Shown here: positions 1 to 64,000 of the stretch, one piece after another
Position numbering within the stretch: position 1 is the first letter of the stretch
How the letters are laid out: the number at the start of each line of letters is the position of its first letter
Assembly: GCA_000146465.1 (NCBI GenBank)
Contig: CP001945.1
Reading direction: 5' to 3' (one strand)
Length of the DNA stretch: 64,000 bases
Translations under genes and position numbers: made by a program
The notes under the pieces: generated by a model
Databases searched by the model: none
Seen by the model: the letters and a program-made list of their open reading frames with translations, nothing else
Told to the model about the DNA's origin: nothing

Positions 1-222
1 AAGGACATTATGATGTATGCAGAAAACATGGAAGGGATGGAAAACAAGAAGTTGATTCCCTATGTAGTCTACTTGGACGAGCAGTTCAAGGAAATTGTCC
101 AGAGAAGGAGAAAGGATGCAAAGGTAGTTCTTATACTCTACATAACTATTATGTCTATCTTTGTTATTGGGCTAATTGTATGTGGAGTAAAGCTCTTTGG
201 GTATTTGATGGGATGGGAGTGA
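1..222 (+). CDS. Possible 3' end of a tail-anchored membrane protein; reading frame is open to the window edge, so the gene may start upstream
   Basis: 70-aa ORF ends in a hydrophobic helix (VVLILYITIMSIFVIGLIVCGV) preceded by a basic stretch; no stop codon between position 1 and the first ATG. Confidence 0.2.
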   Translation, partial: KDIMMYAENMEGMENKKLIPYVVYLDEQFKEIVQRRRKDAKVVLILYITIMSIFVIGLIVCGVKLFGYLMGWE

Positions 223-304
223 GTTTGAGTTTTGAGGATTCTCTGGTATCCAAATATGGTATTAAATGGATTTATGTTGAGTTGTTTGTTAGAAGGTAGC
301 CCTG

Positions 305-1330
305 ATGTATGTTGCAGGAGATACCATTACGGCTGTTATTGATATAGGCAGTGAAACAGCCAAGATTGGATATTCGGATACGCTCTTACCGATGATATTC
401 TGTCCTAGCATATCATGGAAGAACGAGTACATATCCCCGGTGACTAGGTCGGTTGTAAGCGATGTGGGATCGTATCTTAGGATTCTATGCGACAATGCGC
501 CACGGGATGCACAATCACTGGTGATTTCAGAGAACACGATGGAAGCAGGAGGAACAAAGAGGGAGATTCTGGGGTATCTTATGGAGAGACGAATGTGTGA
601 ATCAGTGTTGTTTGTCAGGAGTGGAATCCTGGATGCCTTTTCATATGGAAAAACAACAGGAGTGGTTGTTAGTCTTGGAGGAGGATCGAGCCAAGTTTGT
701 AGTGTTGTTGATGGGCTCATCACTTGCCGGAGACGGCTGGATGTTGGGGGGAACGACCTGACACAGGACTTTAGAAGAGGGATGGAAGAATGCGGGATTG
801 ATTTAAGGAAGTTTATTGGTGTGAATGATGGTGGATCTTGGTGTGAAAGGAAGATTGAGTTTGAGAAAAACGAATTTTGCCGATATGTTAAAGAAGCAGT
901 TCTGAGTTTTCGGAGCGAGGAAACAGACAGAAGATATGAGTTTCCGAATGGAGAGACGGTTGAGATGGAGGACTGGTGTAACAGAATTTCAAAAAGGCTG
1001 AAGGAGGTTGTAAAGCTGATTGTTGAGGTTACTGAATTGAATGCAATGGAAGTGAGGTCTACGCTGAGCAGTAACATATTGGTTGGGGGAGGATGCGGAG
1101 AAATAAGAGGAATGGAGAGTTTTATTTGCGAAGAGCTTGGGAAGGAGCGGCCGCGATGGAAAGTGAAGGTGAACGTTGAAAGGAGCCGGTTTAGTACGTT
1201 TGAAGGGGGTTCTGTGATTGGATCTATGGGGAGTGCAAAAAGCTTCCACATTGGAATCAAGGACTATGAAGAGTACGGAGAAGGAATTCTAGACAGAAAG
1301 AAATGCGAATGGATTGTGGAGACTGTATGA
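305..1330 (+). CDS. Actin-related protein (actin fold)
   Basis: ATG at 305. N-terminal VIDIGSETAKIGYS matches the actin phosphate-1 loop; GGTKREILGYLMERRMCESVLFV and VVVSLGGGSSQV match actin/ARP core motifs. The 323-aa antisense ORF is spurious. Confidence 0.55.
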   Translation: MYVAGDTITAVIDIGSETAKIGYSDTLLPMIFCPSISWKNEYISPVTRSVVSDVGSYLRILCDNAPRDAQSLVISENTMEAGGTKREILGYLMERRMCESVLFVRSGILDAFSYGKTTGVVVSLGGGSSQVCSVVDGLITCRRRLDVGGNDLTQDFRRGMEECGIDLRKFIGVNDGGSWCERKIEFEKNEFCRYVKEAVLSFRSEETDRRYEFPNGETVEMEDWCNRISKRLKEVVKLIVEVTELNAMEVRSTLSSNILVGGGCGEIRGMESFICEELGKERPRWKVKVNVERSRFSTFEGGSVIGSMGSAKSFHIGIKDYEEYGEGILDRKKCEWIVETV

Positions 1331-1411
1331 TTTGAATGAATAAAGCATGAGCTATCTAGGGTTTTAACCTCTGTTTTTAGACTCTAAAAAATATAAAAAC
1401 TTTTTCATCCA

Positions 1412-1418
1412 GGGCCCC
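1412..1418 (+). promoter_or_regulatory. C-rich (CCC) motif immediately upstream of the EF-1alpha-like start codon; example of a recurrent start-proximal motif
   Basis: GGGCCCC sits 5 nt before ATG 1423. Similar CCC/CCCC runs lie 0-20 nt upstream of ATGs at 11393, 13933, 19036, 22784, 27380, 28705, 33296, 40785, 43822, 55645, 56454 and 63706. Confidence 0.4.
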
Positions 1419-1422
1419 TACA

Positions 1423-2844
1423 ATGGCTACAAAGATTGAGAACGATGTCAAACCACGTTTGAATGTTTGTTTTATCGGACACGTAGACTCTGGAAAGAGC
1501 ACTACGGTGGGAATGCTTGCCTATCAGTTAGGAGCGGTTGACAAGAGAGAAATGGAGAAGTATGAGAAGGAGGCAGCTCTCAACAACAAGGAGTCGTTCT
1601 ATCTTGCATACTTAACCGACAAGACCGAGGCAGAAAGAAAGAGAGGAATTACAATCACAACCACTCTTATTGCTCTCTCTACAGAGAAGTTCGATATCAA
1701 CGTTCTTGATTGCCCCGGGCACAAGGACTTTGTGAAGAACATGGTGGCAGGAGCATCGCAGGCAGATGTGGCAGTAGTGATTGTTCCAGCATCTGGATTT
1801 GAGTCCTGTGTTGGGGTTGGAGGGATGTTGAAGACACACATTATGATTTCAGGGATTCTCGGATGCGAGAAGCTGATTATATGTGTCAACAAGATGGACG
1901 AGATTGCCGAGGACAAGAGGAGGATGGAGAAGTTCAAGGAGGTATCTGATGAGATGCGTAGAATTGTCAAGAGGTGCCACAGAGATTCAAACCCTATTGT
2001 CCTGCCTATATCTGCGTACAAGGGAATCAACCTGACGAAGAAGGGAGAACACTTCAACTGGTTCAGTGGATGGAAAGAGAAGGAAGGATCGGAGGTGATA
2101 CACACTCTTGAGGAGGCTCTGGATTACCAGAAGGTACCTGAGAGACACAACGACAAGCCTTTAAGAATGCCGATCACCAAAGTTTGCTCTATTGCAGGAA
2201 TTGGTAAGATTTTCACAGGGCGTGTGGAGTACGGAACCATCACACCAAATCTTAAGATTACAATTCAGCCGGCAGGAGTGGTGGGAGAGACCAGGTCTGT
2301 GGAGATCCACAACAAGCCAAGGCCCATGATTCCATGTGGAGAGAACTGTGGAGTTGCTCTCAAGGGAGGAGTTGTTGGGGAAATCGACAAAGTGGATGCA
2401 GGACACGTGATTTCGGCCAACGATGAGAACAAGGCCATAGCATATCCTGGGGCAAAGATCAGAACAATTGTTGTTGCCAGGCCAAAGGGATTGTCGGTAG
2501 GATATACTCCACAGATCAACTTTGGAAACTGCCACTCTCCAGGAAGGATTGCCAAGATTATTTCAAGAGTAGTTGGTGGAAAGGAAGTACAGGAGAACCT
2601 TGAAAACATTGGAAATGGACAGACGTTTATTGGAGTTGTTGTTTTCCAGAAGCCGTTGGTTGTCGATAGGATGGACAAGTTCCAGAACCTGGCAAAGTTT
2701 GCACTTATGGACAGTAACGGGGTTGTGGGAATTGGAAATGTCATGGAGCCTCTTACCAAAGACCAGCTTCTCAAGGAGTACGGGATTGACATAAATGAAG
2801 ATCCCAAGGCAGCAAAAAAGGCAGCCGGTAAGAAGAAAGCATAA
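1423..2844 (+). CDS. Translation elongation factor 1-alpha-like GTPase (divergent)
   Basis: G1 motif GHVDSGKST, G3 DCPGHKDF, NKMD motif, WFSGWK...TLEEALD. Lys/Ala-rich C-terminal tail KAAKKAAGKKKA is typical of EF-1alpha. GGGCCCC sits just upstream of the ATG. Confidence 0.75.
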   Translation: MATKIENDVKPRLNVCFIGHVDSGKSTTVGMLAYQLGAVDKREMEKYEKEAALNNKESFYLAYLTDKTEAERKRGITITTTLIALSTEKFDINVLDCPGHKDFVKNMVAGASQADVAVVIVPASGFESCVGVGGMLKTHIMISGILGCEKLIICVNKMDEIAEDKRRMEKFKEVSDEMRRIVKRCHRDSNPIVLPISAYKGINLTKKGEHFNWFSGWKEKEGSEVIHTLEEALDYQKVPERHNDKPLRMPITKVCSIAGIGKIFTGRVEYGTITPNLKITIQPAGVVGETRSVEIHNKPRPMIPCGENCGVALKGGVVGEIDKVDAGHVISANDENKAIAYPGAKIRTIVVARPKGLSVGYTPQINFGNCHSPGRIAKIISRVVGGKEVQENLENIGNGQTFIGVVVFQKPLVVDRMDKFQNLAKFALMDSNGVVGIGNVMEPLTKDQLLKEYGIDINEDPKAAKKAAGKKKA

Positions 2845-2896
2845 GTAATCTTTCTTCCAAAAGAAGTATCTTTATTAAACTTCTTTTATTAATTTC

Positions 2897-3787
2897 TTAT
2901 ATTCTTTTTAGTGCTTTTGTAAGGAAATGGTTCATCTCCCGTCGGCCTTTGCTAAGGAAAGCCTCCATTTCAACCTTCTTGCCTGTCTTCTTAAGAAGCA
3001 ACGGGTCATTGGTAAAACATTCGAACTCCATAAGTCTGTCAACCATCTTCAGGTCGTATTTATTCAGGCCTGCAAGGCCGTCCTGATGGATCCTCTTGTC
3101 TAGGATGTCTTCTGCACAGACGCCAATCCGCACAATAGTTTCAACTCTTGTCTCTGGAGCCTCTCTACTCCCATACTTATAGACACAAAAGATGTGAATA
3201 CCAAAGGGATCAAAGTCAAAGAGTCCTCCAATGGCTGTCTTGTGTTCTATCATCTTCAACAATAGCATAGTGTTCTTGCATGGATATCCTCTCCCACACA
3301 CAAGTAGCACACCTTCAAGATATCTTTCCCTTTCAATTCCAGATGCTATTCTTTGTAATATTGTATCTTTTTCAACAACCAAAACCCTCTCGTAACTGCA
3401 GAACACCTCAACTATGCCCTCCATGTCTGGAATAAGCTGTGGGTTGTTCCTACATGAGGACATCTCTATTATGTCTGGGCCCTTAACAAAAGCTAGCTTT
3501 CCGATAAAGGTTCCTTTGAGAGTATTTCTTATTCTAAGATCGCTTTTTGAAACTCGAAGCTCTGAGGCGATGGTAGATATCAACCTTTTGACAGCAGTCT
3601 GACTTTTGAATATATTCACAGCCATGTAAAAGATTTCTCTTTCATTTCTGGTGATTCCTAGTTCTTGCATCTCCATGATTATCTCATGGAGCCTTATCCT
3701 CATTACAAGAGTTCTCGACTTCAGCTCTGTCAGGAGCTTTAGTGCATTGTGCTTTAGCGATGTGGATATCTCAGAAGAAAAGGCCAT
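2897..3787 (-). CDS. SPO11: Spo11 / topoisomerase VI subunit A homolog (meiotic DSB-forming transesterase)
   Basis: Catalytic-tyrosine motif REIFY, Toprim motif VLVVEKDT, CGRGYP (GxGxP), DFDPFGIHI (DxD metal site); about 296 aa. Confidence 0.8.
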   Translation of the reverse strand: MAFSSEISTSLKHNALKLLTELKSRTLVMRIRLHEIIMEMQELGITRNEREIFYMAVNIFKSQTAVKRLISTIASELRVSKSDLRIRNTLKGTFIGKLAFVKGPDIIEMSSCRNNPQLIPDMEGIVEVFCSYERVLVVEKDTILQRIASGIERERYLEGVLLVCGRGYPCKNTMLLLKMIEHKTAIGGLFDFDPFGIHIFCVYKYGSREAPETRVETIVRIGVCAEDILDKRIHQDGLAGLNKYDLKMVDRLMEFECFTNDPLLLKKTGKKVEMEAFLSKGRREMNHFLTKALKRI

Positions 3788-3835
3788 TCTATCGCCAAAG
3801 CATAAACCCAGAATAACGAATCCCTGGGATATTGC

Positions 3836-4342
3836 ATGATATATACCGCAGAGATATACGAAAGAGTTAGGAAGCTCTTAGGAGATTTGTGCATGGTGCA
3901 GACCGGGGACAATCCAGTGGCATACAAGGTGTCAAAGTACAAATCAAAGAAGCCTGTGTATCTTGTTGAAGGAAATGGAGGAGAAATGTATCTGATGGGG
4001 GATCACGTCTTCGAGCTTGAGCGTAGTGGGTTTGATGTAGGGGTTTCAAAGGAGAAAGAGGTATTGGTTATGCTTTTCAAGTTCAGCACTAGAAGTCTAG
4101 AGGGAGGCAGAAGAGTTGCAAGAGAATCTCCAGAGGAAGGGCAATTTATAGAGGTGGATGTAGGTCCGGTGACATGTGATGGAAGAAGAATGGGAACCCT
4201 GATAGCATCAAGTATTCCACAGGGTTTATGTGCATTGTCTAGTGTGCTAAAAAGATTTATTCGGATTGATACCAACGGGTATTCAGAAGGAGGATTTGAA
4301 AAGTTGCTTGTGAGGGTTCTTAGTTCCAACAGGGTCCTATGA
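3836..4342 (+). CDS. Hypothetical protein
   Basis: 168-aa ORF with ATG start in a gene-sized gap; no family recognised. Confidence 0.3.
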   Translation: MIYTAEIYERVRKLLGDLCMVQTGDNPVAYKVSKYKSKKPVYLVEGNGGEMYLMGDHVFELERSGFDVGVSKEKEVLVMLFKFSTRSLEGGRRVARESPEEGQFIEVDVGPVTCDGRRMGTLIASSIPQGLCALSSVLKRFIRIDTNGYSEGGFEKLLVRVLSSNRVL

Positions 4343-4514
4343 ATCTGTTTATTGAAGCTGTATCCTGTATGGTTGGTTCTTGGAGATTTGCTTATTAGCT
4401 GGACCTATTAACTTGCTTGCTCTGGAAAGTGGTTTAATTCAGGCTCCATAGAAAATCAGTAACCTGAAGCATAAATAATAAATAAGGAATATCAACACGA
4501 CTAGAGGGAAAATA

Positions 4515-5483
4515 ATGCTTCTACTTCTTACAATTGTTGGAATAGTGGTCTGCAGGGAAAATGCAGTGATTCTGATTCTCTGTAGGAACAGCGACAAGAA
4601 TGGCATAACAGAAACGATAAAGAATTTCGAAGAGGTGTTCAATAGAAACTTCGGATATCCTTATGTATTTCTGAACGATGAGGAGTTTACCGAGGACTTC
4701 AAGAAAGCTATAAAGGATGTTACATCTAATAGTGTTGAGTTTGGAAGACTCGAGCCCGAGGAGTGGGAGATTCCAAAGTGGATAGATATGGAGAAGGCAA
4801 AGGAGGAAATGAAGAAAATGGAAGACAGGAAAATCATCTATGGAGGGTCTCTATCATACAGGAAGATGTGCAGGTTCTTTTCTGGATTCTTCTACAGGAA
4901 CAAGCTTGTCCAGAAGTATGACTATTATTGGAGGATAGAGCCAGATGTAAAGTTCCTGTGCCAGATAGAGTATGATCCGTTCACATATCTTCGGGAGAAC
5001 AACAAACAGTATGGGTTTGTGATATCCTTGGTTGAGTTTATGGAGACGATTCCCAGTCTGTTTGGAGAGGTGATAAAGTTTGCAACACATAACCTGAACT
5101 TGATCAAAAAGGCCAATGGAAATAGATTCATACTAAACAAGGACGGGTCATACAACGGATGTCATTTTTGGTCCAACTTTGAAATAGCAAACTTTGGATT
5201 CTTTAGAAATGAAACATACCAGAAGTACTTTGATTGGTTAGACAAGGCTGGGGGGTTTTTCTACGAAAGATGGGGTGATGCGCCTGTGCACAGTATTGCA
5301 GCATCTCTCTTCCTGGATAAGGATCAGATCCACTTCTTCAGCGACATTGGGTATGAGCATCCTCCATTCCAGCATTGTCCAAGAGAGGCGTCCATGAGAT
5401 CGAAATGCAAGTGCAGTATTTCGAACTCGTTAGACTTTTCTCCAAATTCGTGTCTGGGCTTGTACATAAAGTCTCTTTTGTGA
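4515..5483 (+). CDS. Alpha-1,2-mannosyltransferase of the KRE2/KTR/MNT1 family (GT15), type II membrane protein
   Basis: N-terminal signal anchor. ILILCRNSD...[22 protein letters not shown] and [23 protein letters not shown]...YYWRIEPDV match Kre2p catalytic-domain motifs. Confidence 0.8.
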
Positions 5484-5563
5484 ATGAAGAATGCCTGGAA
5501 GTATATTCGATAATAATAAATTGGTACGACGGATATTTTGGTTTATTTTTGACCCGATACGAG

Positions 5564-8338
5564 ATGGATTCTGAAAAGGAAGCTTTGAAGGAAAGGAAGA
5601 AAATGGAGAAGGAAGAGAAGAAGAGGCAGAAGCTGGAGAAATTCCTGGCAAAGAAAACACAAGAAATGAATGTTTCCAAGCCAAGGAAGGAGTACAAGGG
5701 AGATGGCTATGACCCGCTAGGGATTGAAGGGAAGTGGTACGAGTTCTGGGAGAACAACGAGCTTTTCAAGCCTATAGAGGGAAAAGAGAAATATGTAATT
5801 CCGATTCCTCCGCCAAATGTCACAGGAAACCTTCATATAGGACATGCAATGATGGTTTCAATTCAGGATACTTTGTGTAGATACAAGAGGATGTGCGGGT
5901 ATGAGGTTTTGTATATTCCTGGGACAGACCATGCAGGAATAGCCACACAGAATGTTGTATTGAAGCAATTGGAAAGAGAAGGAGTTGTCTCTGACAGAGA
6001 AGGGTTTCTTAAGAAGGCCTGGGAGTGGAAGGATAAGCATGGATCAAGAATATATGAGCAATTTAAGAGATTAGGGACGAGTGTAGACTTCAGCAGGGAA
6101 AGATTTACCCTAGATCCAGGGATGAACGAAGCTGTTGTTGATGCGTTTGTAAAGCTCTATGAAAGAGGCCTTATATATCGAGAGCTGAAAATTGTGAACT
6201 GGTGTGCCAAGCTGTCGACAACCATAAGTGACTTGGAGGTTAATCACGAAGAGGTGATGGCCAGCACAGATCTACAAGTAGATGGAGGAAAGTATGAGTT
6301 TGGGGTAATTTATCATTTTAAGTATCCCATGACAATAGATAAGGAATTTTCAGGAGATTATCTTTCGCTACCGGCAATTGAAGTGGCAACAACAAGACCG
6401 GAAACGATTCTTGGAGACACGGCGATATGTGTGAATGGAAAGGACGAAAGATTTGGAGCCAGAGGAATAAAGGAGACTTTTGGGGATGTTCCTGAAGGAA
6501 GCAAGCTCTATTGTGTAAATCCGTTGACCAGTGAGGTGATTCCTGTTGTCTTTGACGACTATGCAGATATGAGCTTTGGAACTGGAGTGGTGAAAATAAC
6601 ACCTGCACATGATGCAAATGACTTCGATGTATCGAGGAGACATGGACTTCCTTGCAAGATTGTGTTTGATGAAGAAAACAGGGTAATCATTGAGGGAGAG
6701 TTCAAGGGGCTAAAGAGATTTGAGGCAAGAAAAGCTGTTATTTCAAAGCTTACAGACATTGGCTTGTTTGTTGGAAAGAAGGAGTATCCTCAGGTGATTC
6801 CAAGATGTTCCCGATCTAATGACATTATAGAGCCTATTGTCAAGAGTCAATGGTGGATGGACTGTAAGGAAATGGCAAATAAGGCTATTGAGGCAGTTAA
6901 AGAAGGAAGAATAAGAATACTACCTGAAGGGGCAGAAAGGCGATGGTATAAATGGCTTGAGAATATCAGGGACTGGTGTCTATCGAGGCAACTGTGGTGG
7001 GGGCATCGAATACCTGCATACAGAATGCCTTCTGGAAAATGGTATGTTGGAAGAAGCAAGGAAGAAGCATTTTTGAAGATGAAGAATGAGTGTCCTGAGG
7101 ATGGATGTAGTATTGATGAGTTTGAGCAGGACGAGGATGTTCTAGACACATGGTTTTCTTCGGGCCTATGGCCGTTTGCCATTCTAGGATGGCCCAAAGA
7201 GACAGAAGACCTTCAAAAGTACTATCCTAGCACCTTGCTTGAAACAGGCAGCGACATTCTCTTCTTCTGGGTGGCGAGAATGGTGATGCTTGGAATTGAA
7301 CTGACCGGAAAAGAGCCTTTCAGCCAAGTGTTTCTCCATGGGATAGTAAGAGATGCACATGGAAGGAAGATGAGCAAAAGCCTTGGGAATGTCATTGACC
7401 CGATTTTTGTGATTGATGGATGTCCTCTTTCAAAGCTGATTTCGACAATGAGAAGCGGGAATCTCGATGAGAGGGAGATGAAGAGGGCAGAAGAAGTCCT
7501 ACGAAAGGATTTCCCAAACGGAATACCAAGGTGCGGGGCAGATGCTCTTAGATTTACTTTACTTTCCTACACCTCTGGAATGAAGGATATCAACCTTGAT
7601 GTACTGAGGGTGGAAGGATATCGAAGGTTTTGCAACAAAATATGGAATGCTCATAGATTTGTGAAGGCAGCAGTAGATGAGGCCATTGAAGAAAGCCTTA
7701 GAGGGTCCACTTGTAAGAAGAAATACGAGAAGTATATTCTTCCGGCTGATAAGCTACAGATTCGTTCTGGAGAAGGACCCGTTGAATGGATTCTTAAAAA
7801 AAGGAACGAGTTAATAGAAATAAGCCAGAGAATGATTGATTCATTCAACTTCATGGGAGCCACACAAGCAATCCATCAGTTTTTTATTTACGATCTGTGT
7901 GATGTCTTCATAGAGGTTGTTAAGAAAAACAAGAGCGAAAGATACATAGGGGTACTATTAAGCGTGTTTATCGATTCGATGAAGATACTCCATCCATTTA
8001 TGCCATTTATCACAGAAGAGGTGTTTTCTGATTATTTCGATAGTTCTATTTCCACTTCACCATATCCTAGGACAGATGGGTCTAACCATGAAAACAAGTT
8101 TTCTGGGACACTTCAAATTATAAGGCATGTAAGGGCAAAGGCAGAGTCAAAGGGATGGCCTAGGGTTGCAGTAGGGATTGCCCCAGGAGAAGATGTTGAC
8201 CTTGCAGACCTGGAGTTTGTCCGTCTGCTTTGCAAAAAAATTATCGAATTTAAGGTAGTAGAACATTCAGAAAGCTCAGAAAGCCATCTGTATGAGAAGG
8301 TAGGGGATTCTGGAGTATTTGTGAGCCAAGCAGATTGA
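5564..8338 (+). CDS. Valyl-tRNA synthetase
   Basis: HIGH motif ([12 protein letters not shown]), KMSKS motif ([12 protein letters not shown]), class I editing/anticodon-binding architecture; about 925 aa. First in-frame ATG at 5564; the track start at 5375 overlaps the upstream mannosyltransferase. Confidence 0.9.
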
Positions 8339-8363
8339 CAAGAACATAACTGATTAAAGTCTT

Positions 8364-9014
8364 TTAATTTAGCTTTTTGGCAGAGTGAGTGGAAACCAAA
8401 AAGTCTCTTCCCCTTCGGTAATATTCCTGTACATCACGTGGGCAGCTGAGAACCCACTTGTCCAGAGACACACGTATTTCCCCAAAGACACTTCGCATTG
8501 ATGGATTATTGAAGTATTGCTGCCTCACCATGGCAATGAAAGTTGTAAAGGTCACGAGGCTCGACTTTCTGAGGAATATCATTAGGAAGGAGAGAGGAAC
8601 AGCAAGAACCTCTGTAAACAATGCTAGTCTCCCCAGGGTGACATGGTATGCCGACAAGGAGACACAGATGGGATATATAGATGTTCTTTCGAAAGTCTTC
8701 TTGTTGGACAGAACAAATGAGCTGAGATGATATATCGACAGAAGGTAAAACGGGAGAAGAAGAGCCTCATGGGGAAACGTGAAGAACACTGTGATGCAGT
8801 AAATGTTTGGCTGTGACAGGATTTCCTTCATGGATGAGAGATGTGGAAGTAAGGAAATTGAGTATGACGATATCAAGCACAGAATGTTTACGAAGTTTGG
8901 CAGTGGATATATAGGAATTCTGATCAGATGAAGCACAATGTATAGTGTGTAGTTTACCGCAAACAAAGTATTCAGTAACATCCATGTCTTCTTAGTAGAA
9001 TTTATCTCTAGCAT
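8364..9014 (-). CDS. Hypothetical multi-pass membrane protein
   Basis: 216 aa with five or more hydrophobic helices; ATG start verified; no family assigned. Confidence 0.35.
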   Translation of the reverse strand: MLEINSTKKTWMLLNTLFAVNYTLYIVLHLIRIPIYPLPNFVNILCLISSYSISLLPHLSSMKEILSQPNIYCITVFFTFPHEALLLPFYLLSIYHLSSFVLSNKKTFERTSIYPICVSLSAYHVTLGRLALFTEVLAVPLSFLMIFLRKSSLVTFTTFIAMVRQQYFNNPSMRSVFGEIRVSLDKWVLSCPRDVQEYYRRGRDFLVSTHSAKKLN

Positions 9015-9162
9015 TTTTCTTAGAAGGGCTAAGGGATCAAGTGGTATTTAGAGAACGAAGTTTGGGGTGTTTCATGTAGTGTGCCAAATAACAAAATGCT
9101 GAATAGTGATATTTGAAACGTCCATAAAGACATAAAGGCAGGCGAGAAAGAAAATCTCGGGA

Positions 9163-10160
9163 ATGATAACTATCAAAGAGGCCTTGAACCAAGCTATAGA
9201 TGAAGAGATGGAAATGGATAAGAGAGTGTTTGTTCTTGGGGAGGAGGTGGGCATATCTGGAGGAAACAAAGGAGTCACTAGAGGTCTATACGAGAAGTAT
9301 GGAAAGTGGAGAGTTCTTGATACACCCATCAGTGAAATGGGATTCACAGGCCTGGGTGTGGGGCATCCTATCTAGGCCTAAGGCCGATAATTGAGTTTAT
9401 GACATGGAACTTTGCATTGCAGTCTATTGACCATATAATCAACTCGTGTGCCAAGACACTGTACATGTCTGGGGGGAAAGTTAGTTGCCCTATTGTATTT
9501 AGAGGGCCTAATGGATTCAATCCTGGATATGCAGCTCAACACACACAAGACTTCTGCAGCTACTATGGTGCAGTCCCCGGTCTTAAGGTTGTCGCTCCCT
9601 TCACAGCAAAGGATCATAAAGGATTACTGAAATCGGCGATCCGAGATAACAATCCAGTGGTATTTTTGGAAAATGAGACGCTTTACGATGATACATATAA
9701 GGACATAGAACAGGGATACATGCAATCACTAGATAAAGCTGTGATCGAAGTAGAAGGGTGCGACGTCACTCTTGTAGGAATTTCACTTTCAGTAAAGACA
9801 TGTCTGGAGGCTGCTAAGGCACTGAAAGATCTAGGGATTTCTTGTGAAGTTATCAACCTCGTGTCGATCAAGCCCATAGATAAACAAACATTATTGACCT
9901 CTGCCAAGAAGACAAAGCATGTGTTTGTAATTGATTTTGCATGGCCATCGTTCAGTGTTGCTTCCGAGATTTCTGCAATAATACACGAGAACTGCTTTAA
10001 AGATTTGATGGCTTCTGTTCAAAGAATAAACGCAAAAGACATTCCTACTCCCTACTCAGAGAAAATAGAAGCAATGGCGTTTCCAACATGTACAGATGTC
10101 ATTGATTCGGTGGTTGAAGTCTATAAAAGCACCTCCAAAGATAATAAATTAGGTCTTTAA
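9163..10160 (+). CDS. Pyruvate dehydrogenase E1 component beta subunit, interrupted by an apparent +1 frameshift in a GGGG run at 9360-9363
   Basis: Frame 1 (9163-9375) encodes the N-terminus (VFVLGEEVG...[17 protein letters not shown]). Frame 3 (from 9363) continues [28 protein letters not shown], matching the E1-beta core. Adding one G restores a continuous protein of canonical length. Confidence 0.75.
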
Positions 10161-10168
10161 TTTCTACT

Positions 10169-10528
10169 CTAAAGAAGTTCTTCAAACTCAACTAATCCAC
10201 TGTTTTTATCGTTAACAGCAAATGTGTCGTCATTTATTTCTCCATCCTCCTTCAATATCTTAATTTCTTTTGGCATATACTTCCTGTCAATATCTGCCCT
10301 CTTCTCATCCCCGTCTCTAACACGTAGTAAAACTATGTCGCCTGGAATCATTCGAACACGTCTGTAGTCTCTTCCACGAACCTTTGCAGTCCTGTAAACT
10401 CCGTCAGAACAACTTACCTTAAACTGTCCTTGGCCAAGGGGACATATTATTTGCCCATACACAGTCCCCTCTTCTTCTGCAAATACCAAAGCTCTGTCGT
10501 TCGTAAATCTTCCTTTCCTTCCTTTCAT
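10169..10528 (-). CDS. Translation initiation factor eIF1A
   Basis: S1/OB-fold core (TVYGQIICPLGQGQFKVSCSDGVYRTAKVRGRDYRRVRMIPGDIVLLR) with acidic C-terminal tail; 119 aa. Confidence 0.8.
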   Translation of the reverse strand: MKGRKGRFTNDRALVFAEEEGTVYGQIICPLGQGQFKVSCSDGVYRTAKVRGRDYRRVRMIPGDIVLLRVRDGDEKRADIDRKYMPKEIKILKEDGEINDDTFAVNDKNSGLVEFEELL

Positions 10529-10592
10529 CCACCCCTAGATCTCCGCCAATTTTATCACAACCAATCTTGTAAAGAAAATTCAAAAGTCAACA

Positions 10593-11177
10593 TTAGGGGC
10601 CATGAGTTTTAATTATCCCTTTTGAAGCCATGTATGCAGCTAGGCTCCTACTCGCAATTCCCCTATGGCTTATCCTGTTTTTCTCGTCAGTTGGCATATT
10701 TTTTAGGACACCATTAAATCCATCGGGAATGAAAATATACCCAAATTCTGTTTTGCAATCTTTCTCTGGCTCTGTGATAGAGCCCTTCAGTTTCCCTGAA
10801 AACACCTTCTTGACTATTTCTCCATTTTCATAATGGGCAATTCCCAAGCTACAGACTGCTGTGGCGCTTTTATTCCCTATCTTCTCTACAATCTCCCAAA
10901 TCTTCCGGGTGCCTATTTCGAGAAAATCCTTCACATAGACACCGGGAAATCCTCCTAAGGCTTCAAGAGAAAACGAAGTGTCGTCAACTATCACTGCATC
11001 CTTTGGGTTTATAAAGGGCGCCGCTTGATCCAGTTTGTGTTCTACAATCTTTTCTGAAGGCCCTTGGATTTCGGTCATTGAAATTCTCATGTGATCTATG
11101 TCTGTCTTGAGGAACTCTTTAACCTCATTTAGTTTTTTCAAATTGGTTGTTGCAAAATAAATTTTCCCCGTGGTCAT
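10593..11177 (-). CDS. Inosine triphosphate pyrophosphatase (HAM1/ITPA)
   Basis: IYFATTNLKKLNEVK N-terminus; FGYIFIPDGFNGVLKNMPTDEKNRISHRG matches the HAM1 C-terminal signature. Confidence 0.8.
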   Translation of the reverse strand: MTTGKIYFATTNLKKLNEVKEFLKTDIDHMRISMTEIQGPSEKIVEHKLDQAAPFINPKDAVIVDDTSFSLEALGGFPGVYVKDFLEIGTRKIWEIVEKIGNKSATAVCSLGIAHYENGEIVKKVFSGKLKGSITEPEKDCKTEFGYIFIPDGFNGVLKNMPTDEKNRISHRGIASRSLAAYMASKGIIKTHGP

Positions 11178-11392
11178 TCCTAAGGGTATCAGTTCGTTAA
11201 TAATTCACTCCTTCCTGTATTTTTCGATCCCTCATGCCGTTCTTTCAAAAGACAGGTGAATGTGAATATGAATTAGCACGGAGTAATTTCACAAGGAGCT
11301 ATCCGGATAAGCCTAAGTCTATTAAAACAATTGGTAATAATCTATTTATGGAAACAAACTAATTTTTTAAATCGTAAAATAGTTTGCCCTAA

Positions 11393-12604
11393 ATGAAAGG
11401 AGGCTTGAGTGTTACATCGGCAATAGTAACAATGGTAACATCGATGATGGGTACTGGAATCAACTACATGCCATATGCATTTAAAAGTGTTGGATACATC
11501 AGGGGGATTCTTCTGATAAATGGAGTGGGAATTCTAACGTTTTTCTCTCTATATGCGATCTCAATTGCAGCAAATAGATCCAAGGAGCAAAACCCAACCT
11601 ATTCCTCATTATCAACACACATCTCGAAGGCACTTAAGATCTTAGTGGATATGTCTATTTTCAGTTCGTGTTTTGGAGTGAATATTGTGTTCTACAGATA
11701 TCTTGCGGAGCTCATCACGATCATGGTTCCAATAGGCAAGTATGTGGATCCAGAAATAGGGAGAAAGATAGTTATTGGAGCTCTTTCAATTCCATTTCTG
11801 CTTCTATCATTACAAAAGAATCTTTCGAACCTCAAAGTGACATCCTATATTACGGTGGCTTCTGTAAGCTATCTTGCAGTACTGATGGGGATTTACTGTC
11901 TTTTTATTGGAGGAAAAAGTGCTGAAGAGCCAATGCAGAGGTTTGGAAGCAACTTTTCAGGTGGGATTTCCTGCTTTATGTTTGCATTGTCCTGCCAAGC
12001 AAATATGGTCAAGACATACACCGAGATGGAGCATAAGTCTCCAAGCAACATAATCAAAGTCGCAATGGGAGCTTCGTTGATAGGAACTCTTATTTATGGA
12101 AGTGTTGGGCTTTGTGGATATGCTGTGTTTGGGGACACCATCAAAGGTTCGATAATTGATATACTGATAAGCCCAGAAAGCAGTATCAACTTATATCTCA
12201 TGAGAAACACCATCGACAAGTACGCACTATCTTCAAAGATGGCTTGCATCGGGGCGATGCTGGTTCTGTTTGGGGCATTCCCGGTTCAGATGAACCCGTT
12301 GGTTGGAATACCCCTTAGCTACTTCGCTCGGGAAGGGAGCAACGAAGATGCAGTAAGGAGAAAGGTAGTCTCCGTGCTTATGATTTTATTCTTATCGTTG
12401 TCTCTTCTGGAAGATCTTAACATTGACACTATTCTTCAGATGGTAGGCGCCACAGCAGTTAACCTGGTGTCTTTTACCTATCCCTTCATCTATTACCTAT
12501 ATTTCAGAAGCAAAGTGGACTTCATGTCTGGCTTGGCTTTGTTTGGAATAATTGGTAGTATAGCATCTATGATCTACATGTCATACAACATAATGTTATC
12601 ATAA
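11393..12604 (+). CDS. Amino acid transporter (AAAP/Avt-like permease)
   Basis: 403 aa with about 10-11 predicted TM helices and a GTGINYMPYAF-like N-terminal motif typical of amino acid/auxin permeases. Confidence 0.55.
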   Translation: MKGGLSVTSAIVTMVTSMMGTGINYMPYAFKSVGYIRGILLINGVGILTFFSLYAISIAANRSKEQNPTYSSLSTHISKALKILVDMSIFSSCFGVNIVFYRYLAELITIMVPIGKYVDPEIGRKIVIGALSIPFLLLSLQKNLSNLKVTSYITVASVSYLAVLMGIYCLFIGGKSAEEPMQRFGSNFSGGISCFMFALSCQANMVKTYTEMEHKSPSNIIKVAMGASLIGTLIYGSVGLCGYAVFGDTIKGSIIDILISPESSINLYLMRNTIDKYALSSKMACIGAMLVLFGAFPVQMNPLVGIPLSYFAREGSNEDAVRRKVVSVLMILFLSLSLLEDLNIDTILQMVGATAVNLVSFTYPFIYYLYFRSKVDFMSGLALFGIIGSIASMIYMSYNIMLS

Positions 12605-12711
12605 TAGTTCTTAGTTGGGAAATCTCTAGGGAAATTTAATTAGTTCAAAAACTCTTTCTAGAAAGTTGAAGATTTTAATTAAAGCATCTGTTGAGTTCAA
12701 ATTGTTATGAG

Positions 12712-13761
12712 TTACTCTAGTCTCTTCAACAACTCAAAGACCCTTTCCTGCACATCCTTGTTACAAAAAAGAGGTGTTCTATGGCACGCATCGTTCATAT
12801 CAATGCATATCCACCTGTTGATAAATGCAGTAGGATCTCTCTCAAATTCATTTAGCACCCTCTCTCTTTCTTCACACCTCTTCAGCAGCTGCCTAAGAGA
12901 TTCAATTTTTCTGTCAAGCGCATGGATTTTTTTGGTATAAAGCGTAGGATATTGGTGTAGGTCATCCCATTCAAATGGAATATCAAATATCTCGGTGTAC
13001 TCATCGACCGGGGGGATATCAACTATCAGGTAGTCCAAAGCACACAAATGTGGAGCCACAAGCCCCGGAAGTTCGGGAAATGAAAATCTGTCCACTCCAA
13101 GAATATCTTTCAGTAAGGGATTGCATTCAACTATATCCGAGTCAATAGACATCAATCCGCTCTTGTTTATGTATCTCCACAAGTGTGTTATCACATTTGG
13201 CTTTGTGTCTGTGTATCTCCCCAGGATATTACTCAGCTTTGGAGACAATCTGAAGATTTCTCTTGGGTTTTCAAGGTCGAACATCAATCTTATGGTCTTC
13301 GGGCTTTTATCACTGTTCACCTCAAACGCTTCAGCGTCTCCATTACACTTTGTCCATTCGAAGAAGTTTTCCATGGACATATTCTTACATTTCATCTGTC
13401 CTAGTTGGCCTTCTTGATCCCCAGTCATGTCTTCTTCCATACCCCTATCACTTTCATCCGATCCAGAGGAAGGCCCAAAGTGAATATCAGCTGTTGTAGG
13501 AATAGAGCTATCAAATATAACACAGAATCTTTTCACAACATCGGAAAACTTCATTTGCCCTCCATTCTTATAGTCATTGATCACTCTACTATCAAGGCGT
13601 ATGAATATACCCTTCTTCATAGCAACCTTGACATAACATCGGAGAGACTTCTTGCATTTGATTCTTTTGAGATACTCGGCTTCCATATTCAGTTTCTTTT
13701 CTAAGCATAACCGGTCAATCTCTGCCTCAATGTTTTGTAACTTGTCGTACAAGACGGTCAT
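12712..13761 (-). CDS. SWI/SNF complex BAF60/Snf12-like protein (SWIB/MDM2 domain)
   Basis: SWIB domain: FRLSPKLSNILGRYTDTKPNVITHLWRYINKSGLMS...DILGVDRFSFPELPGLVAPHL. Confidence 0.65.
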   Translation of the reverse strand: MTVLYDKLQNIEAEIDRLCLEKKLNMEAEYLKRIKCKKSLRCYVKVAMKKGIFIRLDSRVINDYKNGGQMKFSDVVKRFCVIFDSSIPTTADIHFGPSSGSDESDRGMEEDMTGDQEGQLGQMKCKNMSMENFFEWTKCNGDAEAFEVNSDKSPKTIRLMFDLENPREIFRLSPKLSNILGRYTDTKPNVITHLWRYINKSGLMSIDSDIVECNPLLKDILGVDRFSFPELPGLVAPHLCALDYLIVDIPPVDEYTEIFDIPFEWDDLHQYPTLYTKKIHALDRKIESLRQLLKRCEERERVLNEFERDPTAFINRWICIDMNDACHRTPLFCNKDVQERVFELLKRLE

Positions 13762-13932
13762 TCCTCTCTAACTGGGGTATGTGAAGAAAGTTATTCGAAT
13801 ACATCCAGTACAAAGTAAACATTTACCTAAAGTTTTCTATTACGAGTGTATGCATCGTACATCTTGGAGATTTTGGGAGTGAGACACCCATTCCCCTATC
13901 CTCATTCAATTGTTTTCCTGGAATACCCTGGA

Positions 13933-16347
13933 ATGAACAGAAAAGAATTATACGAAATGTTTAACCATGGAGAACCCGCAGACACAGGCTCTGTAGACAT
14001 GGACGAGGCCGAATATATTCGGCTATCTTACATTACCAACTTTTCAAGGGATGACATTCTTCTGGATCTAATTCCAAGATACAAGTCTTCATACAGTCCT
14101 GAGGGCACCCGGTTCTTTGTTGAAACGATAGCCATGATTGTGGATAATCCAAGGATGGCAGGATGTGTATTCAGCCCTATTTCCCTCACAACCCTTGTTG
14201 TGAATTCTTTTGGGACATCATACTTTGATGTTATGGATTGCTTTGAAAGGCTAAGCGAAGTCGAAGGGATGCCAAAAAAGGTATTCCTTCCGATGATCTA
14301 CGGACTGTCGTTTAGATGTTCTAAAATGGATGCTACATCAAATATAGCCAGCTATAGCTCTGCACTTGAAACACTGGCAGGTCTCCCTAGTGTTCTTGAA
14401 GAACTTAAGAACGAAGTCTACTGGGGCCTGTGTGACCTTAGACCTGGAAGAGATGTTGTTCTTGACTTTCCTGTGTACTCTGGGTTTGCTTGTGCCTTTC
14501 CTTGCTTTCTTGATGGATTCTTCGAGCCTTTCATATACAAGAAATGTGACTATGCAACACCTGCCCACGACTACCTTGGGATTTCTATGAGGGAAGTGGT
14601 GGAGAAGTCCCGGAGATCGTACCATTCCCTCTGTGATCATTCTTACAAGATGCATCAAATAATATACTCGATCATAAGATCTTCGAAAGAATTGAGGATT
14701 AATTTCATGAAATATGTATGCAAGGTCATATCGGTGAGTAAAGAAAGGAATAAGACTGTTTTCAACTGGAGAGAAAATATAAGCGATGGGTTTGCATACA
14801 ATATGTCCATGGTCATGAGCAGGTTTAATGGAAAGATAATTGACAGAAACATGACCGATAAAATAAACCCAGAGAGTGTGGAAGAGATCTCTGTGGATTC
14901 ATTTCCAACATTCTGCTACTTCTCAAAGATCCATCTACAGTTTACATCCTGTGTCAAGTTTGGAGAATACATTAGAAGCCTTGCTTATGAATACAGGCTC
15001 CTCGATGGAGACGGAGGAGAAAGAATAGAGGCATATAGAAAAGGAATCGACTCAAAGATGAGTGCTTTGAACGGTCTTCTTTTTATGACAGATCTCTTTT
15101 CAGACGAGAAGGCATTTACGGATTTCATGACCGAATACACTGCAGAAACTGAGTACCCATGGCCAGACTACTACTATAGGACACTCCTATGGATGCAGGA
15201 GATGACTATTGACATCATGAAGTCGGCAACAATTTCGAGTTCATTGAATAAGGTTATGGAGAATATCATGGACTGGAAAAGTCCTCTTTTTAAGAAAGAG
15301 GTTGTGAAGATACTAAGCCATCGAAGCAACTCCATAAAGTTCACCATGCTCAATCGGGTGATAGATTACTATAACTCTTTGGGGAGAGATGAGATGAGGA
15401 TGGAACCTAGAAGCATAATCCATTCTATCTTCAAGGAGGGAAGAGTGTTTGCTAAAATGAATGTTTGCAGAAGAAACATCACATTCATCAACTGCATGAT
15501 GAAGGACTTTGAATACAGCTTGTCTGAGGGTCTTTCTTCAATCAAGGATATAAAGGAAGACATGAAGACTGTTGAAGAGCTTAGCAGGGAACTGGAAGAA
15601 GTTAAGAAAAAGAACTCCGAAATCAAAAAGGCAGAGTCGATCAACGAAAGAATAATTTCCATGAAGAAGAGTATCCGTTTCTCCAAAAGTAAGGCAAGAA
15701 ACTCCTTCCTATATGTTGATGGGTGCTTTGACTTGTTTATGCATATCCTCGACGAAAAGCCTGACTTGTTTTTGGTGGAAGAGATGATCTCGAACTTTGT
15801 GAGAGTTCTGAATTGCAATCTGAAAGTGATTGCAGGGCCTAGATGCACAGACCTTGTGATCAAGTCTCCAGAGCAGTACGGCTTTGACGCTAAAAACCTC
15901 CTGAGGAGAATGGTCATGATCTATATAAAGATTAGGAGCTCTAAGTTTGTTGAGATGGTGGCCAATGACAAGATGTACTTTGACATTGAGTTCTTCCGCA
16001 CAGCTCTTCGGATATGCGAGAATAAGTATCTCATCAACGAGTCTCAGTTGGAAGAGCTGAGAAGCCTTATCTCTGATCTGGAGAAAGTCGAGGTGGTGGA
16101 GAAGATCGAGTCTGTTCCTGACGAGTTTATTGATCCACTAACGTTCAACCCAATAAGAAATCCAGTGAAGCTCTTGACTTCTCGGATAACTGTAGACAAA
16201 TCCACATACGATATGTTAATGATGAATGGAGGAATGGATCCATTCAACAGAATGCCTCTTACAGAGGACATGGTTGTGGAGGATTCCGAACTCAAAGAGA
16301 AGATAGACAGATACTATAGCTATAGTAGTAAAGGGAAAGAAATCTGA
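13933..16347 (+). CDS. Ubiquitin conjugation factor E4 (UFD2-type, C-terminal U-box)
   Basis: C-terminal U-box PDEFIDPLTFNPIRNPVKLLTSRITVDKSTYDMLMMNGGMDPFNRMPLTEDMV...ELKEKIDRY. Track start 13846 is GTG; first ATG is 13933, preceded by CCC. Confidence 0.75.
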   Translation: MNRKELYEMFNHGEPADTGSVDMDEAEYIRLSYITNFSRDDILLDLIPRYKSSYSPEGTRFFVETIAMIVDNPRMAGCVFSPISLTTLVVNSFGTSYFDVMDCFERLSEVEGMPKKVFLPMIYGLSFRCSKMDATSNIASYSSALETLAGLPSVLEELKNEVYWGLCDLRPGRDVVLDFPVYSGFACAFPCFLDGFFEPFIYKKCDYATPAHDYLGISMREVVEKSRRSYHSLCDHSYKMHQIIYSIIRSSKELRINFMKYVCKVISVSKERNKTVFNWRENISDGFAYNMSMVMSRFNGKIIDRNMTDKINPESVEEISVDSFPTFCYFSKIHLQFTSCVKFGEYIRSLAYEYRLLDGDGGERIEAYRKGIDSKMSALNGLLFMTDLFSDEKAFTDFMTEYTAETEYPWPDYYYRTLLWMQEMTIDIMKSATISSSLNKVMENIMDWKSPLFKKEVVKILSHRSNSIKFTMLNRVIDYYNSLGRDEMRMEPRSIIHSIFKEGRVFAKMNVCRRNITFINCMMKDFEYSLSEGLSSIKDIKEDMKTVEELSRELEEVKKKNSEIKKAESINERIISMKKSIRFSKSKARNSFLYVDGCFDLFMHILDEKPDLFLVEEMISNFVRVLNCNLKVIAGPRCTDLVIKSPEQYGFDAKNLLRRMVMIYIKIRSSKFVEMVANDKMYFDIEFFRTALRICENKYLINESQLEELRSLISDLEKVEVVEKIESVPDEFIDPLTFNPIRNPVKLLTSRITVDKSTYDMLMMNGGMDPFNRMPLTEDMVVEDSELKEKIDRYYSYSSKGKEI

Positions 16348-16432
16348 TTATTTGGTTTCTGGTGGTAAATAGAATTGGCGGCATTATGTTATTTTATATT
16401 AAGTTCGTGCTCTCAAGAGCCCTTCCGATTTG

Positions 16433-17008
16433 ATGACCCAAGGAAAATTTATTGTATTCGAAGGATTGGATAGATCTGGAAAGACAACCATAGTTGATAG
16501 CTTATATGATAGCCTTTCTTCCATGGGGGATGTTCGAAAGATGAGGTTTCCTAATAGAAGCGGCAATATAGGAAAAGTCATAGATGCATACCTACGGAAA
16601 GAAATCAATCTGGAAAACGAAACCATTCACCTGCTGTTCAGTGGAGATAGATATGAACAAAAAAGTACAATCGAGGAGCTTAGGAAGAGCTCTATACTTC
16701 TCTGCGATCGCTATTCCCTAAGCGGGGCATCTTATTCTGTAGCCAAGGGCTTAGATCTCGACTGGTGCGTTATGGTTGATTCTGGACTTCCCAAGCCTGA
16801 CATGACTATTTTCATAGATATCCCTCTAGATGAAATATCTCGAAGAAAAGGATTTGGAAACGAAGTTCACGACCACCTTCCATTTTTAGAGAAAGTTCTT
16901 TCTGCATACAAGGTCCTTCTTAAAAGAGAAAAAAATGTCCTTATTGTCGATGGAACTTTTCCTATCTCCTCCATTGTTGAAATTGTGAAAAGAAAAATAC
17001 TTGAATAG
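16433..17008 (+). CDS. Thymidylate kinase
   Basis: P-loop FIVFEGLDRSGKTT, DRY-like motif (LLCDRYSLSG), lid region; about 191 aa. Track start 16430 is TTG; ATG is at 16433. Confidence 0.8.
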   Translation: MTQGKFIVFEGLDRSGKTTIVDSLYDSLSSMGDVRKMRFPNRSGNIGKVIDAYLRKEINLENETIHLLFSGDRYEQKSTIEELRKSSILLCDRYSLSGASYSVAKGLDLDWCVMVDSGLPKPDMTIFIDIPLDEISRRKGFGNEVHDHLPFLEKVLSAYKVLLKREKNVLIVDGTFPISSIVEIVKRKILE

Positions 17009-17084
17009 TTTCTTTATTAGTACCTGAGGAGATCAGTGCTCACGTACAAGATCTTTAAAGAAATTGGTTCTTCTCGGGATACTC

Positions 17085-18077
17085 CTATTCAACCCTTTCC
17101 AAATCTGAAGGCGTGATACATTTTTCATCCTTCTCTCCATGTTCTCTGTCACTATCTCCGATAAGATCCTTTCCTCCATGGGTTTGCAAGATATATTTGG
17201 TGAGATAGTACTTGGTCTGCGTAGAATTTTTGCATGTGTTAGGAAAGAGATCAAGAATATTATTGTATGCTTCTTTTCTTGCCTTATTAAAAGAGATACT
17301 CTTCTGATTCATAAGTGAGGTCTTAATAAAAAGTAAAAAGTACTCACTGACGTTGAATAGAAAACCCTCTTTCTGGAAACCTTTAAATAAGGAAAGGTCC
17401 TCGGAATAAAGATGATAACTCCGAATGTCTTCTGCAATTGCACTGAACACCCCTTCCATTTTGTTCTCGCAATCCTTTACATATTTGTTTGCTTCCTCAT
17501 CCGATGGCTTCTCGGCCGAATCCAGGCCCGGCAACCCCCAGTCGAGTTCCCTTTCTTTCTGGAAGATCTCAAGTACCATTAGAGACACATAGTACTCTGT
17601 CTTGCAATCCCCAGGTTGAATTGGCCTTTCTAGCTTCTCGATCCCAGACTTTATAAGACTTGCCAGGCAGTCGCAGATCTTAGTGTCGTTTTTGGGAATC
17701 TTTCCATATTTCCTCTTTGAGGCCAATGTTTTCGTATTAGACAATTTTCCCTTAGACCTCTCCTTCTTTACATCATTTCCTTTATCGAGAGACCCAGTAC
17801 CTGATTTCAAGAGCTTGGATCGTTCCCTTGCCTTGTGTACACTCAACACTTTCTTGGCGCTGTATGGTAGTCTTCCCTTATATACAAAGAAATCCTCTAG
17901 TTTACACTCTATCATCACCATCTGTGTCTCTCCCTCAAAAGGTTCTATGAACGGGTCGTTATAGTCATATTCGTCGGCCCTTTGTCTTCTCTTCCTCGGC
18001 TTCTCCTTCTTCAGGAGATCTATCTCTTTGGATTCCATAACACTTACCTGAACTGTAATCTCTTTTTCAAAGTTCAT
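17085..18077 (-). CDS. Hpc2/ubinuclein-like protein (HUN domain; candidate HIR histone-chaperone complex subunit)
   Basis: ADEYDYNDPFIEPFEGE matches the HUN/Hpc2 motif (YDxDDPFIDD.E); lysine-rich middle region. Confidence 0.4.
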   Translation of the reverse strand: MNFEKEITVQVSVMESKEIDLLKKEKPRKRRQRADEYDYNDPFIEPFEGETQMVMIECKLEDFFVYKGRLPYSAKKVLSVHKARERSKLLKSGTGSLDKGNDVKKERSKGKLSNTKTLASKRKYGKIPKNDTKICDCLASLIKSGIEKLERPIQPGDCKTEYYVSLMVLEIFQKERELDWGLPGLDSAEKPSDEEANKYVKDCENKMEGVFSAIAEDIRSYHLYSEDLSLFKGFQKEGFLFNVSEYFLLFIKTSLMNQKSISFNKARKEAYNNILDLFPNTCKNSTQTKYYLTKYILQTHGGKDLIGDSDREHGEKDEKCITPSDLERVE

Positions 18078-18153
18078 TGTAAAAGTAAAAGGGATAAGCT
18101 ATTGCATAGAGAAAGGCGTCTTTATTATCTGTTTTCTAACTATAGAAGAATAA

Positions 18154-18879
18154 TTAAGTTCTCTCCTGAACGCCACCAGATCTTTTGGTCTTCTTGAGTT
18201 TGATGTCTCTGAGATCCTGCTTGTCAATATAAATAGTCCCTATCCTATCGTTGAATAAATTCTTGGTTGTATTCCTCCTGGGCTTGCTCGGCTCATCAAG
18301 TGCCTTTTTATAAAGCTCGTCACTACAATGATAGCTTCTTGCAAGCTCCATTTCAAACAAAGGCCCACAATCCTCAACACTAAGATCCTTTAAAACCCGG
18401 ACATACTTCAGTACATATCCGCTTTCTGTCCTTGCAAAGACCCATGAGTATCTTATCCCTTCTAGACAGACCTTGGAACTTCTCATGTTGAAAAGATCTA
18501 TCACAAGACTTTCCAGCCTAGGGTTATTAATGTTCTCTAGAACCACAAAATATTTCATATGGAGCTCTGGGCTTACACACTCAAAGTCCGACACCGGTTG
18601 ATATTTATTTATCTTGAACTCAACCATATCTATAATCTCATCGTTGAAAGTACGTCCAATCACAAGGAGATTCTCCTTGGTTACAGAAATAAATATCCCG
18701 GACTTCTTCTTCTTCATCAACTTCTCCACTTGCTCCACACAATCAAAAGCACTTATCTTTTCCTGTATGTGGATTGTATCTCCTCTTATAGCGCCTATCT
18801 CTCTTTGGATCTTTTCTCCCTCGCTGCTGCAGATCACCGAGAGCAAGATCTTCCTTTCACGAGGCCTCTTCACTCTCAT
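18154..18879 (-). CDS. Brix-domain ribosome biogenesis protein (Brx1/Rpf2-like)
   Basis: RKILLSVICS N-terminus; GPLFEMELARSY matches the Brix GPRF.L.L motif; basic C-terminal tail. Confidence 0.45.
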   Translation of the reverse strand: MRVKRPRERKILLSVICSSEGEKIQREIGAIRGDTIHIQEKISAFDCVEQVEKLMKKKKSGIFISVTKENLLVIGRTFNDEIIDMVEFKINKYQPVSDFECVSPELHMKYFVVLENINNPRLESLVIDLFNMRSSKVCLEGIRYSWVFARTESGYVLKYVRVLKDLSVEDCGPLFEMELARSYHCSDELYKKALDEPSKPRRNTTKNLFNDRIGTIYIDKQDLRDIKLKKTKRSGGVQERT

Positions 18880-19035
18880 TTGTGGGTAAAAAATTGAAGC
18901 CAGATGTACAAACAGAAATAAGCACTAGTATCTTTCTTTAAAGCCAGGAGACAGCAGGATGCTTCTTTACAGTTCAATAAAACAAAATTATTGTTCTTGG
19001 TTTCACATGTTTACCCCCTTGAACACACCACGCCA

Positions 19036-20124
19036 ATGAGCATAAACTTAGGTGACATATTTACAATATCCGGGAGAAGACAATCACAAAAAGAGGATAG
19101 ATACACAAAGAGTACAATGGGAATACACACAAATGTTCTGGCCAGCATAAGGCTTATGACATCTTCCCGAAGCACTCGGATAGAAAACAGACATATTGAC
19201 ACGTCTCCACATAGGATACTGGATGCACCAGGTATGCTGGACGACTATTACCTCAACTTGCTCGACTGGAGCACCACAAATCTTCTGGTAATAGGGCTGG
19301 GAGAGTCTGTCTATGGATATAATGCCGTTGACAAAAGTGTAGTCGATATCCATTCTGGGGAGAATTATGTGTCATCGGTAAAAAGCAATGGAAACATCCT
19401 TTGCATTGGTACTTCAGACGGAGCGATGCGCCTTGTAGACACCTCGGTGAATAAGGAGATAAATACAATAAGAAATCACCAAGCCAGAGTCTCATCGTTG
19501 AGTTGGAATGGAAACATAATAAGTAGTGGAGACAAAGCGGGAAAGTTATGCAACTTCGACACAAGATGCGGAAAAATCTCTATGGTTGGAGCCCATTCCC
19601 AGGAAATATGTGGCCTGGCATGGAGTGCAGATATGAAATATCTTGCTAGCGGGGGAAATGATAATGTTATAAGAATATGGCAATTGGGAAACAACAATTC
19701 GCAAACGCTTTTAGGGCATAAATCTGCTGTTAAGGCTCTTGCGTGGTGTCCTTGGAGATCGGGGATATTGACTTCTGGAGGAGGAGCAAAGGATATGACC
19801 ATAAAGTTTTGGGATGTTGCCGAAAATAGGCTGGAAAGAAGCATAAGCACACAGTCTCAGGTGTGTACCCTCACATATCTCCCCAAGTATAAAGAAATCA
19901 TCTCCTCGCACGGATACAGTGAAAACGACATTCGAATATGGAAGACTTCCACAATGAATCTAATCTCTTCCTTCGGGAAGCACGGGTCGAGAGTTCTTCA
20001 CGTAGCTCTAAGTCCTGATGGATCGGAACTGGCCTCGGTATCTGCAGATGAAAACTTGAAGTTCTGGAAGATATTCAACACAGAAAAAGCATCTGTAAGA
20101 AGAGACAGCCTCTCGTTTAGGTAA
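19036..20124 (+). CDS. APC/C activator of the CDC20/CDH1 (Fizzy) family, WD40
   Basis: ILDAPGMLDDYYLNLLDWSTTNLLVIGLGESVYGYNA matches the Cdc20 region preceding seven WD repeats. Track start 18991 is TTG; first ATG is 19036, preceded by CCCCC. Confidence 0.75.
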   Translation: MSINLGDIFTISGRRQSQKEDRYTKSTMGIHTNVLASIRLMTSSRSTRIENRHIDTSPHRILDAPGMLDDYYLNLLDWSTTNLLVIGLGESVYGYNAVDKSVVDIHSGENYVSSVKSNGNILCIGTSDGAMRLVDTSVNKEINTIRNHQARVSSLSWNGNIISSGDKAGKLCNFDTRCGKISMVGAHSQEICGLAWSADMKYLASGGNDNVIRIWQLGNNNSQTLLGHKSAVKALAWCPWRSGILTSGGGAKDMTIKFWDVAENRLERSISTQSQVCTLTYLPKYKEIISSHGYSENDIRIWKTSTMNLISSFGKHGSRVLHVALSPDGSELASVSADENLKFWKIFNTEKASVRRDSLSFR

Positions 20125-20213
20125 AGTGCAACTCTCGGAATGCTGTGCAACGGCATAGATCTGTATGGATAGGCGAGAGTCTATAAGTTATATTTTAATT
20201 AAAGCTTTCAAAA

Positions 20214-21986
20214 CTACAGACACAAACCAGTGTGGCCCATACTTCCCTCTTCGTAGTAGACGTCGCATTCAGTGAGAGGCTTATCGTCATATAGCAGAGA
20301 AAGATTATTTTCGAGGGAGTCCTCATTTCTTCCGTTGTCTATGAGCTTAACGATTGTCTCTATTGCTTCCACCTTGCTCATCTCACCAATGAGGGTAAGC
20401 AGTGTGGACTTCCTGATCTTTGGTGAATTCACTGCTCTTTCATAGATTTCGTCGACTCTTTTAGAAAGACCCTGGGGAGTATCAACAATAAGATTAACCA
20501 TTCGATATTTGTTGTACAGTCTTTCACGCCTGTTTCTTGAAGTTGAGAAAATACAAAGATTATACATCAGCATCTCATCTACAGTAATCTTTTCTATATA
20601 TGTAATCGTAGGAGCAAGAATATTCAAGATGGAAGAGTTGATATTCCCCACAAGGGAAACCGAGGATACCTCTCTGTCCAGTACAACTAGCAGGATGTAT
20701 TTGTTCTTGGCCAAAACATCTTTGTTCCTTGCTATCGCCTGGTTCCTCCACTTAACGAGGTATTCTCTCAACGCATTTAGGAACATGATTCTAGAGAACA
20801 CTTCAATAGTGGTCTTCCTAATAATCTCTTCAAGTATGGAAACACATATTTTCCTTACAACGGTCTTTCTCTCTACAGAGCCCAATCTTTCCTTGTCTTT
20901 CGGGAACTTATTACAAAGGGACTCCTTGGAGATATTCAATTTTTTCCAAAGCACTGCAGAGAGAATATATGACAGGATTTGATAATCCACCGCCCCATGG
21001 AGCATAAAAACAACTGGCTTCTTCACATTTGTTTCTATCTTTCTGCTTTTAGGAACTACTTTATCATATTCCTCTCCACATCCCTTTTCCTCAAAATCCA
21101 CCTTTCCTCCCCTAATGGGGATCCCCTTGTCTCGAAAGAGATCTTCGGCCTCTGCCTCACTAGTCAACAGGACATCTCCAAAAAATCCAATCTTCACTTT
21201 TTCTACAAGGGACTTCTTAAACAGTTGCACACACTTTCCTCTAACTTCTCCTATAAAGGATTGCGCCAGGCAGAATGAAATATAGTCAAGTTTTCGCAGA
21301 AGCCTGAAGAATCCCGCCCCATTTCCTTGCATGTACTTCTTTGTGATTTCCATCGATAACCTTATTCTTGGCCCATCATCCTGTTCTCCCGAATCTAAAA
21401 CATATTTCTCGCACATTGAGGCTAGAATGTGATAACAGTAGAACTCTTCTTTGTTCCTATTTTCATAACCTCGGCTTTCTAAGCTATACAACCGCATAAG
21501 AGTTTCCATTGCCATCCTAAGCTGGCTTAAATTTAAATCCTTATTGAACTGAGGATGATCATACAGCTGGTATCTAAAGACAATGTAAAACCTGACAACC
21601 TTCTCAAGTATCTCAATTGCCTCCCTTCCTCTTTCTTCTTGGACCTTCATGTCTAGTAAGACTGCTCTGATTCTGTTCTCTACAAATTTGTATATTTGAA
21701 TACTCTGGTCATCTGCACACAGTCTGATGACATGGTTTATTACTCTCCATAATACTTCAATTGGCCTTATATCTTCTGCAAGAACTCCTCCCGAGTCCGG
21801 AAACGATTTCCGATACTTCTTTACCATAACCTCTGTCTCGTAAGGAGATACTTCATTATTAAGAACTCGCTCGAGACCTTCAAACTCAGGACAAAACGTT
21901 ATGCATTCTCCTATCACTACTTTTCCCTTCTTGGTATTTCTGCGTTTCTCCTGCAGTCTTTTGTACCTTACTCTTAAGTCCTCCAT
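20214..21986 (-). CDS. SAC3/GANP-domain protein (TREX-2 Sac3-like or related PCI protein)
   Basis: N-terminal GECITFCPEFEGLER matches the SAC3/GANP signature (G.C.DMCPE.ER); 590 aa. Confidence 0.45.
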   Translation of the reverse strand: MEDLRVRYKRLQEKRRNTKKGKVVIGECITFCPEFEGLERVLNNEVSPYETEVMVKKYRKSFPDSGGVLAEDIRPIEVLWRVINHVIRLCADDQSIQIYKFVENRIRAVLLDMKVQEERGREAIEILEKVVRFYIVFRYQLYDHPQFNKDLNLSQLRMAMETLMRLYSLESRGYENRNKEEFYCYHILASMCEKYVLDSGEQDDGPRIRLSMEITKKYMQGNGAGFFRLLRKLDYISFCLAQSFIGEVRGKCVQLFKKSLVEKVKIGFFGDVLLTSEAEAEDLFRDKGIPIRGGKVDFEEKGCGEEYDKVVPKSRKIETNVKKPVVFMLHGAVDYQILSYILSAVLWKKLNISKESLCNKFPKDKERLGSVERKTVVRKICVSILEEIIRKTTIEVFSRIMFLNALREYLVKWRNQAIARNKDVLAKNKYILLVVLDREVSSVSLVGNINSSILNILAPTITYIEKITVDEMLMYNLCIFSTSRNRRERLYNKYRMVNLIVDTPQGLSKRVDEIYERAVNSPKIRKSTLLTLIGEMSKVEAIETIVKLIDNGRNEDSLENNLSLLYDDKPLTECDVYYEEGSMGHTGLCL

Positions 21987-22055
21987 TGAAAACAGGGGAT
22001 CGATAACTCATTAGGACATTTTCAACAGCAGTACATCCGCAAATAAATATCAAGT

Positions 22056-22736
22056 TCAAGCAATAGAATCCGCATTAAATCCTATTCTCTTTCCTATGGA
22101 TCCAAGAACACTTTTGCTTACGTTCAGCCGATAGCTGTCTCCATTCCTGACCACAAGAAGTTTACCAACAAGCCCATTAAGCTTCATCTGTAGGAAAAAG
22201 CCGTTTCCTAATTTACTTTCGATTTCTTTGCAACCACTCAAGATATCCTTAAACTTATTTCTGTTCTTTACAACAAGCATTATTACACTTTCAAAGTAAT
22301 CGAGTCCACTCCCAAAATAACTTTCTATCGTCCATTCTTCCCCTTGGGAAATCCTCCGAAGCTCATTAATGTTTTTATAACTATATGCTTGGACCGTATA
22401 TTTGTCCCCAACTGCAGCAAGCTTCTCTTCCAGCGTTGGACTGAATACAATCTGAACAAAGTCTCTATGTCGTCTGTTACCAAACAGAACATATTTCCCT
22501 GGGCTAGGAAGATATATCTTTGAGTCTTCAAGTATGAGAACAAGATCTTCTGACTCTTCGATCATAGAGCTAAAGCACTTTTTATATACCACCTTTCTCT
22601 CCCTTAAAGCCGCTTCAAATGTGTCAAGAGACTCCAGAGTCACAATCTGGATCTTAAAGTATCTTTCGTTTCCCACCACTTCAAAGAAAGCCCTTAGGGA
22701 CTCAAAGTTGGCCGGATAGGTGGATCCAGGCTCCAT
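22056..22736 (-). CDS. Hypothetical protein
   Basis: 226-aa ORF with ATG start filling a gene-sized interval; no family recognised. Confidence 0.3.
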   Translation of the reverse strand: MEPGSTYPANFESLRAFFEVVGNERYFKIQIVTLESLDTFEAALRERKVVYKKCFSSMIEESEDLVLILEDSKIYLPSPGKYVLFGNRRHRDFVQIVFSPTLEEKLAAVGDKYTVQAYSYKNINELRRISQGEEWTIESYFGSGLDYFESVIMLVVKNRNKFKDILSGCKEIESKLGNGFFLQMKLNGLVGKLLVVRNGDSYRLNVSKSVLGSIGKRIGFNADSIA

Positions 22737-22783
22737 TTTACACTAGGGGTCCCCGTAAATTGCGGAACTAAAAAACCCATATA

Positions 22784-23623
22784 ATGAAAAAGGTTCCTAA
22801 AATATTACTCAAGCTGGTGATTTTTCAAGGAATAATAGTGCTATTTCTTCTTGGAATTCCGTTTTCCATATTTGCTTATCCTCTCTACATATTTAACAGA
22901 CCGCTATGTATTCAACTATCAAGCTTCTTTGCATACACTCTGTGGACCTTGACAAGCTGGATGTTCAATCTATCAAGCACTGTAAATGGTGCCGTTTCCC
23001 TTGGGAACGAAAGTTACTTGGTTATAAGCAACCACTTAGGATCTGTAGATTTCATCCTAATTAATGAAATAACCAGGAAAAGCGGAATGATGGCCCACGC
23101 AAAGTATGCAATTAAGGACGGCCTTCGGATTTTCCCCATATTCTACCAAATCGTTGTTTATCTTGGATTTCTTGTCTTGAAAAGAAGCTTTGAGAAAGAT
23201 AAGAAGAAGATTATAGAATATTTAAGATTTTTCGACGTCTCAAATCTTCCGATATGGTTTGTTCTCTATCCTGAAGGATCCCGATTCACAGAAAAGCTGA
23301 AACTTGAGAGTTGGAGATATTCCGATAAGAAAGGAATGATAAGACTCAACAACGTGCTTTTTCCCAGATACAAAGGATTTAAACTCATATGTGAACAGCT
23401 CCGAAACTCCCGAATAAAGAAGATTGTGGACATCACATTCTCTTATTCGGAGGGAGAGGTTCCTCCCCTGTGGAAGTTTCTTTTTTGGGATACGAAAGGC
23501 TCGTTCAACTGTGACATCAGAACTGTCCTGATCAACGAGATAGATGACTATGAAGAGTTCCTCTACAAGAGCTTTGAGAGGAAAGACCTCCTCATAGAAA
23601 AGTGGAATAGCACAGGAAAGTAA
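22784..23623 (+). CDS. Lysophospholipid acyltransferase (AGPAT/LPLAT family)
   Basis: Acyltransferase motif I NHLGSVDF (NHxxxxD), motif III YPEGSRF, N-terminal TM helices. Confidence 0.65.
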   Translation: MKKVPKILLKLVIFQGIIVLFLLGIPFSIFAYPLYIFNRPLCIQLSSFFAYTLWTLTSWMFNLSSTVNGAVSLGNESYLVISNHLGSVDFILINEITRKSGMMAHAKYAIKDGLRIFPIFYQIVVYLGFLVLKRSFEKDKKKIIEYLRFFDVSNLPIWFVLYPEGSRFTEKLKLESWRYSDKKGMIRLNNVLFPRYKGFKLICEQLRNSRIKKIVDITFSYSEGEVPPLWKFLFWDTKGSFNCDIRTVLINEIDDYEEFLYKSFERKDLLIEKWNSTGK

Positions 23624-23649
23624 ACTGTAAAAGAATTCCGTATTTATTC

Positions 23650-26256
23650 TTAAAGGTACAGACTTGGCAGGAATATAATATCCCTCTTCATGGATGCAGA
23701 TGCATCTTCAATCTTTTTTTCTAGATCTTTATCTCCTATCATTGCAGATATACTTATCAACTCCCTACAACATTCTTCAAGTCTCAATATTAGCCTTACA
23801 AAAGTCCCCTCGAGAACATCATATTTAGATACTATCTTTACCAGTGACGATCCATTGCACCAATCATAAACTGCATCTACAAGGGAGAAATTCAAGGGCG
23901 GAAAAGGCGGAATAGATAATTCATCTAGGTCTTTGGATAGTCTCGCGAAATATTCCTTCATTATTTCACATTCGCTGCGGAGACTCTCTCCTGGTTCTTC
24001 TTCTCCGCCTTCTTCATGTATCATTGAAGACATCAATGAAATGATTTTACGCCCACACATCTCTTTGAATTCATTTGAGAATATCATCTCAACAACCAAA
24101 ACCTCATTAACCGTATGTATCTCTGCTCCCGCTCTCCCCTTCATTGTTATGGTCCCGTCAACAAATCCTTTCCTTCTGAGGAATTCCATCCTGTTGTTAT
24201 ACTCATCTATCATCCCAAGGCTACAAGCATTATATTTTGTGCTTATCTTTTCTATTTCCTTTCTTCTGTGAAGCATATCTAATGCACTTAAGTAGTGAAG
24301 ATCAAACTCCTTGCAGTCCTTCTCTTCGGATATTAGGTAATCATACCAACTCTTGAGTTTTCTTATCTCCAGCACATCCATTACATTTGTCGTATTATAG
24401 TTCCAGAAAGCCCTCCCATCTTCCAGTACACAGAAAACATCTGCAAGATCAACTTTACTTCTATCCAGAGGCTTTCTGATGTTTAGGGGATGAGCCAGAA
24501 ACCTTGTGGAAATTGGAGAGCTACTCTGGAATTCCCCTTCTTGCTTCAGAAGCACAGACGTTCCCAAAACCTTCTCAACAGTTCCTACGGAGTTATTCTT
24601 CAATAGAATCTGTCTTCCCTCCCCCAAAACGTTGTATTTTCCAATTAATTTCCAATTCTTAGCGCATATCTCCTCAACAGCATTGATGTACTTTGCCAGG
24701 TCTCCACATACACTGCACTCTTTCCCTTGGTAACGCTCTAGTTCAGACAGTTTTTTCATATCCTTCTCATAGTTCCTCTGGCTCCTATGCTCCCCATAAC
24801 TTCTTCTCATTAGGTCTTCCACCCTAATGTTTGATCTTAGTGATATAAGAATAAGGCCAAAGCTTAGCTTAAATTGACTGGATAGGCTGAATGGTGCACC
24901 TTGTATAATCCCTTGAATAGTTGAAAGAGGTGGCATTTTTGGATCTGCTATCATCACTGTTCCTACTGCATCCATCCCTCGTCTCCCAGCTCTTCCACTC
25001 ATCTGAATGTACTCTCCAGACGAGACATATCGGAAGGTTCCATTATCGATTTTACTAAGAGATAAAAACACACAGCATTTGGCTGGCATGTTCACTCCCA
25101 TTGCAAATGTTTCAGTAGCTATAAGGAGTTTGACCAGGTTCATGGAAAAGAGAAGCTCCACACATTCCTTAACAAAGGGGAGTAGAGAACCGTGATGCAC
25201 TGCAACTCCATTAAGCACCATCGAAGACATGTTAAGAACCTGAGGCAAGTTCTTATCCTCGGAAGAGAGGCACTTGGTGGCCTCGTTGAGAAACATCTTT
25301 ACTTCCTCTCTACTTTTTGCATCGTTCAAGTTCAAAGTCCTGAGGATCTCGGCATAATCTTCGCACCTTCTTTTTGAAAAGCAAAAGAATATCGCTGGAG
25401 TAAGCTTTTTCTTGACAACAAAATTGGCCAGGTCCAGTATCTTAAACTTCCCCGTAGGCCTATTCTTCTTGCTGAAAGGAACTAAATCTCCCTTGAAATT
25501 CGATGCATTTTCTGTTTTTCCTCCTTCATTAATGGTATACACATTCCAGTCGCAATATATCACATGCTCCAAAGGAACTGCCCTTTTCCCTGTCGAAATC
25601 ACATATATTGTCCGATCCTTTGTCCTTCCTACCCACTCACTAAACTCCAGGCCGTTGGGAATTGTTGCACTTAGCATAATGAAGTTTATATTGCGAGGAA
25701 TCATGATTATACATTCCTCCCACACAACTCCTCTTTCAGAATCGTTGATGTAATGAACCTCGTCAAACACAACAAACTCTGTGTCTCTCAAAAGATCTCC
25801 ATTTCTGTACACAAGGTTCCGAAGAATCTCAGTCGTCATCACAAGGCATTTCGCAGTGGGGTTAACCTGCACATCCCCCGTAATAATTCCAACGTCGTCG
25901 TACTTCTGCTTGAAGTCGTGGTACTTTTGATTGCTCAATGCCTTGATGGGCGATGTATAAATAGTCCTTGTCCCATGCTTCTGTGACAGAGAGATGGCAT
26001 ATTCGGCCACAAGAGTCTTTCCGGAACTTGTATGCGCAGAAACGAAAACAGATGAGTTCCTGCTTAAAAAATAAAATGCCTGCTTCTGGAAAGTATCGGT
26101 CTCAAAGTCTATGTTCAGAATCCTCTCGTCAACATACTGTGAATAGTCCGAGGGAATCCAGTTTTGCTTCACCATCACCGAATACTTTTTTTCCGTGCCT
26201 TTGGCTTCCGCTCCAGAGACATTCCTACATTCCACCTCTTCCCCGTTTTGGTTCAT
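23650..26256 (-). CDS. Ski2-like DExH RNA helicase (Mtr4/Ski2 family)
   Basis: Motif I AHTSSGKT, motif II DEVHY, SAT, QMSGRAGRRG; C-terminal DSHCT-like region (GTFVRLILRLEE...KRDIIFLPSLYL). Confidence 0.85.
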   Translation of the reverse strand: MNQNGEEVECRNVSGAEAKGTEKKYSVMVKQNWIPSDYSQYVDERILNIDFETDTFQKQAFYFLSRNSSVFVSAHTSSGKTLVAEYAISLSQKHGTRTIYTSPIKALSNQKYHDFKQKYDDVGIITGDVQVNPTAKCLVMTTEILRNLVYRNGDLLRDTEFVVFDEVHYINDSERGVVWEECIIMIPRNINFIMLSATIPNGLEFSEWVGRTKDRTIYVISTGKRAVPLEHVIYCDWNVYTINEGGKTENASNFKGDLVPFSKKNRPTGKFKILDLANFVVKKKLTPAIFFCFSKRRCEDYAEILRTLNLNDAKSREEVKMFLNEATKCLSSEDKNLPQVLNMSSMVLNGVAVHHGSLLPFVKECVELLFSMNLVKLLIATETFAMGVNMPAKCCVFLSLSKIDNGTFRYVSSGEYIQMSGRAGRRGMDAVGTVMIADPKMPPLSTIQGIIQGAPFSLSSQFKLSFGLILISLRSNIRVEDLMRRSYGEHRSQRNYEKDMKKLSELERYQGKECSVCGDLAKYINAVEEICAKNWKLIGKYNVLGEGRQILLKNNSVGTVEKVLGTSVLLKQEGEFQSSSPISTRFLAHPLNIRKPLDRSKVDLADVFCVLEDGRAFWNYNTTNVMDVLEIRKLKSWYDYLISEEKDCKEFDLHYLSALDMLHRRKEIEKISTKYNACSLGMIDEYNNRMEFLRRKGFVDGTITMKGRAGAEIHTVNEVLVVEMIFSNEFKEMCGRKIISLMSSMIHEEGGEEEPGESLRSECEIMKEYFARLSKDLDELSIPPFPPLNFSLVDAVYDWCNGSSLVKIVSKYDVLEGTFVRLILRLEECCRELISISAMIGDKDLEKKIEDASASMKRDIIFLPSLYL

Positions 26257-26336
26257 GGGCTAGGCCCCACAGAACGTATTTCTGAAGAATAATTCCCTAA
26301 ATTTCTCTGGCTCATCGTTAAATTTATTCACCAACT

Positions 26337-27221
26337 CTATCTCCTTCGGGAAGAAGCCTTTTCATTCGAATACTCGTAGTAACATCCAGCCCCCAACCGG
26401 TCCTTAATCTCTTCAAACTTCTCTGTAAATGCATTTGCATCTTCTTCATTGGCATATTCTATAAATCCATATCCCCTATTTCTTTTGTTTTCTCCGTATA
26501 TCACTCTTATCTCCTTCGGCTTACATTCGACGTCTGCAAGTATTTTCCTTATTTCGACAATCGAATGGGCCTTGTTCAACTTTCCTAAAAAGAATCTTGT
26601 CTTGTTTTCCCAAGGCTTCTTCATCCTCTCTATATAAACAGGCTTGTTGTTCATTACAATTTCCTCTTTGATCACAGCTTTTTTCTTGAAGGTTATAATC
26701 GCTTTACCCGTAGATATGTTATCCTTGTTCTTTTTTATTCTTATTCTCTCTATCTCTCCGTATTTTTCAAACACTTTTGAAATAGACTCTTCATTTTCTT
26801 TATAAGAGAGGTTGGTGAGTATGTATTTGTTGTCCAGATATCTTCCGCTGCTTTCTTTCTTTTCCTTCCCTTGCTTTCTGTTTGCTTTCATGTCTACAAG
26901 TGCATGTTCTTTGCTAGGATACTTCAAGATAAAATGGCCTTTTCCGTTTTCTATTGACTTGAAGTTTTTGAATGCTTCTTTTATGTCCTTCAAAGTCAGA
27001 CTTCCCTTTATAACAAGAGAACATGTGGCCTCATCAAATTTAATGGCTTCAATATTCTTCTTCTTTTCCCTCGATATCTCATCCTTTTCTTTTTTTCCCT
27101 TAGAGCTTTCTTTCTTCTCCTTGCAACTTCTTGGGATATCTTCCCCCTTCAAACGTTTCTTATTCCCTTCCTTGCATTCAAGCTTACTCTTTCCTCTTCC
27201 TTCCTTTTTCATGCCATTCAT
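26337..27221 (-). CDS. Lys-rich RNA-binding protein with RRM domains (nucleolar Nop12/nucleolin-like)
   Basis: RNP1-like RGYGFIEY and RFFLGKL motifs; extremely K/E-rich N-terminus. Confidence 0.5.
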   Translation of the reverse strand: MNGMKKEGRGKSKLECKEGNKKRLKGEDIPRSCKEKKESSKGKKEKDEISREKKKNIEAIKFDEATCSLVIKGSLTLKDIKEAFKNFKSIENGKGHFILKYPSKEHALVDMKANRKQGKEKKESSGRYLDNKYILTNLSYKENEESISKVFEKYGEIERIRIKKNKDNISTGKAIITFKKKAVIKEEIVMNNKPVYIERMKKPWENKTRFFLGKLNKAHSIVEIRKILADVECKPKEIRVIYGENKRNRGYGFIEYANEEDANAFTEKFEEIKDRLGAGCYYEYSNEKASSRRR

Positions 27222-27379
27222 ACTATATCTTCTAATGGGTTAATATATATCCAAAGAAATAAGACTTCCTACATCCGCCGCATTAAAAGATTTATTAGAT
27301 ATGCTTTGTAATGCCTTCACCTACTTACAGAGCACTCCTCCCTACCCGTTAAAAGTGGCAAAAAATTTACCCTGAACAG

Positions 27380-27799
27380 ATGAGCAAGGAGCTTTTAGAA
27401 GCAAATCCCCTGGTTGAGATAAAGGAAGCTTACCAAAAGAAAAAGAAGTTCATCCGCCACCACTCCGATAGGTATAAAAGAGTAAAGCCGTCCTGGAGAA
27501 AGCCTCATGGAATTGACAGTAGGGTCAGGAAGAGATGCCGGGGTGAAAGAGAAATGCCATCCATCAAATACAAGAAGCCAAAGGAGATCAGACATCTTCT
27601 TCCAAATGGACTCAGAAAGGTGAGGATATTCAATATCAACGACCTTACTCCCCTAGCATCCTTGAACAGATTTTACTGTGGAGAGATTGCACATGCAGTA
27701 GGAGCTAGAAAGAGAATAGCCATCGTCAATCGAGCAAAGGAGCTTGGAATTTGCTTGTTGAACGGAAACGCACGTCTTGTTCAGGAAATCGAGGAATAA
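27380..27799 (+). CDS. Ribosomal protein L32e
   Basis: [29 protein letters not shown]...LPNGLRKV...[26 protein letters not shown] is collinear with eukaryotic RPL32. Confidence 0.85.
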
Positions 27800-27876
27800 A
27801 ACTTCAGCTGCTTTACTTCTTGTTATCCTAAGGGAAGATTTATTTAATACCGAGAAAAATATCCTCTGACATTCAA

Positions 27877-28638
27877 ATGAATTTAATATCCGCTTCCGAT
27901 AGAGATATTATCGTCCGCATGGATGAGACTTTGATAGTGAGGGATGTCTTCAGCGGCACCACAAGGAAAATGACTGCGCCTCCTCTGATATCCTTTATGT
28001 CTGGAAAGTATTTAGTTGACAAAGAAAAAAATTTGCATGTTGTTGACGGACCTGTTCTTAGGAACGCTTCCAAGCTAAACAGAAACATCTTTTGTTTAGT
28101 AGAGCATGAGGGAACTGCATATGTTGCAGATAGGTTTGGAGACGTCTACAGAATTGAAAATGAAGGATGCAAATATGTGCTTGGAACTCTATCGTATTTG
28201 ACGGGAATGGCTATATACAACGGAAGGATTCTATTAAGTGATAAGTACGGAAGAATTCGCATCAGTGAAATGAATGGAAGAATATTGGACTATCGCTTTG
28301 GCTGCGACTCTATAGAATCTTTGGAATGTGTTAATGGACTCCTGATTTCAATAAGCAATAAGAATATGGTTCTATATGACGAAGAGTGTTTTCCCAGATG
28401 TACGTTTAAGCTTCCCGAAGGCATAAGAGTTATGAAGACCATTACTAAAGGAAAGAACGAGCTTGTAGTCATTTGCTTGAATTCCTATTTCTTGTTTAAG
28501 ATAGAGAAAAATAGCATTGGACTTGTTTCTCATGTGAAAGAATCCATAGTTGATGGGGCCTGCATCGGAGATCTCTTTTACAAGGTGCTTCCGGATCTCA
28601 CCGTTGTGGATTGCCAGGGCAGGATCTTCTATGAATAA
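27877..28638 (+). CDS. Hypothetical protein (possible beta-propeller)
   Basis: 253-aa ORF with ATG start; repeated beta-strand-like segments; no family assigned. Confidence 0.3.
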   Translation: MNLISASDRDIIVRMDETLIVRDVFSGTTRKMTAPPLISFMSGKYLVDKEKNLHVVDGPVLRNASKLNRNIFCLVEHEGTAYVADRFGDVYRIENEGCKYVLGTLSYLTGMAIYNGRILLSDKYGRIRISEMNGRILDYRFGCDSIESLECVNGLLISISNKNMVLYDEECFPRCTFKLPEGIRVMKTITKGKNELVVICLNSYFLFKIEKNSIGLVSHVKESIVDGACIGDLFYKVLPDLTVVDCQGRIFYE

Positions 28639-28704
28639 ACATTAGTTAATCTTGGTACAGAATTGATATTCTCGACTATTTATCACTTCTGTCTTCAACA
28701 CCCT

Positions 28705-29424
28705 ATGGGTAATAGCAAAAGGCATAAGACTGAAAGCTCCCCTAACATCGTGGAAAGTACAGAGAGCGGCACCTATTCGGAATCAGTCTCCTTGGAATCT
28801 TCATCCGACGAAATTGTTTACGAGGTGGCAGATCTCTCGGTATCCAACTGGACGGATGTATCTATACTTATGGACCAGTCCAGGATGTTTCCCTCTTCGG
28901 AAGAGTTTCTTTCATTATTTGTCAATTCCAAGGTCTTAGTAAGCGGGGATCTTATTCTCTCCTTTTGTGGTTTTCTTGAGGTGCCCAAGGTCCTTGAAAT
29001 GATACACAAGAAGCTCAGGGAAGCTCTTAGCTCTTTGATTTCGACGGCAGAAAAGAACAAAATCAAAAGTAGCGAGGTTTATATATTCTATATGGAAAGG
29101 GCAGCCAATCTTCCTTTGGAAATGATTTTGAGCCTGTACAGGAGCCTTTCCTTAGGAAGATTCAAGTACATGATATTTGTCTCGAGAGTTAAGCCGTGTG
29201 GAAAAAGAGAGGTAAAGAATCTCATGGAAGACTTCAAGGAGTATAACCCAGTGGACTTGAGCCATATCCCTGTGCGAGGAGAAGAGATCTTGCTACTATC
29301 ATCCCACATAGCTAAGAAGCAGATTGGAATGAACAATAATATATTCCGACTGTTTTTGATGGACAGGAAGATGTTTGAATCGTTTATAAAGCTCTTCGAA
29401 AAAGAAATCTCCAAAAGCATATAG
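28705..29424 (+). CDS. Hypothetical protein
   Basis: Track start 28663 is TTG; first ATG is 28705, preceded by CCC; Ser-rich N-terminus; unassigned. Confidence 0.3.
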   Translation: MGNSKRHKTESSPNIVESTESGTYSESVSLESSSDEIVYEVADLSVSNWTDVSILMDQSRMFPSSEEFLSLFVNSKVLVSGDLILSFCGFLEVPKVLEMIHKKLREALSSLISTAEKNKIKSSEVYIFYMERAANLPLEMILSLYRSLSLGRFKYMIFVSRVKPCGKREVKNLMEDFKEYNPVDLSHIPVRGEEILLLSSHIAKKQIGMNNNIFRLFLMDRKMFESFIKLFEKEISKSI

Positions 29425-29485
29425 AATAAATAATGATTGACCAAATACAATTCTTATTTTCTATTTCCCTCTTGTTTCCCTGGGA

Positions 29486-30289
29486 ATGGATGAAGCTGTT
29501 GAGAAACTAGAACTAGTTTTGGAGAGCAAAGTTGAAAATCTTCCTGAGAAGATAATGGATGCATTAGAAGACCTTGTGCAGGCATCTTTGGAATGTTCAT
29601 CAGAAGAAATGGTAGAGTACGAGCTAGACGAAATTCTTATTAATGCCTTTGATAAGACATCGCATAAGGACCACAAGAGACTTATGGAGATGCTTCTGGA
29701 CCTCATGTCATGCATGCGAGATCCTCGTAACATCTATCCAGCAGTAGAGAAGTACTTTAGTCCTGAGTGCAACTTTTCGATGGATGCCGCCAAAGTAATT
29801 TTTGTGATGAAGAGGGACTTTGGATTTGAGTTTGATGGCTTTCTTAGCACTCTCCTGGATTGTATTAGACCCGAAAACATTGAAAACGATACTGAGAGGA
29901 GACTGTTTTTTATTCTAATGGTTTTAGATAATGGTTCTGTCCCACTTGTTGTAACCAAAGCATTTGTTAAGAAGCTCTGTAATGTCTCTCTGCAGGTCAA
30001 GTCCTCATGCTGCCACAAGATACTTTGGGGAGTCCTATGGATTATGAGATTCCATCCAATGGCATATGCGATGGCAAAGAGAGAAAGCTTTGAAAAGGAT
30101 CTTGAATGGAATGTGTCTGTTACGATTAACCAATTTCAACCGTATCTATTTGAGCTTGATATATTAAGTGAATCTCTAAAAGGAATCCAAAAAGTTGTTA
30201 GTCTCATCAAGCGCGAGGCAATGGATGCCAAAAACAGACCAAAGCTCCTATCCCTGGACAATGTTATTTTTCCAAAACTAGAGATTTAG
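29486..30289 (+). CDS. Hypothetical protein (helical)
   Basis: 267-aa ORF with ATG start; unassigned. Confidence 0.3.
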   Translation: MDEAVEKLELVLESKVENLPEKIMDALEDLVQASLECSSEEMVEYELDEILINAFDKTSHKDHKRLMEMLLDLMSCMRDPRNIYPAVEKYFSPECNFSMDAAKVIFVMKRDFGFEFDGFLSTLLDCIRPENIENDTERRLFFILMVLDNGSVPLVVTKAFVKKLCNVSLQVKSSCCHKILWGVLWIMRFHPMAYAMAKRESFEKDLEWNVSVTINQFQPYLFELDILSESLKGIQKVVSLIKREAMDAKNRPKLLSLDNVIFPKLEI

Positions 30290-30316
30290 ATGTCTTCCCA
30301 AAAATAAAGAATTCAC

Positions 30317-31090
30317 TTAATCTTTTTGTGGCTGCTCCTGCAGCTTCCTCATAATGTATTTTCTTGCTCTATCTTTAATTCTCAATTTTTTCTTTGTTTC
30401 AGATGGCCTGTCTCCATTTCTTTGGAGGTCTCCTTGGATCTTTTTGACTATTCTCTTCAAAGAAGATACACTTATGATCTCCCCAAGATTGAGCCTTCTG
30501 TGGGAGTCTGGTAAGTTCTCGTCTCTAATGAAGTATGCTATGCAAAGACAGTAGGAGCTCGTACACTTGTTGCTTTTGGATATTGAAAGAAACTCCTCTA
30601 GTAAATGATTACCTTTAAGACCTTGTGAGAGACAAAAATCTCTAACTCTGCTGAAGATTCTAGAGAGATATTCCGAAGACAGTTCTACATATTCAAACTC
30701 TCTCAAAAGAATTCTCTTGAGCCCCAGCCCCGTCCTTTCTGTAAGAGGCTTGAGATCGCTATATGATATTGGATACTGGTGTCTTCTAAGTACATTGTAA
30801 GTTATTGCCAGTATCTTATCGTTGGCTCCAATTCTGTGTTCAAAATCCTTTGTTCTCAAGAGGAGTTTAACCTCTTCGGAATAGCCTGAAACATTCAGAA
30901 TCCCAAGTAAAGACTCTACATTTCTGCTATATCTCTCTGCTTTGTCTACAACGAAATACTTCATTCTCCTTGGAATTACAGGCCTGTGAAAAGTATATGA
31001 TGCCATGTAGTTGTCGCAATCTGATTCCAAGCACAATCCACAGGACGTACAAGCACCATTGTCAATCCATGGGTGGCTGCAACCCTCCAT
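30317..31090 (-). CDS. TFIIB-family-like protein (N-terminal zinc ribbon plus cyclin-like fold; TFIIB/Brf-like, reduced)
   Basis: N-terminal CSHPWIDNGACTSCGLC zinc-ribbon-like Cys cluster followed by a helical repeat; basic C-terminal tail; the short length leaves assignment uncertain. Confidence 0.3.
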   Translation of the reverse strand: MEGCSHPWIDNGACTSCGLCLESDCDNYMASYTFHRPVIPRRMKYFVVDKAERYSRNVESLLGILNVSGYSEEVKLLLRTKDFEHRIGANDKILAITYNVLRRHQYPISYSDLKPLTERTGLGLKRILLREFEYVELSSEYLSRIFSRVRDFCLSQGLKGNHLLEEFLSISKSNKCTSSYCLCIAYFIRDENLPDSHRRLNLGEIISVSSLKRIVKKIQGDLQRNGDRPSETKKKLRIKDRARKYIMRKLQEQPQKD

Positions 31091-31166
31091 TCAGGGCCAT
31101 ATCCACAAAGATGAAAAAGAATAATTCCAAAGCCGCTGGTCTTTAGCAATAAAGAAGGTGTTTATT

Positions 31167-31457
31167 TCAAACCGCAACAGTCGGAGCCTCTTGGCTATTG
31201 ATGGACTCGTCGGTAAAAACCAGCTCTTCCCTCAGCCTGGACTCTCCAAGTGGAGTTAGAAGGAAGTATGAGTGTCTCCACACGTGAATTTTCTGGACAT
31301 ATCCATAAGAGATCATGGTCTTCATAAATGCCTTCAGTTGCAGGTTGGGAATTTCGAGATCCTTATGATTTCCAAGAACAGTGTCCTCAAGAAGCAAAGC
31401 TTTTTTCTCGAGTAAACGTCTCTTTATCTTGTACTTATTTACTGTCGGTACTAGCAT
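31167..31457 (-). CDS. Ribosomal protein S10e
   Basis: MLVPTVNKYKIKRRLLEKKALL...KAFMKTMISYGYVQKIHVWRHSYFLLTPLG is collinear with eukaryotic RPS10 (MLMPKKNR...[24 protein letters not shown]). Confidence 0.75.
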   Translation of the reverse strand: MLVPTVNKYKIKRRLLEKKALLLEDTVLGNHKDLEIPNLQLKAFMKTMISYGYVQKIHVWRHSYFLLTPLGESRLREELVFTDESINSQEAPTVAV

Positions 31458-31556
31458 TTCTCTACAAATTAGCCTTGATACATAACCAAATCACTTACCT
31501 TCTTTAAAGCCCTCAAGTAAATTTTTTTTTATTGTTTATTCGGCCAAGATACTTGA

Positions 31557-31804
31557 ATGGCACCTCTCCTGCCCCCGATGATCAATCCAAAGCTATTGAT
31601 GGTGACTGCAACAACAGCATATGTGTTTGTATTTTACACACTGGCTATAAGAGTAAGTTTTGTCCACGTAATTTCTAGCCATTGTTTCATAGTCCAACTG
31701 CAGCCGAAGATGTCCTAATTACCTTGTCTTCGATTGTCTTGTTTAGTGCCCTCCTGATCCACGCTATTTTAGGGTTTGAAGAGGAAAAGACAAAGCATAT
31801 GTAG
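31557..31804 (+). CDS. Candidate small two-TM protein with a putative 26-nt spliceosomal intron (31653-31678); speculative
   Basis: ATG 31557. Exon 1 ends ...YTLAIR at 31652; GTAAGT at 31653; TAATTT-containing tail; AG at 31677-78. Exon 2 (PLFHSPTAAEDVLITLSSIVLFSALLIHAILGF...) runs to a stop at 31802-04, giving about 73 aa; unspliced it is a 53-aa ORF (31557-31718). Weak FxYT...PF resemblance to DPM2-like small membrane subunits. Confidence 0.2.
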
Positions 31805-31833
31805 ACATTCAGCATATAATGCCCGAAGTACTA

Positions 31834-32178
31834 CTAGATAGCATCGGTATTGAGATTCATCCACCTCAAGTACTGCTCGGACATAGAGTGTATTTCGATT
31901 CCGACCACTTGAGGAGCTTCATATGGATGGTCTTCCGCCATGAACTCTTGGATTTTAACAAACAAGGAGGAAAAGGTCTTTGCAGCCAATTTGTACTCTG
32001 TCTCTCTTTTAACACTTCCATCCCAAGAGTAAACGGAGGTTATCTTGGATATTTGGCAGCATGCAGCAAGCCTTCTATTGACTAACTCGTACGAAGCTTT
32101 TTCAGCTGATTCTCGGGTTGGATATGTTGTGAATACAACGAATGGTTTCCTCTGTGGGATATTGTCTGGATGGTGCAT
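31834..32178 (-). CDS. CutA divalent-cation tolerance protein homolog
   Basis: C-terminal MAEDHPYEAPQVVGIEI matches the CutA1 signature (HPYEVPE); about 114 aa from the first ATG. Track start 32190 is TTG. Confidence 0.7.
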   Translation of the reverse strand: MHHPDNIPQRKPFVVFTTYPTRESAEKASYELVNRRLAACCQISKITSVYSWDGSVKRETEYKLAAKTFSSLFVKIQEFMAEDHPYEAPQVVGIEIHSMSEQYLRWMNLNTDAI

Positions 32179-32226
32179 GGTTCCCTCCAAAAAGTACTTA
32201 ATATTTGCCTTCCCAGGATATTTGAA

Positions 32227-33243
32227 ATGGCGAGAACCAGGGGAATTCTAGGTCTTGTAAATCCTCAGGATCTTCTTTTCAAAGCTGTATTCATAGAAAA
32301 AAGACTTCCGAAGCATCATCTAAAAGAGATATCGATATCTGCAATTGTGCTTAAGGTGATGTCTCAGGATATTTCTATTAGGGAAGGAGGTCTTGTTGTG
32401 ATTGGTCTTAGCAGGATTTTGGTAAGGAAACTAAAGTATCTGCAGGATGAGTGTAGTGATGTTGTACATAAAATCTGGAGAAAGAAAGGCGAAAAAGGAA
32501 AGGGCCTCAGGTCGGTATCCTCGAAGGGAATAACCTTGGGACTTGACTTAGAAAGGTTATATATCGACGATCAGATGATAAGTCCAGAAGAGTTTGTCAT
32601 TCTTCCTGAGGAGGAGAACATAGATGGAATACAAGAAATAGAAGACCTAAGCTTTGGGGGATTTAACGACATTTCATATGTTGAAGAAGGAAGGTTTGGA
32701 ACCGAGGATAGCACAAGAGCTTCTACAGCCACGGAGATTACTCAAATTCCCTTAGAGGAGCGAAGAGAGAAAAGGAGGAAAATAATTGAAGACTTGGAAC
32801 TGGAGTTTGACGCCCGAGAATTTCGAGAAAACCTTAGGAATACAGGGGATATAGTGTTTAGGGAGAAAAGTCTCGATATAAGAGATGAGCTTGTTTCCAA
32901 ACTCTCAATTGCACCTGAGATACTATCGAAGATCTGTAGGAGAGAGATGTACCAAAGAGAAAGCATAGAAGGTGTCCGTGATACAGTAATAATGGAATCA
33001 TATGGAGACATCAGTTTTGGGGACAATATAAATGAGTCGCAAGTATCCTCCGAGGTTGTAGAGGAAGACTGTCTTGATATTGAGAAGTTGCCTGAAAGAT
33101 TTGTCTTCAATGAGATGGCTGATGGGCATAGCAGATATGAAAGAAGTAGGATGTTTCTGTCTCTTCTAAATCTGCTTGGAAGCGGGATGGCGATGGCAAA
33201 CCAAAGAGCGGCATATTCTAATATAGAATGCAATCTTTTGTGA
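32227..33243 (+). CDS. Rad21/Rec8-family kleisin (cohesin subunit)
   Basis: N-terminal domain LLFKAVFIEKRLPKHHLKEI...GGLVVIGLSRILVRKLKYLQDECSDVVHKIW is collinear with Rad21 N-terminus (AKIWLAAHWEKKLTKAQI...[30 protein letters not shown]); C-terminal winged-helix-like tail RSRMFLSLLNLLGSG. Confidence 0.65.
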   Translation: MARTRGILGLVNPQDLLFKAVFIEKRLPKHHLKEISISAIVLKVMSQDISIREGGLVVIGLSRILVRKLKYLQDECSDVVHKIWRKKGEKGKGLRSVSSKGITLGLDLERLYIDDQMISPEEFVILPEEENIDGIQEIEDLSFGGFNDISYVEEGRFGTEDSTRASTATEITQIPLEERREKRRKIIEDLELEFDAREFRENLRNTGDIVFREKSLDIRDELVSKLSIAPEILSKICRREMYQRESIEGVRDTVIMESYGDISFGDNINESQVSSEVVEEDCLDIEKLPERFVFNEMADGHSRYERSRMFLSLLNLLGSGMAMANQRAAYSNIECNLL

Positions 33244-33295
33244 CTCCTGGATAGGACTTCAAGAATTTTTGAGTCTTAAAAAATTTATCCCTTCA

Positions 33296-33892
33296 ATGGA
33301 AAAGAAGGAGCATTTTATAATCGATGCTACTGGGCAAGTGGCAGGAAAGCTTGCTTCAAAGGTTGCTAAGCTCCTTCTTGAAGGAGTCCGGGTGACAGTG
33401 GTGTGCTGTGAGGAAGCGGTGTTTGTAGGAAGCTTAGAAAAGGCAGTAAATAAATTCAAGGCGTATCTTAACAAAAGATGCATTGTTAATCCAAGGAGGG
33501 GACCGTTTCACTTCCGAGAGCCAAGAATGCATCTTGCAAAGATAATCAAGCGAATGATCTCTTACAAGAAACCCAGAGGAAAAGTGGCAATGAGCCGACT
33601 TACCACGTATGAGGGGATTCCTAGAGAACTGGAAGGGCAACCACGACACAAGGTCACTTGTGCATTGGTAAAATACACAAGTAATCCAAACAGGTATGTT
33701 ACTCTTGGGAAGCTTCTGAGTATGTTTGGATGGAAGCATGCCGAGGCAGCCAAAAGTCTCACTGATGAGCTGAAGGAAAGAGAGAAGTTGGAGTCCTTGA
33801 AACGGGAAGAGATGAACCGAAAGATTGAAGAACTAAGGAGGAATAAGTCTTTTGAGGACGAGGTGAATAAGAAGCTGGAGATGCTTGCATAA
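33296..33892 (+). CDS. Ribosomal protein L13a (uL13)
   Basis: HFIIDATGQVAGKLASKVAKLLLEGVRVTVVCCEEAVFVGSL matches RPL13A N-terminus; K/E-rich C-terminus. Track start 33269 is TTG; ATG 33296 is preceded by CCC. Confidence 0.8.
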   Translation: MEKKEHFIIDATGQVAGKLASKVAKLLLEGVRVTVVCCEEAVFVGSLEKAVNKFKAYLNKRCIVNPRRGPFHFREPRMHLAKIIKRMISYKKPRGKVAMSRLTTYEGIPRELEGQPRHKVTCALVKYTSNPNRYVTLGKLLSMFGWKHAEAAKSLTDELKEREKLESLKREEMNRKIEELRRNKSFEDEVNKKLEMLA

Positions 33893-33949
33893 GATATTAA
33901 AGGTTCTTAAGTTGATTATATAATATTTTAGACTTTTTGAACGCCCTTG

Positions 33950-34270
33950 ATGAAAAAACAGAAATTATGCTACAAGAAAAATACCTACATAAACAAGAAC
34001 ATAAAGTTTAGGACACTGAAGCAGCTAATCCCAGAGCTTATCGAAAAGGACCACAGGTACATCCAGATTTCCAATAGAGTATCTGTAAGACCCGGAATGA
34101 AGTTATGCGATCTCACAGGTCTTCCAGCACCATACACGTGCCCAAATACAAGGCTGTTCTACTATGACTCTTCTGTCTACAAGAGAATCTGTGAATTGCC
34201 CAGCGATCGTATCCAGAAGCTGTTTCAACTAAGAGAGTTTGGAAAGACTTTGGTTTCACTTAGAAGGTGA
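33950..34270 (+). CDS. YL1 C-terminal-domain protein (INO80 Ies6 / SWR1 Vps71-like)
   Basis: CDLTGLPAPYTCPNTRLFYYDSSVYKRI fits the YL1_C motif (C..TGLPA.Y.DP.T...Y); about 106 aa. Confidence 0.4.
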   Translation: MKKQKLCYKKNTYINKNIKFRTLKQLIPELIEKDHRYIQISNRVSVRPGMKLCDLTGLPAPYTCPNTRLFYYDSSVYKRICELPSDRIQKLFQLREFGKTLVSLRR

Positions 34271-34303
34271 CCTTCTGTAAATAACACAAAAAGAAAATAA
34301 AAT

Positions 34304-37300
34304 CTAGACTTTATTATTAAAGAAGTCTACATTGTATATAAGATCGAAAGAGTTTGTCCCGCATTTCACGGGATTTCCCACAGTTATGGAGGCAGAGGGA
34401 TTAGACAATTGATCTTCAAGGTGGAATGCTGCAGCTGTTTTGAAGTTGGAGTAGCAGCTTTCGAAACTCATTTTCTGGATAAGAGAGTCGCCAATTCCAA
34501 GTCCATGCCTACTGAAGGGAGAGTAGTCGCCTTTTCTTGTCATATAGTCAGCTACAAGAAGAAGATGCCGAGCATCAATTGAAATTCCATAGACATCGAA
34601 AACCTTCACTACTTCGTTGATTATAGCATGTCTTGCAGCCTCAATCCCAAGCGTTAGATACACATTGTATATATCATTAGACTCGGAATTGTAGATATCT
34701 AAGAGATCTAGTAGATCCTCATAGACACCGGGAGCCACCTCTATCCTTCCTGTCAAAGAGGAGATGGAAGGGCTTTCTACAAAGAGAGTATTTCCGGAGA
34801 TCGAGGCCTTTTTTATGCCTTTGGTTTCTCTCACCACAACTGTAGGAAGGATAGATTCGATTATTGAGGATATCACTTCGTTAAATCCAGAAGGATACAG
34901 CATCTCAAATGAAAGTATGTTTTTTGACTTCCTTGTAAAGTTTATGAGATTCTCCTCTTCAGTACTGCTTGAGTTATCGGTATGGTCAATTTCGTCAATA
35001 GTCTCGGGATGAGTAGTATCATCACTGTCCTTTTCAGTGTTTTCATTCTCGCTGGTATCTACACATATATAGTCACTCTTTGAATTACTTTCCTCATCAC
35101 TGTCACTCTCATCCTCTTCCTCGTTTTCTTTGTTTTCATCTAGTTCCTTTGAACTATCTTTATTTCCCTCTTCCATTCCTAACTTATATTTTACTTTAGA
35201 TAGCATTTTCAGTTTACTTCCAAGTATCTTCAGGAACTTTCGGTCCAAAGCCTCGCTTGCAAGGTCCACAAAGTTGTCCAGGTCAAACACCATTCTAATT
35301 TTCTTCTGAAAGACCCCGTCAATCATCACAATTTCCTCAGAGACCCTAAATTTCCTGACACAATCTTTCAGTGTTATCTTCTTTAAGCATGTACCAATAT
35401 CAAAATTCAACTTTTTCCTGATAGGAATAGTAACCAAAGGCGTCTTTATGGACTTGGATGCTACCAATAGAATTTCTCTGAGCCTAGGAACTCCAAGAGT
35501 CACGTTCTTTTCTCCTACACCAGCTAGATGAAAGGTGTTGAGAGTCATCTGAGTGGAGGGTTCTCCTATCGACTGTGCAGCTATAATCCCGACAGATTCT
35601 CCTGGGTCGGCTAGAGAGCATACATACCTACTTTCCAGAAATCTCTTAAGCTCTTCGTCAAAAAACTCTATCTCTTTTTTGAACCGAGGAGACAAGAAAT
35701 CTTCGTATCTGTTGCTAAGCTTGAAGGAAGACAAAGATAGCTCCTTAAAGAGAAAGGCATTTCTTCGGAAAAACTCAGGATCGTCCAAATAGCTTGACTT
35801 CGTGCAGTCAAGGCCGTCCTCGCCATAAACAAACTGAACTATCTTTTTCCCAATCCGTGCCGATCTGTCATACTCAACCTTTATCCCCTCCATGTGCTTA
35901 ACTAGGCATCTTTGTAGATATCCGGAATTGGCAGTTTTGATTGCAGTATCAATAAGCCCTTCTCTCCCTGCCATGCAATGGAAAAAATATTGTGATGGAT
36001 TGATACCATCCAAAAAGCCTTGATATATGTACCCTCCAGAGGATGGATCAGGATCCAGCGGCTTGAAGCAAGGCAATGTCTTTCCACTAGCCATCACCGG
36101 GACTCTCCGTCCCTCCAGCTCTTGCTGTCCTAGAGCACCTGAAATCTGGCTCAGATTAACAATCGAACCCTTGGATCCTATCGAAACAATCAATTCCATA
36201 CCGTTGTCCGGAAAACCTTTCTTCAATCCTGAAGGAACGGATGCATTAACTATCTCTGAGGTTATCTTGTTCATTTCTCTTCTCATTATAGAGTCCAAGT
36301 AAGCTTTTTTGTCGTCGCATAAGTAAAAGTCTGGATTCGCTTCCATGTACTCCTTCTGAAGCTCCCTTACCTTCTTGTCTTTGGTTTCCATCACTTTTTT
36401 TCTTTTCGCATTCGCATCATTGCTAAGAATAAGATCATCTGCTCCTATTGTAAACCCATACATTTGAAGATATTTGTTGCAAACTCTTCCTATATATGTT
36501 AGTAGGTCATTCGAGGCTGCAAACCCCCTAATCTCTCCGCAGGCATGGGCTAAGGACTTGAAAGTTGGCCCTATTGAGTTCTTGTCCAAAATCCCTGTAA
36601 TTATATTCCCTTCACTAATTCTTAGAACGCTTTCTTCCGAATGCTCCCTCCATGCGTCTTTTGGAACCTTGGTTTCAATTTCAATATTTAAACCCAGCCC
36701 GAGGTTCTTTATTATTGCTGAGAGCACTTGCTTTCCAGAATAGAGTCTTACAGGCTTGAGAATACAGGGCTTATCTATGGTAATTCGTCTTCCATCCAAT
36801 CCAGAATTCACTAGAGTAAAGTAATCTTCTTCGGAAAAGAACGAGTTTTTCATCGTCAAGATTGCTGCAGCAACAATGTGATCTTGGGTAAGGCCTCTTA
36901 TTGGTTTCCCGTCGGTGGGGACTAGATAGTTGAAGTCATTCATGACAATATGTCTAGCCTCGGCCTCAGCAACATAACTTTGTGGAAAATGAATGTTCAT
37001 CTCATCTCCATCAAAGTCTGCGTTGTAAGATTTACAGTTGGCATAATGCATTCTTAATGTCCTTTCTCCTTTCAGCACCTTGCACTTATGAGCCATAATG
37101 CTTGGTCTATGTAAAGTCGGCTGTCTGTTCACAAGTACCACATCTCCATCCACCAAATGTCTCCAAACAACCTTCTTTCCATCCAGGAGCTGGTTTGCCA
37201 AGGCAAATCTCTTTTCGTCAGGCATGTGGCTTAAACTAAGCATTACATCTCCATCCTGTAGGTATAAACTTCCCGGATAGGTAGATCCATTCACAATAGC

Positions 37301-38485
37301 CTTTTTCAATTTGCTTACATTGAAGCTAGTTACTCTCTCTGGAAATGTCAGAACTTCCGCAAACACAAAAGGAACTCCTATCTCCCGTGTCTCTAGATTA
37401 GGGTCTGGGGATATGACAGTCCTCGCCGCGAAGTTAACTCTCTTTCCCATTATGTTTTTGCGGAACAGCCCTTCCTTCTTTTCAAGAATCTGCTTGTGTC
37501 CCGGTGGCGTTATCAAACCGATATTCCGTTTCCTTAGGTTTGAATTATCAAACGACGAAAGAACAGCACCTTGCAGCTCTGGCCAGTATGAAAGGTCTTT
37601 TTTCACCAATTCATTGATGGTGAGAATGTCGTTAAAGGAAAAAGTCTGAGGATTCGGGGCCTTCTTCTCATTTAAAAAAGACACCGGACGGAATCTATTG
37701 GGTGTGACAGGTATACTTGTCAAAAAGAACATATTCGGGTCTTTTGTAGAGAAGATGGAGCCAATCAAGTCGGCTTCATTGGAAAACAAATCTTCCACAA
37801 GCTCTCTAATAAAATCCGGGAAAAGCAGCTCCGAATCCTTTTCATTCTCACTATTTTCATCATCCCTTTGGAGGGACTTTAATATCTTTATGTTTGTTCC
37901 TTTATAGATCTTTGGATTGGCATGTCCACATCTCACACATTTCTTTTTTGAATTTATACTAGAAAAGAAGTGGCGCACCATCTCCTGGTACTTATCTGTT
38001 GGAGGCCCAGGTCTGTTTTTCCTTGAGGATTCCACTCTCTTACTAACAACACTGTACAGCTCCTCTTCCTCCGAAGTAGCATACAGCTCATCCAAGCCGT
38101 CTATTTCTTCTCCATTTCTAAGAAGAGAGAACTTACAGAACATAATAAGCCGATCATAATTTGTTATTCTAAAGTGCCTGCACTGGAAGCAACAACACCT
38201 AACTAATGAGAGCAGCGAGTCGAAGAATATCGGATTGAAAACAGGCTTAAATAGCTTTATGCGTCCAAAATGTCCTGGGCAGTTTAGAAGCGACAAATTG
38301 CAGGTTTTACAGTTGGACGAGAAGTCTAATGGCCCCATTCTCAAGTCGTACAGGCCTCCACGCACAGGATGCCCGAACTTGTCGAAAGTAGATGGCTCCG
38401 TAACATCCATGCAACTAGCCTGTTCTATTTCCTTTTCAGAGTATACTCCAAACGATATCTTCTTTGGATGAAATTTCATAACCAT
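34304..38485 (-). CDS. DNA-directed RNA polymerase I largest subunit (RPA1/A190)
   Basis: Universal NADFDGDEMNIHFPQS catalytic motif with the Pol I-specific HFPQ variant; zinc-binding N-terminus; large acidic insertion (EEDESDSDEESNS...) typical of A190; no CTD heptads. The track N-terminus (38486-38635) is the reverse complement of tRNA-iMet; real start taken at 38485. Confidence 0.8.
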   Translation of the reverse strand: MVMKFHPKKISFGVYSEKEIEQASCMDVTEPSTFDKFGHPVRGGLYDLRMGPLDFSSNCKTCNLSLLNCPGHFGRIKLFKPVFNPIFFDSLLSLVRCCCFQCRHFRITNYDRLIMFCKFSLLRNGEEIDGLDELYATSEEEELYSVVSKRVESSRKNRPGPPTDKYQEMVRHFFSSINSKKKCVRCGHANPKIYKGTNIKILKSLQRDDENSENEKDSELLFPDFIRELVEDLFSNEADLIGSIFSTKDPNMFFLTSIPVTPNRFRPVSFLNEKKAPNPQTFSFNDILTINELVKKDLSYWPELQGAVLSSFDNSNLRKRNIGLITPPGHKQILEKKEGLFRKNIMGKRVNFAARTVISPDPNLETREIGVPFVFAEVLTFPERVTSFNVSKLKKAIVNGSTYPGSLYLQDGDVMLSLSHMPDEKRFALANQLLDGKKVVWRHLVDGDVVLVNRQPTLHRPSIMAHKCKVLKGERTLRMHYANCKSYNADFDGDEMNIHFPQSYVAEAEARHIVMNDFNYLVPTDGKPIRGLTQDHIVAAAILTMKNSFFSEEDYFTLVNSGLDGRRITIDKPCILKPVRLYSGKQVLSAIIKNLGLGLNIEIETKVPKDAWREHSEESVLRISEGNIITGILDKNSIGPTFKSLAHACGEIRGFAASNDLLTYIGRVCNKYLQMYGFTIGADDLILSNDANAKRKKVMETKDKKVRELQKEYMEANPDFYLCDDKKAYLDSIMRREMNKITSEIVNASVPSGLKKGFPDNGMELIVSIGSKGSIVNLSQISGALGQQELEGRRVPVMASGKTLPCFKPLDPDPSSGGYIYQGFLDGINPSQYFFHCMAGREGLIDTAIKTANSGYLQRCLVKHMEGIKVEYDRSARIGKKIVQFVYGEDGLDCTKSSYLDDPEFFRRNAFLFKELSLSSFKLSNRYEDFLSPRFKKEIEFFDEELKRFLESRYVCSLADPGESVGIIAAQSIGEPSTQMTLNTFHLAGVGEKNVTLGVPRLREILLVASKSIKTPLVTIPIRKKLNFDIGTCLKKITLKDCVRKFRVSEEIVMIDGVFQKKIRMVFDLDNFVDLASEALDRKFLKILGSKLKMLSKVKYKLGMEEGNKDSSKELDENKENEEEDESDSDEESNSKSDYICVDTSENENTEKDSDDTTHPETIDEIDHTDNSSSTEEENLINFTRKSKNILSFEMLYPSGFNEVISSIIESILPTVVVRETKGIKKASISGNTLFVESPSISSLTGRIEVAPGVYEDLLDLLDIYNSESNDIYNVYLTLGIEAARHAIINEVVKVFDVYGISIDARHLLLVADYMTRKGDYSPFSRHGLGIGDSLIQKMSFESCYSNFKTAAAFHLEDQLSNPSASITVGNPVKCGTNSFDLIYNVDFFNNKV

Positions 38486-38566
38486 TTTGAAGAAGGGTCG
38501 TTTTGAGAATGAAATTGAAAATGCAGATAATCCTAGGGAGATGCCGATCTTGATAGGCCATCTTAA

Positions 38567-38639
38567 AGCATGGTGGCGCAATGGAAGCGCGCTGGGCTCA
38601 TAACCCAGAGGTTGTGTGGTTCGAATCCCACCCATGCTA
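38567..38639 (+). tRNA. tRNA-Met (initiator type), anticodon CAT
   Basis: AGCATGGTGGCGCAATGGAAGCGCGCTGGGCTCATAACCCAGAGGTTGTGTGGTTCGAATCCCACCCATGCTA. A1:U72 acceptor end, GGG/CCC anticodon stem, CAT anticodon and GTTCGAATC T-loop closely match eukaryotic initiator tRNA. Confidence 0.85.
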
Positions 38640-38709
38640 GTTTCTTTTCAACCCCTACCCATTAGAGTTCCCCATCTTAAATAGAACTTGACTTTATTAT
38701 AAAATCGAA

Positions 38710-40512
38710 TCAAACATAGACTGTTGTGACAAACTGCTCCTCAGACTCTTTGCACACCTTTCTTTTCTTCCCTTCCACCCCCTTTCTGCAGTTTGGCTTC
38801 TTCTTATATGAGTAAACTGTATTATATACAGTCTTATGGCCTCCCTTGTTTTTTGTTTCTCTCTCCACAGTCTTTACTACTGTTTTTGTCACCGTCTTCA
38901 CCAAGTCACTTGCCATTTCTAAGTGAGAGCTTTGCTTGGGAGTTTTTGTGCATTTTGTTTCTTCCAAATCCTCAATTAACACCTTTCTAACTAATGGAAG
39001 GAGCTCTGCTATTATGTCTTGCCTACCTGTGTTCATAAACCCTTGAGTATCCGATAATGAAGCAGCCACAGAGGAAAAGACCTCTTTCTTTTCCGAAGTC
39101 TCAGGAACACTGACGGTGAGACACTTTTCCGTACATATTAGAGAAATCGAGGCTGGCAAAGAGATACTGGCAGAAACCCCTTCTCCCTTTTGGGATCCAG
39201 GATTTTGGCTTGGGTCACTTCTAGAAGCTGTCTGTGTTGTAACTTCCTCTGTCTTTGTAACCGTAAGGACGGAAACAGTTGGTTTAGTTATTGTTCTATA
39301 TACCACACTAGGAAATTCAGAAGTACTTGGATCACTACTAGAGGAATCTATTGTTTTCGTACTCTTCTGAGTCTCTTCATTCCTTTTCGATGTCTCACCA
39401 GAAATAATTGGAGCTCTCATGGATATACTTTCCTCCGGCACCTTCGGAATTTCCTGGCCATGCGGAGCCTTTGTAGATATGATTGTGGAATACTGCGTCT
39501 GTACAACTGTCTCTGTCTTAACGCTACTCTCTGTCTTGGTTGAGGTTGAAATCTCCTTGACAGTTGTTAGCTTGTAATTGATAATGGGAACTTCACTCTT
39601 GACTGTTGTTGTCACTTCTCTGTACAACGTAATGGGTTTTTCGACACTGACAGTCTTATAAAACACTCGGGTGACTGTCACAACAGTGGGCTCGCCCTTT
39701 TCCTTTTCATCATCTTCAAAACCTTTTTCTGCTTCGGAGACTTCATCTATTTTGTCATCGTCCAGTGAAGAGTCCTTGAGCTTGGAGCGCTTTACTGAAG
39801 AAGAAATAAGGGTAGAGCCCTCCCCTTCCTTTACAGGAGTCTTACGGATATTGTCGTCGTATTTTCTTTGCTTCTCAGGTCTCTCAGAGCGTGTCAATTG
39901 AGAAACCTTTTCTGAAATCACTGGAATCTCCACCGTCTTGAAAATAGTTTTCGTATCCTCTTTTTTAGTTTCACAGGTTTTACCATCCTCGGTCACGTGG
40001 GTATCTTTCTTCTGCTCGTCCCTTGAGATTGTTGCCGGGTGCTCTGAGACCGTCTCCGTCTTTGTTTCAATTACTGTGATGCTTTTATAAGATACTAATG
40101 GTACCTCTTCGGTTTTGGTTGCCGGTGCAGAATTACTCTTATTTGTATCTTTGTGATGGATCACATGAATGAAGGGAATCGGAGGTTCGGAATTCCTTCT
40201 ATATGAATCCATTGGGCCGTTAGAAGGTCCTTCTCTCATCCATTCAAGCTCTTTGCACTCGTCTCTACAATCTTCCTTCCTACAGTTCATGCATTTATTC
40301 ACATCTTTGTAGACAACAGCCATGCACCTTCCTTTGTTACAACTTGAATCGCGCACTATTGGCAAATTAAAGCTCTGAAGATATTCATCGTATTCCCGTT
40401 TGGGAAGATACACGGAGTTCAAGCAGTCGTTCAAACTTATTCCATATCTCTGGCATCTACTCGTTAGCTCGTCCTGGATGGCATAGCATCCCATAATCAT
40501 CAGAATTATCAT
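38710..40512 (-). CDS. Secreted Cys-rich / Thr-Ser-Val-Lys-rich protein; candidate spore-wall or polar-tube-associated protein
   Basis: N-terminal signal peptide (MIILMIMGCYA|IQ); Cys-rich N-terminal module with about 10 Cys; about 350 aa of T/S/V/E/K-rich low-complexity beta-like repeats (TVTKT, TVVKTV); basic Cys-containing C-terminus (KKKPNCRKGVEGKKRKVCK) resembling heparin-binding motifs. Confidence 0.45.
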   Translation of the reverse strand: MIILMIMGCYAIQDELTSRCQRYGISLNDCLNSVYLPKREYDEYLQSFNLPIVRDSSCNKGRCMAVVYKDVNKCMNCRKEDCRDECKELEWMREGPSNGPMDSYRRNSEPPIPFIHVIHHKDTNKSNSAPATKTEEVPLVSYKSITVIETKTETVSEHPATISRDEQKKDTHVTEDGKTCETKKEDTKTIFKTVEIPVISEKVSQLTRSERPEKQRKYDDNIRKTPVKEGEGSTLISSSVKRSKLKDSSLDDDKIDEVSEAEKGFEDDEKEKGEPTVVTVTRVFYKTVSVEKPITLYREVTTTVKSEVPIINYKLTTVKEISTSTKTESSVKTETVVQTQYSTIISTKAPHGQEIPKVPEESISMRAPIISGETSKRNEETQKSTKTIDSSSSDPSTSEFPSVVYRTITKPTVSVLTVTKTEEVTTQTASRSDPSQNPGSQKGEGVSASISLPASISLICTEKCLTVSVPETSEKKEVFSSVAASLSDTQGFMNTGRQDIIAELLPLVRKVLIEDLEETKCTKTPKQSSHLEMASDLVKTVTKTVVKTVERETKNKGGHKTVYNTVYSYKKKPNCRKGVEGKKRKVCKESEEQFVTTVYV

Positions 40513-40623
40513 TGCCGAATAGAATGTTTGTTTGTTCTCCCAGATGCTTGAAATATTTGTGAGGTAGGTTTCACATCTGCTTCAGGCGTTTTAATAAGGG
40601 TAGATGTGCTTGGCGCAATCATA

Positions 40624-40695
40624 GGCTCGGTGGTCTAAGGGTATGATCTCCGCTTTGGGTGCGGAGGGCTCCAGGTTCAAATCCTGGCCGAGCCC
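40624..40695 (+). tRNA. tRNA-Pro, anticodon TGG
   Basis: GGCTCGGTGGTCTAAGGGTATGATCTCCGCTTTGGGTGCGGAGGGCTCCAGGTTCAAATCCTGGCCGAGCCC is nearly identical in architecture to eukaryotic tRNA-Pro, with anticodon loop TTTGGGT. Confidence 0.85.
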
Positions 40696-40780
40696 TTTTA
40701 CCATTCTGCATTGCAAAATACATTTTGGTAAACGATGAGTTTGGATTTCAAGTCTGCAATAATCTTTCTTACATCTCAAT

Positions 40781-40784
40781 CCCC
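40781..40784 (+). promoter_or_regulatory. CCCC motif abutting ATG 40785
   Basis: aatCCCCATGgaa; same start-proximal C-run as at other genes in this window. Confidence 0.35.
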
Positions 40785-41822
40785 ATGGAAGAATACACAC
40801 TCTGCTCCTCAAGTACCGAGCAAGGCGAAATACCAGTCATTCACATCAAAAGATTCAAGGAGGCCCCTCCATTGTTTCCAAGAAACAAGTCTCAGCTGCA
40901 GTATATGTATCTCCCAAACAAGTCCCTATTTATCGGGCCAAACACCATTCCAAGGTCTAGTGATTATCAAGTAAATGTCCTTACAACCAAGCTTAAAAAG
41001 AGACTCAAGCATGATCTTTCTCATCCGTTTCTGTGTCTTTCGATGAATTCCGATAGATCATTCTTTGAAGGGAGGTTTACCTTTGTCTCCACGGTCCAAA
41101 TCCCAGAAAGTGTTGAAGAGATGTGTTTTGTCAAAGGTAAGGAGAGGATAGTTCATGTCAAAGAAAAAACAGATGTAAATACAGACGTGAGAAAAGAAAT
41201 AAAATTCGACCACATAAAGGACAAACAGAACGATTCATACAAAGATGTCTGCCAGGACTTTTTGCTTGGAAAGTTACTTGAAGGCATTGGGGACAAAAAG
41301 ATAAATATCATCATTAGAGACTCCACCATCAATAATATTCTGTCAAAAGAAGCATATATACACTTTTATGTAAAGAAGAAGGATGAAAAACTGTACATTG
41401 TTTTTGACGAAGTTTACACTAGAGAAGTCAAGTATTACGACTATCTCTCGAAGTATGGGGAGGAGGTTGTTCGATCTCTGAAATCTTCGGAAACCCGTAT
41501 GTATTCCAGTTCGGAAGCAGTGGTTGTTGTGTATTCATCAACTCTCTTCTACGATTCCTCTGGGCTTCATAGACTGTTTAGTGGAATTGACGTCGAAAAG
41601 TCCATCGACATGGTGGTAAATATTGAAGATGTAAGAGCTGTAAAAAGCTCAGGATCCTTAGGAGACGAGCTGAAGGTGCTTTTTGGAATTAAGTTTGAGG
41701 AGGGAGAATATGTCCTTAATGATAAGAAGATATATGTGTTGGAGCCAAGCGGGGAAAAGTTTAAATTCAATGGAGTTGTGTTTACTGATTTTATGGACTC
41801 CCAGGAGCCTATAAGCGATTAA
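40785..41822 (+). CDS. Hypothetical protein
   Basis: Track ORF starts with GTG inside tRNA-Pro; first ATG is 40785, preceded by CCCC; 345 aa; unassigned. Confidence 0.35.
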   Translation: MEEYTLCSSSTEQGEIPVIHIKRFKEAPPLFPRNKSQLQYMYLPNKSLFIGPNTIPRSSDYQVNVLTTKLKKRLKHDLSHPFLCLSMNSDRSFFEGRFTFVSTVQIPESVEEMCFVKGKERIVHVKEKTDVNTDVRKEIKFDHIKDKQNDSYKDVCQDFLLGKLLEGIGDKKINIIIRDSTINNILSKEAYIHFYVKKKDEKLYIVFDEVYTREVKYYDYLSKYGEEVVRSLKSSETRMYSSSEAVVVVYSSTLFYDSSGLHRLFSGIDVEKSIDMVVNIEDVRAVKSSGSLGDELKVLFGIKFEEGEYVLNDKKIYVLEPSGEKFKFNGVVFTDFMDSQEPISD

Positions 41823-41849
41823 TTTGTTTGAGGTTTATTTATTGAGGAA

Positions 41850-42140
41850 ATGGAAAGCAAAGTAAAGGTGATTTCTTCGGACAACAAGGTGTTTGTTCTT
41901 GACTATGACGTCTCCATACAAAGTCAAACACTTCGAACATTTTTTAGCCGGCCAGAAATGTTCCTAGAATCTATCTCCAGGGAGGTTAAGCTTCCGGTCA
42001 AATCACGGCATCTGAAGAGGATTGTCGAGTTTCTGGAATTTAAGTATCTTTCAGACTCAGATAAGGAACCTAAGGAGTTTAAAGTTAGTGACTCAGAAGC
42101 TTTGGAACTTCTGGATATTGCTGTATATCTCAAAATCTAG
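41850..42140 (+). CDS. Elongin C / Skp1-like BTB-fold protein
   Basis: 96 aa: KVKVISSDNKVFVLDYDVSIQSQTLRTFF...LKRIVEFLEFKY...ALELLDIAVYLKI is collinear with Elongin C (YVKLISSDGHEFIV...ALELLMAANFLD). Confidence 0.55.
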   Translation: MESKVKVISSDNKVFVLDYDVSIQSQTLRTFFSRPEMFLESISREVKLPVKSRHLKRIVEFLEFKYLSDSDKEPKEFKVSDSEALELLDIAVYLKI

Positions 42141-42192
42141 GGAAATCGAATAAACACTTTATTTCTACATCAGAGACATAATAAACCTATGT

Positions 42193-42390
42193 CTAGACAT
42201 TGTTACTCTCTTCTGAAAATTCGGTATTCTTTTGGTTGGAAAGGGAACTAAAGTCCTTGAATTCTTTGGACTCCAATATAGCCTCTGTTAATTCGTTCTT
42301 TGATATTATGTTAGATACACCCATGGACTCCACTAACTTGTAGATCGACTCAGGGTGTTCGTCGAATCCAGGGAGCTCATTGTATTTCAT
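42193..42390 (-). CDS. Small acidic hypothetical protein
   Basis: 65-aa ATG-initiated ORF filling a 286-bp gap; acidic; unassigned. Confidence 0.25.
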   Translation of the reverse strand: MKYNELPGFDEHPESIYKLVESMGVSNIISKNELTEAILESKEFKDFSSLSNQKNTEFSEESNNV

Positions 42391-42426
42391 GGGGTAGTAA
42401 GGCTTTATGATTATCCGGGCCTTCCA

Positions 42427-43437
42427 CTAAATTCTAAGCCTCAAAATATTTTCATACTTGGACATCTCTGGACAGTAGGGGCATTTGAAGGAGTTCAAAA
42501 CACCTTCCTGAGAAAGCACACTTGCAGCTTCTAAAGATATTACATGGCCACACTCAAGCATCACAGGAATATTTCCATCGATGCAGAGTGTTTTTAGCAC
42601 CGGGCATATGAAGAGAGAGTGGTAATTTCTTCCTTTCTCCATCTTTATCTCTATAGGAAGAGCTGGATCATCTTTATCGAAAAGCAAATTTCCAGAGCTG
42701 GAAAGCTGAAGAAAGGCAGAAGTTCCAGCTTCAAATAGCTCTTGGAGATAGCAACCGTTTGGCATCCCGCTCACTTCCAGATACTTCGATTTGAAGTTTT
42801 CTATAAGCCTTTCTCTACTTCTTTCCAGAGACTCCTGAATATTTCCAGGATTCACCAGAAACTTAAGAAGCGGCTTGACGTCTTGGATATATGTTGGGAC
42901 AAACGACTTTAGTTTCCCGAAGCATAGTTTAAGAGCTTCGTCGTATCTCCCTCCATTTATTAGTAGTAGGAACTCATGGGACACAAGATAAAGTTCAAGC
43001 TCCTTGCTTGGATGGCTCTCAAGAAACTCCTCCAAAAGCCCTGTGGAATTTCCCAGCACTTCGGAAACAGTTCTTTTGAATCTGACATAATCATCTCTAA
43101 CCTTCATCACCTCTTCTTTTCCGTCTTTTATTTCGGATATGAGCTTGTCAACAATATCACCACAGTCGTTTTCAAGTAAGTAGTACACTATTAAGCAGGT
43201 TACTGTTTGCATGCTGTTTGGATACATCTGGTTTCCTACCTGTATGTCCGACTCTGTAGGTTTGGTGTCCGAGGGAAGTAAATTCTTCCAAAGCTTAACA
43301 AGACTAGCTTCTATGTTGGGAAGGTTGTTAATCTCCAGGTTGTTTTCTCGAGACAATGTGGCTTGTATCTCGCTTATAATATGGATGGACTTATCCCTAA
43401 GATGCTGATAGTCTATTCCATGTCTATCACCTATCAT
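42427..43437 (-). CDS. GID/CTLH-complex RING-like subunit (MAEA/Fyv10 or RMD5-like)
   Basis: C-terminal degenerate RING CPVLKTLCIDGNIPVMLECGHVISLEAASVLSQEG..FKCPYCP matches MAEA/Fyv10 (CP....NPPMMLPCGHV.S......FKCPYC); helical N-terminal half. Confidence 0.55.
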   Translation of the reverse strand: MIGDRHGIDYQHLRDKSIHIISEIQATLSRENNLEINNLPNIEASLVKLWKNLLPSDTKPTESDIQVGNQMYPNSMQTVTCLIVYYLLENDCGDIVDKLISEIKDGKEEVMKVRDDYVRFKRTVSEVLGNSTGLLEEFLESHPSKELELYLVSHEFLLLINGGRYDEALKLCFGKLKSFVPTYIQDVKPLLKFLVNPGNIQESLERSRERLIENFKSKYLEVSGMPNGCYLQELFEAGTSAFLQLSSSGNLLFDKDDPALPIEIKMEKGRNYHSLFICPVLKTLCIDGNIPVMLECGHVISLEAASVLSQEGVLNSFKCPYCPEMSKYENILRLRI

Positions 43438-43488
43438 AATGGGTTGATTAGGTCTATAAAATATGGCTCATTCCCAGTCCATAAACAA

Positions 43489-43686
43489 ATGTCTCGAACC
43501 CACACTCTCGAAATTCCTAAGAATAATAGGAAAAGGCTAATCAACAGGTTGATAGAAGCCATAGAGAGCCTTTCTTGTAATGAAATGGAGGAGCATGGTG
43601 ACGTTATCCATATAAGTGGCTTCAAGCAAGATGAATGGAGTGAAACAAAGATGAAGTTCATGAGGAAGTATGGGCACATGAAGTGA
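43489..43686 (+). CDS. Small hypothetical protein (66 aa)
   Basis: MSRTHTLEIPKNNRKRLINRLIEAIESLSCNEMEEHGDVIHISGFKQDEWSETKMKFMRKYGHMK; the upstream part of the track ORF overlaps the neighbouring gene, so the start is taken at the internal ATG 43489. Confidence 0.25.
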   Translation: MSRTHTLEIPKNNRKRLINRLIEAIESLSCNEMEEHGDVIHISGFKQDEWSETKMKFMRKYGHMK

Positions 43687-43821
43687 CTCCAGACACATAG
43701 GGCCACAAAAGCTGAAAGAGAGGGGATGGGAAGGGAGGAGAGACCTTGGTTCTATTTATTAAGCCCTAAGGCTAATAAAAATCAAGAAAAAAAAACTTAA
43801 CCCTTGAAATAAATATTCCGA

Positions 43822-44418
43822 ATGGACGTACCAGATATTTCTTGTGAGCATCAGGATACATCGATTCCAAACAGTTCTGGAATAATTCCAACCCTCCAGA
43901 ACGTTGTTGCAACGGTTAATCTGAACTGTAAGCTTGACTTAAAGAATATAGCTCTTCGAGCCAGAAATGCAGAGTACAACCCAAAGAGATTTGCTGCTGT
44001 GATAATGAGGATAAGAGAGCCAAAAACGACGGCGTTGATTTTTGCCTCTGGAAAAATGGTAATAACAGGAGCAAAAAGCGAGAAGAGCTCGAGGATGGCA
44101 GCCCAGAGATATGCAAAAATAATACACAAGCTTGGATTTAATGCGACGTTTGATGATTTTAAGATACAGAATATAGTTTCTTCCTGTGACATCAAATTCA
44201 GCATTAGATTGGAGGGTCTTGCATATGCCCACAGTAATTATTGTAGTTATGAGCCCGAGCTCTTTCCTGGGCTAATATACAGGATGGTCAAGCCCAAGAT
44301 TGTTCTTCTGATATTTGTCTCTGGAAAGATTGTTCTTACCGGTGCCAAGGTAAGAGACGACATTTACCGGGCATTCAACAACATATATCCTGTGCTTATA
44401 CAACACAGAAAGACATAA
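43822..44418 (+). CDS. TBP: TATA-box-binding protein
   Basis: Two direct TBP repeats: [63 protein letters not shown] and [21 protein letters not shown]...[26 protein letters not shown]. Confidence 0.9.
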
Positions 44419-44489
44419 TCCATTCAGCAATTCATGAAAAATAACGAACAAATAAATTCTTTATTGTTAATTGGTAAGGCTCTCTAAAG

Positions 44490-44951
44490 TCATGAATGGG
44501 TTCCTACTATTGTGAAGAAGGATCTTGCCTCTAGCTTTATTCCTTTGACTATAAAATCTCCTGTATATTCCTTGCTTCCATCAACATCTGTATTGAAGAT
44601 CCCAAGTGTTCTTCCTTCAAAAGAGCTCATCACCCCTCCAACTGGCAACGTGAGAACCACATATTCTGAGGATGCTGTGACCTCCACGCTTCCGGTTTCA
44701 CAAATTACGGTGCCCGAATGCTCAATGTCCTTGATAGCAAACGATAGAGGGATTCCGCCAAGTTTATGAGAGTATATCAATAGTTTTGATGCCATGCATT
44801 TTGATACAGCTTTCATAGGATTTTCAAGGAACTCTGGTCCTATTTCTACAGACATTTTTGCCTTGACAAGCTTGAACTTGACCATTTGCTGAAGTAGGAT
44901 TAAAATTTCTTGAGACAATTGTGGAAGGATAACCCCAGAAATGAACCTCAT
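44490..44951 (-). CDS. RNA polymerase Rpb7-fold stalk subunit (Rpc25/Rpa43/Rpb7-like)
   Basis: About 153 aa from the first ATG (track start is TTG); layout MRFISGVILPQLSQE ... S1-like beta region (SSEYVVLTLPVGGVMSSFEGRTLGIF) parallels Rpc25/Rpb7; weak similarity. Confidence 0.35.
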   Translation of the reverse strand: MRFISGVILPQLSQEILILLQQMVKFKLVKAKMSVEIGPEFLENPMKAVSKCMASKLLIYSHKLGGIPLSFAIKDIEHSGTVICETGSVEVTASSEYVVLTLPVGGVMSSFEGRTLGIFNTDVDGSKEYTGDFIVKGIKLEARSFFTIVGTHS

Positions 44952-46998
44952 TACCGGGTACTTCAAACATACAAGGAAAGTTCAGGCAGTTGAGTATGGA
45001 GAGATATCCGAGGTATATATCTCGAGCTTGCTTGAGCATAATGGGCCTGAGGAATACCTTGTGAGCGATGGGAATGGAAGAATTCCTGTATTCAAATGCA
45101 TTAGAAATGCTGACAAAGCTGAGTTTGATGGATATTTGAAGTATAAGCTCGGGAAGAAAAGCCGAAGATTCCGACTTGCTGAGGGGCAAGAGGGGGAAGT
45201 GTCTATACTGATAGATGGAAAGTACTCGTATATACTCATGGAGGAGTCCAGTGTTCCAACAAAATATCTTATTTTTTCCGAAGGATCTCTAAAGGAAAGG
45301 GAAATTATCTTCTCTCCATCTACTGAGGATATTGAAGAAGAGATTGGAAAGTGTGATTCAAAAGCGCAGAACCAGGTGGTATTATGTTTTTTAAAGAGCG
45401 TAAAGGTCCAGTACCACTCACAGTTTTTATACTTCTATGTTTCTAATGTAGAGACGATATACGGACAGGTTCTAGTTTCTTGGATTGATGGCACAATGGT
45501 ATTCCACACACTAACATCGCTGCTGTTTCTTAATTTCAACGAGCTTTTTTCAAGCTTCTCTCTACTTTCAACCGTGTATGGGATACCATATCTTCCACAT
45601 ACAAACTTCACGATCAGCTACAAATGGCAGAAGATCTACGAATCCAATCTGTATGAGTTTAGCTGGAATTATCCTTCTAAATTTCTCATGGAAGTCATAA
45701 CTCTGATATTACTGGAAGAAAGGATAGTATTTTGTTCCAGAAAGGATTCTTCTTTGAGGGTGTTACAGATTATAGAGCTTATAAGGCCCTTCCGATGGCC
45801 TCACATAGTATGTCTACCTCTTCTTCCGGGGATGGAAGAAATTCTTGAAAGCCCTCTTCCTTTTATCACATGTCTGAACAAAAAGCCAAATACAGAAGAT
45901 TTAGTTATCATAGATCTAGATGGTTTGAGGGTTTATCGGCCTAGGAAATGTGCCTTGCTTCCAAATAAAAAGACAAAAGTTGGAGCGCCGAAAGACCATC
46001 AGAAGGAAATAAGGGACTCCATAGAATTAATAGCAACAGAAATACTATTGTGGAGAGAGTACCTGATAAAGAAATGGGGATCTAAAGTGATAACAAGAAT
46101 ACCAAACAATCCTTTGGAATTCATAGGAAAGGTTCATGGGTTTTATGCCGACTTCTTTAGGACTAGGATGTTTTTAGCTTTTATAACGGAGGAGCGCGAT
46201 TATTTGTGTAGATACCTGATTGAAATAGGAGATGACTATTCGGTGATCCTTTTACCATATGCACAATTAGATGGAAGCATGTATACAAAGGCTTTGCGTC
46301 TGTGGATAGAACTATTTGAAGGGGACATTGAACCTGTAATTGAGCATCTTATTCGAGATGAGCTTCTTTCAGATGTCGCAGATATGGTTTTCAGGCGGCT
46401 GAGCTATAGGGAAGACTACAGAAAGATAGACATGGTTCTATCACATATTCTATCTCCAACCCATGAGATGTATATGAATATCAATATCGTTTCGAAGATG
46501 TCTAAGGTAGTTTTCAAGGATCTCTACTCTTACGATGTGTATCACCTGAGGGCTTGCGATTGCAGGACTCTAGACCTCGGGAGACTTCGCTGTAGAGAAG
46601 ATTCTGCATGGAGAAAGGAAGAGAAGGCAATGGAAAATGCTCGGAGGAAGGTGAGAGAACTAATAGGAGGAATGAAACAGGATCTTTTTGACCCTCTGAA
46701 GGAAAGATGTGAATGCAAGTCCAAGAAATCTGTGGTGCTTGTTTCTGGTCCTGGATATGTATTTCTTTGCTTTCTCCTTGTACCCGAGAATATAAGTCTT
46801 ATGCTAAAGTATTATGGATCTGAAAACCTTTTTGAAAAGAATCCTCAGGTCTACTGGAGCATTGTGATGTATTTTTTATATTTTAGTCTTCCATTAGGAG
46901 GCCACTCTCGACTCGATAAGGAAATTGATGTGATTATTGATGAACCTGTACTTCCCCTCCGTATTGATGGGAAACCCAGACTCTATCTTGATTTTTGA
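44941..46998 (+). CDS. DENN-domain protein (putative Rab GEF)
   Basis: Tripartite uDENN-DENN-dDENN layout; core DENN motif IELIRPFRWPHIVCLPLLPGMEEILESPLPFITCL; 685 aa. ATG at 44941 overlaps the 5' end of the divergent upstream gene by 11 nt. Confidence 0.55.
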   Translation: MNLITGYFKHTRKVQAVEYGEISEVYISSLLEHNGPEEYLVSDGNGRIPVFKCIRNADKAEFDGYLKYKLGKKSRRFRLAEGQEGEVSILIDGKYSYILMEESSVPTKYLIFSEGSLKEREIIFSPSTEDIEEEIGKCDSKAQNQVVLCFLKSVKVQYHSQFLYFYVSNVETIYGQVLVSWIDGTMVFHTLTSLLFLNFNELFSSFSLLSTVYGIPYLPHTNFTISYKWQKIYESNLYEFSWNYPSKFLMEVITLILLEERIVFCSRKDSSLRVLQIIELIRPFRWPHIVCLPLLPGMEEILESPLPFITCLNKKPNTEDLVIIDLDGLRVYRPRKCALLPNKKTKVGAPKDHQKEIRDSIELIATEILLWREYLIKKWGSKVITRIPNNPLEFIGKVHGFYADFFRTRMFLAFITEERDYLCRYLIEIGDDYSVILLPYAQLDGSMYTKALRLWIELFEGDIEPVIEHLIRDELLSDVADMVFRRLSYREDYRKIDMVLSHILSPTHEMYMNINIVSKMSKVVFKDLYSYDVYHLRACDCRTLDLGRLRCREDSAWRKEEKAMENARRKVRELIGGMKQDLFDPLKERCECKSKKSVVLVSGPGYVFLCFLLVPENISLMLKYYGSENLFEKNPQVYWSIVMYFLYFSLPLGGHSRLDKEIDVIIDEPVLPLRIDGKPRLYLDF

Positions 46999-47052
46999 CT
47001 CAGGATACCTAACCAATGTGGTATAACTGTCTAGGCCTTCTATCTTATTGCG

Positions 47053-48297
47053 TTAGAAGATCTCAGAACGAGCCTGTCCCTCGTAGTCAGAGTCTAGTCT
47101 CTCTCTTTTCATGTAAGTATATATTGGAACAGTCAGACCGTGTATCACTACGCTCAGAAACACTGTGCAGCTTACAAAATCTATCGTAAGAGTCTCTTGG
47201 ATTTTGTCTGTAAGAAGTGCATAGTACAGCGCTCCAACTCCTACAGGCCCAAACCATCCAACAAACAGAGCTTCTCTCCGAGACCTCAGCTCTGGAATTT
47301 GGCGATAGATTAGGTAGCATATGATAGGCCTCCTGACAAAGAGAATGACAAGTGAAACAATTACATTCGACAGCGTAAATCTTCGAAAATCTATTCTTGA
47401 ACCGAAAAATAAGAAGAACGAAGTGCTAAGGACGGTGTCCGTTATTTCTTGGAGATTTGAGTTCTTAGTCTCTAATACAAACCATTCATCAAAGGAAAAC
47501 ATTATTCCCGCGAAGAATATGCATATAAGTTCACTTCCACCGATGAACTCCATAAGTGCTATTGAAAACACAGTAAGAATCACACTGTGGGCAAGAAAGG
47601 ATTCCACACCCACCAGTCTCTTTGTATAGCAGTACTTCAAGCTCTGTCTTGAAAGAATTCCGGCAGAAAGTCCTATCAAAGCGGATAAAAAGACTCTAAT
47701 AAGCAAGTTGTTGACAACAAATGGGTAAATCCCCTTCTCAGGTCCGAGACTAAGCAAGTCAAGTCCAAGGAAGAGAAGGAAAATTCCCATCCCATCGTTT
47801 ATTCCACTCTCTGCTGCAAGGAGCAATCTTATTCTTTCGGGAACCATTTTCATTGCAAGTTTCCCATGTATTATACTGGAGCTGAGAATGGGATCTGTAG
47901 GGGTCAGAGAAGAAGCCAACGACCATGATATTGGCATGTTGTAATTGGTGAAAAGGTATACCAACCCAAAGGAAAACGAGCATTTGATTATGCCTACTAC
48001 GCCAACAAGAACAAATATCGACTGCCATTTCTCAAGTATGTAGTTTTTTGGAAGAGACATCGCAACAGTCATTGTCTGGATACAAAGAACCATTCTTGAA
48101 AAGTTGTACATTATAACCTTCGAATAAACGTAGTTTGTATTGAAGACATTCAATGCATGGTGTCCGAGGATTATCCCTACTAATACCGAAATCAATGACT
48201 CTGATAGAAGCAGGTTGTTCTTAACATGCTTTGAGACTAGTCCAAAGAGAAGAACAAACGACGAGGAAGCAAGCAGCAATACGAAGATATCATCCAT
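47053..48297 (-). CDS. Na+/H+ (cation/proton) antiporter, CPA1/NHE family
   Basis: About 12 TM helices; LLAAESGINDGMGIFL matches the NHE ion-binding motif (ESG.NDG). Confidence 0.65.
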   Translation of the reverse strand: MDDIFVLLLASSSFVLLFGLVSKHVKNNLLLSESLISVLVGIILGHHALNVFNTNYVYSKVIMYNFSRMVLCIQTMTVAMSLPKNYILEKWQSIFVLVGVVGIIKCSFSFGLVYLFTNYNMPISWSLASSLTPTDPILSSSIIHGKLAMKMVPERIRLLLAAESGINDGMGIFLLFLGLDLLSLGPEKGIYPFVVNNLLIRVFLSALIGLSAGILSRQSLKYCYTKRLVGVESFLAHSVILTVFSIALMEFIGGSELICIFFAGIMFSFDEWFVLETKNSNLQEITDTVLSTSFFLFFGSRIDFRRFTLSNVIVSLVILFVRRPIICYLIYRQIPELRSRREALFVGWFGPVGVGALYYALLTDKIQETLTIDFVSCTVFLSVVIHGLTVPIYTYMKRERLDSDYEGQARSEIF

Positions 48298-48471
48298 CTG
48301 TTCTAAATCTCTAGCTTATTATGGTTGCCGTGGCTTTTGTAGAATGCTGTTTTAATCTGAAACAGGTTCGAAGATATCTTCTATCAGCTTTGAAGATCAG
48401 GTTTTAGTAGTAAAGATTTATTCAAGAAATGGAAATTAGGCATGTTGATTTAACGAGATAAGAGACTGACT

Positions 48472-49119
48472 TTATTCTGATTTCTTCTTGAAAATGTGCT
48501 TGACTTTATCATCGTTGAGCTCGGAGACGTCTGCATTCCGTAACTCCAGAACATTCTTACCCACAGGTGCAACTCTGGAGAGTCCAAAGTCGTCTTCGAT
48601 GATTAATTTAAACTTCGGATTGCTCATCAAGTCTCGGAAGTCTTCTAGTTTCTTTTCGCAGGTCTCTTTAGAAACGTCAGGATTTCTAAGGACCTCTCCA
48701 CCCGGTCCGGTTGTTATGTTTCCCTTTCCACACAAGTTTTTAATTTGATCCTTTCCTTGTATCAGAAAGGACTCAACATTCTGGATGCTGGGATAAGTGC
48801 TCGAAATTTTGAAAGAAAGGTTTTCTGAAATGATTTCCACTGATGCCATCTGGCTTAGGTTGATTTCTCTGGTAAGATCCTCTTTTCTATCGAAAAAGCA
48901 TTCGATTCTGACACTTCCTCTTTTATCATATGTCTTTTCAAGAAACTTGACCGATCTGTCTCCACATTTTTCGCAGACAAACGCACAGATCACGTTTTCT
49001 GTTGTATCGTCAAGATCAACAATATTCATCTTCCCAGGCCACCCACAGCTCGCACATTTCATATCTGTTTCCTTAGTGTTGTCTTTCACTACTCTTTCGT
49101 ATCCTTCTTTGTCTTCCAT
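48472..49119 (-). CDS. ZPR1-type zinc-finger protein (single ZPR1 module)
   Basis: CASCGW...ICAFVCEKCGDRS C4 zinc finger followed by a ZPR1 A-domain-like beta region; 215 aa versus the canonical two-module protein of about 450 aa. Confidence 0.55.
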   Translation of the reverse strand: MEDKEGYERVVKDNTKETDMKCASCGWPGKMNIVDLDDTTENVICAFVCEKCGDRSVKFLEKTYDKRGSVRIECFFDRKEDLTREINLSQMASVEIISENLSFKISSTYPSIQNVESFLIQGKDQIKNLCGKGNITTGPGGEVLRNPDVSKETCEKKLEDFRDLMSNPKFKLIIEDDFGLSRVAPVGKNVLELRNADVSELNDDKVKHIFKKKSE

Positions 49120-49314
49120 AAGGGTATAGTCCTTAGGTTCTTCTTGAACTTGCTTTCTTAATTTACGACTAGTAAGAGGACAAATTAATTCCGCCGCTGC
49201 AAAATCTCCAAATAGACCAATTACTACCAGAGAGGACGACTAAGTAGATCAATGAAAGTTTGGGAGGATAACCAATCAGATGAGAAATAGAAAGGCTGCC
49301 ATCAACATGAAAAT

Positions 49315-50853
49315 TCAATCTCCAATATGTCTTATCCATACCTTGCACTCTCCACTAGCACTGCAACTAACAATACTTGACTTTCTAAATATATTTACAC
49401 TATCCAAGCCGATTATGTTTGACTCGTGAAGCTTCATTTTCGTTAATGATTTTCCGCTATCGAACCAGACGCTGTGGGACGAGGCTGCAAGAAGGTTTTC
49501 GTCGATCAGAGTGGCTGTCCTGATATTCTCGTTTACATTCAGGACTTTGACCTTTTGGATTCTCTTATCCAGCCAGATCACTTGATTTCTAAAAACCACG
49601 ATAAAACCTTCCTTAACACGCTTGATTCCCAAGGCTTGGCCCTTAAGTATTTCCATCATTTCTATATTGAGTTCAAAATCATATACATAAACCCTTTGTC
49701 TATCGGCAAACATAAAGTTATCTTCAGATATGCAGCATATATGAAGGATCTCCCCACTAAGGACCTCTTCCCTCTCAAACATCCCTTCAAGATTCCATTT
49801 TCTCATCATGCCTCCACTGTCTAAAGAGTGGATCGAATCGAGAACTTCATAGCTAACTATTGGCGCTGCATGTCCCCTTAAAGTCCCTGACACCTCCAAG
49901 CTCATTCCCTCCTTCACGATACATCTTACCAGTAAAAGCTCATTTCCTCCAGTTCCACACACAATTAATATGTCATTAGAATGTTCCTTTATCTTCATCT
50001 CTACAACCTGCTTTCCGTCGGTTTCCACACCCAGTTCTTTTTTTCCAGACAATAGATTAACAGCAGTGATTGTCTTATTAGAAGATGCAACAAATAGAAG
50101 CTTGTGGTCTTTTGCCACTGCAGAGCACACCGTCACATGTTCATTGGGTACAAATGACATTGCCTCCTTCAACCCAAACACCTTGTCTCCTACTCCAACA
50201 CCAGATTCAAACAGAGGGCTGGAATCTCCTTGACTGGGAGCCAAGGACGGACTTACTGCATTGCCATTTCTTCCCTCGTCTCGGAAATTCCTGGGCGGTA
50301 CTTTACCAGAGGGAACATTCTGTTCTTCAAACCTAGGATATCTTGAATATCCTTGGGAGGCTCTATATCCAGGTCCAGATGCCCCTCCCTTTCTCGGGTC
50401 ATAGAACCGTGGGCCTCCATCGGCTGTTGGTGACGCCTGCCCATACATTTCATACATTTTTCTTTGGTCAAATTGCTGGTGTTGATAATACATTGGGTAT
50501 TGTTTATATGGATCCATCCCCCCTCCATATCCCATGGCCGTGGGATCCATTCTTCCTATATGCTGATATCGTCTCTTTTCATTTTCCAACTTCATCATTA
50601 TTCCCTCTATCCTACTGAGATCCTGAAGATTCGATGATAACCCGGACCTAACTGCTGAAATGTCATGAAATGCTGCATACCATTGAGCAAGAACTGGCAT
50701 TCCATCTCCAGGCTTAAAATCCCCAATCCCTGCCTCGTTAATAAATAACTTTGCTGAGCCTTCGTACTTCATCTTCAATAGGTAGTCATACACCAACATG
50801 TTTAGTGTGTCGTAAATACCCGAATCCTTCTTCTTGTAGGTATAATCCCCCAT
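49315..50853 (-). CDS. LisH-domain plus WD40-repeat protein (Tup1/LEUNIG/Gid7-WDR26-like scaffold)
   Basis: N-terminal LisH (LNMLVYDYLLKMKYEGSAKLFINEAGI), Gly/Tyr/Gln/Pro-rich low-complexity linker, C-terminal WD40 repeats. The first codon of the track ORF is GTG; ATG follows at 50853. Confidence 0.5.
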   Translation of the reverse strand: MGDYTYKKKDSGIYDTLNMLVYDYLLKMKYEGSAKLFINEAGIGDFKPGDGMPVLAQWYAAFHDISAVRSGLSSNLQDLSRIEGIMMKLENEKRRYQHIGRMDPTAMGYGGGMDPYKQYPMYYQHQQFDQRKMYEMYGQASPTADGGPRFYDPRKGGASGPGYRASQGYSRYPRFEEQNVPSGKVPPRNFRDEGRNGNAVSPSLAPSQGDSSPLFESGVGVGDKVFGLKEAMSFVPNEHVTVCSAVAKDHKLLFVASSNKTITAVNLLSGKKELGVETDGKQVVEMKIKEHSNDILIVCGTGGNELLLVRCIVKEGMSLEVSGTLRGHAAPIVSYEVLDSIHSLDSGGMMRKWNLEGMFEREEVLSGEILHICCISEDNFMFADRQRVYVYDFELNIEMMEILKGQALGIKRVKEGFIVVFRNQVIWLDKRIQKVKVLNVNENIRTATLIDENLLAASSHSVWFDSGKSLTKMKLHESNIIGLDSVNIFRKSSIVSCSASGECKVWIRHIGD

Positions 50854-51034
50854 CACAAGGGGTCTTCAAATTAAAAACTTTAGTTACACTATAGAACACC
50901 TATCTGCTATATAGAGAAAGCTGATGTCATTTCAGGATATCCCTTTTCCTTTCCATTAAGAATACATACATCCCCCTGGTAATATCTCTGGATCACATTT
51001 ATATGAATCATAATATTTATTACGTGTGTGGCTT

Positions 51035-52114
51035 CTACTTAGTCACTACAACAGAAAAGTCATTCCCAACATCAAAATCTATCACTTCAGGAAATTCATA
51101 TGGAATCTTCTTCGGTTCAAACAGGGTTTCTTCTTCATGTCCCAATGCACCATTGAACCCGGTTCCCCACGAATATAGCTCATTTCCAACTTTACCTATG
51201 CTGAAGCTGTTATAAGAACGAACAGCTTCTACTCCACTAAGCCCAAGTTTGGTGGGAGATTTGAGGTTTTCCACATTCTGGATCCCAAGCTGTCCTTCCT
51301 TATTTCTCCCACTTCCATATAGACTACCATCCTTAGTTACAAACAAACTGTGATTTTCTCCTCCTACTGCTTGAGATATGCCGTCCAAGGGAACCTTGTA
51401 TTTGTTGAAAGTGCTTTCCGCCTTATCATGCCCCAACTGCCCGTATAGGTTAGATCCCCAACAATAGGCTTCTCCATCTGTGTTCAGTGCTATCAGATGG
51501 TTCAGGCCAGATGCAATAGACTTGAACCTATGGTTCTGGAGGCGTTTTCTAGGAGTCGTAACTGCATCTGGTATAAGAGCTCTTAATTTATTTCTTTCAG
51601 ATGTTCTTCTTCCAAGCTCTCCAAATTCGTTCGATCCAAAGGTATAAATCACATCCTTTGAATCAAGTGCAGCTATGAAGCTTTGCCCTGCGCTCAAGGC
51701 CCTTATGTTTTTGAGAGGAACCTTTACGGGTTCAAAAGAAATGCCCTCAGAAGGAGTTAATCCAAAGGTCCCGTTTGTCGATCGAAATGTTCCCCACACA
51801 TAGACATGCCCACTGGAAGTCAATGCAGCAGAGATGGAGGCTCCGCAATCCATATCTACAACCTTTTCTTGAAGACAAACTTTTTCAGGTGTGGATTCGT
51901 CTCCACCTCTTCCCAGAGCTCCTTCGTCATTGCATCCCCAGGAATATAGAGTTCCACTAGTATCGAGGACCAACGTATGTAATGACCCACATCGAACCTT
52001 GGATAAAGACATTCCGTCAAAAAAAGAAAGTCTGGTTGGAACATGAGTACTTCCTTCATCTTCTCCCAGCCCTAGCTGAGATATGGCATTTGATCCAAAA
52101 ACAAAAACACTCAT
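51035..52114 (-). CDS. RCC1: RCC1 (Ran guanine-nucleotide exchange factor), seven-bladed propeller
   Basis: Repeated RCC1 blades: FVFGSNAISQLGLGEDE, YSWGCNDEGALGRGGDE, YVWGTFRSTNGTFGL, YTFGSNEFGELGR, YCWGSNLYGQLG, YGSGRNKEGQLG, YSWGTGFNGALG. Confidence 0.75.
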   Translation of the reverse strand: MSVFVFGSNAISQLGLGEDEGSTHVPTRLSFFDGMSLSKVRCGSLHTLVLDTSGTLYSWGCNDEGALGRGGDESTPEKVCLQEKVVDMDCGASISAALTSSGHVYVWGTFRSTNGTFGLTPSEGISFEPVKVPLKNIRALSAGQSFIAALDSKDVIYTFGSNEFGELGRRTSERNKLRALIPDAVTTPRKRLQNHRFKSIASGLNHLIALNTDGEAYCWGSNLYGQLGHDKAESTFNKYKVPLDGISQAVGGENHSLFVTKDGSLYGSGRNKEGQLGIQNVENLKSPTKLGLSGVEAVRSYNSFSIGKVGNELYSWGTGFNGALGHEEETLFEPKKIPYEFPEVIDFDVGNDFSVVVTK

Positions 52115-52183
52115 TCTAAGGACTTTCTTTATTTTTGAAAATTTATTCTTCCTAGGTATAATCTTCTACTTTTTTGAGTCCTT

Positions 52184-53041
52184 ATGAAGCTTGAATTTTC
52201 CAACGGCTTTGAAGACTTGGCATTTGTCTTAAAATACTTCAATGCCGATTCCAGCCTGGAAAAGGTGGAAAGCGGGTTAAGGCTTACCGATGGGGGAGAA
52301 GAATACGTGGGACTAGACAACGTATTGGCTTTTTTGTACAGAACTTACGAGCCAGGACACAACAATAAAAGTATCAAAGAAACAAAGAAATTGAGGGAAA
52401 GTCCAGAAGTGAGGAAGGTAGAGGAAAGTATATCAAGTCTTGTATCATTTTATGGGCTGTATCGTCAGATGATTACACAAGGCATATTAAAAAATAAGGT
52501 GTTTATCGACCAAATGGTTGAGCATATTAGGCCAAGAATGAGTCTGGACTCTGATTTTCAACTGCTAGACATACAGGTTGGAGAGATAGTAGACATTGGC
52601 GATGTTCAAGGACTTGATAAGCTTTATTCTGAGAGGGTTGTTGCAAAGGAAGAGATAAGAGTTTTAAGTGGGCTGAAAGGCTATGTAGAAAAAGAACATC
52701 TATTAGGAAACAAATTCCTCTTTGTTACCAACATGAAGCCAGCCAAATTCAAGGGAGAGACTTCTGAAGGAATGATTCTATGTGGGAAGGATAAGGATGG
52801 AAAGATCGAGCCTATTTTGATACCAAAAGAGATACAGAATGGGGCCAGGTTAGGACTAGAAGGATTTGAAATGCTTCTTAATGACTTTAGTTCTGGAAAG
52901 GTTGACATGAGAAAGAGTGGATATGCCCATGCTCTAGAATCGTTTAAGATAATAGACCATTTCCTCACTTTTAAGGGCATAAAGGTCACTTGCGAAGGAA
53001 AGTTCATCAAAACTCATACTTCCGATGGCCTGGTAAGTTGA
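52184..53041 (+). CDS. Arc1p/EMAP-II-like tRNA-binding protein (aminoacyl-tRNA synthetase cofactor)
   Basis: C-terminal OB-fold tRNA-binding domain LDIQVGEIVDIGDVQGLDKLYSERVVAKEEIRVLSGLKGYVEKEHLLGNKFLFVTNMKPAKFKGETSEGMILCG; GST-like N-terminus. Confidence 0.6.
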   Translation: MKLEFSNGFEDLAFVLKYFNADSSLEKVESGLRLTDGGEEYVGLDNVLAFLYRTYEPGHNNKSIKETKKLRESPEVRKVEESISSLVSFYGLYRQMITQGILKNKVFIDQMVEHIRPRMSLDSDFQLLDIQVGEIVDIGDVQGLDKLYSERVVAKEEIRVLSGLKGYVEKEHLLGNKFLFVTNMKPAKFKGETSEGMILCGKDKDGKIEPILIPKEIQNGARLGLEGFEMLLNDFSSGKVDMRKSGYAHALESFKIIDHFLTFKGIKVTCEGKFIKTHTSDGLVS

Positions 53042-53126
53042 TTAAATCGACTTCAAGCGATGTAACTAAATAGTGTTTTCCTTGATTCTAAGATAAATAA
53101 AATTTCCAGCCTGGGGCGAGGAATAG

Positions 53127-53873
53127 ATGGAAGTTAAAAACGGCATAGATTACGTCTTTCGAGGATCTAGAGATGAGGTGAAACAAACCTTTAAGTTCCA
53201 AGGATCAGCTATAGTTCTGACACCGTACAGAAGTAAATGCTCTGGATTAGCATATTTAGAAGACAGTGAAGAAATTGTGATGACACCAAAGATGGCTTTG
53301 GAAAGAAGTTTCGATAAGATGAAAGGCGGACATGTGATTGTAGAGGATTGTGAGTTGATGGATGGGTTTGGGTATATGGAAGATTTAATATGTCTGAAGA
53401 GGAAGGGGATTTCATTTATCCTTCTGAATGCCCAGAAAGTTCCCAAGTTTGCAGAGAATCCTGTCTTTATATCTAGCAATAGATACTTTATAAAAGCAAC
53501 AAAGGATGAAAGATATGCTGCAATTTTTGCATTATGTAAGATTTATAAGAATGTGTGCATTATATGTAAGGATGTAGAGAGGATGAAGATGTTTTCTGAG
53601 ATTTTCAAGCTAAATCTGGATGTTGTTGGGCACGGAGATGCTGTAGACGGTAGAAGCGTTGTTATTGTGATGGATGGGTTGGTAAATATTAAGTGTGAGA
53701 AGCTATTCTATGTTGGGGATAAATGTAAAGGAATGAAAACGATGGTTTTAGACACGAGCAAAATTGGGAAATTTCTGTATAGGGTCAGGGATGTGTGTAA
53801 TATGCTTTCCCCGGGAGTTGTAAGGGGGAAAAAGGAATTGAATATCAATAGGTTTCGCGGGATTGAGAAATAG
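53127..53873 (+). CDS. Hypothetical protein (possible degenerate helicase-C-like fold)
   Basis: 248 aa; the segment ICKDVERMKMFSEIFKLNLDVVGHGDAVDGRSVVIVMDGLVNIKCEKLFYVGD loosely resembles helicase C-terminal motifs IV-VI but lacks catalytic Arg residues. Confidence 0.25.
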   Translation: MEVKNGIDYVFRGSRDEVKQTFKFQGSAIVLTPYRSKCSGLAYLEDSEEIVMTPKMALERSFDKMKGGHVIVEDCELMDGFGYMEDLICLKRKGISFILLNAQKVPKFAENPVFISSNRYFIKATKDERYAAIFALCKIYKNVCIICKDVERMKMFSEIFKLNLDVVGHGDAVDGRSVVIVMDGLVNIKCEKLFYVGDKCKGMKTMVLDTSKIGKFLYRVRDVCNMLSPGVVRGKKELNINRFRGIEK

Positions 53874-53920
53874 AAATGGCTAGAACAGTGAAATGACTTG
53901 CGAAGAGACCCCTATATTTG

Positions 53921-54913
53921 ATGGTGAGCTCGCCGGACAGCAAAGTCTTCGGCGAGAATGTTATTGACGAAAAGTTGGTAAGAAAGCTATGCTTTGGAGG
54001 GGTGAGGAACAAGTACCGAGGAGTTGCATGGAGGATTCTCTTTCAGGTTGTTGGGTTGAAAAAACAATTTCACAGAGAGGAGGTCGAGGTCGGGCATGCT
54101 AAATATGCTGAAATGGTGGCTCGGATGGGATGTTCTTGCCAAATGGGTGAGTATTTCTATGGGGGAAGAGATTTGAACATAGACAAAAGCAGCCTTGAAA
54201 ACCTAAACAAGACGAAACATCATGCACTTAAGTTGCCTGAAAAGATAGTGCATCAAATTGATCTTGACATAAAAAGAATAGATCTTAGATACAGGACTTA
54301 TCTAGGAGTAGATATATCATATATGTATTACCGTGTATTATGGCTGATTGCATATAAAAGACCGCTACTTGGATATATCCAAGGAATGGCTGATATTTTG
54401 GTTCCTTTTGTCTTTGTTTTTTCGCATGAAGATGTCGAGAGAGCTGAAAGCAATGCCTATTTCTGTTATGCTCGGTTACTAGATGAGACACAGCACAACA
54501 TAATGGATCTACAAACAGGAATGATTAAAAGTCTGGATTTTGTTTTGCAGATGGTAGACCCGGACTTGCATAAGTTCCTGAAAGACATTGGGTTAGAAAT
54601 ACATATGTTTGCATTCAGATGGTTTAATTGTTTCTTTACCCGAGAATTCAAGATTCCAATTCTGCTCAAGGTTTTGGATACTATTTTTTCCTCTGACAGC
54701 ATCAATGAGTCTTTGCTGTACTTTGGAGTAGCTCTTCTGATGAAGTTCAAGCCTGTTTTGATTGAGAACGACTTTTCTCATAATATCCTGTTTTTGCAAA
54801 GCATATACGAACAGACTTGGGAAGAAGCAGAAATAGAGCTTGTTTTGTCATCAGCGAAATTTTATAGAAAAGTGACTTCTAAGCAACTGCTTTGGTCTCG
54901 GTTCTGGGGTTGA
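53921..54913 (+). CDS. TBC-domain Rab GTPase-activating protein
   Basis: Arg-finger motif IDLDIKRIDLRY (IxxDxxR) and Gln-finger motif YIQGMADIL (YxQ); about 330 aa. Track start 53918 is TTG. Confidence 0.75.
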   Translation: MVSSPDSKVFGENVIDEKLVRKLCFGGVRNKYRGVAWRILFQVVGLKKQFHREEVEVGHAKYAEMVARMGCSCQMGEYFYGGRDLNIDKSSLENLNKTKHHALKLPEKIVHQIDLDIKRIDLRYRTYLGVDISYMYYRVLWLIAYKRPLLGYIQGMADILVPFVFVFSHEDVERAESNAYFCYARLLDETQHNIMDLQTGMIKSLDFVLQMVDPDLHKFLKDIGLEIHMFAFRWFNCFFTREFKIPILLKVLDTIFSSDSINESLLYFGVALLMKFKPVLIENDFSHNILFLQSIYEQTWEEAEIELVLSSAKFYRKVTSKQLLWSRFWG

Positions 54914-55002
54914 CTCCATCAAGAAACGCTGCTGAAAATTGCCCTTTGTCTTTATAGAGATGTCAGATTATAGAGAATTTGTTTTGTTTAGAATGACCCC
55001 TG

Positions 55003-55578
55003 ATGAATATAGTCTTTCTTTTATTAGGAAAGGTGATATCAGATGCATTTTCCCAATTGCCAGTACTCAGAAAGGAGGATATATCGCTAGATGATGCATT
55101 CCTTGTATACATCTATTACTCTAGGCCAAATGTTCATTGCCCCGCTTGTGAGTCATTCAATCAAAGTATCTCTGATCTTCAAAAATACATTCCTGTGAAG
55201 AAAATAAATTTCTTTGAGGATCCAAAGATTGCTTCACGCTTCTACACATTCTTGTTTCCGTCTTTTGTTGTAAGGGACAAAGGACGCAGCTACCACCTGG
55301 ATGTGGATAGTTTTGAGGAGTTGGAAGAGATTATAAGAGATAGAAAATGGACCCAATTTAAGCCTATAAGATTATGGATGGATGTGGATTCATACTTTAT
55401 TAATATGTATTCTCTTGCAAATTGCATCTTTTTCAAGGCTATGCAAAGATTATATGTTGTTTTTGACACCGTTCCCGAATGGGCTATAAATTTTGGATTT
55501 AGTGCTATCATTGGATACATGGTTTACTCTATATGCCTGGTCTTCATGGTACCGCCTTCAGATAAAAAGAAGGAATAA
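55003..55578 (+). CDS. Thioredoxin-fold membrane protein (TMX/PDI-like) with CPAC active site
   Basis: N-terminal signal sequence, HCPACE (CxxC) redox motif in a thioredoxin-like region, C-terminal TM helix and KKKE tail. Confidence 0.45.
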   Translation: MNIVFLLLGKVISDAFSQLPVLRKEDISLDDAFLVYIYYSRPNVHCPACESFNQSISDLQKYIPVKKINFFEDPKIASRFYTFLFPSFVVRDKGRSYHLDVDSFEELEEIIRDRKWTQFKPIRLWMDVDSYFINMYSLANCIFFKAMQRLYVVFDTVPEWAINFGFSAIIGYMVYSICLVFMVPPSDKKKE

Positions 55579-55644
55579 ATATGTAACCTCTGTGTATCCT
55601 TTTCATCCTCTTAATAGAATATTTTGTGTGATCTTACTACCCTG

Positions 55645-56301
55645 ATGGAGGATCTTACAAAGATACTAAAGGAGGCTGTGAAAGATCATACAGAATATTT
55701 GAGAAAGTTTATTTTGGCTTTCAAAAACGACCGGAAGGAGCTGGAAATAAGACTGGGGAGAATAGTTTCCAAAGAAGATGGAAACAGAATGAAACTTGAT
55801 ACGGTGGCACCTGTTGTGTTCAAAAACATCCCTGCAGAATATAGATTTGAGAGTGCAGTTGATCTTGCAGATTTTAATTCTCTCAAGAGGCTTCTTTCCT
55901 CTTTTAAGAGCGAGACAAAGAATGATGTGGTTATAATTAATGAGGATGGAAGGGAAACGTATGAGAATGGAGAGTTAAAGAAGGTTGAAAAAAAAACAAG
56001 ATCGGAAAAGCTTGACATATATATTCCTGGAAAGAAGTATGATGTGAGGCTTGTTTTAAATGAGGAGAAAGAAGTATTCAAGCGTGCCAGTAAGAAGAAG
56101 GCTATTATGAAAAGAACAAGGCGAAGAGAAACATACTTTATAGAACCTTACGGATTTGATTTTACAGAAGCTATTCTTTCAGGGGAAAGGGAGGAGAAAA
56201 GAAAATTTGAGGTTGAAGTGGAGGTGTTCAGTTCCGAGAAGCTAGTGTCAAGTGATTTTGTCTCTTTGATATACAACTTCAATGTTGATTCTCTTGTATA
56301 A
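55645..56301 (+). CDS. mRNA capping enzyme RNA 5'-triphosphatase (Cet1-type triphosphate tunnel metalloenzyme)
   Basis: Motif A ELEIRLGRIV near the N-terminus and alternating charged beta strands (tunnel motifs) through to the C-terminus; 218 aa, the size of microsporidian Cet1. Track start is TTG; ATG 55645 is preceded by CCC. Confidence 0.6.
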   Translation: MEDLTKILKEAVKDHTEYLRKFILAFKNDRKELEIRLGRIVSKEDGNRMKLDTVAPVVFKNIPAEYRFESAVDLADFNSLKRLLSSFKSETKNDVVIINEDGRETYENGELKKVEKKTRSEKLDIYIPGKKYDVRLVLNEEKEVFKRASKKKAIMKRTRRRETYFIEPYGFDFTEAILSGEREEKRKFEVEVEVFSSEKLVSSDFVSLIYNFNVDSLV

Positions 56302-56453
56302 TAAATTTTTATTCCTAGCCAATTGGAGAGGAGTTTCGGCTTCTTCTATATAGAAATCAGCATGAACTATCTCTTCTGGTGAATAAGGAAGATGTTCAGG
56401 TCTGGCTTAGCGACGGAAGCTGGGAAGAAAAACTGAAAAATTTTGTACCCCGG

Positions 56454-57098
56454 ATGGAGAGAAGAGAACTAACATACAAGATATGCTTGATAGGGGATGG
56501 AGGAGTCGGTAAGACGACTTATATAAATAGGGTGCTTGATGGGAGGTTTGAAAAGAACTACAACGCAACTGTAGGAGCAGTGAATCACCCGGTGACATTT
56601 CTCGATGACCAAGGGAACGTCATTAAGTTCAATGTTTGGGACACAGCAGGACAAGAGAAGAAGGCAGTATTGAAGGATGTGTACTACATAGGCGCAAGCG
56701 GTGCTATTTTTTTCTTTGATGTGACATCCAGAATTACATGCCAAAATCTTGCTCGTTGGGTTAAGGAGTTCCAAGCGGTTGTTGGCAATGAAGCACCTAT
56801 AGTTGTATGCGCCAATAAGATCGATATAAAGAATAGGCAGAAGATTAGTAAGAAGCTAGTGATGGAGGTCTTGAAGGGGAAGAACTATGAGTACTTTGAG
56901 ATCAGTGCCAAGACAGCACACAACTTTGGGCTTCCGTTTTTGCATTTAGCCCGGACATTCACTGGAAGGCCCGATCTTATATTTGTGTCGAATGTGAATC
57001 TTGAGCCGACAGAAGTCAACTACGATTACCATAGTCCTGAGGAAACAAAATATATCGACTACATGGAGCAGGCGGCAAAGATGGCACCTGAGGAGTAA
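56454..57098 (+). CDS. RAN: Ran GTPase
   Basis: GDGGVGKTT (P-loop), WDTAGQEK, NKIDIK, SAK; C-terminal acidic tail; about 214 aa. Track ORF begins with GTG at 56379; ATG 56454 is preceded by CCCC. Confidence 0.9.
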   Translation: MERRELTYKICLIGDGGVGKTTYINRVLDGRFEKNYNATVGAVNHPVTFLDDQGNVIKFNVWDTAGQEKKAVLKDVYYIGASGAIFFFDVTSRITCQNLARWVKEFQAVVGNEAPIVVCANKIDIKNRQKISKKLVMEVLKGKNYEYFEISAKTAHNFGLPFLHLARTFTGRPDLIFVSNVNLEPTEVNYDYHSPEETKYIDYMEQAAKMAPEE

Positions 57099-57184
57099 GA
57101 TTAAAAGTAATACATCCTATGATTTGTTTTTGGTAGAAATGGAAAGAAATAGAACGTTAATTCTGTCCTCTTTTGAGCCCTGAA

Positions 57185-57544
57185 ATGGAGAAGAAGTTTC
57201 CAACAGTTGTGACCATAGGAGGACGAAGATATGTTAAAAATAATATTAACAAAAGTTCTGTCGATGGAAGAATGAAGTTAAGAGAAGCGATTAAGTCCCT
57301 GGGTAGGAAGGTCCAGAAGTCCAAGATTTCACATTGCACTATCGAGAGTAAAACTAGTTTGCATGCTTACAAGCTGGACGATTCCAAGGTCCTCTTCAAC
57401 AAGAATAACAAGCCTATTGGATTCATAGTCACTGGAAAATCAGAGACTATTGAGAAGGCGATAGGAAAAGAGATTTCTAGAAAAATAGATGGAGAAGATG
57501 TTCCAAAAGAATCCGAAAACATCGAAAGAGAGGAGAAGCCTTAA
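57185..57544 (+). CDS. Hypothetical small basic protein
   Basis: 119 aa from the first ATG (track start is TTG); K-rich; unassigned. Confidence 0.3.
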   Translation: MEKKFPTVVTIGGRRYVKNNINKSSVDGRMKLREAIKSLGRKVQKSKISHCTIESKTSLHAYKLDDSKVLFNKNNKPIGFIVTGKSETIEKAIGKEISRKIDGEDVPKESENIEREEKP

Positions 57545-57581
57545 GGCCTTTATTGACTAATTAAATGTTTTTAATAAGTTT

Positions 57582-58466
57582 CTAGTCCTGAAATGACTCT
57601 GTATGTTCTTCGATTGCCCAAATGTTCAAAAGACTCGAAGATGAAACAAACTGAGCATAACAAGGATTGAAGCGGACCTTTGCATTGTCGAAGCCGTGTG
57701 CCTTATATGTATGCAATCTTCTTTTGGTTTTAAGATGATAAACGAATATGGAGCTGTTTTCGCAGCAAAGGAAGAATTTCGAGTCTGGGGTAACGCATCC
57801 ATTGCTGCCTTTCTCCAGACTTATTGAGCTTTTTATTGCCCCATCTGGTCCAAGGAAGAGATGGCCTTTTTCGTCGGACGCTATTATGAAATTTCCATCC
57901 GTAGAGTAAAATATTTCCTTATACCTTCGCTCTGGAAGCGACGAAGTATTTTTTGGTCCCTTTGGATTTCTTTTATCGTATACCTTAAGGAGAGTATCAT
58001 TAATTAGTGTGGCATAGTCATTAGAAAGGGACAGGGAACTTATGGAGTTAGTTACATTGATCCTATACACTGGATTTTTCTTTCTTATGTCCCAGTAGCT
58101 CGTGGAGTCAAAAGACGAAGAAAGAATGGCATCTTCCATCGGACATACGGAAAGAGAGTTTATCTGGCTTTTATGTCCAATAAAGGTTCGAACATACTTA
58201 TTGTCAAACACAGACAAAAGATGTAGAGAATTGGATGCTGCATGGACCAATGCATTAGGATACAAAAACTTGTACTTCTGTATGCTTGGAACATGAATTA
58301 TGTTTTGGACGTTTCCAGACACCGACGAGTACAGCCTCAATATATTGTTCTGGGTGGTACTTAGCAAAAGGCCGTCTGTCGAATATTCCACTTCTTCAGG
58401 AGAGGTGTCTGGGCCCAAGGATTTTGACTGTCTAAACTCGGAGAATGCTTCGTCGGTAAGGATCAT
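57582..58466 (-). CDS. WD40 protein Swd2/WDR82-like (COMPASS/APT subunit)
   Basis: From the first ATG: MILTDEAFSEFRQSKSL...NNILRLYSSVSG...LLSVFDNKYVRTFIGHKSQINSLSVCPMED is collinear with WDR82 (MKLTDSVLRSFRVAKVF...IVLYDCQEGK...[29 protein letters not shown]). Track start is TTG. Confidence 0.65.
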   Translation of the reverse strand: MILTDEAFSEFRQSKSLGPDTSPEEVEYSTDGLLLSTTQNNILRLYSSVSGNVQNIIHVPSIQKYKFLYPNALVHAASNSLHLLSVFDNKYVRTFIGHKSQINSLSVCPMEDAILSSSFDSTSYWDIRKKNPVYRINVTNSISSLSLSNDYATLINDTLLKVYDKRNPKGPKNTSSLPERRYKEIFYSTDGNFIIASDEKGHLFLGPDGAIKSSISLEKGSNGCVTPDSKFFLCCENSSIFVYHLKTKRRLHTYKAHGFDNAKVRFNPCYAQFVSSSSLLNIWAIEEHTESFQD

Positions 58467-58580
58467 TGAAGAAGGAGGGAGAAAAAGGAGGCTAAAAGCG
58501 CTCTCAAAAAAACTCGGAGCAAAATACAAAGAGGATAGTATTGTGAAGTTTATTTAAAATACAATTGTTTTCACCTCCAA

Positions 58581-59165
58581 TTAAGATAAGTTATATGCTC
58601 GAAGTATACTGGCTGTTCTCTTGCTTCGAGGCCTAGACTTTTTGGAAGCTTCTTCATTGAATGTTTTGAAGAGTTCATTCCAGGCTTTCTGATCAATCTT
58701 AGTCTCGAGCTGGGATAAGATTTCCGAAAGCTTTCTGGGCTCAAAAGCTTCTAGTAAACTTATCAGGAGCCTTGACTTCTCGTTTGCTGCAAAAGACCGT
58801 GTTATCGAGACCATAAACTCTGTGATAAACACTGGATTCCAGGTAAATATAAGCCCGGAAATTATTCTAACTCTTTTGTTGTATTTTTCTTTATCTTCTT
58901 CTGTTCTCCTGAAGCTCAGGACTTTGATATCCTCAACCAGCATTTTCTTAGAAAAGATTATTATGGACTTCAATGTCCAGTCCTTGACTATCCACTTCAC
59001 GACAATTATGAAGTCCGACGTCTTATAATTATCAACATACTTCTTCATGTTGTATGCAACTATACGTGCATTATCCTCGTTTCTTATCCATTCTCCGAAG
59101 TTTGCATCATAAGTGTCGTCCATGTATGAGATAGACTTTTCTATCTTTTCTAAACACAAGCCCAT
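58581..59165 (-). CDS. Hypothetical protein
   Basis: 194-aa ATG-initiated ORF; unassigned. Confidence 0.3.
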   Translation of the reverse strand: MGLCLEKIEKSISYMDDTYDANFGEWIRNEDNARIVAYNMKKYVDNYKTSDFIIVVKWIVKDWTLKSIIIFSKKMLVEDIKVLSFRRTEEDKEKYNKRVRIISGLIFTWNPVFITEFMVSITRSFAANEKSRLLISLLEAFEPRKLSEILSQLETKIDQKAWNELFKTFNEEASKKSRPRSKRTASILRAYNLS

Positions 59166-59513
59166 GTCCCTTACTCCTAAGTGACTCTTTTTATACGAAA
59201 AGGTTTCTCCTTTAAATTGCTAAGTAATCGGCCAAATCAATGCTTAGAATTAATTAAGATATAGATGACACCCGGGATCTTAATAAAGAAGTTTATAAAG
59301 AATGGGCCCTCCAATTTGGATTGCCCTAAGCATTTCAAGAATTTCTAAAGAAACCTTATAGTCTCCTATTTAATAAAAGGAGAAATAAATAAAATAAAGC
59401 AGGATAGATTTATTCATTTGTACTCCGTGAATAGCATCAGAGATGCCGGGAAATCTATTTGAAAACTTAATATGGGTGGAAGTTGTATGACAGGAAGGCT
59501 TTTAATAACTTTC

Positions 59514-60365
59514 TTAAATAGCAAGTTTTGAAACATCTACCTCGTACAGAAAGTCTGAATACAGCCAAAGTATCTTCCTATGGGAATCATATGCGATTGC
59601 CTTTGGAGGAAAATACAACTTCACAAGTGTTCTGTGGGAGTTCAAGGAGTACATCTCTATCCCATCTGATAGTAGAAATATAAGTATTGTATTGAATATC
59701 TTGAATCCTCTATAATTTTTTCCCTTTCTTATTGACTTCAATGTTTCTCCTCTGTAGAGAATCAATTCATAGTTGCTCTCAAGAATTAGAAGATCAAGTT
59801 TGTTGGAAGTTGCAGAAACAAATTTCAAATGGCTTAGAAACCCGATAGACTTTATAGACACTTCTTTCCTATTCCGGGCCAAGTATTGAACGAGACACAG
59901 ATGATCTTCAACCAGAACATATATATCGGACCCAACCTCTGCAAAGTCTACTATCTTACTGGGCATAGTTACAATATGCCAGGGTTGAAAGGTCTGGATA
60001 TCGAGAAAAGATATACCACAACCATGAGAAAAAATCACGTTGTTGCCCACATGGATCTTCTCTATTCTGCACTCTATTTTTACAAGTATCGGGTTGTCTA
60101 TTTTGAAGTAGTAGTGCCCGTAGGTCTCGATTTCAAGAAATACAATGTCCTTAAATTTAAGTATTTCTTTTACTTCATTGGAAGGAAGGAGTACATCTTC
60201 TCTTATTAATCCGTTCATGTTAAGGATATGGAGTGTATTTCCAATGCACATGAGCAAGTCGGATTCCGAAAATTCCATATGCAAGATGCCCCCGTTGAAT
60301 GAGGCCTTTCTGATCATATCATCCATCTTTGAGATGATTATGATGTTAAGTTGAAAGCAAAACAT
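59514..60365 (-). CDS. Hypothetical protein
   Basis: 283-aa ATG-initiated ORF; unassigned. Confidence 0.3.
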   Translation of the reverse strand: MFCFQLNIIIISKMDDMIRKASFNGGILHMEFSESDLLMCIGNTLHILNMNGLIREDVLLPSNEVKEILKFKDIVFLEIETYGHYYFKIDNPILVKIECRIEKIHVGNNVIFSHGCGISFLDIQTFQPWHIVTMPSKIVDFAEVGSDIYVLVEDHLCLVQYLARNRKEVSIKSIGFLSHLKFVSATSNKLDLLILESNYELILYRGETLKSIRKGKNYRGFKIFNTILIFLLSDGIEMYSLNSHRTLVKLYFPPKAIAYDSHRKILWLYSDFLYEVDVSKLAI

Positions 60366-60432
60366 GTTTTGAGTCCCAGAAGTGGCTTAGGACCGTAGGA
60401 TGATATACTGCACAATTCTAGAATTTGAAGTT

Positions 60433-60666
60433 TTATTTCTCTCCCTGGGAGTACGAAAACTTTAAAACCTGTTTATCAACCATCTCCAGAACCTTGAGTG
60501 TCTCTTTTATTTGGTCTTCAATAAGCCTTCTTTCATATTTGTCCGTGGTTTCACTCATTGCATCAAGCTTTCGTTTTAGAGTGGCTAGTTCATTTTCATA
60601 GGCTTTTCTTTCCTTACCGAGCCTTTGAAGAGCTTCTTCTGCTACAGAGTGTTTTACCTCTACCAT
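60433..60666 (-). CDS. Small coiled-coil protein
   Basis: 77 aa, heptad-rich (ELATLKRKLDAMSETTDKYERRLIEDQIKETLKVLEMV); ATG verified; unassigned. Confidence 0.3.
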   Translation of the reverse strand: MVEVKHSVAEEALQRLGKERKAYENELATLKRKLDAMSETTDKYERRLIEDQIKETLKVLEMVDKQVLKFSYSQGEK

Positions 60667-60849
60667 TAACGGGCGTGATATTTAAAAATTTATCATTTTC
60701 TAGGCATTACGGTTTCAGGCCTCATTTCTACTTAGCATTTATCCCCAGAAAGCGGAAATTAATTCGGTGTACATACGAAGCGAAATGTTTCTCGAACAAT
60801 AGTTAAGCCTTCTTTGTAGGATTGAAAAATATGTCTTCTAGATGCCCTT

Positions 60850-62685
60850 ATGATAAAAAAGATCATTCACAGACCAAAGAAACCGCTTTTTGTGTTTAGA
60901 AGGGAGGAGTCTTTGCTCTATGGGCCTAGAGTCAAGAGTGCACCACCAATTGAAATCAACTTTGAAACACCCACCAGGGTCGAGCCAAAGCCTGCAGCAA
61001 GATTTACAAGACCTGATGGAACACCTATAAGAGAAGAGGATTTGATAGATTCGACAGATAGTGATGCATCAAGTGAGAGTTCGGTAGAGGCTGAAAATAA
61101 GATTGAAGACGTACCACCGGAGACAAATGCAAACGCTGAAATTCATGAAGAGGAAGAAGTGGAATGCAAAGAAGAAAAGCCAATACAAAAAGATGATAGA
61201 CCCAGTCTCGAGGATAGAGCATTAATGCTGAATAATCTTTTGAAGAGATTTTCGGAACAAAGAATCACAGAAAGACGAGGGCCCTGCTATAAGATTGATG
61301 AGATTCTTAATACAAAAGAAAGAACAGCAATTCCTCTTGAGCTGAAAATAAGGATTAGAAGGGAACTGAAAGGAGTATATAGGCCAGACAGCAGCCGAAA
61401 GGACACGTGCATTGAACAAGCAAGGCTTGAGTTCAATAGGCTTACAGCCAAGAACATAGGCCTCGTGATAAAGAATCTTAAGAGCATTCGTGTTGGAACC
61501 ATCGAAGAGATGAAGGAAGTGTCAAATATTTTATTCGATAAGGCGATTTCCGAGCCTACGTTTGTAAAGTATTATGCATTAGTGGTTCTCGATCTGAAGA
61601 AGGAATGGCAATCAGAGGAGGAGAAGAGTAGAGATGTAAGCCAAACTGTGTTCTTTGGGACACTTCTTACTTTGACATTGAAGACTCTCGAGAATAAAGA
61701 AAGATGGGGAGATGAGTATAAGAAGAAAAAGGATATGACATTTGAAGAAAGAATAGCCTACGAAGAAAAGCTTGAAGAGGCAGAAACAGAAAGATATATA
61801 AAGAAAAGGAGAACGCTTGGAACAATCGACTTTCTATCGTCTCTCTACTCCTTGAATGTAATAAGCTACGTGCACATGAACGCTTGTATCAATACACTTA
61901 TGAAATCTGATGACCCAGAAAATATCGAGGTGTTATGCTATTTGATCGATAACATAGGCGAAAAACTTGTTGTTAGTGGAAAGGAGCACATTATATCGAT
62001 GATATGTTCCAGCCTTGTACAAAAGAAAAGCAACTATACAAATAGAATTAGATACATGATAGAAAGTCTTCTTGACAAGAAGAATTCTTGGAAGTCAAAG
62101 GAATTGAAAGCTGTAAATGTGTTCTCCTGTCTAGAAGTCGAAAACGACTATGGAAACACTCAAGACCCAGAATCTCAAGAACCACACAAAGAAGACGTAC
62201 TTCCATTTTTAGCATCTTTGTCCGAAGAACTATCGATGGCATACGAGGACGATGACAAAGAACTTCTTTCAGATAATCTACAATCAGGAGAAACTAAGTT
62301 TGGAGTTGTCCCATTCTATTTATCGTATTTTCAAGAAGCTATATCGAATCATAAGATTTCAGATCTGTTTTTTGACTTTTTCATCTCGTTCAGAAATACA
62401 GCAAGCATTACTGAAGGCCAGTTGAAAGAGGTTCTTTTAAGTCTCAAGAACGAGCTGGAGATCCTGAAGATTGACTTTCCGATATCTCCAAAGAAATATG
62501 CAGAGCTTATAACAAAACTGAGAGTGTCCAAGATAATATCCCAGTCTCTTCTGGAAGAGCTAAAAACTCCGGACTATGATGCAAGAATTGGAGATCTAAT
62601 TCTCAAATGGTATAGATCAGATAAGGATCGAGAAAAGGCACTTACTATCTTCCCAAGAGAAACGATAGAGAATCTCACGAAATAA
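60850..62685 (+). CDS. MIF4G-domain protein, probable eIF4G-like translation initiation factor
   Basis: MIF4G HEAT repeats: KNIGLVIKNLKSIRVGTIEEMKEVSNILFDKAISEPTFVKYYALVV...LGTIDFLSSLYSLNVISYVHMNACINTLMK; acidic N-terminal region; 611 aa. Confidence 0.5.
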   Translation: MIKKIIHRPKKPLFVFRREESLLYGPRVKSAPPIEINFETPTRVEPKPAARFTRPDGTPIREEDLIDSTDSDASSESSVEAENKIEDVPPETNANAEIHEEEEVECKEEKPIQKDDRPSLEDRALMLNNLLKRFSEQRITERRGPCYKIDEILNTKERTAIPLELKIRIRRELKGVYRPDSSRKDTCIEQARLEFNRLTAKNIGLVIKNLKSIRVGTIEEMKEVSNILFDKAISEPTFVKYYALVVLDLKKEWQSEEEKSRDVSQTVFFGTLLTLTLKTLENKERWGDEYKKKKDMTFEERIAYEEKLEEAETERYIKKRRTLGTIDFLSSLYSLNVISYVHMNACINTLMKSDDPENIEVLCYLIDNIGEKLVVSGKEHIISMICSSLVQKKSNYTNRIRYMIESLLDKKNSWKSKELKAVNVFSCLEVENDYGNTQDPESQEPHKEDVLPFLASLSEELSMAYEDDDKELLSDNLQSGETKFGVVPFYLSYFQEAISNHKISDLFFDFFISFRNTASITEGQLKEVLLSLKNELEILKIDFPISPKKYAELITKLRVSKIISQSLLEELKTPDYDARIGDLILKWYRSDKDREKALTIFPRETIENLTK

Positions 62686-62744
62686 AGTATGATATTTCAT
62701 TTAATCTTAGGAATATCTCACCTCTTATACATTTGTTGTCCCTG

Positions 62745-63350
62745 TTACTTTCTTTGGTATTTCAAGATGGAATTGTAGTGGTTTAAAGCTAGGGATAGCA
62801 AGGAAAGTTCTCTTCCAACCTCTTTCTTGAACAAATGCTTATTCAGGGCTTCTACAACACTTTCCCTCCGAACAATATTGGCAATCTCAAGAAATCTTCT
62901 ATCGCTGACGTCCTTGTATCCTATCAGGGTAAACAGCTTATCGTTTTCGTTTTCATCATTTATAAAAGTTCTAGCAAATTTTATGGCTTCTGTGTGTCTT
63001 TCTGCGCGCAGTAAGTCAACAAACACCAGTTTCGACAAAGCCTCCTTTACGAGAGCTACACTTTCGGTTCCCAGATCAAATAGTTTGAGGCTCTCGCACA
63101 CTCTAAAGGCCTCATCCGTCTTTTCCTTCTCTATAAAAGATAGAATTCTTTTTCTTGTTGCAATAGATGAATAAAACTCTCCATCGTTGGTAGATTCATT
63201 GTGGCGGGGGAATCTTTTGTTCCACAACATTAGTGCCTTATCTGCACAAACGAATCTCATGTGATCGGCTATGATCCTTTTTGCAAGGGATTCTAGATCT
63301 TCTCTTGAGCGTTCCAAGTCGTTCTTGGCCATCTTCGGGGCATTATCCAT
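62745..63350 (-). CDS. Helical protein, possible CTLH/CRA-domain protein (Gid8/TWA1-like)
   Basis: 201 aa; helical repeat pattern (RKRILSFIEKEKTDEAFRVCESLKLFDLGTESVALVKEAL...) loosely resembling CTLH/CRA domains; weak. Confidence 0.25.
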   Translation of the reverse strand: MDNAPKMAKNDLERSREDLESLAKRIIADHMRFVCADKALMLWNKRFPRHNESTNDGEFYSSIATRKRILSFIEKEKTDEAFRVCESLKLFDLGTESVALVKEALSKLVFVDLLRAERHTEAIKFARTFINDENENDKLFTLIGYKDVSDRRFLEIANIVRRESVVEALNKHLFKKEVGRELSLLSLALNHYNSILKYQRK

Positions 63351-63705
63351 CCCTCAAATGTTCACTCTCAGTAAACAAACAACTATCAGTAACTTCTCTT
63401 CGAGAGTGAAATGATTTTCTCCAAAGAGGAAGGTGGCATATGTAGTACTAGTTTATCGACAACACTATGTAACTAAAAAGTACCAATATCAAGAATTTGA
63501 TAATATTTCGTGTCTTTTTTTCAAATGAATTCATGTCTTCTTGAAGACAGCAGTATTTCTACATTATTTTAAGGAGACCTCAACCAATGAAATACGCAGG
63601 ATAGGGTAAAGGGAACTTCATCTCACATCATTGAACTTTATGATTTTGTCCAATGTACTTTTTGAGTGCTGGTATTCTGCAGAAACCCTGGAAGCCCCTA
63701 TAATC

Positions 63706-63900
63706 ATGGCAACAAATATAAATTGCAAGAAGAAGTGGCATCCAAGTAGATACGAAACACAGATAAGAGTGAAAGAAGCCGAACAGGCCATAGAAAAAAA
63801 CAAAACCCAGGAAAATACAAGAAAAGAACTTGGAAGAAGAGAAACCCTTGAGTTTGAAGTTCAAAAGGAAAAAGCCGAGAGAATGCAGTGGATGCTTTAA
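63706..63900 (+). CDS. CWC25/CIR-N-terminal-domain-like small protein (pre-mRNA splicing factor family)
   Basis: MATNINCKKKWHPSRYETQIRVKEAEQAIEK matches the CWC25/CIR N-terminal signature (KK.WHP....N.E.VW.AEQ); charged coiled tail; ATG preceded by CCCC. Confidence 0.45.
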   Translation: MATNINCKKKWHPSRYETQIRVKEAEQAIEKNKTQENTRKELGRRETLEFEVQKEKAERMQWML

Positions 63901-64000
63901 GATCAAACGCCTGTCTCTGTTCATGAACTTCAAGCTTGCATTGAGGTTTTCTTTATAGTGTATCTTAGATTTGTAGGAAGAGCTAATAAAATTTTGTTAT

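Follow-up and report, generated by a model that had tools for sequence, protein, structure and literature searches.

Spo11 is a standard marker of the 'meiosis toolkit'. The closest described relatives of the gene analysed here are the Spo11 of Encephalitozoon cuniculi (ECU04_1110) and the other Encephalitozoon and Ordospora orthologues, which are the same gene and occupy the corresponding place in the gene order (actin-like, EF-1alpha, Spo11, 167-aa ORF, KTR mannosyltransferase). Encephalitozoon Spo11 has been used since 2005-2008 as an argument for cryptic sex. Malik et al. (2008) reported Spo11, Hop1, Hop2, Mnd1 and Rec8 in Encephalitozoon, with Dmc1, Msh4 and Msh5 missing, placed the Encephalitozoon (E. 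cuniculi) Spo11 in a Spo11 tree rooted with the eukaryotic Top6A paralogue, and read the gene set as a sign that sex either goes on unseen or was lost only recently. The same point on Encephalitozoon is made in the passage of Gill and Fast (2007) that cites Ramesh et al. (2005). For Encephalitozoon intestinalis, Desjardins et al. (2015; Supplementary Data 5) list SPO11 as Eint_041090, next to HOP1 (Eint_020840), HOP2 (Eint_010870), MND1 (Eint_101570), RAD51, MSH2 and MSH6, and mark DMC1, MSH4, MSH5, REC8 and RAD21 as not found.

More distant counterparts include: Spo11 of Saccharomyces cerevisiae (PDB 8URQ/8URU core complex), with which the microsporidian protein has the winged-helix domain, the Toprim domain and the DxD pair in common; mammalian SPO11 (28% identity over 264 residues, E=8e-27 in BLASTP), which has all the catalytic motifs in common with it; and archaeal topoisomerase VI subunit A (M. 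jannaschii 1D3Y, S. shibatae 2ZBK, M. mazei 2Q2E), which has the same fold and the same active-site chemistry. Unlike Spo11, the archaeal enzymes are partnered by an ATP-dependent B subunit and close the break again. Contacts with Rec102 and Rec104 are made, in the core complex of yeast, by an N-terminal extension and a helix pair (L60, F103, L105, L112). In mammals TOPOVIBL has been reported unable to bind the SPO11alpha isoform, which was also reported to have low break-forming activity alone in vivo.

Identity of the gene

The DNA analysed is a stretch of 64,000 nucleotides (the window), in which all positions below are numbered. The Spo11 coding sequence lies at 2897..3787 on the minus strand, where it is the sole open reading frame; it has an ATG start, encodes 296 amino acids and does not need an intron. 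The protein is 100% identical to the NCBI entry 'DNA topoisomerase VI subunit A [Encephalitozoon intestinalis ATCC 50506]', the same protein sequence occurs on five contigs, and the adjoining ORFs are likewise identical to E. intestinalis proteins. Coding sequence makes up about 88% of the window and the spacers are very short; the preliminary description was right to speak of a microsporidian-type genome. Since a second gene discussed below, that of a kleisin, carries the locus tag Eint_041360, the window can be assigned to chromosome IV, and the tag that Desjardins et al. (2015) give for SPO11 is a chromosome-IV tag like those of the window genes. The gene at 2897-3787 is the annotated and published Spo11 gene of E. 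intestinalis and is not new: both the finding and its interpretation are already in the literature, because Malik 2008, Gill and Fast 2007 and Desjardins 2015 report them. The locus tags ECU04_1110 and Eint_041090 gave no matches in the main texts of papers in our literature search, and Spo11, Rec8 and Rad21 go unmentioned in the main text of a PLoS Biology paper of 2025 on sex in microsporidia.

The Encephalitozoon/Ordospora orthologues (299-303 aa) have identical catalytic residues and share 63-68% identity within the genus (E. romaleae 68%, E. hellem 67%, E. cuniculi 63%) and 47% in Ordospora. The E. intestinalis protein is 3-7 residues shorter than these and differs from them otherwise by sequence divergence only.

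Domains, catalytic residues and predicted fold

In the 296-aa protein Pfam recovers the winged-helix (5Y-CAP) domain TP6A_N at aa 29-86 (3530..3703, minus strand; E=1.7e-11, 44.2 bits against a cut-off of 26) and the TOP6A-Spo11_Toprim domain at aa 135-283 (2939..3385, minus strand; E=4.9e-19, 69.4 bits against a cut-off of 24.1); these are the two models with which the preliminary description had proposed to check its reading. The Spo11/TopoVI-A motifs that it claimed to be intact were all four located in the translation, on the same strand: REIFY (aa 50-54, 3626..3640), containing R50 and the catalytic Tyr54 (codon 3626-3628); VLVVEKDT (aa 135-142, 3362..3385), containing the metal-binding Glu139 (codon 3371-3373); GRGYP (aa 165-169, 3281..3295), which is family motif IV; and DFDPFG (aa 191-196, 3200..3217), containing the metal-binding DxD pair Asp191 (codon 3215-3217) and Asp193 (codon 3209-3211). 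The presence of the four motifs and both domains in this ORF is confirmed and goes far beyond chance.

The assignment of the catalytic residues was made at two levels. An alignment of eleven microsporidian homologues was turned into a profile and run against solved structures, which aligned R50 and Y54 to R131 and Y135 of yeast Spo11, E139 to yeast E233, and D191 and D193 to the DxD of yeast Spo11 and the archaeal Top6A enzymes. A family alignment of 166 members was then put together from the earlier matches and the best 150 representatives found when 1.84 billion proteins were searched exhaustively. Within it the arginine column is occupied by R in 163 and the tyrosine column by Y in 164 of the 166 members, E is found at the position of E139 in 165, and D at those of D191 and D193 in 159 and 157, respectively. 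Nearly all of the exceptions are gaps, due to sequences that are fragments. The residues are also kept across a clade of 48 short microsporidian-type proteins to which the window protein belongs, the sole exception being a Ser at the Glu position in P0053. Disruption of the catalytic Tyr or of the Toprim residues, which the preliminary description named as an observation that would speak against it, is not seen in the window protein.

The AlphaFold2 model is confident in the winged-helix and Toprim core (pLDDT 77-92 across aa 29-86, the winged-helix domain), poor at aa 222-296, and moderate overall (pLDDT 69). When the model was compared to the PDB with Foldseek, all matches at E<=1e-5 were Top6A or Spo11 chains; their TM-scores are low (0.34-0.39) because the model is moderate overall and poor at aa 222-296.

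Proposed role in meiosis or recombination

Going by the conserved chemistry of the family, two Spo11 protomers would dimerise on duplex DNA and form hybrid active sites. To each of these the winged-helix domain of one protomer would contribute Tyr54, positioned together with Arg50, for the attack on a phosphodiester, and the Toprim domain of the other would bind Mg2+ through Glu139, Asp191 and Asp193; the outcome would be a double-strand break with the protein covalently joined to the 5' ends. The published inventories of the genus suggest that processing of the break would fall to Mre11-Rad50 and its repair to Rad51 together with Hop2-Mnd1, without Dmc1 and without the Msh4/5 crossover pathway. 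We infer that the E. intestinalis protein cuts DNA, in a cryptic meiosis or in a meiosis-like recombination step. Taken as a whole, a single-exon Spo11 orthologue that makes breaks in one of these two settings is probably the best explanation of the locus, while a specifically meiotic role, considered by itself, is favoured only slightly. The preliminary description had seen here a retained meiotic or recombination toolkit, which fits the view published by Malik 2008, Gill and Fast 2007 and Desjardins 2015.

Several observations weigh against this explanation. Our search of the literature found no direct evidence of meiosis in Encephalitozoon; key meiosis genes are stated to have been lost in E. 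cuniculi, in Haag 2019 where Pelin 2016 is cited; and Dmc1, Msh4 and Msh5 are absent (Malik 2008, Desjardins 2015). The last point bears equally on the alternative that survives best, according to which the enzyme is functional and makes programmed breaks for parasexual or mitotic recombination (gene conversion, loss of heterozygosity between homologues), as in the non-meiotic nuclear exchange of Giardia, where homologues of Spo11, Hop1 and Dmc1 serve recombination without meiosis (Malik 2008). The genome of E. intestinalis is reported to be diploid and exceptionally homozygous (PMC10845963), descriptions of Encephalitozoon give it as strictly monokaryotic and lacking an observed sexual stage, and the purifying selection documented below means that some function has been kept, all of which would suit a parasexual use. 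However, the homozygosity fits selfing and gene conversion equally, so that selfing with true meiosis explains it just as well; the meiosis-specific partners Hop1, Hop2 and Mnd1 have been kept alongside Spo11; and in the microsporidian Edhazardia aedis SPO11 is upregulated in the meiotic stage, i.e. its expression tracks meiosis. We consider a parasexual or mitotic use unlikely, and retain break formation in cryptic meiosis or meiosis-like recombination as the preferred reading.

The remainder of the window was inspected for further components. Among the 36 window ORFs that were scanned with Pfam no other meiosis genes were found, and a small WD40 ORF at 57582-58466, considered as a candidate for Ski8, was dropped as it gave generic WD-repeat matches only. 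The preliminary description had in addition put forward a Rad21/Rec8 kleisin as support for meiosis. The ORF exists, at 32227..33243 on the plus strand, and encodes a protein of 338 aa annotated as 'uncharacterized protein' (Eint_041360). Its N-terminal Smc3-binding domain, Rad21_Rec8_N, is recognised by Pfam (30 bits against a cut-off of 23.1); the C-terminal winged-helix Smc1-binding domain, Rad21_Rec8, scores 22.1 bits, just below the cut-off of 22.7, and an unnamed orthologue (P0193) carries a precomputed PF04824 match. The best matches among solved structures are human RAD21 (4.8e-06) and fission-yeast RAD21, the PDB matches being RAD21 chains only, and the orthologues (41-71% identical), as far as they are named, are all from Encephalitozoon and labelled 'hypothetical' or 'Rad21/Rec8-like'. 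Mitosis needs a cohesin kleisin, and because of this the protein is not independent evidence of meiosis unless it is shown to be Rec8. The kleisin itself and its N-terminal domain stand, then, while the support drawn from it for meiosis is weak, a mitotic Rad21 being indistinguishable from a Rec8 here. The published inventories differ on this point: REC8 and RAD21 are both present in the genus according to Malik 2008, whereas both are absent in E. intestinalis according to Desjardins 2015.

The short N-terminus

The microsporidian protein differs from the yeast and mammalian ones in what precedes the catalytic Tyr. The number of residues before it is 53 in the window protein, 49-57 in most of the clade of 48 proteins, 72-80 in Nematocida, 137 in the mammalian SPO11 cluster and 134 in yeast, and nothing in the window protein corresponds to the approximately 80 additional N-terminal residues that yeast and mammalian Spo11 possess. 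In the model a short helix at aa 2-20 (3731..3787, minus strand) is all that precedes the winged-helix domain. A mis-called start codon was rejected as the cause, since the ATG lies just 48 bp from the neighbouring gene, which is transcribed divergently, and since the short N-terminus is shared by most of the 48-protein clade.

Yeast Spo11 is longer than the E. intestinalis protein by about 100 residues, and the two are about 23% identical over the aligned part. With 53 versus 134 residues before the Tyr, the E. intestinalis protein has no equivalent of the 'N-terminal extension' through which yeast Spo11 touches Rec102 and Rec104. The second helix of the yeast pair is retained (helix 25-43 in the model), because yeast residue 102 aligns to residue 22; the first may be replaced by the modelled helix 2-20, or it may have no substitute. 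A yeast-type QRxxPhi motif for the binding of Ski8 was not obvious by eye in the C-terminus. The comparison to mammals is similar. When the microsporidian proteins were aligned with primate SPO11 in its beta and alpha isoforms, nothing in them matched primate residues 1 to ~81, a region that includes the 38-aa segment absent from the alpha isoform; SPO11alpha and the microsporidian protein both lack the N-terminal segment encoded by exon 2, on which the binding of TOPOVIBL depends in mammals, and the microsporidian protein lacks the exon-1 region of mammalian SPO11 as well.

The N-terminal segment that touches the B-like subunit in yeast and mammals is thus missing, which is counted against the preferred explanation. 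The short N-terminus could reflect a reduced or absent B-subunit interface, or it could reflect the general protein compaction of microsporidian-type genomes, and helix 2-20 may still provide a reduced interface. On the first of these lines one arrives at the idea that microsporidian Spo11 is a naturally minimal, 'alpha-isoform-like' Spo11 of ~290 aa that makes breaks as a dimer on its own or in company with a partner not yet recognised. We regard this idea as speculative and rather improbable.

Synteny, selection and expression

The gene order actin-like, EF-1alpha, Spo11, 167-aa ORF, KTR mannosyltransferase, class I tRNA synthetase, TMEM33 is the same in E. cuniculi, E. hellem and E. romaleae. 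The Spo11 ORF is intact in all four Encephalitozoon species, and for these we calculated dN/dS by the method of Nei and Gojobori. The values were 0.08-0.125 for Spo11, as compared to 0.04-0.10 for EF-1alpha, 0.02-0.04 for the KTR mannosyltransferase, 0.04-0.06 for TMEM33 and 0.12-0.25 for the 167/168-aa neighbour. Synonymous sites of Spo11 are saturated between the species (dS at least 1.2), the least saturated pair being E. hellem and E. romaleae (dN 0.151, dS 1.21). With a dN/dS of only 0.08-0.125 the gene is under clear purifying selection, which argues against a decaying relic and is silent on when and how the protein is used. The non-synonymous rate of Spo11 is 2-5 times that of its housekeeping neighbours, and this we count against the preferred explanation.

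A relic ORF from a sexual ancestor, unused and not yet decayed, would be in line with Spo11 being among the faster-evolving genes of its neighbourhood, with the repeated loss of sex reported in Microsporidia, and with Vavraia culicis, which carries SPO11 without expression in the sampled stages. For Encephalitozoon Spo11 no expression data were found in the literature, a search by locus tag included, and this likewise weighs against the preferred explanation. A relic is nevertheless very unlikely: the ORF has stayed intact and syntenic in four species over a divergence at which dS is at least 1.2, yet its dN/dS is around 0.1; the catalytic residues have been kept in the short clade, with the one exception given above; and unused genes are expected to have been lost, as Encephalitozoon genomes are extremely streamlined. 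We rejected a pseudogene or relic on the first of these grounds.

Relation to topoisomerase VI subunit A

A neighbour-joining tree was made of 165 sequences and 280 columns with 100 bootstraps. The window protein falls within the clade of 48 short proteins in 92/100 bootstraps, and the sister of this clade is Nematocida, so that the gene tree follows the species tree; Spo11 is vertically inherited within Microsporidia. In 100/100 bootstraps a split sets the archaeal Top6A chains, together with at most 12 taxa, apart from yeast Spo11, mammalian SPO11 and the window protein. The group nearest to the archaeal chains consists of P0017, P0132, P0141, P0156 and P0165, which are unnamed except for one automatic 'SPO11' label. 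Of the comparison to plant and archaeal TopoVI-A that was proposed in the preliminary description, the archaeal part accordingly supports Spo11, while the tree is without any sequence identified as eukaryotic TopoVI-A (SPO11-3), most of the candidates carrying no name. The contrast to eukaryotic TopoVI-A therefore rests on the tree of Malik 2008 and on Brinkmeier 2022, who found BIN4 and RHL1 absent from fungi and their presence strictly tied to TopoVI A and B.

Scores point the same way. A search of the solved structures with the single sequence placed S. shibatae Top6A (5.3e-09) marginally ahead of yeast Spo11 (2.9e-07), but with the family profile yeast Spo11 outranked every Top6A chain (84 bits, against 75, 51 and 37 bits for archaeal Top6A), and the mammalian SPO11 cluster scored 151 bits against at most 75 for archaeal Top6A. 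The NCBIfam equivalog models of prokaryotic Top6A gave the window protein 46-55 bits against cut-offs of 424-531, and so were missed by some 400 bits. The named relatives are all SPO11 (Mucor, Astathelohania, mammals and four Nematocida species), and among the closest named homologues that were recovered outside Microsporidia all are SPO11 and none is TopoVI-A. A likeness to the archaeal enzymes is seen in the C-terminal K-x-E-hydrophobic-E-A motif, KVEMEA here and KLEIEA in S. shibatae. No GHKL or transducer domain was found by Pfam among the 36 scanned ORFs of the 64-kb window.

That the protein is the A subunit of a mitotic topoisomerase VI working with an ATPase B subunit, as its database name, the single-sequence match to S. 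shibatae and a top Foldseek match to M. jannaschii Top6A could suggest, is extremely improbable, given that the name is a generic family label and that the profile scores, the NCBIfam cut-offs and the tree, on which we rejected a true TopoVI-A identity, are joined by the lack of TopoVI accessory proteins in fungi and of a GHKL ATPase among the scanned ORFs. The window protein is very probably a functional Spo11 orthologue.

Conclusions

The interpretation of the gene as a Spo11 within a retained meiotic toolkit is supported, the kleisin argument aside. Re-finding Spo11 in E. intestinalis adds nothing to the argument for cryptic sex in apparently asexual human pathogens. The additions made here are modest: purifying selection and strict synteny throughout the genus, vertical inheritance within Microsporidia, and an N-terminus that is truncated clade-wide. 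The truncation could matter for the minimal requirements of Spo11 catalysis and, if microsporidian Spo11 did act as a stand-alone enzyme, it would offer a compact, naturally occurring system for the study of break formation that needs no partner.

Gene neighbourhood of Spo11

Spo11 has a KTR/KRE2-type mannosyltransferase gene (4515-5483, + strand) at a distance of 0.7 kb and a CDC20/Fizzy gene (19036-20124, + strand) at 15 kb. In an expression table for Vavraia culicis, the row for SPO11 (VCUG_01483) is flanked by those of a KRE2/MNT1-family mannosyltransferase and of CDC20 (VCUG_01484), which suggests an old microsynteny shared among distant microsporidia.

The adjacent mannosyltransferase and Spo11 (2897-3787, - strand) genes contrast sharply in evolutionary rate: in comparisons of E. 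intestinalis with its congeners, the mannosyltransferase retains 87-90% identity (dN/dS 0.02-0.04), whereas Spo11 retains only 63-68%. The fastest evolution in the neighbourhood was found for a 168-aa ORF (3836-4342, + strand; dN/dS 0.12-0.25, 62-69% identity), which yielded no match in a Pfam scan despite its annotation as 'putative UDP-Gal beta GlcNAc beta 1,4 galactosyltransferase-like protein'.

Three further Spo11 orthologues (P0002, P0006 and P0007; 69%, 60% and 51% identity, respectively) stem exclusively from Logan assemblies of publicly available sequencing runs, which suggests that unsequenced or undescribed relatives of Encephalitozoon are present in public read data.

Gene models and ORFs without a domain match

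For two mechanically called ORFs the start codon probably lies further downstream. The initial 69 bases of the 1443-aa ORF for the largest RNA polymerase subunit (34304-38635, - strand) are overlapped by a tRNA-Met gene (CAT; 38567-38639) on the opposite, + strand, so that translation probably begins at an ATG further downstream. A gene for tRNA-Pro (TGG) is located at 40624-40695. Similarly, the ORF for a class I tRNA synthetase (5405-8338, + strand) overlaps the 3' end of the mannosyltransferase gene by 79 bases, and since its orthologues comprise only 921-929 aa, versus 977 aa for the mechanical ORF, a later ATG is probably the true start. The topoisomerase III-like gene of E. romaleae (10018-11886 in locus L003) was called as 622 aa and gave no Toprim match; those of E. 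cuniculi and E. hellem encode 722-723 aa and include Toprim. The shortness of the E. romaleae gene could reflect a truncated gene call or a genuine N-terminal loss.

Seven ORFs of 239-600 aa in the window had no Pfam match at E<=1e-4 (27877-28638, 28705-29424, 40785-41822 and 53127-53873 on the + strand; 30317-31090, 38710-40512 and 59514-60365 on the - strand), and probably encode lineage-specific or highly divergent microsporidian proteins.

The kleisin

With 338 aa against the 631 aa of human RAD21, the kleisin Eint_041360 (32227-33243, + strand), publicly labelled 'uncharacterized', is only about half as long. REC8 and RAD21 were both marked as absent from E. intestinalis and E. cuniculi alike (Desjardins 2015), but both as present in Encephalitozoon (Malik 2008), a conflict that may have been caused by the divergence of this kleisin.

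What the first reader, a model, noticed from the sequence alone, without database searches (positions are those of the whole stretch)
9340..9410. Apparent +1 frameshift in a GGGG homopolymer inside the pyruvate dehydrogenase E1-beta gene
The E1-beta reading frame breaks exactly at the G-run 9360-9363. Frame 1 ends [11 protein letters not shown], while frame 3 continues [17 protein letters not shown].... Inserting a single G gives ...[17 protein letters not shown]..., which reproduces the canonical GVG-xxxx-GLRPIVEF spacing of E1-beta. This is either a homopolymer sequencing or assembly error, a recent pseudogenisation of a mitosome-era metabolic gene, or a site needing +1 ribosomal frameshifting.
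Basis: partly seen in the sequence, partly recalled or inferred. Interest (0 to 1): 0.55.

Follow-up and report, generated by a model that had tools for sequence, protein, structure and literature searches.

The report
One-base deletion breaks parasite PDH gene
The pyruvate dehydrogenase E1-beta gene of the tiny-genome parasite Encephalitozoon intestinalis really has lost one G from a run of Gs, which most likely makes it a very young dead gene; database annotators had already flagged this break.

Summary
The window is Encephalitozoon intestinalis ATCC 50506 chromosome IV. The PDH E1-beta reading frame switches from frame 1 to frame 3 at GGGG 9360-9363. Adding one G restores a gapless 332-aa E1-beta.

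It is not a sequencing error. The same GGGG is in the Nanopore+Illumina telomere-to-telomere assembly and in an independent Logan assembly. The same split products are deposited for the 2010 Illumina/Sanger assembly and for at least one other isolate.

All relatives examined (E. hellem, E. cuniculi, two unnamed Encephalitozoon, Ordospora) have an intact gene. It is the only split gene among 18 tested neighbours and 58 ORFs in the window.

The shift needed is -1, not +1. There is no slippery heptamer and no downstream structure, and the frameshift is not conserved in other species.

The repaired protein keeps every invariant E1-beta residue, and lineage-specific acceleration is not significant. 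The two ORFs together omit residues 68-79, a core beta-strand.

Best reading: a recent one-base homopolymer deletion producing a young pseudogene. MicroAnnot's supplement already lists this locus as "frameshift, sequence error or pseudogene". Low novelty, modest interest.

The parts
9163..9375 (+). 5' fragment of PDH E1-beta in frame 1: 70 codons plus TAG. Native residues 1-67, including the invariant catalytic-type Glu58, are followed by three out-of-frame codons (H-P-I).
   Evidence: Transket_pyr profile 3-66, E = 2.3e-12. (tblastn aa 1-67). Deposited as a 70-aa protein, UTX45094.1 and KAL7347901.1.
9360..9363 (+). GGGG run and site of the one-base deletion. The inferred ancestral sequence is GTG GGG GCA (five Gs). 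It is also the only place where a tRNA-Gly could re-pair after a -1 slip (GGG 9361-9363 to GGG 9360-9362).
   Evidence: sequence. (the two HSPs overlap at exactly 9360-9363). (codon alignment: relatives have GTC GGN GCN). (repair restores a single Pfam match).
9373..9375 (+). Premature TAG that ends the frame-1 reading, four codons after the deletion.
9336..9362 (+). Frame-3 open stretch upstream of the junction, following the frame-3 stop TGA at 9333-9335. Together with the TAG at 9373-9375 it bounds the interval (9336-9375) in which any frame change must occur.
9363..10160 (+). Frame-3 continuation encoding native residues 68-332 plus the stop: the rest of the Pyr domain and the Transketolase_C domain.
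9399..10160 (+). The 253-aa ORF from the first in-frame ATG (native Met80). This is what GenBank annotates as 'pyruvate dehydrogenase subunit beta'.
   Evidence: (P0007, 100% identity). (ADM11403.1, KAL7345961.1, KAL7347902.1, KAL7349869.1).

Best explanation
This is a genuine genomic one-base deletion in Encephalitozoon intestinalis. One G was lost from a former GGGGG run (GTG GGG GCA became GTG GGG CA), most simply by replication slippage.

The deletion splits the E1-beta gene of the orphan PDH E1 (the pyruvate dehydrogenase E1 enzyme) into two ORFs. One is a 70-codon ORF that ends at a premature TAG. The other is a 253-codon ORF that starts at internal Met80.

Neither product encodes residues 68-79, which form the end of a helix and a core beta-strand of the TPP (thiamine-pyrophosphate cofactor) pyrimidine-binding domain. 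The longer product also lacks the invariant Glu58. Standard translation therefore cannot yield an active E1-beta.

The gene is a very young pseudogene. It is present in the sequenced E. intestinalis isolates and intact in every relative examined.

Shown here: the lesion, its position, its reproducibility across assemblies, its absence from relatives, and the absence of recoding signals. Inferred: that it causes loss of function, and that it arose by slippage.
For: The lesion is real. The window is 100% identical to the T2T assembly CP075161.1, which was assembled from Nanopore reads and polished with Illumina/Pilon. It is also 100% identical to a 3,292-nt Logan contig from ERR13302946. The 253-aa product is deposited from the 2010 assembly, which used Illumina at 40x with Sanger finishing. 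It also carries three KAL accessions spaced about 1,950 apart, consistent with the three extra isolates of PMC12697097 sequenced at 303-361x. One of these has the 70-aa piece under the adjacent accession. No intact E. intestinalis version appeared among the hits.

The lesion is specific. E. hellem, two unnamed Encephalitozoon and O. colligata (L005-L007, L009) and E. cuniculi (L002 and GB-M1 P0122, 333 aa) all have uninterrupted ORFs. Only PDHB is split among 18 syntenic genes. No other split gene was seen among the window's 58 ORFs.

The lesion is young. Pairwise dN/dS is 0.04-0.05, like the neighbours. The repaired protein keeps 39 of 39 invariant and 79 of 80 columns that are at least 90% conserved. 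Extra E. intestinalis-specific changes amount to about 1.8-fold and are not significant (p = 0.13-0.49).

The effect is disruptive. An AF2 (AlphaFold2) model of the E. hellem orthologue (pLDDT 94.6) has a helix at 58-70 and a strand at 74-78. Residues 68-79 are encoded by neither ORF. Glu58 aligns with Glu59 of human PDHB.

There is no rescue signal. The RNA fold of 9364-9463 has z = -0.21. There is no tandem-slippage heptamer in the sequence. The alignment is collinear, so there is no intron.

MicroAnnot's supplement lists NC_014418:138903-139900, which is 998 bp and so the same length as 9163-10160, under 'frameshift, sequence error or pseudogene'.
Against: There is only one lesion, and every catalytic or invariant residue is preserved. 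Sequence alone therefore cannot separate 'dead very recently' from 'still used through recoding'.

Relaxed selection is not demonstrable.

The sequenced isolates are nearly identical to each other, so persistence of the lesion under selection cannot be judged.

The gene is under strong purifying selection in all relatives, so loss in one species needs an explanation. The status of the E1-alpha partner gene could not be checked.

No transcript or protein data were available. The isolate evidence rests on accession numbers, not on DNA that I read.
Confidence: 0.72

Rival explanations
1. The deletion is real, but full-length E1-beta is still made by -1 ribosomal slippage. A P-site tRNA-Gly on GGG 9361-9363 re-pairs with GGG 9360-9362. 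The next codon is then GCA (Ala), which gives exactly ...[13 protein letters not shown]... The gene would be down-tuned rather than dead.
For: Re-pairing on G_GGG would be perfect, and the product would be the canonical protein. The gene shows no further decay. The orthologue is strongly constrained in all relatives.
Against: There is no X_XXY_YYZ tandem site. There is no significant downstream structure (z = -0.21, 82 of 200 shuffles fold as well). The zero-frame stop lies three codons (nine bases) beyond the slip codon, so it cannot act as an A-site pause there. The frameshift is not conserved in any other species. A literature search found no report of programmed ribosomal frameshifting in Encephalitozoon. 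From general knowledge, a single-tRNA slip on a four-base run without a stimulator is expected to be inefficient.
Confidence: 0.09
2. The deletion is real, and the 253-aa C-terminal product still has a selected role, made from Met80 by its own initiation or by reinitiation 24 nt after the TAG. The 70-aa piece might contribute too. The role could be as a structural partner of E1-alpha. This would be a truncated or split gene rather than a pseudogene.
For: E. intestinalis-specific amino-acid changes are concentrated upstream of the break: 6 of 67 sites versus 7 of 255 (p = 0.03). The C-terminal part shows no excess: pN for Eint-Ecun is 0.110 versus 0.106 for Ehel-Ecun. GenBank annotates the 253-aa ORF as the protein.
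Against: Neither piece encodes residues 68-79, a core beta-strand, and the long piece lacks invariant Glu58. All six N-terminal changes are conservative, as expected if they arose under selection before the break. Compared with the N:C distribution in other species, the contrast is not significant (p = 0.07). No separate start signal was identified.
Confidence: 0.1
3. The break is a homopolymer sequencing or assembly error, and the real gene has GGGGG.
For: Breaks at homopolymers are a classic artefact of some sequencing platforms. MicroAnnot's category name leaves 'sequence error' open.
Against: Independent data sets and platforms agree: 2010 Illumina plus Sanger finishing, 2023 Nanopore polished with Illumina, a Logan de novo assembly of an unrelated run, and at least one further isolate at over 300x Illumina. 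From general knowledge, a four-base run is not error-prone on Illumina. All 17 neighbouring genes tested are intact.
Confidence: 0.02
4. The break is repaired at the RNA level, by RNA polymerase stuttering on the G-run or by editing that adds a G to the mRNA.
For: No direct evidence. Rescue of frameshifted genes by transcriptional slippage is known in reduced endosymbiont genomes (own knowledge).
Against: From general knowledge, known transcriptional slippage needs long A or T runs of about eight or more bases; here the run is four Gs. No such mechanism is reported for microsporidia in the papers searched. Whether the ERR13302946 contig derives from RNA could not be determined.
Confidence: 0.03

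Closest known systems
Heterotetrameric pyruvate dehydrogenase E1 beta subunit (for example human PDHB, PDB 3EXE chain B; E. cuniculi ECU04_1160)
   Same: Both have Transket_pyr plus Transketolase_C domains. All 39 invariant columns are kept. It lies in the same syntenic position as in E. hellem, E. cuniculi and Ordospora.
   Different: The reading frame is interrupted by a one-base deletion, so no single ORF encodes the protein. As in other microsporidia, it belongs to an orphan E1 that reportedly lacks E2 and E3 partners (own knowledge; context in PMC2742732).
Homopolymer-indel pseudogenes in reductive genomes, including other E. intestinalis loci listed as 'frameshift, sequence error or pseudogene' by MicroAnnot
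   Same: It is a single-base loss in a short homopolymer in an otherwise well-conserved gene of a shrinking genome. It is one of about 11-12 such loci among some 1,940 genes.
   Different: The lesion is extremely young: it is the only one, and there is no measurable relaxation. The gene is under strong constraint in all sister species.
Programmed -1 ribosomal frameshifting (viral gag-pol type: slippery heptamer plus downstream pseudoknot)
   Same: A -1 shift would be required, and tRNA re-pairing on G_GGG is possible.
   Different: There is no X_XXY_YYZ heptamer and no significant downstream structure. The overlap arrangement is not conserved in relatives.
Transcriptional-slippage rescue of frameshifted genes at poly(A) tracts in endosymbiotic bacteria
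   Same: Both involve a frameshift at a homopolymer in a reduced genome, affecting a gene that otherwise looks functional.
   Different: The tract is only four Gs rather than a long A or T run, the organism is a eukaryote, and there is no evidence of heterogeneous transcripts.

Membership tests
PDH E1 beta subunit (Transket_pyr + Transketolase_C) | Both Pfam domains present above the gathering threshold, in order | tested here: met
   In the repaired protein, PF02779 scores 127.4 bits (profile 3-172) and PF02780 scores 119.3 bits. The fragments individually score 47.3 bits, and 69.3 plus 117.2 bits.
PDH E1 beta subunit (Transket_pyr + Transketolase_C) | Family-invariant residues retained, including the Glu equivalent to human beta-Glu59 | tested here: met
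   39 of 39 invariant columns are kept. Glu58 aligns with residue 59 of 3exe_B.
PDH E1 beta subunit (Transket_pyr + Transketolase_C) | One uninterrupted ORF encoding the whole subunit | tested here: not met
   Frame 1 stops at 9373-9375, and the rest of the gene is in frame 3.
Sequencing or assembly artefact | The lesion is not reproduced in independent data sets | tested here: not met
   The same GGGG or the same split products are found in the T2T assembly, the 2010 assembly, the Logan ERR13302946 assembly and at least one other isolate.
Programmed -1 ribosomal frameshift site | Slippery heptamer X_XXY_YYZ at the shift site | tested here: not met
   The zero-frame sequence is GGU GUG GGG CAU CCU, so only a single-tRNA G_GGG slip is possible.
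Programmed -1 ribosomal frameshift site | Stable stimulatory structure 5-9 nt downstream | tested here: not met
   MFE is -19 kcal/mol against a shuffle mean of -18.4 (z = -0.21). Only a 4-bp GGCC/GGCC hairpin is present.
Programmed -1 ribosomal frameshift site | Frameshift arrangement conserved in related species | tested here: not met
   Five related genomes have an intact single ORF.
Programmed -1 ribosomal frameshift site | Trans-frame protein actually produced | not testable with these tools
   This needs proteomics or a reporter assay.
Transcriptional slippage site | Long homopolymer (about eight or more A or T) | tested here: not met
   The run is four Gs.
Spliceosomal intron bridging the frames | Extra sequence relative to orthologues, bounded by splice signals | tested here: not met
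   The alignment is collinear, with one base missing and none extra.
Pseudogene | Disabling lesion relative to functional orthologues | tested here: met
   A one-base deletion creates a premature stop, and a core strand (residues 74-78) is left unencoded.
Pseudogene | Relaxed selection (raised non-synonymous rate, further lesions) | tested here: inconclusive
   The excess of lineage-specific changes is about 1.8-fold and not significant. There are no further lesions, and dS is saturated.
Pseudogene | Lesion fixed in the species rather than in one culture line | tested here: inconclusive
   One search gives accessions consistent with three further ATCC isolates, and the 70-aa piece is explicit in one. 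I could not read the isolates' DNA. A JGI metagenome scan found neither allele.
Pseudogene | Partner gene (E1 alpha) also decaying or lost | not tested
   E1-alpha lies on another chromosome, outside the window. No route to its sequence was found with the tools.

The most novel reading that the evidence does not exclude
The GGGG allele is maintained, and the reduced microsporidian ribosome slips -1 on G_GGG often enough to make functional full-length E1-beta. This would be a stimulator-free, single-tRNA recoding event that throttles expression of the orphan PDH E1 in the smallest known nuclear genome.
Probability: 0.08. Interest if true: 0.65.

Novelty: already known. Interest (0 to 1): 0.25.

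Why it matters
Microsporidia keep an orphan pyruvate dehydrogenase E1 (alpha plus beta, reportedly without E2 or E3) whose role is unresolved. In every relative examined here the beta subunit is under strong purifying selection, with dN/dS about 0.04-0.07.

A natural, apparently species-wide frameshift in E. intestinalis would act as a ready-made knockout. It would show that the enzyme can be dispensed with in a human-infecting Encephalitozoon. It would also catch gene loss in progress in the smallest known nuclear genome.

There are practical consequences too. The 253-aa 'pyruvate dehydrogenase subunit beta' entries should be treated as pseudogene fragments in metabolic reconstructions. The 254-aa E. 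cuniculi EcunIII-L entry is a mis-annotated intact gene.

The lesion itself is an ordinary homopolymer deletion and has already been flagged by re-annotation work.

Tried and rejected
1. A frameshift shared with E. cuniculi. The 254-aa EcunIII-L annotation suggested it. I rejected it because the DNA is an intact 333-codon ORF and GB-M1 encodes 333 aa.

2. Sequencing error. Rejected on independent assemblies.

3. Intron. Rejected because the alignment is collinear.

4. Downstream frameshift stimulator. None was found.

5. Reading the DNA of the three other isolates. The look-up of encoding contigs returned only the Logan contig for the 253-aa product and the T2T record for the 70-aa product. 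The isolate evidence therefore stays at accession level.

6. Nature of ERR13302946 (DNA or RNA). It is not mentioned in any held paper. Its two contigs overlap by 30 nt, which equals k-1 and indicates a graph break rather than a transcript end. This remains unresolved.

7. Literature on this specific lesion, or on recoding in Encephalitozoon. Only MicroAnnot's coordinate table mentions the locus. Pombert 2013 (PMC3623445) is not held. The scRNA-seq and T2T supplements gave nothing on PDH.

8. Metagenome scan for either allele, four or five Gs. There were no hits.

I used the E. hellem orthologue instead.

10. E1-alpha status in E. intestinalis. I found no way to obtain a microsporidian E1-alpha query, so this was not tested.

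Full report
WHAT THE WINDOW IS

The best protein match of the downstream ORF is 'pyruvate dehydrogenase subunit beta [Encephalitozoon intestinalis ATCC 50506]' at 100% identity (P0007). Window 7163-11375 is 100% identical to CP075161.1:151953-156165 of the telomere-to-telomere assembly GCA_024399295.1. GC content is about 40%, and the window tiles into 58 closely packed ORFs. This fits a microsporidian chromosome core.

CHECKING THE OBSERVATION

- Frame 1 from ATG 9163 reads [10 protein letters not shown]...[11 protein letters not shown] and stops at TAG 9373-9375.
- Frame 3 is open from 9336 and reads ...[18 protein letters not shown]... to 10160.
- Positions 9360-9363 are GGGG, flanked by T and C.
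- Pfam matches Transket_pyr profile positions 3-66 on the first ORF, and 65-172 plus Transketolase_C on the second. Adding one G gives one continuous 3-172 match.
- tblastn with the E. hellem orthologue breaks at exactly residue 67, with the two HSPs overlapping at 9360-9363.
- The repaired protein aligns with human PDHB (3exe_B) over residues 2-317 with no gap at the junction.

The direction is mislabelled, however. Codon GGG 9361-9363 and the next required codon GCA 9363-9365 overlap by one base. The lesion is therefore a one-base deletion, and a ribosome would have to shift -1, not +1.

IS IT A SEQUENCING ERROR? NO.

- The T2T assembly, made from Nanopore reads and iteratively polished with Illumina reads using Pilon, has the same sequence.
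- A Logan de novo assembly of the unrelated run ERR13302946 is identical over 3,292 nt and carries both ORFs.
- The 253-aa product is deposited from the 2010 assembly as ADM11403.1. That assembly used Illumina GAIIx at 40x with Sanger finishing.
- The same product also has three KAL accessions about 1,950 apart. This is the spacing expected for three separate E. intestinalis proteomes. I take them to be the ATCC 50507, 50603 and 50651 isolates, sequenced at 303-361x Illumina.
- In one of these, the 70-aa piece (KAL7347901.1) has the accession adjacent to the 253-aa piece (KAL7347902.1). The frameshift is therefore explicit in at least one other isolate.
- No intact E. intestinalis E1-beta appeared among the hits listed from a database of 5.8 billion cluster representatives.
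- I could not read the isolates' DNA directly, so this evidence rests on accessions.

IS IT SPECIFIC?

The orthologues are single uninterrupted ORFs in the same syntenic position (ValRS, TMEM33, PDHB, eIF1A, and in the Encephalitozoon genomes Ham1). This holds for:
- E. hellem (L005);
- two unnamed Encephalitozoon from Logan assemblies (L006, L007);
- E. cuniculi (L002:2764-3765; GB-M1 ECU04_1160, 333 aa);
- Ordospora colligata (L008, L009).

The 254-aa E. cuniculi EcunIII-L entry that at first suggested a shared frameshift is an annotation artefact on intact DNA.

Of 18 syntenic genes tested against the window, only PDHB is split. ORF tiling and Pfam checks found no other split gene in the 64 kb.

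ORIGIN OF THE LESION

Relatives read GTC GGN GCN at Val-Gly-Ala. E. intestinalis reads GTG GGG (G)CA. The intact ancestor would therefore have carried a five-G run, and one G was lost. Replication slippage is the simplest cause; this is inference.

CONSEQUENCE FOR THE PROTEIN

A high-confidence model of the E. hellem orthologue (pLDDT 94.6) has the same numbering up to about residue 180. It places a helix at 58-70 and a beta-strand at 74-78.
- The 70-aa product has native residues 1-67 followed by HPI.
- The 253-aa product starts at Met80.
- Residues 68-79, including that core strand, are encoded by neither product.
- The long product also lacks invariant Glu58, which aligns with Glu59 of human PDHB. 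From my own knowledge, that is the glutamate that activates the thiamine-diphosphate (TPP) aminopyrimidine ring.

Standard decoding therefore cannot give an active subunit.

AGE OF THE LESION AND SELECTION

- Synonymous sites are saturated between species (pS 0.6-0.8).
- Pairwise dN/dS for PDHB is 0.04-0.05, in the range of its neighbours.
- The repaired protein keeps 39 of 39 invariant columns and 79 of 80 columns that are at least 90% conserved across 105 diverse homologues. Its single deviation is shared by the whole genus.
- E. intestinalis-specific amino-acid changes number 15 of 322, against 8 for the E. hellem lineage and 11 for E. cuniculi. In the other genes the corresponding counts are 32, 35 and 35. 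The roughly 1.8-fold excess is not significant (Fisher p = 0.13-0.49).
- As a rough inference, an excess of at most about 7 replacements over about 740 non-synonymous sites corresponds to at most about 1% neutral divergence. The break is therefore very recent compared with the species split.
- One oddity remains. The E. intestinalis-specific changes are concentrated upstream of the break: 6 of 67 sites versus 7 of 255 (p = 0.03, or p = 0.07 against the distribution in other species). All six are conservative. This is weak and unexplained. It fits changes that arose under selection before the break better than free drift afterwards.

RECODING SIGNALS

- The only possible slip is a single tRNA-Gly moving from GGG 9361-9363 to GGG 9360-9362. 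It would produce exactly the canonical ...GLGVGASYLG...
- There is no X_XXY_YYZ heptamer.
- The 100 nt downstream fold no better than shuffles (z = -0.21).
- The arrangement is not conserved in any relative.
- Four Gs are far shorter than known transcriptional-slippage tracts (own knowledge).
- The alignment is collinear, so no intron bridges the frames.
- Searches of the held literature found no report of programmed frameshifting in Encephalitozoon.

PRIOR KNOWLEDGE

MicroAnnot (PMC10815200) counts 11-12 'frameshift, sequencing error or pseudogene' loci in E. intestinalis. Its supplementary table lists NC_014418 (by the accession series, chromosome IV of the 2010 assembly) 138903-139900. That is 998 bp, exactly the length of 9163-10160. 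Its position is consistent with the E. cuniculi and T2T coordinates. The T2T GenBank record deposits the two pieces as separate proteins. I found no paper that discusses the locus or decides between error, pseudogene and recoding.

VERDICT

This is a real one-base homopolymer deletion, present in all available E. intestinalis data and absent from relatives.
- Most likely it is a very young pseudogene of the orphan PDH E1 beta subunit (0.72).
- Residual possibilities are low-level -1 slippage (0.09), a still-useful truncated product (0.10), RNA-level repair (0.03) and sequencing error (0.02).

Novelty is low because the locus is already flagged. Interest is modest: it may serve as a natural knockout relevant to the unresolved role of microsporidian PDH E1.

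Noticed in passing
L002:2764-3765 (E. cuniculi EcunIII-L, LFTZ01000004.1): PDH E1-beta is annotated there as a 254-aa protein (KMV66319.1) starting at the internal Met. The DNA, however, is an uninterrupted 333-codon ORF, the same length as GB-M1 ECU04_1160. This is a start-site mis-annotation, not a frameshift.
   Followed up: yes
window 9163-9363 versus 9363-10139: E. intestinalis-specific amino-acid changes in PDHB cluster in the 67 codons upstream of the break: 6 of 67 sites versus 7 of 255 (p = 0.03). All six are conservative (V4I, R5K, E20K, V31I, H36K, A65G). The downstream part shows no excess. This is weak and unexplained.
   Followed up: partly
L008 about 3725 (O. colligata GCA_004324945.1) versus L009: The Spo11/TP6A homologue is called as 227 aa in one O. 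colligata strain and 313 aa in the other. A single G-to-A difference on the + strand appears to create a TGA on the coding (minus) strand, though I did not check the reading frame. This may be a strain-specific nonsense polymorphism in a meiosis gene.
   Followed up: partly
window 10593-11177 (-); L009 11358-11763: A Ham1/ITPase gene sits between eIF1A and the amino-acid transporter in the four Encephalitozoon genomes that cover this interval (the L007 contig ends within Ham1). It has no counterpart at the syntenic place in Ordospora colligata, where there is an empty gap of about 400 bp.
   Followed up: no
window 31458-31833 and 60366-60849: Besides the PDHB break, these are the only two stretches longer than 350 bp without an ORF of at least 90 aa in an otherwise tightly packed window. 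Their content was not examined.
   Followed up: no
window 38567-38639 (+) and 40624-40695 (+): These are tRNA-Met(CAT) and tRNA-Pro(TGG). The tRNA-Met overlaps the first roughly 70 nt of the longest ATG-started reading of the 1,443-aa minus-strand ORF (34304-38635). That gene's true start is therefore probably further downstream.
   Followed up: no
window 40785-41822 and 41850-42140 (+): Two ORFs of 345 and 96 aa lie in the same frame, separated only by two stop codons and 27 nt. Neither has a Pfam match. They could be two genes or one gene interrupted by a nonsense codon.
   Followed up: partly
L001 and L010 (Logan ERR13302946): An unrelated ENA run of unknown nature yields E. intestinalis contigs 100% identical to the window. 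The one junction examined overlaps by exactly 30 nt (k-1). The sample has more than 600,000 contigs, so the parasite is a minor component. No paper held cites the run.
   Followed up: partly

What the first reader, a model, noticed from the sequence alone, without database searches (positions are those of the whole stretch)
31458..31833. Unannotated 375-bp gap contains a small ORF with a canonical GTAAGT...AG mini-intron
The only long unannotated interval in this window has an ATG at 31557 followed by a 2-TM ORF. GTAAGT begins exactly at a codon boundary (31653), and a TAATTT-containing tail ends in AG (31678); this 26-nt element has the size and motif content of microsporidian spliceosomal introns. 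Splicing joins ...YTLAIR to PLFHSP... and extends the ORF to 31804 (73 aa, two TM helices), ending 30 bp from the convergent CutA gene. This tidy fit argues that the splice is real. The spliced junction creates an FxYT...PF motif faintly like DPM2-type dolichol-phosphate-mannose synthase subunits. A CWC25/CIR-N-like gene (63706-63900) suggests some splicing machinery is retained.
Basis: inference. Interest (0 to 1): 0.55.

Follow-up and report, generated by a model that had tools for sequence, protein, structure and literature searches.

The report
Known mini-intron in small microsporidian gene
[quoted passage not shown] The gene and its splice are already in the public annotation (Eint_041345), so the finding is correct but ordinary.

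Summary
The window is Encephalitozoon intestinalis ATCC 50506 chromosome IV. The sequence facts hold: GTAAGTTTTGTCCACGTAATTTCTAG (31653-31678) sits on a codon boundary, and removing it joins ...YTLAIR to PLFHSP..., with the ORF ending at 31804.

GenBank/RefSeq already carries this spliced product as Eint_041345 (66 aa, "uncharacterized protein"). Annotated orthologues are ECU04_1357 in E. cuniculi, which has RNA-seq signal, and M896_041830 in Ordospora colligata.

I found the intron at the same codon in all 8 related genomes or assemblies I could fetch. Lengths are 23-27 nt, the GTAAGT/TAATTT/AG signals are kept, the interior diverges, and both exons are under purifying selection.

- The start codon is most likely ATG 31578 (66 aa), not 31557 (73 aa).
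- The DPM2 resemblance is not supported.
- The gap is not unannotated in current records.

I also tested VMA21 and EMC6; neither holds, so the protein's function stays unknown.

One by-product deserves mention. On the opposite strand, a second perfect intron-like element (31498..31462, 37 nt) lies 4 nt upstream of the RPS10 start codon. It is conserved in 7 of 8 relatives and cleanly missing in one, which marks it as a 5'UTR intron. I could not establish whether it has been described.

Interest: low.

The parts
31572..31576 (+). CCC-like transcription signal (CCCCC) 1 nt upstream of the conserved start codon of Eint_041345
   Evidence: Seen directly in the sequence. A CCC/GGG run lies 0-8 nt upstream of the conserved ATG in all 8 orthologous loci. 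The role of such signals in microsporidia is taken from PMC10815200.
31557..31577 (+).
   Evidence: The upstream ATG is not conserved: L004 has ATA, and L005 and Ordospora have no in-frame upstream ATG. The annotated product starts at 31578.
31578..31652 (+). Exon 1 of Eint_041345 (25 codons, MINPKLLMVTATTAYVFVFYTLAIR; first hydrophobic helix)
   Evidence: Matches P0004 residues 1-25. dN < dS wherever dS could be estimated. AlphaFold model places a helix at residues 4-27.
31653..31678 (+). 26-nt spliceosomal intron GTAAGTTTTGTCCACGTAATTTCTAG, phase 0. The 5' splice site is 31653-31658, the branch motif TAATTT is 31669-31674, and the 3' AG is 31677-31678.
   Evidence: The public protein lacks these 26 nt. 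Position and signals are conserved in 8 of 8 loci while the interior diverges. The motifs match the E. cuniculi consensus (PMC2483917).
31679..31804 (+). Exon 2 of Eint_041345 (41 codons + TAG; PLFHSP...EEEKTKHM; second hydrophobic helix; C-terminal KxKxx)
   Evidence: dN 0.23 vs dS 1.61 between E. intestinalis and E. cuniculi. Modelled helix at residues 31-65. KxKxx is present in Eint, Ecun, L004 and L005 only.
31462..31498 (-). 37-nt intron-like element GTAAGTGATTTGGTTATGTATCAAGGCTAATTTGTAG in the 5' leader of RPS10. Its 3' AG is 4 nt upstream of the RPS10 ATG, and it contains an upstream ATG (31483-31481).
   Evidence: It is conserved, with signals kept, in 7 of 8 loci and cleanly absent in L005.
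31499..31512 (-). GGG-like signal (31512-31510) and the 11-nt putative non-coding first exon of RPS10
   Evidence: The signal lies 6-11 nt upstream of the 5' splice site in all intron-bearing loci. After removal of the element, the signal-to-ATG distance (7-15 nt) matches the intron-less L005 (12 nt).
31167..31457 (-). RPS10 coding sequence (96 aa), divergent neighbour
   Evidence: Exact match to ADM11423.1, 40S ribosomal protein S10, E. intestinalis ATCC 50506.
31834..32178 (-). CutA-like gene (114 aa), convergent neighbour
   Evidence: Exact match to ADM11424.1. Pfam CutA1 E = 1.1e-29.

Best explanation
The gap holds a real, already annotated protein-coding gene, Eint_041345 of Encephalitozoon intestinalis. 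It has two exons (31578-31652 and 31679-31804) separated by a 26-nt U2-type GT-AG intron of the standard Encephalitozoon kind.

Inferred splicing mechanism:
- Transcription starts just downstream of a CCC-like signal.
- U1 snRNA pairs with GUAAGU at the 5' splice site.
- The branch adenosine in UAAUUU lies 7 nt from the 3' AG.
- Excision restores the frame.

The product is a 66-aa hairpin of two hydrophobic helices joined by a conserved R-P-(L/F)-x-x-x-P...E loop. If the intron is retained, the frame shifts and translation ends after 53 aa.

The protein is found only in the Encephalitozoon/Ordospora group. My best guess, which is inference only, is that it is a small integral membrane protein of the ER or early secretory pathway acting as an accessory subunit. 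Its specific function is unknown.
For: Shown:
- Organism and neighbours were identified by exact protein matches.
- The spliced junction is identical to the public protein Eint_041345, which is listed on 3 contigs under four accessions from separate submissions.
- Orthologues ECU04_1357 and M896_041830 have gene spans 24 and 23 nt longer than their CDS.
- The intron is at the same codon in 8 of 8 loci. GTAAGT is kept (GTAGGT in O. pajunii), as are TAATTT and the AG. The branch-to-AG distance is 6-7 nt. The interior is divergent, and lengths are 23-27 nt.
- Both exons show dN < dS wherever dS could be estimated.
- ECU04_1357 has 118/89/92 FPKM in E. cuniculi RNA-seq (supplement of PMC3629993). 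That paper reports that all previously annotated introns were found spliced.
- The motifs match the published consensus.
- Annotated intron density is 36 per ~2.3-Mb genome, about one per 64 kb (PMC4313915).
- The model shows two helices with mean pLDDT 80, and there are two hydropathy peaks.

Inferred:
- The start at 31578.
- ER residence, from the C-terminal KxKxx.
Against: - I saw no transcript data for E. intestinalis itself. Splicing in this species is inferred from conservation and from the annotation.
- Grisdale et al. report that most E. cuniculi introns are spliced in fewer than 50% of transcripts, so much of the mRNA may be unspliced.
- The ER guess is weak. KxKxx is present in only 4 of 8 orthologues.
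- No homology to any characterised family was detected.
Confidence: 0.93

Rival explanations
1. The GTAAGT...AG element is a chance motif. The gap would then hold at most an unspliced 53-aa ORF, or only promoter and terminator sequence for the neighbouring genes.
For: The motif alone is not rare: 0.29 are expected per shuffled window. Short ORFs are abundant.
Against: Position, phase and signals are conserved in 8 of 8 loci while the interior and the length vary. Exon 2 is under purifying selection in a frame that can only be reached by splicing. Public annotations use the splice.
Confidence: 0.02
2. The gene is: translation starts at ATG 31557 and gives a 73-aa protein.
For: The ATG at 31557 is in frame with no intervening stop. 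E. cuniculi also has an in-frame upstream ATG.
Against: The upstream ATG is absent in L004 (ATA), L005, Ordospora and others. The seven extra residues are not conserved. The CCC-like signal lies between the two ATGs, directly before the conserved Met. Microsporidian 5'UTRs are very short and such signals sit next to the true start (PMC10815200; PMC3629993).
Confidence: 0.07
3. The protein is a divergent DPM2, the regulatory subunit of dolichol-phosphate-mannose synthase.
For: It has two hydrophobic helices, a small size, and a loose F-x-Y-T...P-F resemblance. Human DPM2 also ends in KKxx (sequence validated).
Against: No Pfam DPM2 or PIG-P hit for any of 8 orthologues at E <= 10. hhalign local score is 10.7 against a shuffled mean of 11.6, p = 0.62. 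It ranks near the bottom of a 16-protein panel in hhalign and hmmsearch.
Confidence: 0.03
4. The protein is a highly divergent VMA21, the ER assembly factor of the V-ATPase Vo sector. This was my own lead.
For: Similar size and two-helix hairpin. It has a C-terminal dilysine-type signal like yeast Vma21p. The top Foldseek hit of the E. intestinalis model in the PDB was 8eau_p, which is yeast Vma21p.
Confidence: 0.07
5. The protein is a truncated EMC6-like (Rab5ip family) subunit.
For: It gave the best score in my 16-protein panel. hhalign found a local match of 16 residues (TTAYVFVFYTLA vs TGLYGFIFYLLA), E = 0.0016, empirical p = 0.005 versus block shuffles. An RPLF motif is also shared with human EMC6 (sequence validated).
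Against: After correcting for 16 comparisons, p is about 0.08. The match covers one hydrophobic helix only, and the two shared motifs are not collinear without a ~20-residue deletion. There is no Pfam Rab5ip hit. No EMC subunit at all was found in E. cuniculi or N. ceranae (PMC4602282).
Confidence: 0.03

Closest known systems
Eint_041345 / ECU04_1357 / M896_041830 (annotated 'uncharacterized protein' orthologues in E. intestinalis, E. cuniculi and Ordospora colligata)
   Same: This is the same gene. The public 66-aa protein is identical to the spliced translation from Met8 onwards. It sits in the same synteny, RPS10 <- -> small gene.
   Different: No function is assigned in any record.
Short spliceosomal introns of Encephalitozoon (22-76 nt, GTAAGT 5' site, CTAAYTT branch motif; PMC3629993, PMC2483917, PMC6349667)
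   Same: GT-AG boundaries, GTAAGT, TAATTT, 26 nt, and a branch motif 7 nt from the AG. Retention breaks the frame.
   Different: The intron is in a non-ribosomal gene and lies 25 codons into the ORF rather than right after the ATG. In this it resembles the second set of 20 introns described in 2010.
5'-end introns of E. cuniculi ribosomal protein genes (compared with the RPS10 element at 31498..31462)
   Same: It is in a ribosomal protein gene, lies very close to the transcript 5' end, and has the same splice signals and size class.
   Different: It lies wholly upstream of the ATG, with no start codon in the putative first exon. The described ones usually begin in the codon after the ATG. I could not find it mentioned in the papers I could read.
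VMA21 (PF09446), DPM2 (PF07297), EMC6 (Rab5ip family)
   Same: All are small two-helix ER membrane proteins. Yeast Vma21p and human DPM2 carry C-terminal dilysine signals.
   Different: No significant sequence, profile or robust structural match to any of them.

Membership tests
Encephalitozoon-type spliceosomal mini-intron | GT-AG boundaries with the strict 5' site GTAAGT | tested here: met
   GTAAGT at 31653-31658 and AG at 31677-31678. Consensus taken from PMC2483917 and PMC3629993.
Encephalitozoon-type spliceosomal mini-intron | Branch-point hexamer TAAYTT close to the 3' AG | tested here: met
   TAATTT at 31669-31674. The branch A to intron-end distance is 7 nt here and 6-7 nt in all 8 orthologous introns.
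Encephalitozoon-type spliceosomal mini-intron | Length within 22-76 nt | tested here: met
   26 nt here; 23-27 nt in the orthologues. Range taken.
Encephalitozoon-type spliceosomal mini-intron | Retention gives a frameshift or an in-frame stop | tested here: met
   Unspliced reading stops after 53 aa. The 24- and 27-nt orthologous introns end in an in-frame TAG (sequences).
Encephalitozoon-type spliceosomal mini-intron | Same position in orthologous genes, with the flanking exons conserved as protein | tested here: met
   8 of 8 loci. dN < dS in both exons wherever dS could be estimated.
Encephalitozoon-type spliceosomal mini-intron | Spliced transcripts observed | not testable with these tools
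   No read data were available. Indirect support: ECU04_1357 is expressed, and Grisdale et al. state that all previously annotated E. cuniculi introns are spliced. The paper does not name this gene in its text.
DPM2 (PF07297) | Match to the family profile | tested here: not met
   No hit at E <= 10 for 8 orthologues. Human DPM2 control scores 2.3e-31. hhalign p = 0.62.
VMA21 (PF09446) | Match to the family profile | tested here: not met
   No Pfam hit. Yeast and human controls score 2.1e-09 and 2.4e-22. hhalign probability against the VMA21 alignment is 0.35%.
VMA21 (PF09446) | Structural similarity to Vma21p beyond a generic helical hairpin | tested here: inconclusive
EMC6 / Rab5ip | Match to the family profile, and presence of the partner EMC subunits | tested here: not met
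   No Pfam hit. There is only a 16-residue local hhalign match. EMC is reported absent from E. cuniculi (PMC4602282).
5'UTR spliceosomal intron (RPS10 element, 31498..31462) | Canonical splice signals, conservation across species, and clean absence in an intron-less relative with the flanks joined | tested here: met
   GTAAGT...TAAYTT...AG in 7 of 8 loci, lengths 29-40 nt. L005 reads GAGAAG-C-ATG with the element missing.
5'UTR spliceosomal intron (RPS10 element, 31498..31462) | Transcription starts upstream of the element, and spliced cDNA exists | not testable with these tools
   The only support is indirect: a GGG-like signal lies 6-11 nt upstream of the 5' splice site.

The most novel reading that the evidence does not exclude
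The second element, on the minus strand (31498..31462), may be a conserved cap-proximal intron lying entirely in the 5'UTR of RPS10 that has not been described. Its removal would bring the GGG-like start signal to the usual ~12-15 nt from the ATG. In 5 of 7 species it would also delete an upstream ATG, so that only spliced RPS10 mRNA is translated efficiently. In an organism where most introns are spliced in a minority of transcripts, that would make splicing a gate on ribosomal-protein output. I think the element is very likely a real intron (~0.85). The stated probability is for it being both real and not previously described.
Probability: 0.3. Interest if true: 0.35.

Novelty: already known. 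Interest (0 to 1): 0.12.

Why it matters
For the main finding, very little changes. It shows that a reader with no tools can recover a true Encephalitozoon mini-intron from sequence alone, but the gene and its splice are already in GenBank/RefSeq.

The comparative set assembled here has two modest uses. It gives an 8-genome view of how such introns evolve: signals and branch-to-AG spacing are fixed, while everything else is free. It also documents one lineage-specific intron loss, in the RPS10 leader of L005.

The small protein remains one of many conserved microsporidian membrane proteins with no assigned function. The negative results for DPM2, VMA21 and EMC6 narrow the options.

Tried and rejected
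**Protein function**
- Pfam scans of the spliced, unspliced and exon-2 products and of 8 orthologues found nothing relevant.
- PDB sequence searches with the protein and with a 3-sequence profile gave no hits at E <= 10.
- An exhaustive phmmer search of 1.84 billion representative proteins found only the E. cuniculi and Ordospora orthologues, plus two hits to long proteins (895 and 1547 aa) that I take to be spurious.
- hhalign and hmmsearch against VMA21, DPM2, EMC6 and 13 other small ER or membrane proteins, with block-shuffle controls, gave only a weak local EMC6 match. I reject it because the EMC is reported absent from E. cuniculi.

**An RNA gene in the gap**
- Rfam at E <= 1 over 31400-31900 found nothing. 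At gathering thresholds the whole window holds only two tRNAs.

**Other intron candidates in the window**
- The remaining 14 GTAAGT sites are inside long ORFs, antisense to genes, or lack a branch motif next to an AG.
- The 60-nt element at 27328..27269 (minus) has its branch-like motif 34 nt from the AG and no usable upstream ATG.

**Literature**
- Lee et al. 2010, Pombert et al. 2012 and Peyretaillade et al. 2012 are not held.
- Locus-tag searches returned nothing.
- I therefore could not check whether the RPS10 leader intron, or this gene's intron, is named in those papers.

Full report
**Origin of the window.** Three neighbouring ORFs are exact matches to proteins of Encephalitozoon intestinalis ATCC 50506 chromosome IV. 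They are Eint_041320, Eint_041330 and 40S ribosomal protein S10 (ADM11423.1). The CutA-like gene is ADM11424.1. G+C of about 40% fits the 41.4% reported for this species. Encephalitozoon species have about 36 annotated spliceosomal introns of 23-76 nt in ~2.3 Mb, roughly one per 64 kb (PMC4313915).

**The observation.** All sequence facts in the finding are correct.
- The interval between the RPS10 ORF (31167-31457, minus) and the CutA ORF (from 31834, minus) is 376 nt.
- An ATG at 31557 opens a frame.
- GTAAGT begins exactly after the 32nd codon, at 31653.
- The 26-nt element GTAAGTTTTGTCCACGTAATTTCTAG ends at 31678.
- Deleting it joins ...YTLAIR to PLFHSP... and carries the frame to a TAG at 31802-31804, 29 nt from the CutA stop.
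- Without deletion, the frame ends after 53 aa.

**Chance.** The motifs are those published for E. cuniculi: (GT)AAGT and a TAAYTT branch hexamer (PMC2483917). As a bare pattern the motif is not very rare. It occurs 0.29 times per dinucleotide-shuffled window on both strands, with P(>=2) = 0.04. The window has exactly two, and both lie in this single gap. None of the other 14 GTAAGT hexamers has the branch motif adjacent to an AG.

**It is already annotated.** A search with the spliced product returned Eint_041345, a 66-aa "uncharacterized protein" (AHL30092.1, XP_009161837.1, UTX45116.1, KAL7345982.1). It is 100% identical from Met8 onward and contains the proposed junction. An exhaustive phmmer search found ECU04_1357 of E. 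cuniculi (66 aa, 68% identity) and a 96-aa Ordospora colligata protein (M896_041830 cluster). Both are unnamed. Their gene spans exceed their CDS by 24 and 23 nt. The neighbours' consecutive 2010 accessions and the "2014 accession updates" mentioned in PMC4313915 suggest the gene was added after the first release (inference). ECU04_1357 has 118/89/92 FPKM at three time points of E. cuniculi RNA-seq (supplement of PMC3629993). That study reports that all previously annotated introns were confirmed as spliced, mostly at low efficiency. It does not name this gene in its text.

**Comparative test of the intron.** I fetched the syntenic locus from E. cuniculi (L002), O. colligata (L001), O. pajunii (L007) and four unnamed Encephalitozoon/Ordospora-like assemblies from sequencing runs (L004, L005, L006, L008). 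In all eight genomes, counting the window, a short element interrupts the ORF directly after the same (R/K) codon and before a Pro codon. The lengths are:

| Genome | Intron length (nt) |
|---|---|
| E. intestinalis (window) | 26 |
| E. cuniculi (L002) | 24 |
| O. colligata (L001) | 23 |
| O. pajunii (L007) | 23 |
| L004 | 27 |
| L005 | 24 |
| L006 | 23 |
| L008 | 23 |

- All begin with GTAAGT, except O. pajunii, which has GTAGGT.
- All contain TAATTT 6-7 nt before the terminal AG, and all diverge elsewhere.
- The three introns whose length is a multiple of three end in an in-frame TAG.
- Both exons show dN below dS wherever dS could be estimated; dS is saturated in many pairs. Between E. intestinalis and E. 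cuniculi, exon 2 has dN 0.23 and dS 1.61.
- Exon 2 can only be read in that frame if the element is removed. This is the signature of a real intron, so I regard the splice as established short of direct cDNA from this species.

**Start codon.** The Met at 31578 aligns with the first Met of all orthologues. The upstream ATG at 31557 has no counterpart in L004 (ATA), L005 or the Ordospora species, and the seven extra residues are not conserved. A CCC-like run (31572-31576) sits immediately before the conserved ATG, as it does in every orthologue (GGGG in L008). Such signals, together with very short or absent 5'UTRs, are used to place microsporidian start codons (PMC10815200; PMC3629993). The product is therefore most likely 66 aa, as annotated, not 73.

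**What the protein is.** AlphaFold2 models give two helices (residues 4-27 and 31-65, mean pLDDT 80 and 74), and there are two hydropathy peaks. Residues T12, Y15, L22, P26, P31, E35, L38, S43, H53 and L56 are invariant across eight sequences. A C-terminal KxKxx is present in E. intestinalis, E. cuniculi, L004 and L005 but not in the other four.

No known family could be assigned.
- No Pfam hit was relevant, and there was no PDB sequence hit.
Human DPM2 matches PF07297 at 2.3e-31, but the orthologues do not match at all, and the hhalign score equals that of block-shuffled controls (p = 0.62).
- EMC6 gave a 16-residue local match (empirical p 0.005, about 0.08 after correction). However, no EMC subunit was detected in E. 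cuniculi or N. ceranae (PMC4602282).

I conclude that it is a lineage-restricted small integral membrane protein. An ER or early-secretory accessory role is a guess based on size, topology and the partial KxKxx.

**The second element.** On the minus strand, GTAAGTGATTTGGTTATGTATCAAGGCTAATTTGTAG (31498..31462) ends 4 nt before the RPS10 ATG, and no ATG lies upstream of it.
- The same arrangement is present in 7 of the 8 genomes. Lengths are 29-40 nt, GTAAGTG is kept, the TAAYTT motif is kept with its branch A 6-7 nt from the intron's 3' end, and the AG lies 0-4 nt before the ATG.
- A GGG/CCC-like signal lies 6-11 nt upstream of the 5' splice site.
- In L005 the element is cleanly missing and the flanks are joined (...GGGCCTTTGAGAAG-C-ATG). 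The signal is then 12 nt from the ATG, the same distance that splicing would create in the others (7-15 nt).
- Five of the seven elements contain an ATG that would become an upstream start if the element is retained.

This pattern indicates a cap-proximal intron lying wholly in the RPS10 5'UTR. E. cuniculi ribosomal-protein introns are described as usually starting in the codon after the ATG, in genes with very short 5'UTRs. This one is therefore the usual kind, shifted a few bases upstream. I could not read Lee et al. 2010 or Pombert et al. 2012 and found no mention in the papers I could read. Its status in the literature is open.

**Other checks.**
- Rfam finds no RNA family in the gap and only two tRNAs in the window.
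- The "CWC25/CIR-N-like" ORF at 63706-63900 is Eint_041640 (64 aa, uncharacterized). It has a KKWHPSRYE motif but only a weak Pfam Cir_N score, E = 0.58. The argument is not needed, because a reduced but complete spliceosome, including U1 snRNA, is documented for Encephalitozoon.

**Verdict.** However, the gene is already known and annotated. The start codon, the DPM2 hint and the "unannotated" label need correction. Interest is low. The only possibly new item is the RPS10 5'UTR intron.

Noticed in passing
window 31462-31498 (minus strand), with 31499-31512: A second perfect intron-like element (37 nt, GTAAGT...CTAATTT...GTAG) lies 4 nt upstream of the RPS10 start codon, preceded by a GGG-like signal. 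It is conserved in 7 of 8 related loci and cleanly absent in L005, so it is probably a 5'UTR intron. It contains an upstream ATG in 5 of 7 species.
   Followed up: yes
L005 1950-2012 (Logan SRR21633403 contig): This Encephalitozoon-like genome has lost the RPS10 leader intron, and the flanks are joined almost exactly at the predicted splice junction. It keeps the intron of the small membrane-protein gene.
   Followed up: partly
L007 (Ordospora pajunii), reverse strand upstream of RPS10: The O. pajunii copy of the small-gene intron has GTAGGT instead of GTAAGT at the 5' splice site. This is the only departure from the consensus among the 8 copies.
   Followed up: no
window 31834-32178 (minus); L001, L004-L008: The CutA-like gene lies next to the small gene in E. 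intestinalis, E. cuniculi, L004 and L005 (tblastn). It is absent from that position in both Ordospora species, L006 and L008. The gene is therefore specific to the Encephalitozoon-type genomes at this locus.
   Followed up: partly
window 31790-31801 and orthologues: A C-terminal KxKxx motif (KTKHM; KAKLV, KIKPI and KRKPM in three relatives) resembles a dilysine ER-retrieval signal. It is missing in Ordospora, L006 and L008. O. colligata instead has a 30-residue Cys/Lys-rich tail that O. pajunii lacks.
   Followed up: partly
window 27269-27328 (minus strand): A 60-nt GTAAGT...CTAAT...TAG element lies in the intergenic region upstream of the 294-aa gene at 26337-27221. The branch-like motif is 34 nt from the AG and there is no upstream ATG, so it is probably chance.
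   Followed up: partly
window 63706-63900 (plus strand): Eint_041640, a 64-aa uncharacterized protein with an N-terminal KKWHPSRYE motif reminiscent of Cir_N/CWC25. Pfam Cir_N scores only E = 0.58.
   Followed up: partly
window 38567-38639 and 40624-40695 (plus strand): Two tRNA genes. These are the only Rfam matches in the window at gathering thresholds.
   Followed up: no
window 53033-53073 (plus strand): A GTAAGT overlaps the stop codon of the 285-aa ORF at 52184-53041 and is followed 35 nt later by an AG. It has no TAAYTT motif and would barely change the product, so it is probably chance.
   Followed up: no

Follow-up and report, generated by a model that had tools for sequence, protein, structure and literature searches.

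Eint_041410 represents a secreted-looking protein family across the microsporidia and is a candidate spore-wall or polar-tube component

Spore-wall and polar-tube proteins that are shared throughout the Microsporidia are few; most are confined to one lineage, which has made the invasion apparatus hard to compare between species. The exospore proteins SWP1 and SWP2 of E. intestinalis are secreted at the spore stage; they begin with a conserved N-terminal domain that contains Cys and continue into a variable region of low complexity. They are confined to the Encephalitozoonidae and have Gly/Ser-rich tandem repeats at the C-terminus. EnP1 (ECU01_0820), of ~350 aa with Cys distributed throughout, is a microsporidia-specific, Cys-rich protein with a signal peptide, basic clusters of the heparin-binding type and a poor AlphaFold prediction. 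Among the polar-tube proteins (PTPs), PTP1, PTP2 and PTP7 of A. algerae (AaPTP7; WAQ68440) combine late induction and Cys-dependent insolubility with a short leader and many potential O-glycosylation sites. AaPTP7 has 11% Thr and a signal peptide of 15 aa and is extracted only with DTT; signal peptides of 13–15 aa have been predicted in AaPTP4, AaPTP7 and AaPTP3b.

The E. intestinalis gene Eint_041410 encodes a protein that shares parts of each of these profiles. With EnP1 it has in common the restriction to microsporidia, the richness in Cys, the basic clusters and the poor structure prediction, but its Cys are gathered in a compact four-Cys head that precedes a long Thr/Ser-rich body. It resembles PTP1, PTP2 and AaPTP7 in its short leader, late induction and potential O-glycosylation sites, whereas PTP1 is Pro-rich and acidic. 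Unlike SWP1 and SWP2, it has no tandem repeats at the DNA level and belongs to a phylum-wide family. Only by analogy does it also recall fungal wall proteins of the Als/Flo type, with a leader, a Cys-containing head, a Thr/Ser/Val-rich stalk and beta-prone T/V/I segments; O-mannosylation is expected of such stalks, as we propose for the body of Eint_041410, which has neither a GPI signal nor tandem repeats, and a Pfam adhesin domain is lacking in all 71 family members scanned. The gene itself was already annotated, though uncharacterised; the family to which it belongs had not been recognised.

The locus and its neighbouring genes

The window is a stretch of 64,000 nt from chromosome IV of E. 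intestinalis ATCC 50506 (contig CP001945.1); its relevant features are collected in Table 1. The first-pass annotation had placed a 600-aa minus-strand ORF between an initiator tRNA-Met and a tRNA-Pro, and the coordinates of both tRNAs were reproduced by ARAGORN and Rfam. Both covariance-model scores exceed the RF00005 gathering threshold of 29 bits, and both matches span model positions 1–71 completely. A run of TTTT immediately follows tRNA-Pro. Two initiator hallmarks are present in tRNA-Met. The acceptor stem (5´ AGCAUGG, 3´ CCAUGCU-A) contains an A1:U72 pair that is invariant in four species, and in the anticodon arm (CUGGG-CUCAUAA-CCCAG) the pairs G29–G31:C39–C41 are equally invariant. 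The eukaryotic initiator T-loop is AUCGAAA (A54, A60) in yeast, plants and vertebrates; this feature is absent here, the T-loop being UUCGAAU (U54, U60) in all four species, and the T-stem carries one bulged U. Judged from its sequence, the initiator assignment rests on A1:U72 and the three G:C pairs.

Table 1. Features of the window relevant to Eint_041410 and its surroundings
Feature	Position	Strand	Evidence or remark
KTR-family alpha-1,2-mannosyltransferase (GT15)	4515..5483	+	PF01793 E = 3.1e-115; context only
RNA polymerase I largest subunit (RPA190), true CDS, 1393 aa	34304..38485	-	
Spurious 50-codon extension of Pol I ORF	38486..38635	-	antisense to tRNA-Met only at 38567-38635
tRNA-Met(CAU), predicted initiator type	38567..38639	+	ARAGORN; Rfam RF00005 67.9 bits
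AATAAA, likely polyadenylation signal	38693..38698	-	14 nt past stop codon, before tRNA-Met
CDS Eint_041410, 600 aa + stop	38710..40512	-	ORF; exact match ADM11429.1
Basic Cys-containing tail, residues 558-600 (KTVYNTVYSYKKKPNCRKGVEGKKRKVCK...VTTVYV)	38713..38841	-	Y563, T565, C575, G581 invariant
Conserved amphipathic helix, residues 497-518 (RQDIIAELLPLVRKVLIED)	38959..39024	-	identity 0.68; predicted helix 498-516
Conserved beta island, residues 401-420 (PSVVYRTITKPTVSVLTVTK)	39253..39312	-	identity 0.62; third cryptic-repeat copy
Central signature block, residues 276-340 (VVTVTRVFYKTVSVEKPITLYREVTTTVKSEVPIINYKLTTV...)	39493..39687	-	identity 0.72-0.89
Conserved beta island, residues 141-160 (SYKSITVIETKTETVSE)	40033..40092	-	identity 0.80 across clade
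Cys-rich head domain, residues 15-92	40237..40470	-	C20, C30, C58, C63 + C-x2-C-x4-C-x3-C
Putative signal peptide, residues 1-11 (MIILMIMGCYA, cut before IQ)	40480..40512	-	hydropathy, family comparison
tRNA-Pro(UGG)	40624..40695	+	ARAGORN; Rfam RF00005 54.3 bits; next to orthologous gene in five other lineages
Spurious GTG-initiated extension of Eint_041430	40659..40784	+	first 37 nt within tRNA-Pro
Eint_041430, 345 aa, uncharacterised	40785..41822	+	

The ORFs on either side of this arrangement run into the tRNA genes. The first 50 codons of the 1443-aa Pol I ORF had been described as the reverse complement of tRNA-Met, which holds for 69 of the 150 nt (23 of 50 codons), the remaining 81 nt being spacer. 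The Pfam Rpb1_1 match starts at residue 58 of this long form, which was not found in the protein collection searched, and the NCBI protein begins at M51. The gene encodes the largest subunit of Pol I (868 bits for RPA1/RPA190 versus 565 for Rpb1 and 526 for RPC1), with five Pfam domains (Rpb1 domains 1–5). On the other side, a 387-aa ORF had been correctly suspected of a false GTG start inside tRNA-Pro; the NCBI model, Eint_041430, starts at the ATG and has no Pfam domain. Both extensions are spurious and stem from the bacterial style of the ORF track. That automated annotation over-extends these genes is true of prokaryote-style callers, whereas the NCBI reference starts are already short and right. 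The automated Logan call P0030 carries the 387-aa version, and the same calling gave a 594-aa version of Eint_041410 that starts at M7. These points are of practical value only, in that prokaryote-style callers mis-start tRNA-adjacent genes in compact genomes. The KTR gene noted in the same window was likewise found by Pfam (PF01793 positions 54–325 of 325) and is named "KTR mannosyltransferase" at NCBI. It is unlinked to Eint_041410: the two lie 33 kb apart in a genome of ~2.3 Mb, and no evidence ties one specifically to the other.

Architecture and distribution of the protein family

NCBI labels the product of Eint_041410 "uncharacterized". Upstream of M1, the reading frame contains a stop codon and no ATG. 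The composition that the first-pass annotation described (Cys-rich head, T/S/V/K/E body, basic Cys tail) is what we find, preceded by a hydrophobic leader. T, S, K, E and V account for 9–11% of the residues each (Thr 11.3%, T+S 22.5%), eight of the 14 Cys that follow the leader fall within residues 15–95, the last 100 residues have a net charge of +9, and the last 60 a pI of 9.9. In the head, four Cys are invariant among 44 sequences (positions C9, C19, C47 and C52 of alignment A4); the AlphaFold2 (AF2) model of this part is small and helical with a pLDDT of 63, and no analogue was found in the PDB. For the full-length protein the mean pLDDT is 33, and secondary structure is predicted only at the conserved islands. 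These are a strand at residues 146–155 of the first beta island, beta hairpins in the central block, where P293, T295, L296, Y297, R298 and E299 are invariant in a 12-sequence alignment, the amphipathic helix, and two strands that flank the basic loop of the tail and have the highest pLDDT of the model. No tandem DNA repeats were detected with TRF (minimum score 30), the sole repeat-like feature being a weak, dispersed E-V-P-x-x-x-Y-K motif whose first copy lies at residues 141–160. The heparin-binding consensus XBBXBX is matched once (VKRSKL, residues 240–245), with conservation only within Encephalitozoon, and the C-terminal basic cluster falls outside the classical consensus. Compared with E. 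romaleae, the protein is 62% identical overall, and five neighbouring genes reach 73–81%; identity is 0.62–0.9 in the conserved islands and 0.16–0.35 in the linkers. At this amino-acid identity, saturation of synonymous sites is to be expected between species of Encephalitozoon.

Word-indexed searches with the single protein and with 12- and 71-sequence profiles reached only the Encephalitozoon/Ordospora clade and two distant matches, and an exhaustive profile HMM search of 1.84 billion representatives was therefore needed to recover the whole family. It yielded 67 cluster representatives, most of which contain the motif PxTLYRE, and the named members come from eight microsporidian genera. On the basis of these matches, Eint_041410 belongs to a previously unrecognised family that is spread across the microsporidia; each Encephalitozoon and Ordospora genome sampled has one copy. 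Four elements recur throughout the family, namely a hydrophobic leader, a head whose four Cys are invariant, a central PITLYRE…INYK block and a basic tail containing Cys; the Thr/Ser-rich linkers between them evolve fast. When the 71 members were scanned with Pfam, neither a family match nor a fused domain was found; no relatives or fold matches were found in the PDB, including by profile searches against PDB sequences, and neither Pfam nor structural comparison matched the chitin-binding modules CBM14 and CBM18 (hevein). Homology to the known SWP, PTP or EnP families is not detectable, the profile matches being dominated by the family's own architecture. The ten named members are all hypothetical or uncharacterised, save for one automated UniRef label ("Zonadhesin"), and none has an SWP, PTP or EnP name; neither EnP1 nor any SWP appears among the named profile matches. 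The representatives are unnamed, and the absence of these proteins among them is thus judged from architecture, not labels. AaPTP7, rich in Thr, equipped with Cys and reported to be without homologues, was considered as a possible relative. It was rejected, as its N-terminus (MILFGIYVIITTVQGKIENTVVK...) is devoid of the RC...C head and the TLYRE motif is not found in the partial sequences compared.

The evidence for secretion comes from hydropathy, from comparison across the family and from the Cys content, with four invariant Cys in the head and 14 past the leader. Hydropathy peaks at residues 1–12, the sole strongly hydrophobic segment; elsewhere the maximum 19-residue Kyte-Doolittle value is 1.17, with no internal transmembrane segment. 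Ranked by N-terminal hydrophobicity, Eint_041410 comes fourth of the 41 ORFs in the window, in a leading group that includes the KTR Golgi enzyme. Encephalitozoon and Ordospora orthologues all begin at the same M-I-I-L position, and orthologues retain a site of the type [C/Y]-x-A followed by [I/M]-Q, consistent with the -3/-1 rule; in the putative cleavage site, A occupies -1 and C, L, I or Y occupies -3. In nearly all full-length members of the family the N-terminus forms a hydrophobic leader, which stops a few residues short of the first conserved Cys. These leaders are unrelated in sequence, and several resemble textbook signal peptides with basic n-regions. That of Eint_041410 is unusually short (11–12 aa) and has no basic n-region, and we regard the signal peptide as putative, in keeping with the heuristics and family-wide comparison from which it is deduced. 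SignalP reportedly under-calls microsporidian signal peptides. Read from the sequence, the C-terminus (...EEQFVTTVYV) has neither an HDEL/KDEL signal nor a hydrophobic tail of the GPI type.

Expression and proteomic record

Expression was read from E. cuniculi RNA-seq data and refers to the orthologue ECU04_1410, not to the E. intestinalis gene itself. The transcript is present at 54, 125 and 140 FPKM at 24, 48 and 72 h, and its 24–72 h ratio of 2.60 ranks 9th of 324 genes (median 0.87). In the same table, EnP1 has an identical ratio (2.60), SWP1 and PTP3 are close (2.67 and 2.86), PTP4 reaches 2.10, and PTP1 and PTP2 reach 4.07 and 4.85, the known genes spanning 1.6–4.9. In the source paper, this shift is taken to mark the start of spore formation. 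The absolute level of ECU04_1410 is mid-range (56th percentile at 72 h) and 4–160 times lower than that of the known PTP/SWP genes; EnP1, despite its matching induction, is expressed ~170 times higher. The late clusters of E. intestinalis show an enrichment of secreted proteins, and 28 of these combine a poor AlphaFold model with the lack of any clear similarity. Late up-regulation in this species extends to PMT-type enzymes; with the KTR gene in the window, machinery for O-mannosylation exists.

SLOPH_1706 is absent from the spore-proteome and germination-secretome tables of Spraguea and occurs only in the OrthoMCL table. No family motif was found among the partial sequences of proteins from purified A. 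algerae polar tubes, and the orthologue of Eint_041410 was not found in the supplementary tables searched from the E. hellem PTP4 and SSP1 papers. The most abundant "unknown" 659-aa protein of A. algerae polar tubes, which has a signal peptide, turned out to be the ER Hsp70. In the literature searched, no mention of the locus tags or accessions of the family was found. The likeness to SWPs and PTPs suggested earlier stands as a resemblance to secreted structural proteins, with the E. cuniculi orthologue induced in step with SWP1, EnP1 and the PTPs; homology to them was not detected, and proteomic support was not found in the tables covered.

A possible structural protein of the spore

We consider it about an even chance (probability 0.5) that Eint_041410 encodes a secretory-pathway protein that is produced in sporogony and built into the spore as an extracellular structural component. 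The most likely site is the endospore wall or its plasma-membrane/polar-tube interface, with the polar tube or anchoring region as second choice. That the product is secreted, glycosylated and disulfide-bonded, and where it is located, is what we infer; it is probably an O-mannosylated, disulfide-linked structural spore protein. Its short signal peptide of 11–12 residues would direct entry into the ER, where the aromatic-rich head of ~60 residues could tie its four invariant Cys into at least two disulfides and the 135 Ser/Thr of the extended body could be O-mannosylated by PMT and KTR enzymes. The short beta islands and the C-terminal hairpin with its basic Cys loop may fold only upon assembly, then docking or cross-linking partner proteins or polysaccharide, and the fast-evolving linkers would serve as spacers.

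Other readings assign the protein elsewhere. It could be an unrecognised polar-tube or anchoring-disc protein, held by disulfides through the Cys of head and tail and O-mannosylated like PTP1. Its short putative signal peptide, its Cys and its 11.3% Thr are the same profile as in AaPTP7, its orthologue is induced similarly to PTP3 and PTP4, late-cluster secreted proteins of E. intestinalis have been tied to polar-tube biogenesis, and hypothetical proteins with signal peptides are present in PTP3 pull-downs. However, expression is well under that of PTP1–4, the fold change is nearest to SWP1, EnP1 and PTP3 and well below PTP1 and PTP2 (4.07, 4.85), and neither homology to AaPTP7 nor a family motif in the partial A. 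algerae polar-tube MS sequences was seen, such that we hold this placement possible but rather unlikely. A role as secreted effector or vacuole-matrix protein, with KKKP-x10-KKRK in the tail acting as a bipartite NLS-like or glycosaminoglycan-binding signal, could draw on the signal-peptide-like leader, the spacing of KKK and KKRK by ~10 residues, the faster evolution of Eint_041410 relative to its neighbours and the reported activity of EnP1 both in the wall and in the host. Effectors tend to be confined to particular lineages and to come in expanded families, whereas this gene is single-copy and conserved among microsporidia of very different hosts, and SLOPH_1706 is not in the Spraguea germination secretome. 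Moreover, the basic tail is part of a hairpin-like motif that is bracketed by Cys and has conserved Tyr/Thr/Val strands on its flanks, a context that suggests a structural role. On balance, a function as effector seems distinctly unlikely.

The same tail, with its resemblance to a bipartite NLS, together with the disorder predicted by AF2, could also fit an intracellular, largely disordered protein, e.g. nuclear or chromatin-associated, whose hydrophobic N-terminus is incidental; the leader has just 11–12 residues and no positive n-region, and an automated caller chose M7, removing half of it. We regard this as very doubtful: leader hydrophobicity is kept family-wide without sequence conservation, canonical signal peptides occur in several members, the M-I-I-L start is common to all orthologues from Encephalitozoon and Ordospora, the invariant paired Cys are typical of oxidising compartments, and induction is late as in secreted spore proteins. 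Finally, the tRNA bracket might be functional, with the Pol III genes serving as boundary or insulator, or as regulators of the divergent Eint_041410 and Pol I promoters, which would account for the preserved linkage. Spacers of only 70–111 nt separate Eint_041410 from the tRNA genes, and in Encephalitozoon, Ordospora, Spraguea, Astathelohania and an Antonospora-like contig the orthologous tRNA-Pro(UGG) lies head-to-head with the orthologous gene, in Spraguea despite different flanking protein genes. However, the pairing was lost while the gene was retained in Nosema granulosis, Pancytospora and L004. Microsporidian gene order is unusually stable, which is a sufficient explanation of the linkage pattern, and a functional bracket is highly improbable. 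The bracket is real, then, but not a peculiarity of this locus: the tRNAs are ordinary Pol III genes kept beside Eint_041410 by ancient synteny.

In conclusion, we have established the gene structure of Eint_041410 and the family to which it belongs, with its architecture; for the E. cuniculi orthologue we have established that it is transcribed and induced late. As a new component of the spore wall or polar tube the protein is a reasonable candidate, though an unproven one. Being secreted-looking, single-copy and sporogony-induced, with motifs in at least eight genera, the family is a concrete and cheap candidate for follow-up; Eint_041410 lends itself to antibody localisation and gives reason to re-examine existing proteomic, cross-linking and single-cell datasets. 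One tentative, more far-reaching suggestion, which we think unlikely, is that this ancient, single-copy family is a core, overlooked element of the spore wall or invasion apparatus, its four-Cys, Tyr/Phe-rich head being a new glycan-binding (chitin/mannan) or protein-docking module. If true, an element of conservation comparable to PTP3 would offer a phylum-wide target for diagnostics or intervention.

Locus, gene starts and the flanking tRNA genes

The window derives from chromosome IV of Encephalitozoon intestinalis ATCC 50506. The gene studied here encodes a 600-aa product that matches ADM11429.1 ("uncharacterized protein Eint_041410") residue for residue. Products of adjoining genes match ADM11428.1, ADM11430.1 and ADM11400.1 exactly, and the gene and both tRNAs next to it are annotated already. 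The first-pass annotation had placed this ORF between two tRNA genes, on which ARAGORN and Rfam RF00005 agree (gathering score 29). They are the only tRNA genes that ARAGORN finds in the 64 kb, nothing else in the window reaches an Rfam threshold, and both are followed by T-runs. The spacers measure 70 nt from the Eint_041410 stop codon to the tRNA-Met 3´ end, 111 nt from its ATG to the tRNA-Pro 5´ end, 81 nt from the Pol I ATG to tRNA-Met and 89 nt from tRNA-Pro to the ATG of the next gene. An AATAAA lies 14 nt past the Eint_041410 stop codon.

Coordinates of features in the window and at loci carrying family orthologues (L001-L008)
Feature	Locus	Coordinates	Strand	Remarks
KTR mannosyltransferase gene	window	4515-5483	+	
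ORF, strongly hydrophobic N-terminus	window	22784-23623	+	MKKVPKILLKLVIFQGIIVLFLLG…
Pol I (RPA190) gene	window	34304-38485	-	1393 aa (NCBI, from M51)
Extended Pol I ORF	window	34304-38635		1443 aa
tRNA-Met(CAT)	window	38567-38639	+	ARAGORN; RF00005, 67.9 bits
Eint_041410 ORF	window	38710-40512	-	translated part 38713-40512
In-frame "translation" upstream	window	40513-40566	-	…LTNISSIWENKQTFYSA; no ATG
tRNA-Pro(TGG)	window	40624-40695	+	ARAGORN; RF00005, 54.3 bits
Extended downstream ORF	window	from 40659		GTG start, 387 aa
Downstream gene	window	from 40785		ATG start (NCBI), 345 aa
ORF, 96 aa	window	41850-42140	+	no Pfam match at E <= 0.01
ORF, strongly hydrophobic N-terminus	window	47053-48297	-	MDDIFVLLLASSSFVLLFGLVSKH…
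tRNA-Pro/gene/tRNA-Met block	window	38567-40695		
tRNA-Pro/gene/tRNA-Met block	L001	5819-7949		
tRNA-Pro/gene/tRNA-Met block	L002	5772-7944		
tRNA-Pro/gene/tRNA-Met block	L003	2168-5887		
tRNA-Pro/gene/tRNA-Met block	L006 (Astathelohania)	4715-7716		
tRNA-Pro/gene/tRNA-Met block	L008 (Antonospora-like)	4855-6422 (tRNA-Pro/gene part)		
Divergent sub-family gene	L004	927-2357		no adjoining tRNA
ORF, weak/faint Skp1_POZ match	L005 (Nosema granulosis)	4258-4560		
ORF, weak/faint Skp1_POZ match	L006 (Astathelohania)	4389-4691		
ORF, weak/faint Skp1_POZ match	L008 (Antonospora-like)	1750-2043		

We accept the earlier designation of the tRNA-Met as an initiator on the strength of A1:U72 and the G29-G31:C39-C41 stack, neither of which varies among E. 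intestinalis, E. romaleae, Ordospora and Spraguea. The T-loop (UUCGAAU, with U54 and U60), however, is elongator-like and lacks the A54 and A60 of yeast, plant and vertebrate initiator tRNAs. In E. intestinalis and E. romaleae a U also bulges from the T-stem on its 5´ strand, a feature absent from Ordospora and Spraguea.

In E. romaleae, Ordospora colligata, Spraguea lophii, Astathelohania contejeani and an Antonospora-like contig, the orthologue has a divergent tRNA-Pro(UGG) close upstream, and in the first four of these it also has tRNA-Met(CAU) downstream. Pol I comes next in E. romaleae, Ordospora, Astathelohania and Pancytospora. In Spraguea, two genes are inserted between the orthologue and tRNA-Met, and the tRNA-Pro/gene pair is kept though the flanking protein genes differ. 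Since the block is kept from Encephalitozoon to Astathelohania, the bracket is inherited and not peculiar to the window; the tRNAs are absent at the Nosema granulosis, Pancytospora and L004 loci. Upstream of the family gene, three loci carry small ORFs (97-100 aa) whose Skp1_POZ matches are weak or faint; the 96-aa ORF of the window occupies the corresponding place.

Both neighbouring genes appear as over-long ORFs, and both extensions are artefacts of bacterial ORF rules. The 1443-aa ORF starts 50 codons upstream of the true start of Pol I, whose identity is clear from the large-subunit scores (RPA1/RPA190 868 bits vs 565 for Rpb1 and 526 for RPC1). Pfam Rpb1 domain 1 starts at residue 58 of the 1443-aa form, which was not found in the protein collection. 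To describe the extension as simply the reverse complement of tRNA-iMet was overstated, as only 69 of the 150 extra nt are antisense to the tRNA and the remainder is spacer. The 387-aa ORF does begin inside tRNA-Pro, 37 nt before its end. The expectation that automated annotation would over-extend both genes holds only for prokaryote-style callers, as the Logan calls include the 387-aa form (and begin Eint_041410 at M7, giving 594 aa), but the NCBI starts are the short ones.

Protein architecture and the microsporidian family

The composition noted at first sight is borne out, with a Cys-rich head (eight of the 15 Cys within residues 20-86), a T/S/V/K/E body (T 11.3%, S 11.2%, K 11.0%, E 10.3%, V 9.3% of the protein) and a basic tail (net charge +9 over residues 501-600; pI 9.9 for the last 60). 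Residues 1-12 are the sole strongly hydrophobic segment, and elsewhere the 19-residue hydropathy peaks at 1.17, which leaves no internal TM helix. This leader sits at the true N-terminus. The E. intestinalis frame upstream of M1 has a stop and no ATG, the Encephalitozoon and Ordospora orthologues all start M-I/V-I-L/M…, and a 602-aa E. cuniculi model now stands in place of the earlier 620-aa one. The upstream in-frame "translation" closely resembles the 18-residue N-terminal extension of the 620-aa model (MPTNISSTGENKQTFLSA); lacking an ATG, it therefore reflects a promoter/5´UTR conserved at the nucleotide level between E. intestinalis and E. cuniculi, which contains AAATATTT and GGGAG elements.

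No DNA tandem repeat was found in the gene. A dispersed motif, E-Φ-P-x-Φ-x-Y-K/R-x-Φ-T (Φ = V/F, V/I and I/T in order), occurs at residues 136-149, 307-320 and 396-409 (EVPLVSYKSITV, EVPIINYKLTTV and EFPSVVYRTIT). Its top pair scores 42, only marginally above composition shuffles (95th percentile 38, maximum 47). The repeat suggests that the body may descend from a short beta unit that was duplicated long ago.

E. hellem, E. cuniculi, E. romaleae and Ordospora each yielded a single orthologue when the protein and a word-indexed profile were used as queries. These searches also retrieved several Logan/JGI sequences and two distant matches, one of them Spraguea SLOPH_1706; all are labelled "hypothetical". 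When 1.84 billion representatives were searched exhaustively with an HMM, 67 proteins were recovered (52 below 1e-10, 18 below 1e-30), the named members being from Nosema granulosis, Antonospora locustae, Astathelohania contejeani and Pancytospora philotis, none of them characterised. The shared architecture comprises a hydrophobic leader, a head (RC-x9-C-x-NS-x-Y-x-P-x3-YD-x-YL-x-SFN-x-PI-x2-D-x2-C-x4-C), a central block ((V/I)T(V/L)TR…T-x-TV-E-x-P(I/V)TLYRE-x-TTT…P(I/V)INYK(V/I)TT) and, at or near the C-terminus, a tail (KTV(Y/I)NT(I/V)Y-x-YKKK-x2-C … TTVY(V/A)). The four Cys alone are invariant in a 44-sequence head alignment. Pfam has no match for Eint_041410 or any of 71 aligned members, and neither family profile matches PDB sequences. 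A divergent sub-family of 455-525 aa from Logan SRA contigs (P0069, P0073, P0075, P0080, P0081, P0087, P0090, P0091 and the L004 gene) shares the head, has the central motif ITIPYSTV…VNTVDNYITET…TETISDHVERTKFSTVY and ends in a Cys-rich C-terminus with …VIKTVYVRA.

Nearly all full-length members carry a hydrophobic N-terminal stretch, unrelated in sequence, whose end falls immediately ahead of the first conserved Cys, and several have canonical leaders (e.g., MKKTLLLSLVLVTA and MRRRWLFLGCACIALLFPCAGA). A [C/Y]-x-A | [I/M]-Q junction, which would satisfy the -3/-1 rule, is common to the orthologues. The N-terminus of Eint_041410 is among the four most hydrophobic of 41 large window ORFs, as is that of the KTR Golgi enzyme, and the paired invariant Cys would fit an oxidising compartment. 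According to published work, SignalP tends to miss signal peptides in microsporidia, and some polar-tube proteins (PTPs) have predicted ones of 13-15 residues. At 11-12 residues and without a basic n-region, the leader of Eint_041410 is a short extreme; secretion is therefore probable rather than certain, on an indirect case, and a non-secreted protein is improbable. Two further window ORFs with strongly hydrophobic N-termini (table) may encode secretory or membrane proteins.

Expression timing and likely role

The E. cuniculi orthologue, ECU04_1410, was followed in the RNA-seq data of Grisdale et al. (PMC3629993, Additional file 1) and ranked within a contiguous block of 324 expressed genes. 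Its FPKM is 54.1, 124.8 and 140.4 at 24, 48 and 72 h, and its 72 h/24 h ratio of 2.60 ranks 9 of 324 (top 2.8%; block median 0.87), with absolute expression in mid-range (56th percentile). Adjoining genes show no rise (Pol I 77, 60, 56; ECU04_1420 203, 178, 164), and ECU04_1405 and ECU04_1415, on either side, are near zero. The genes that we take to be SWP1 (ECU10_1660), EnP1 (ECU01_0820) and the PTPs rise 2.67x (SWP1), 2.60x (EnP1), 2.86x (PTP3), 2.10x (PTP4), 4.07x (PTP1) and 4.85x (PTP2); these assignments agree with the fold changes quoted in PMC3629993. The authors read the 24 to 72 h shift as the onset of spore formation (PMC3629993). In E. intestinalis single-cell data, secreted proteins are enriched in late clusters, and 28 of these are poorly modelled by AlphaFold and lack clear similarity to anything else. 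ECU05_0210 (4.4x), ECU03_1505 (4.2x), ECU04_0715 (3.6x) and ECU03_1510 (3.5x), induced more than ECU04_1410, may be further uncharacterised spore-stage genes.

Family locus tags and accessions are not mentioned in the searchable literature; SLOPH_1706 is in the Spraguea OrthoMCL table and absent from the spore-proteome and secretome tables of that paper; the supplements of two E. hellem proteomic papers contain no match to the family, and the A. algerae polar-tube MS file, which consists of partial sequences, no family motif. A. algerae PTP7 resembles Eint_041410 in composition but is not homologous to it and was rejected as a relative. The KTR gene noted in the first pass is present; its relevance is only that an O-mannosylation pathway exists, a specific tie to Eint_041410 being unsupported. 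PMT-type enzymes are reported to be up-regulated late.

We regard it as about an even chance (0.5) that Eint_041410 is a secreted structural spore protein, induced at sporogony and probably O-mannosylated and disulfide-bonded, in which the conserved islands would serve as assembly contacts and the linkers as spacers. As its site we slightly favour the spore wall over the polar tube, because its induction is nearer that of SWP1 and EnP1 than that of PTP1 and PTP2. A specifically polar-tube protein is unlikely. The bipartite basic tail could instead direct a vacuole- or host-targeted effector, a reading that we consider decidedly unlikely. That the tRNA bracket, inherited in some lineages and missing in others, has a functional role is highly improbable. 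The initial observation is confirmed, and its interpretation partly supported. The present analysis newly recognises a family that is conserved across microsporidia, lies outside Pfam and is induced late in infection, and Eint_041410 is a good candidate for experiment.
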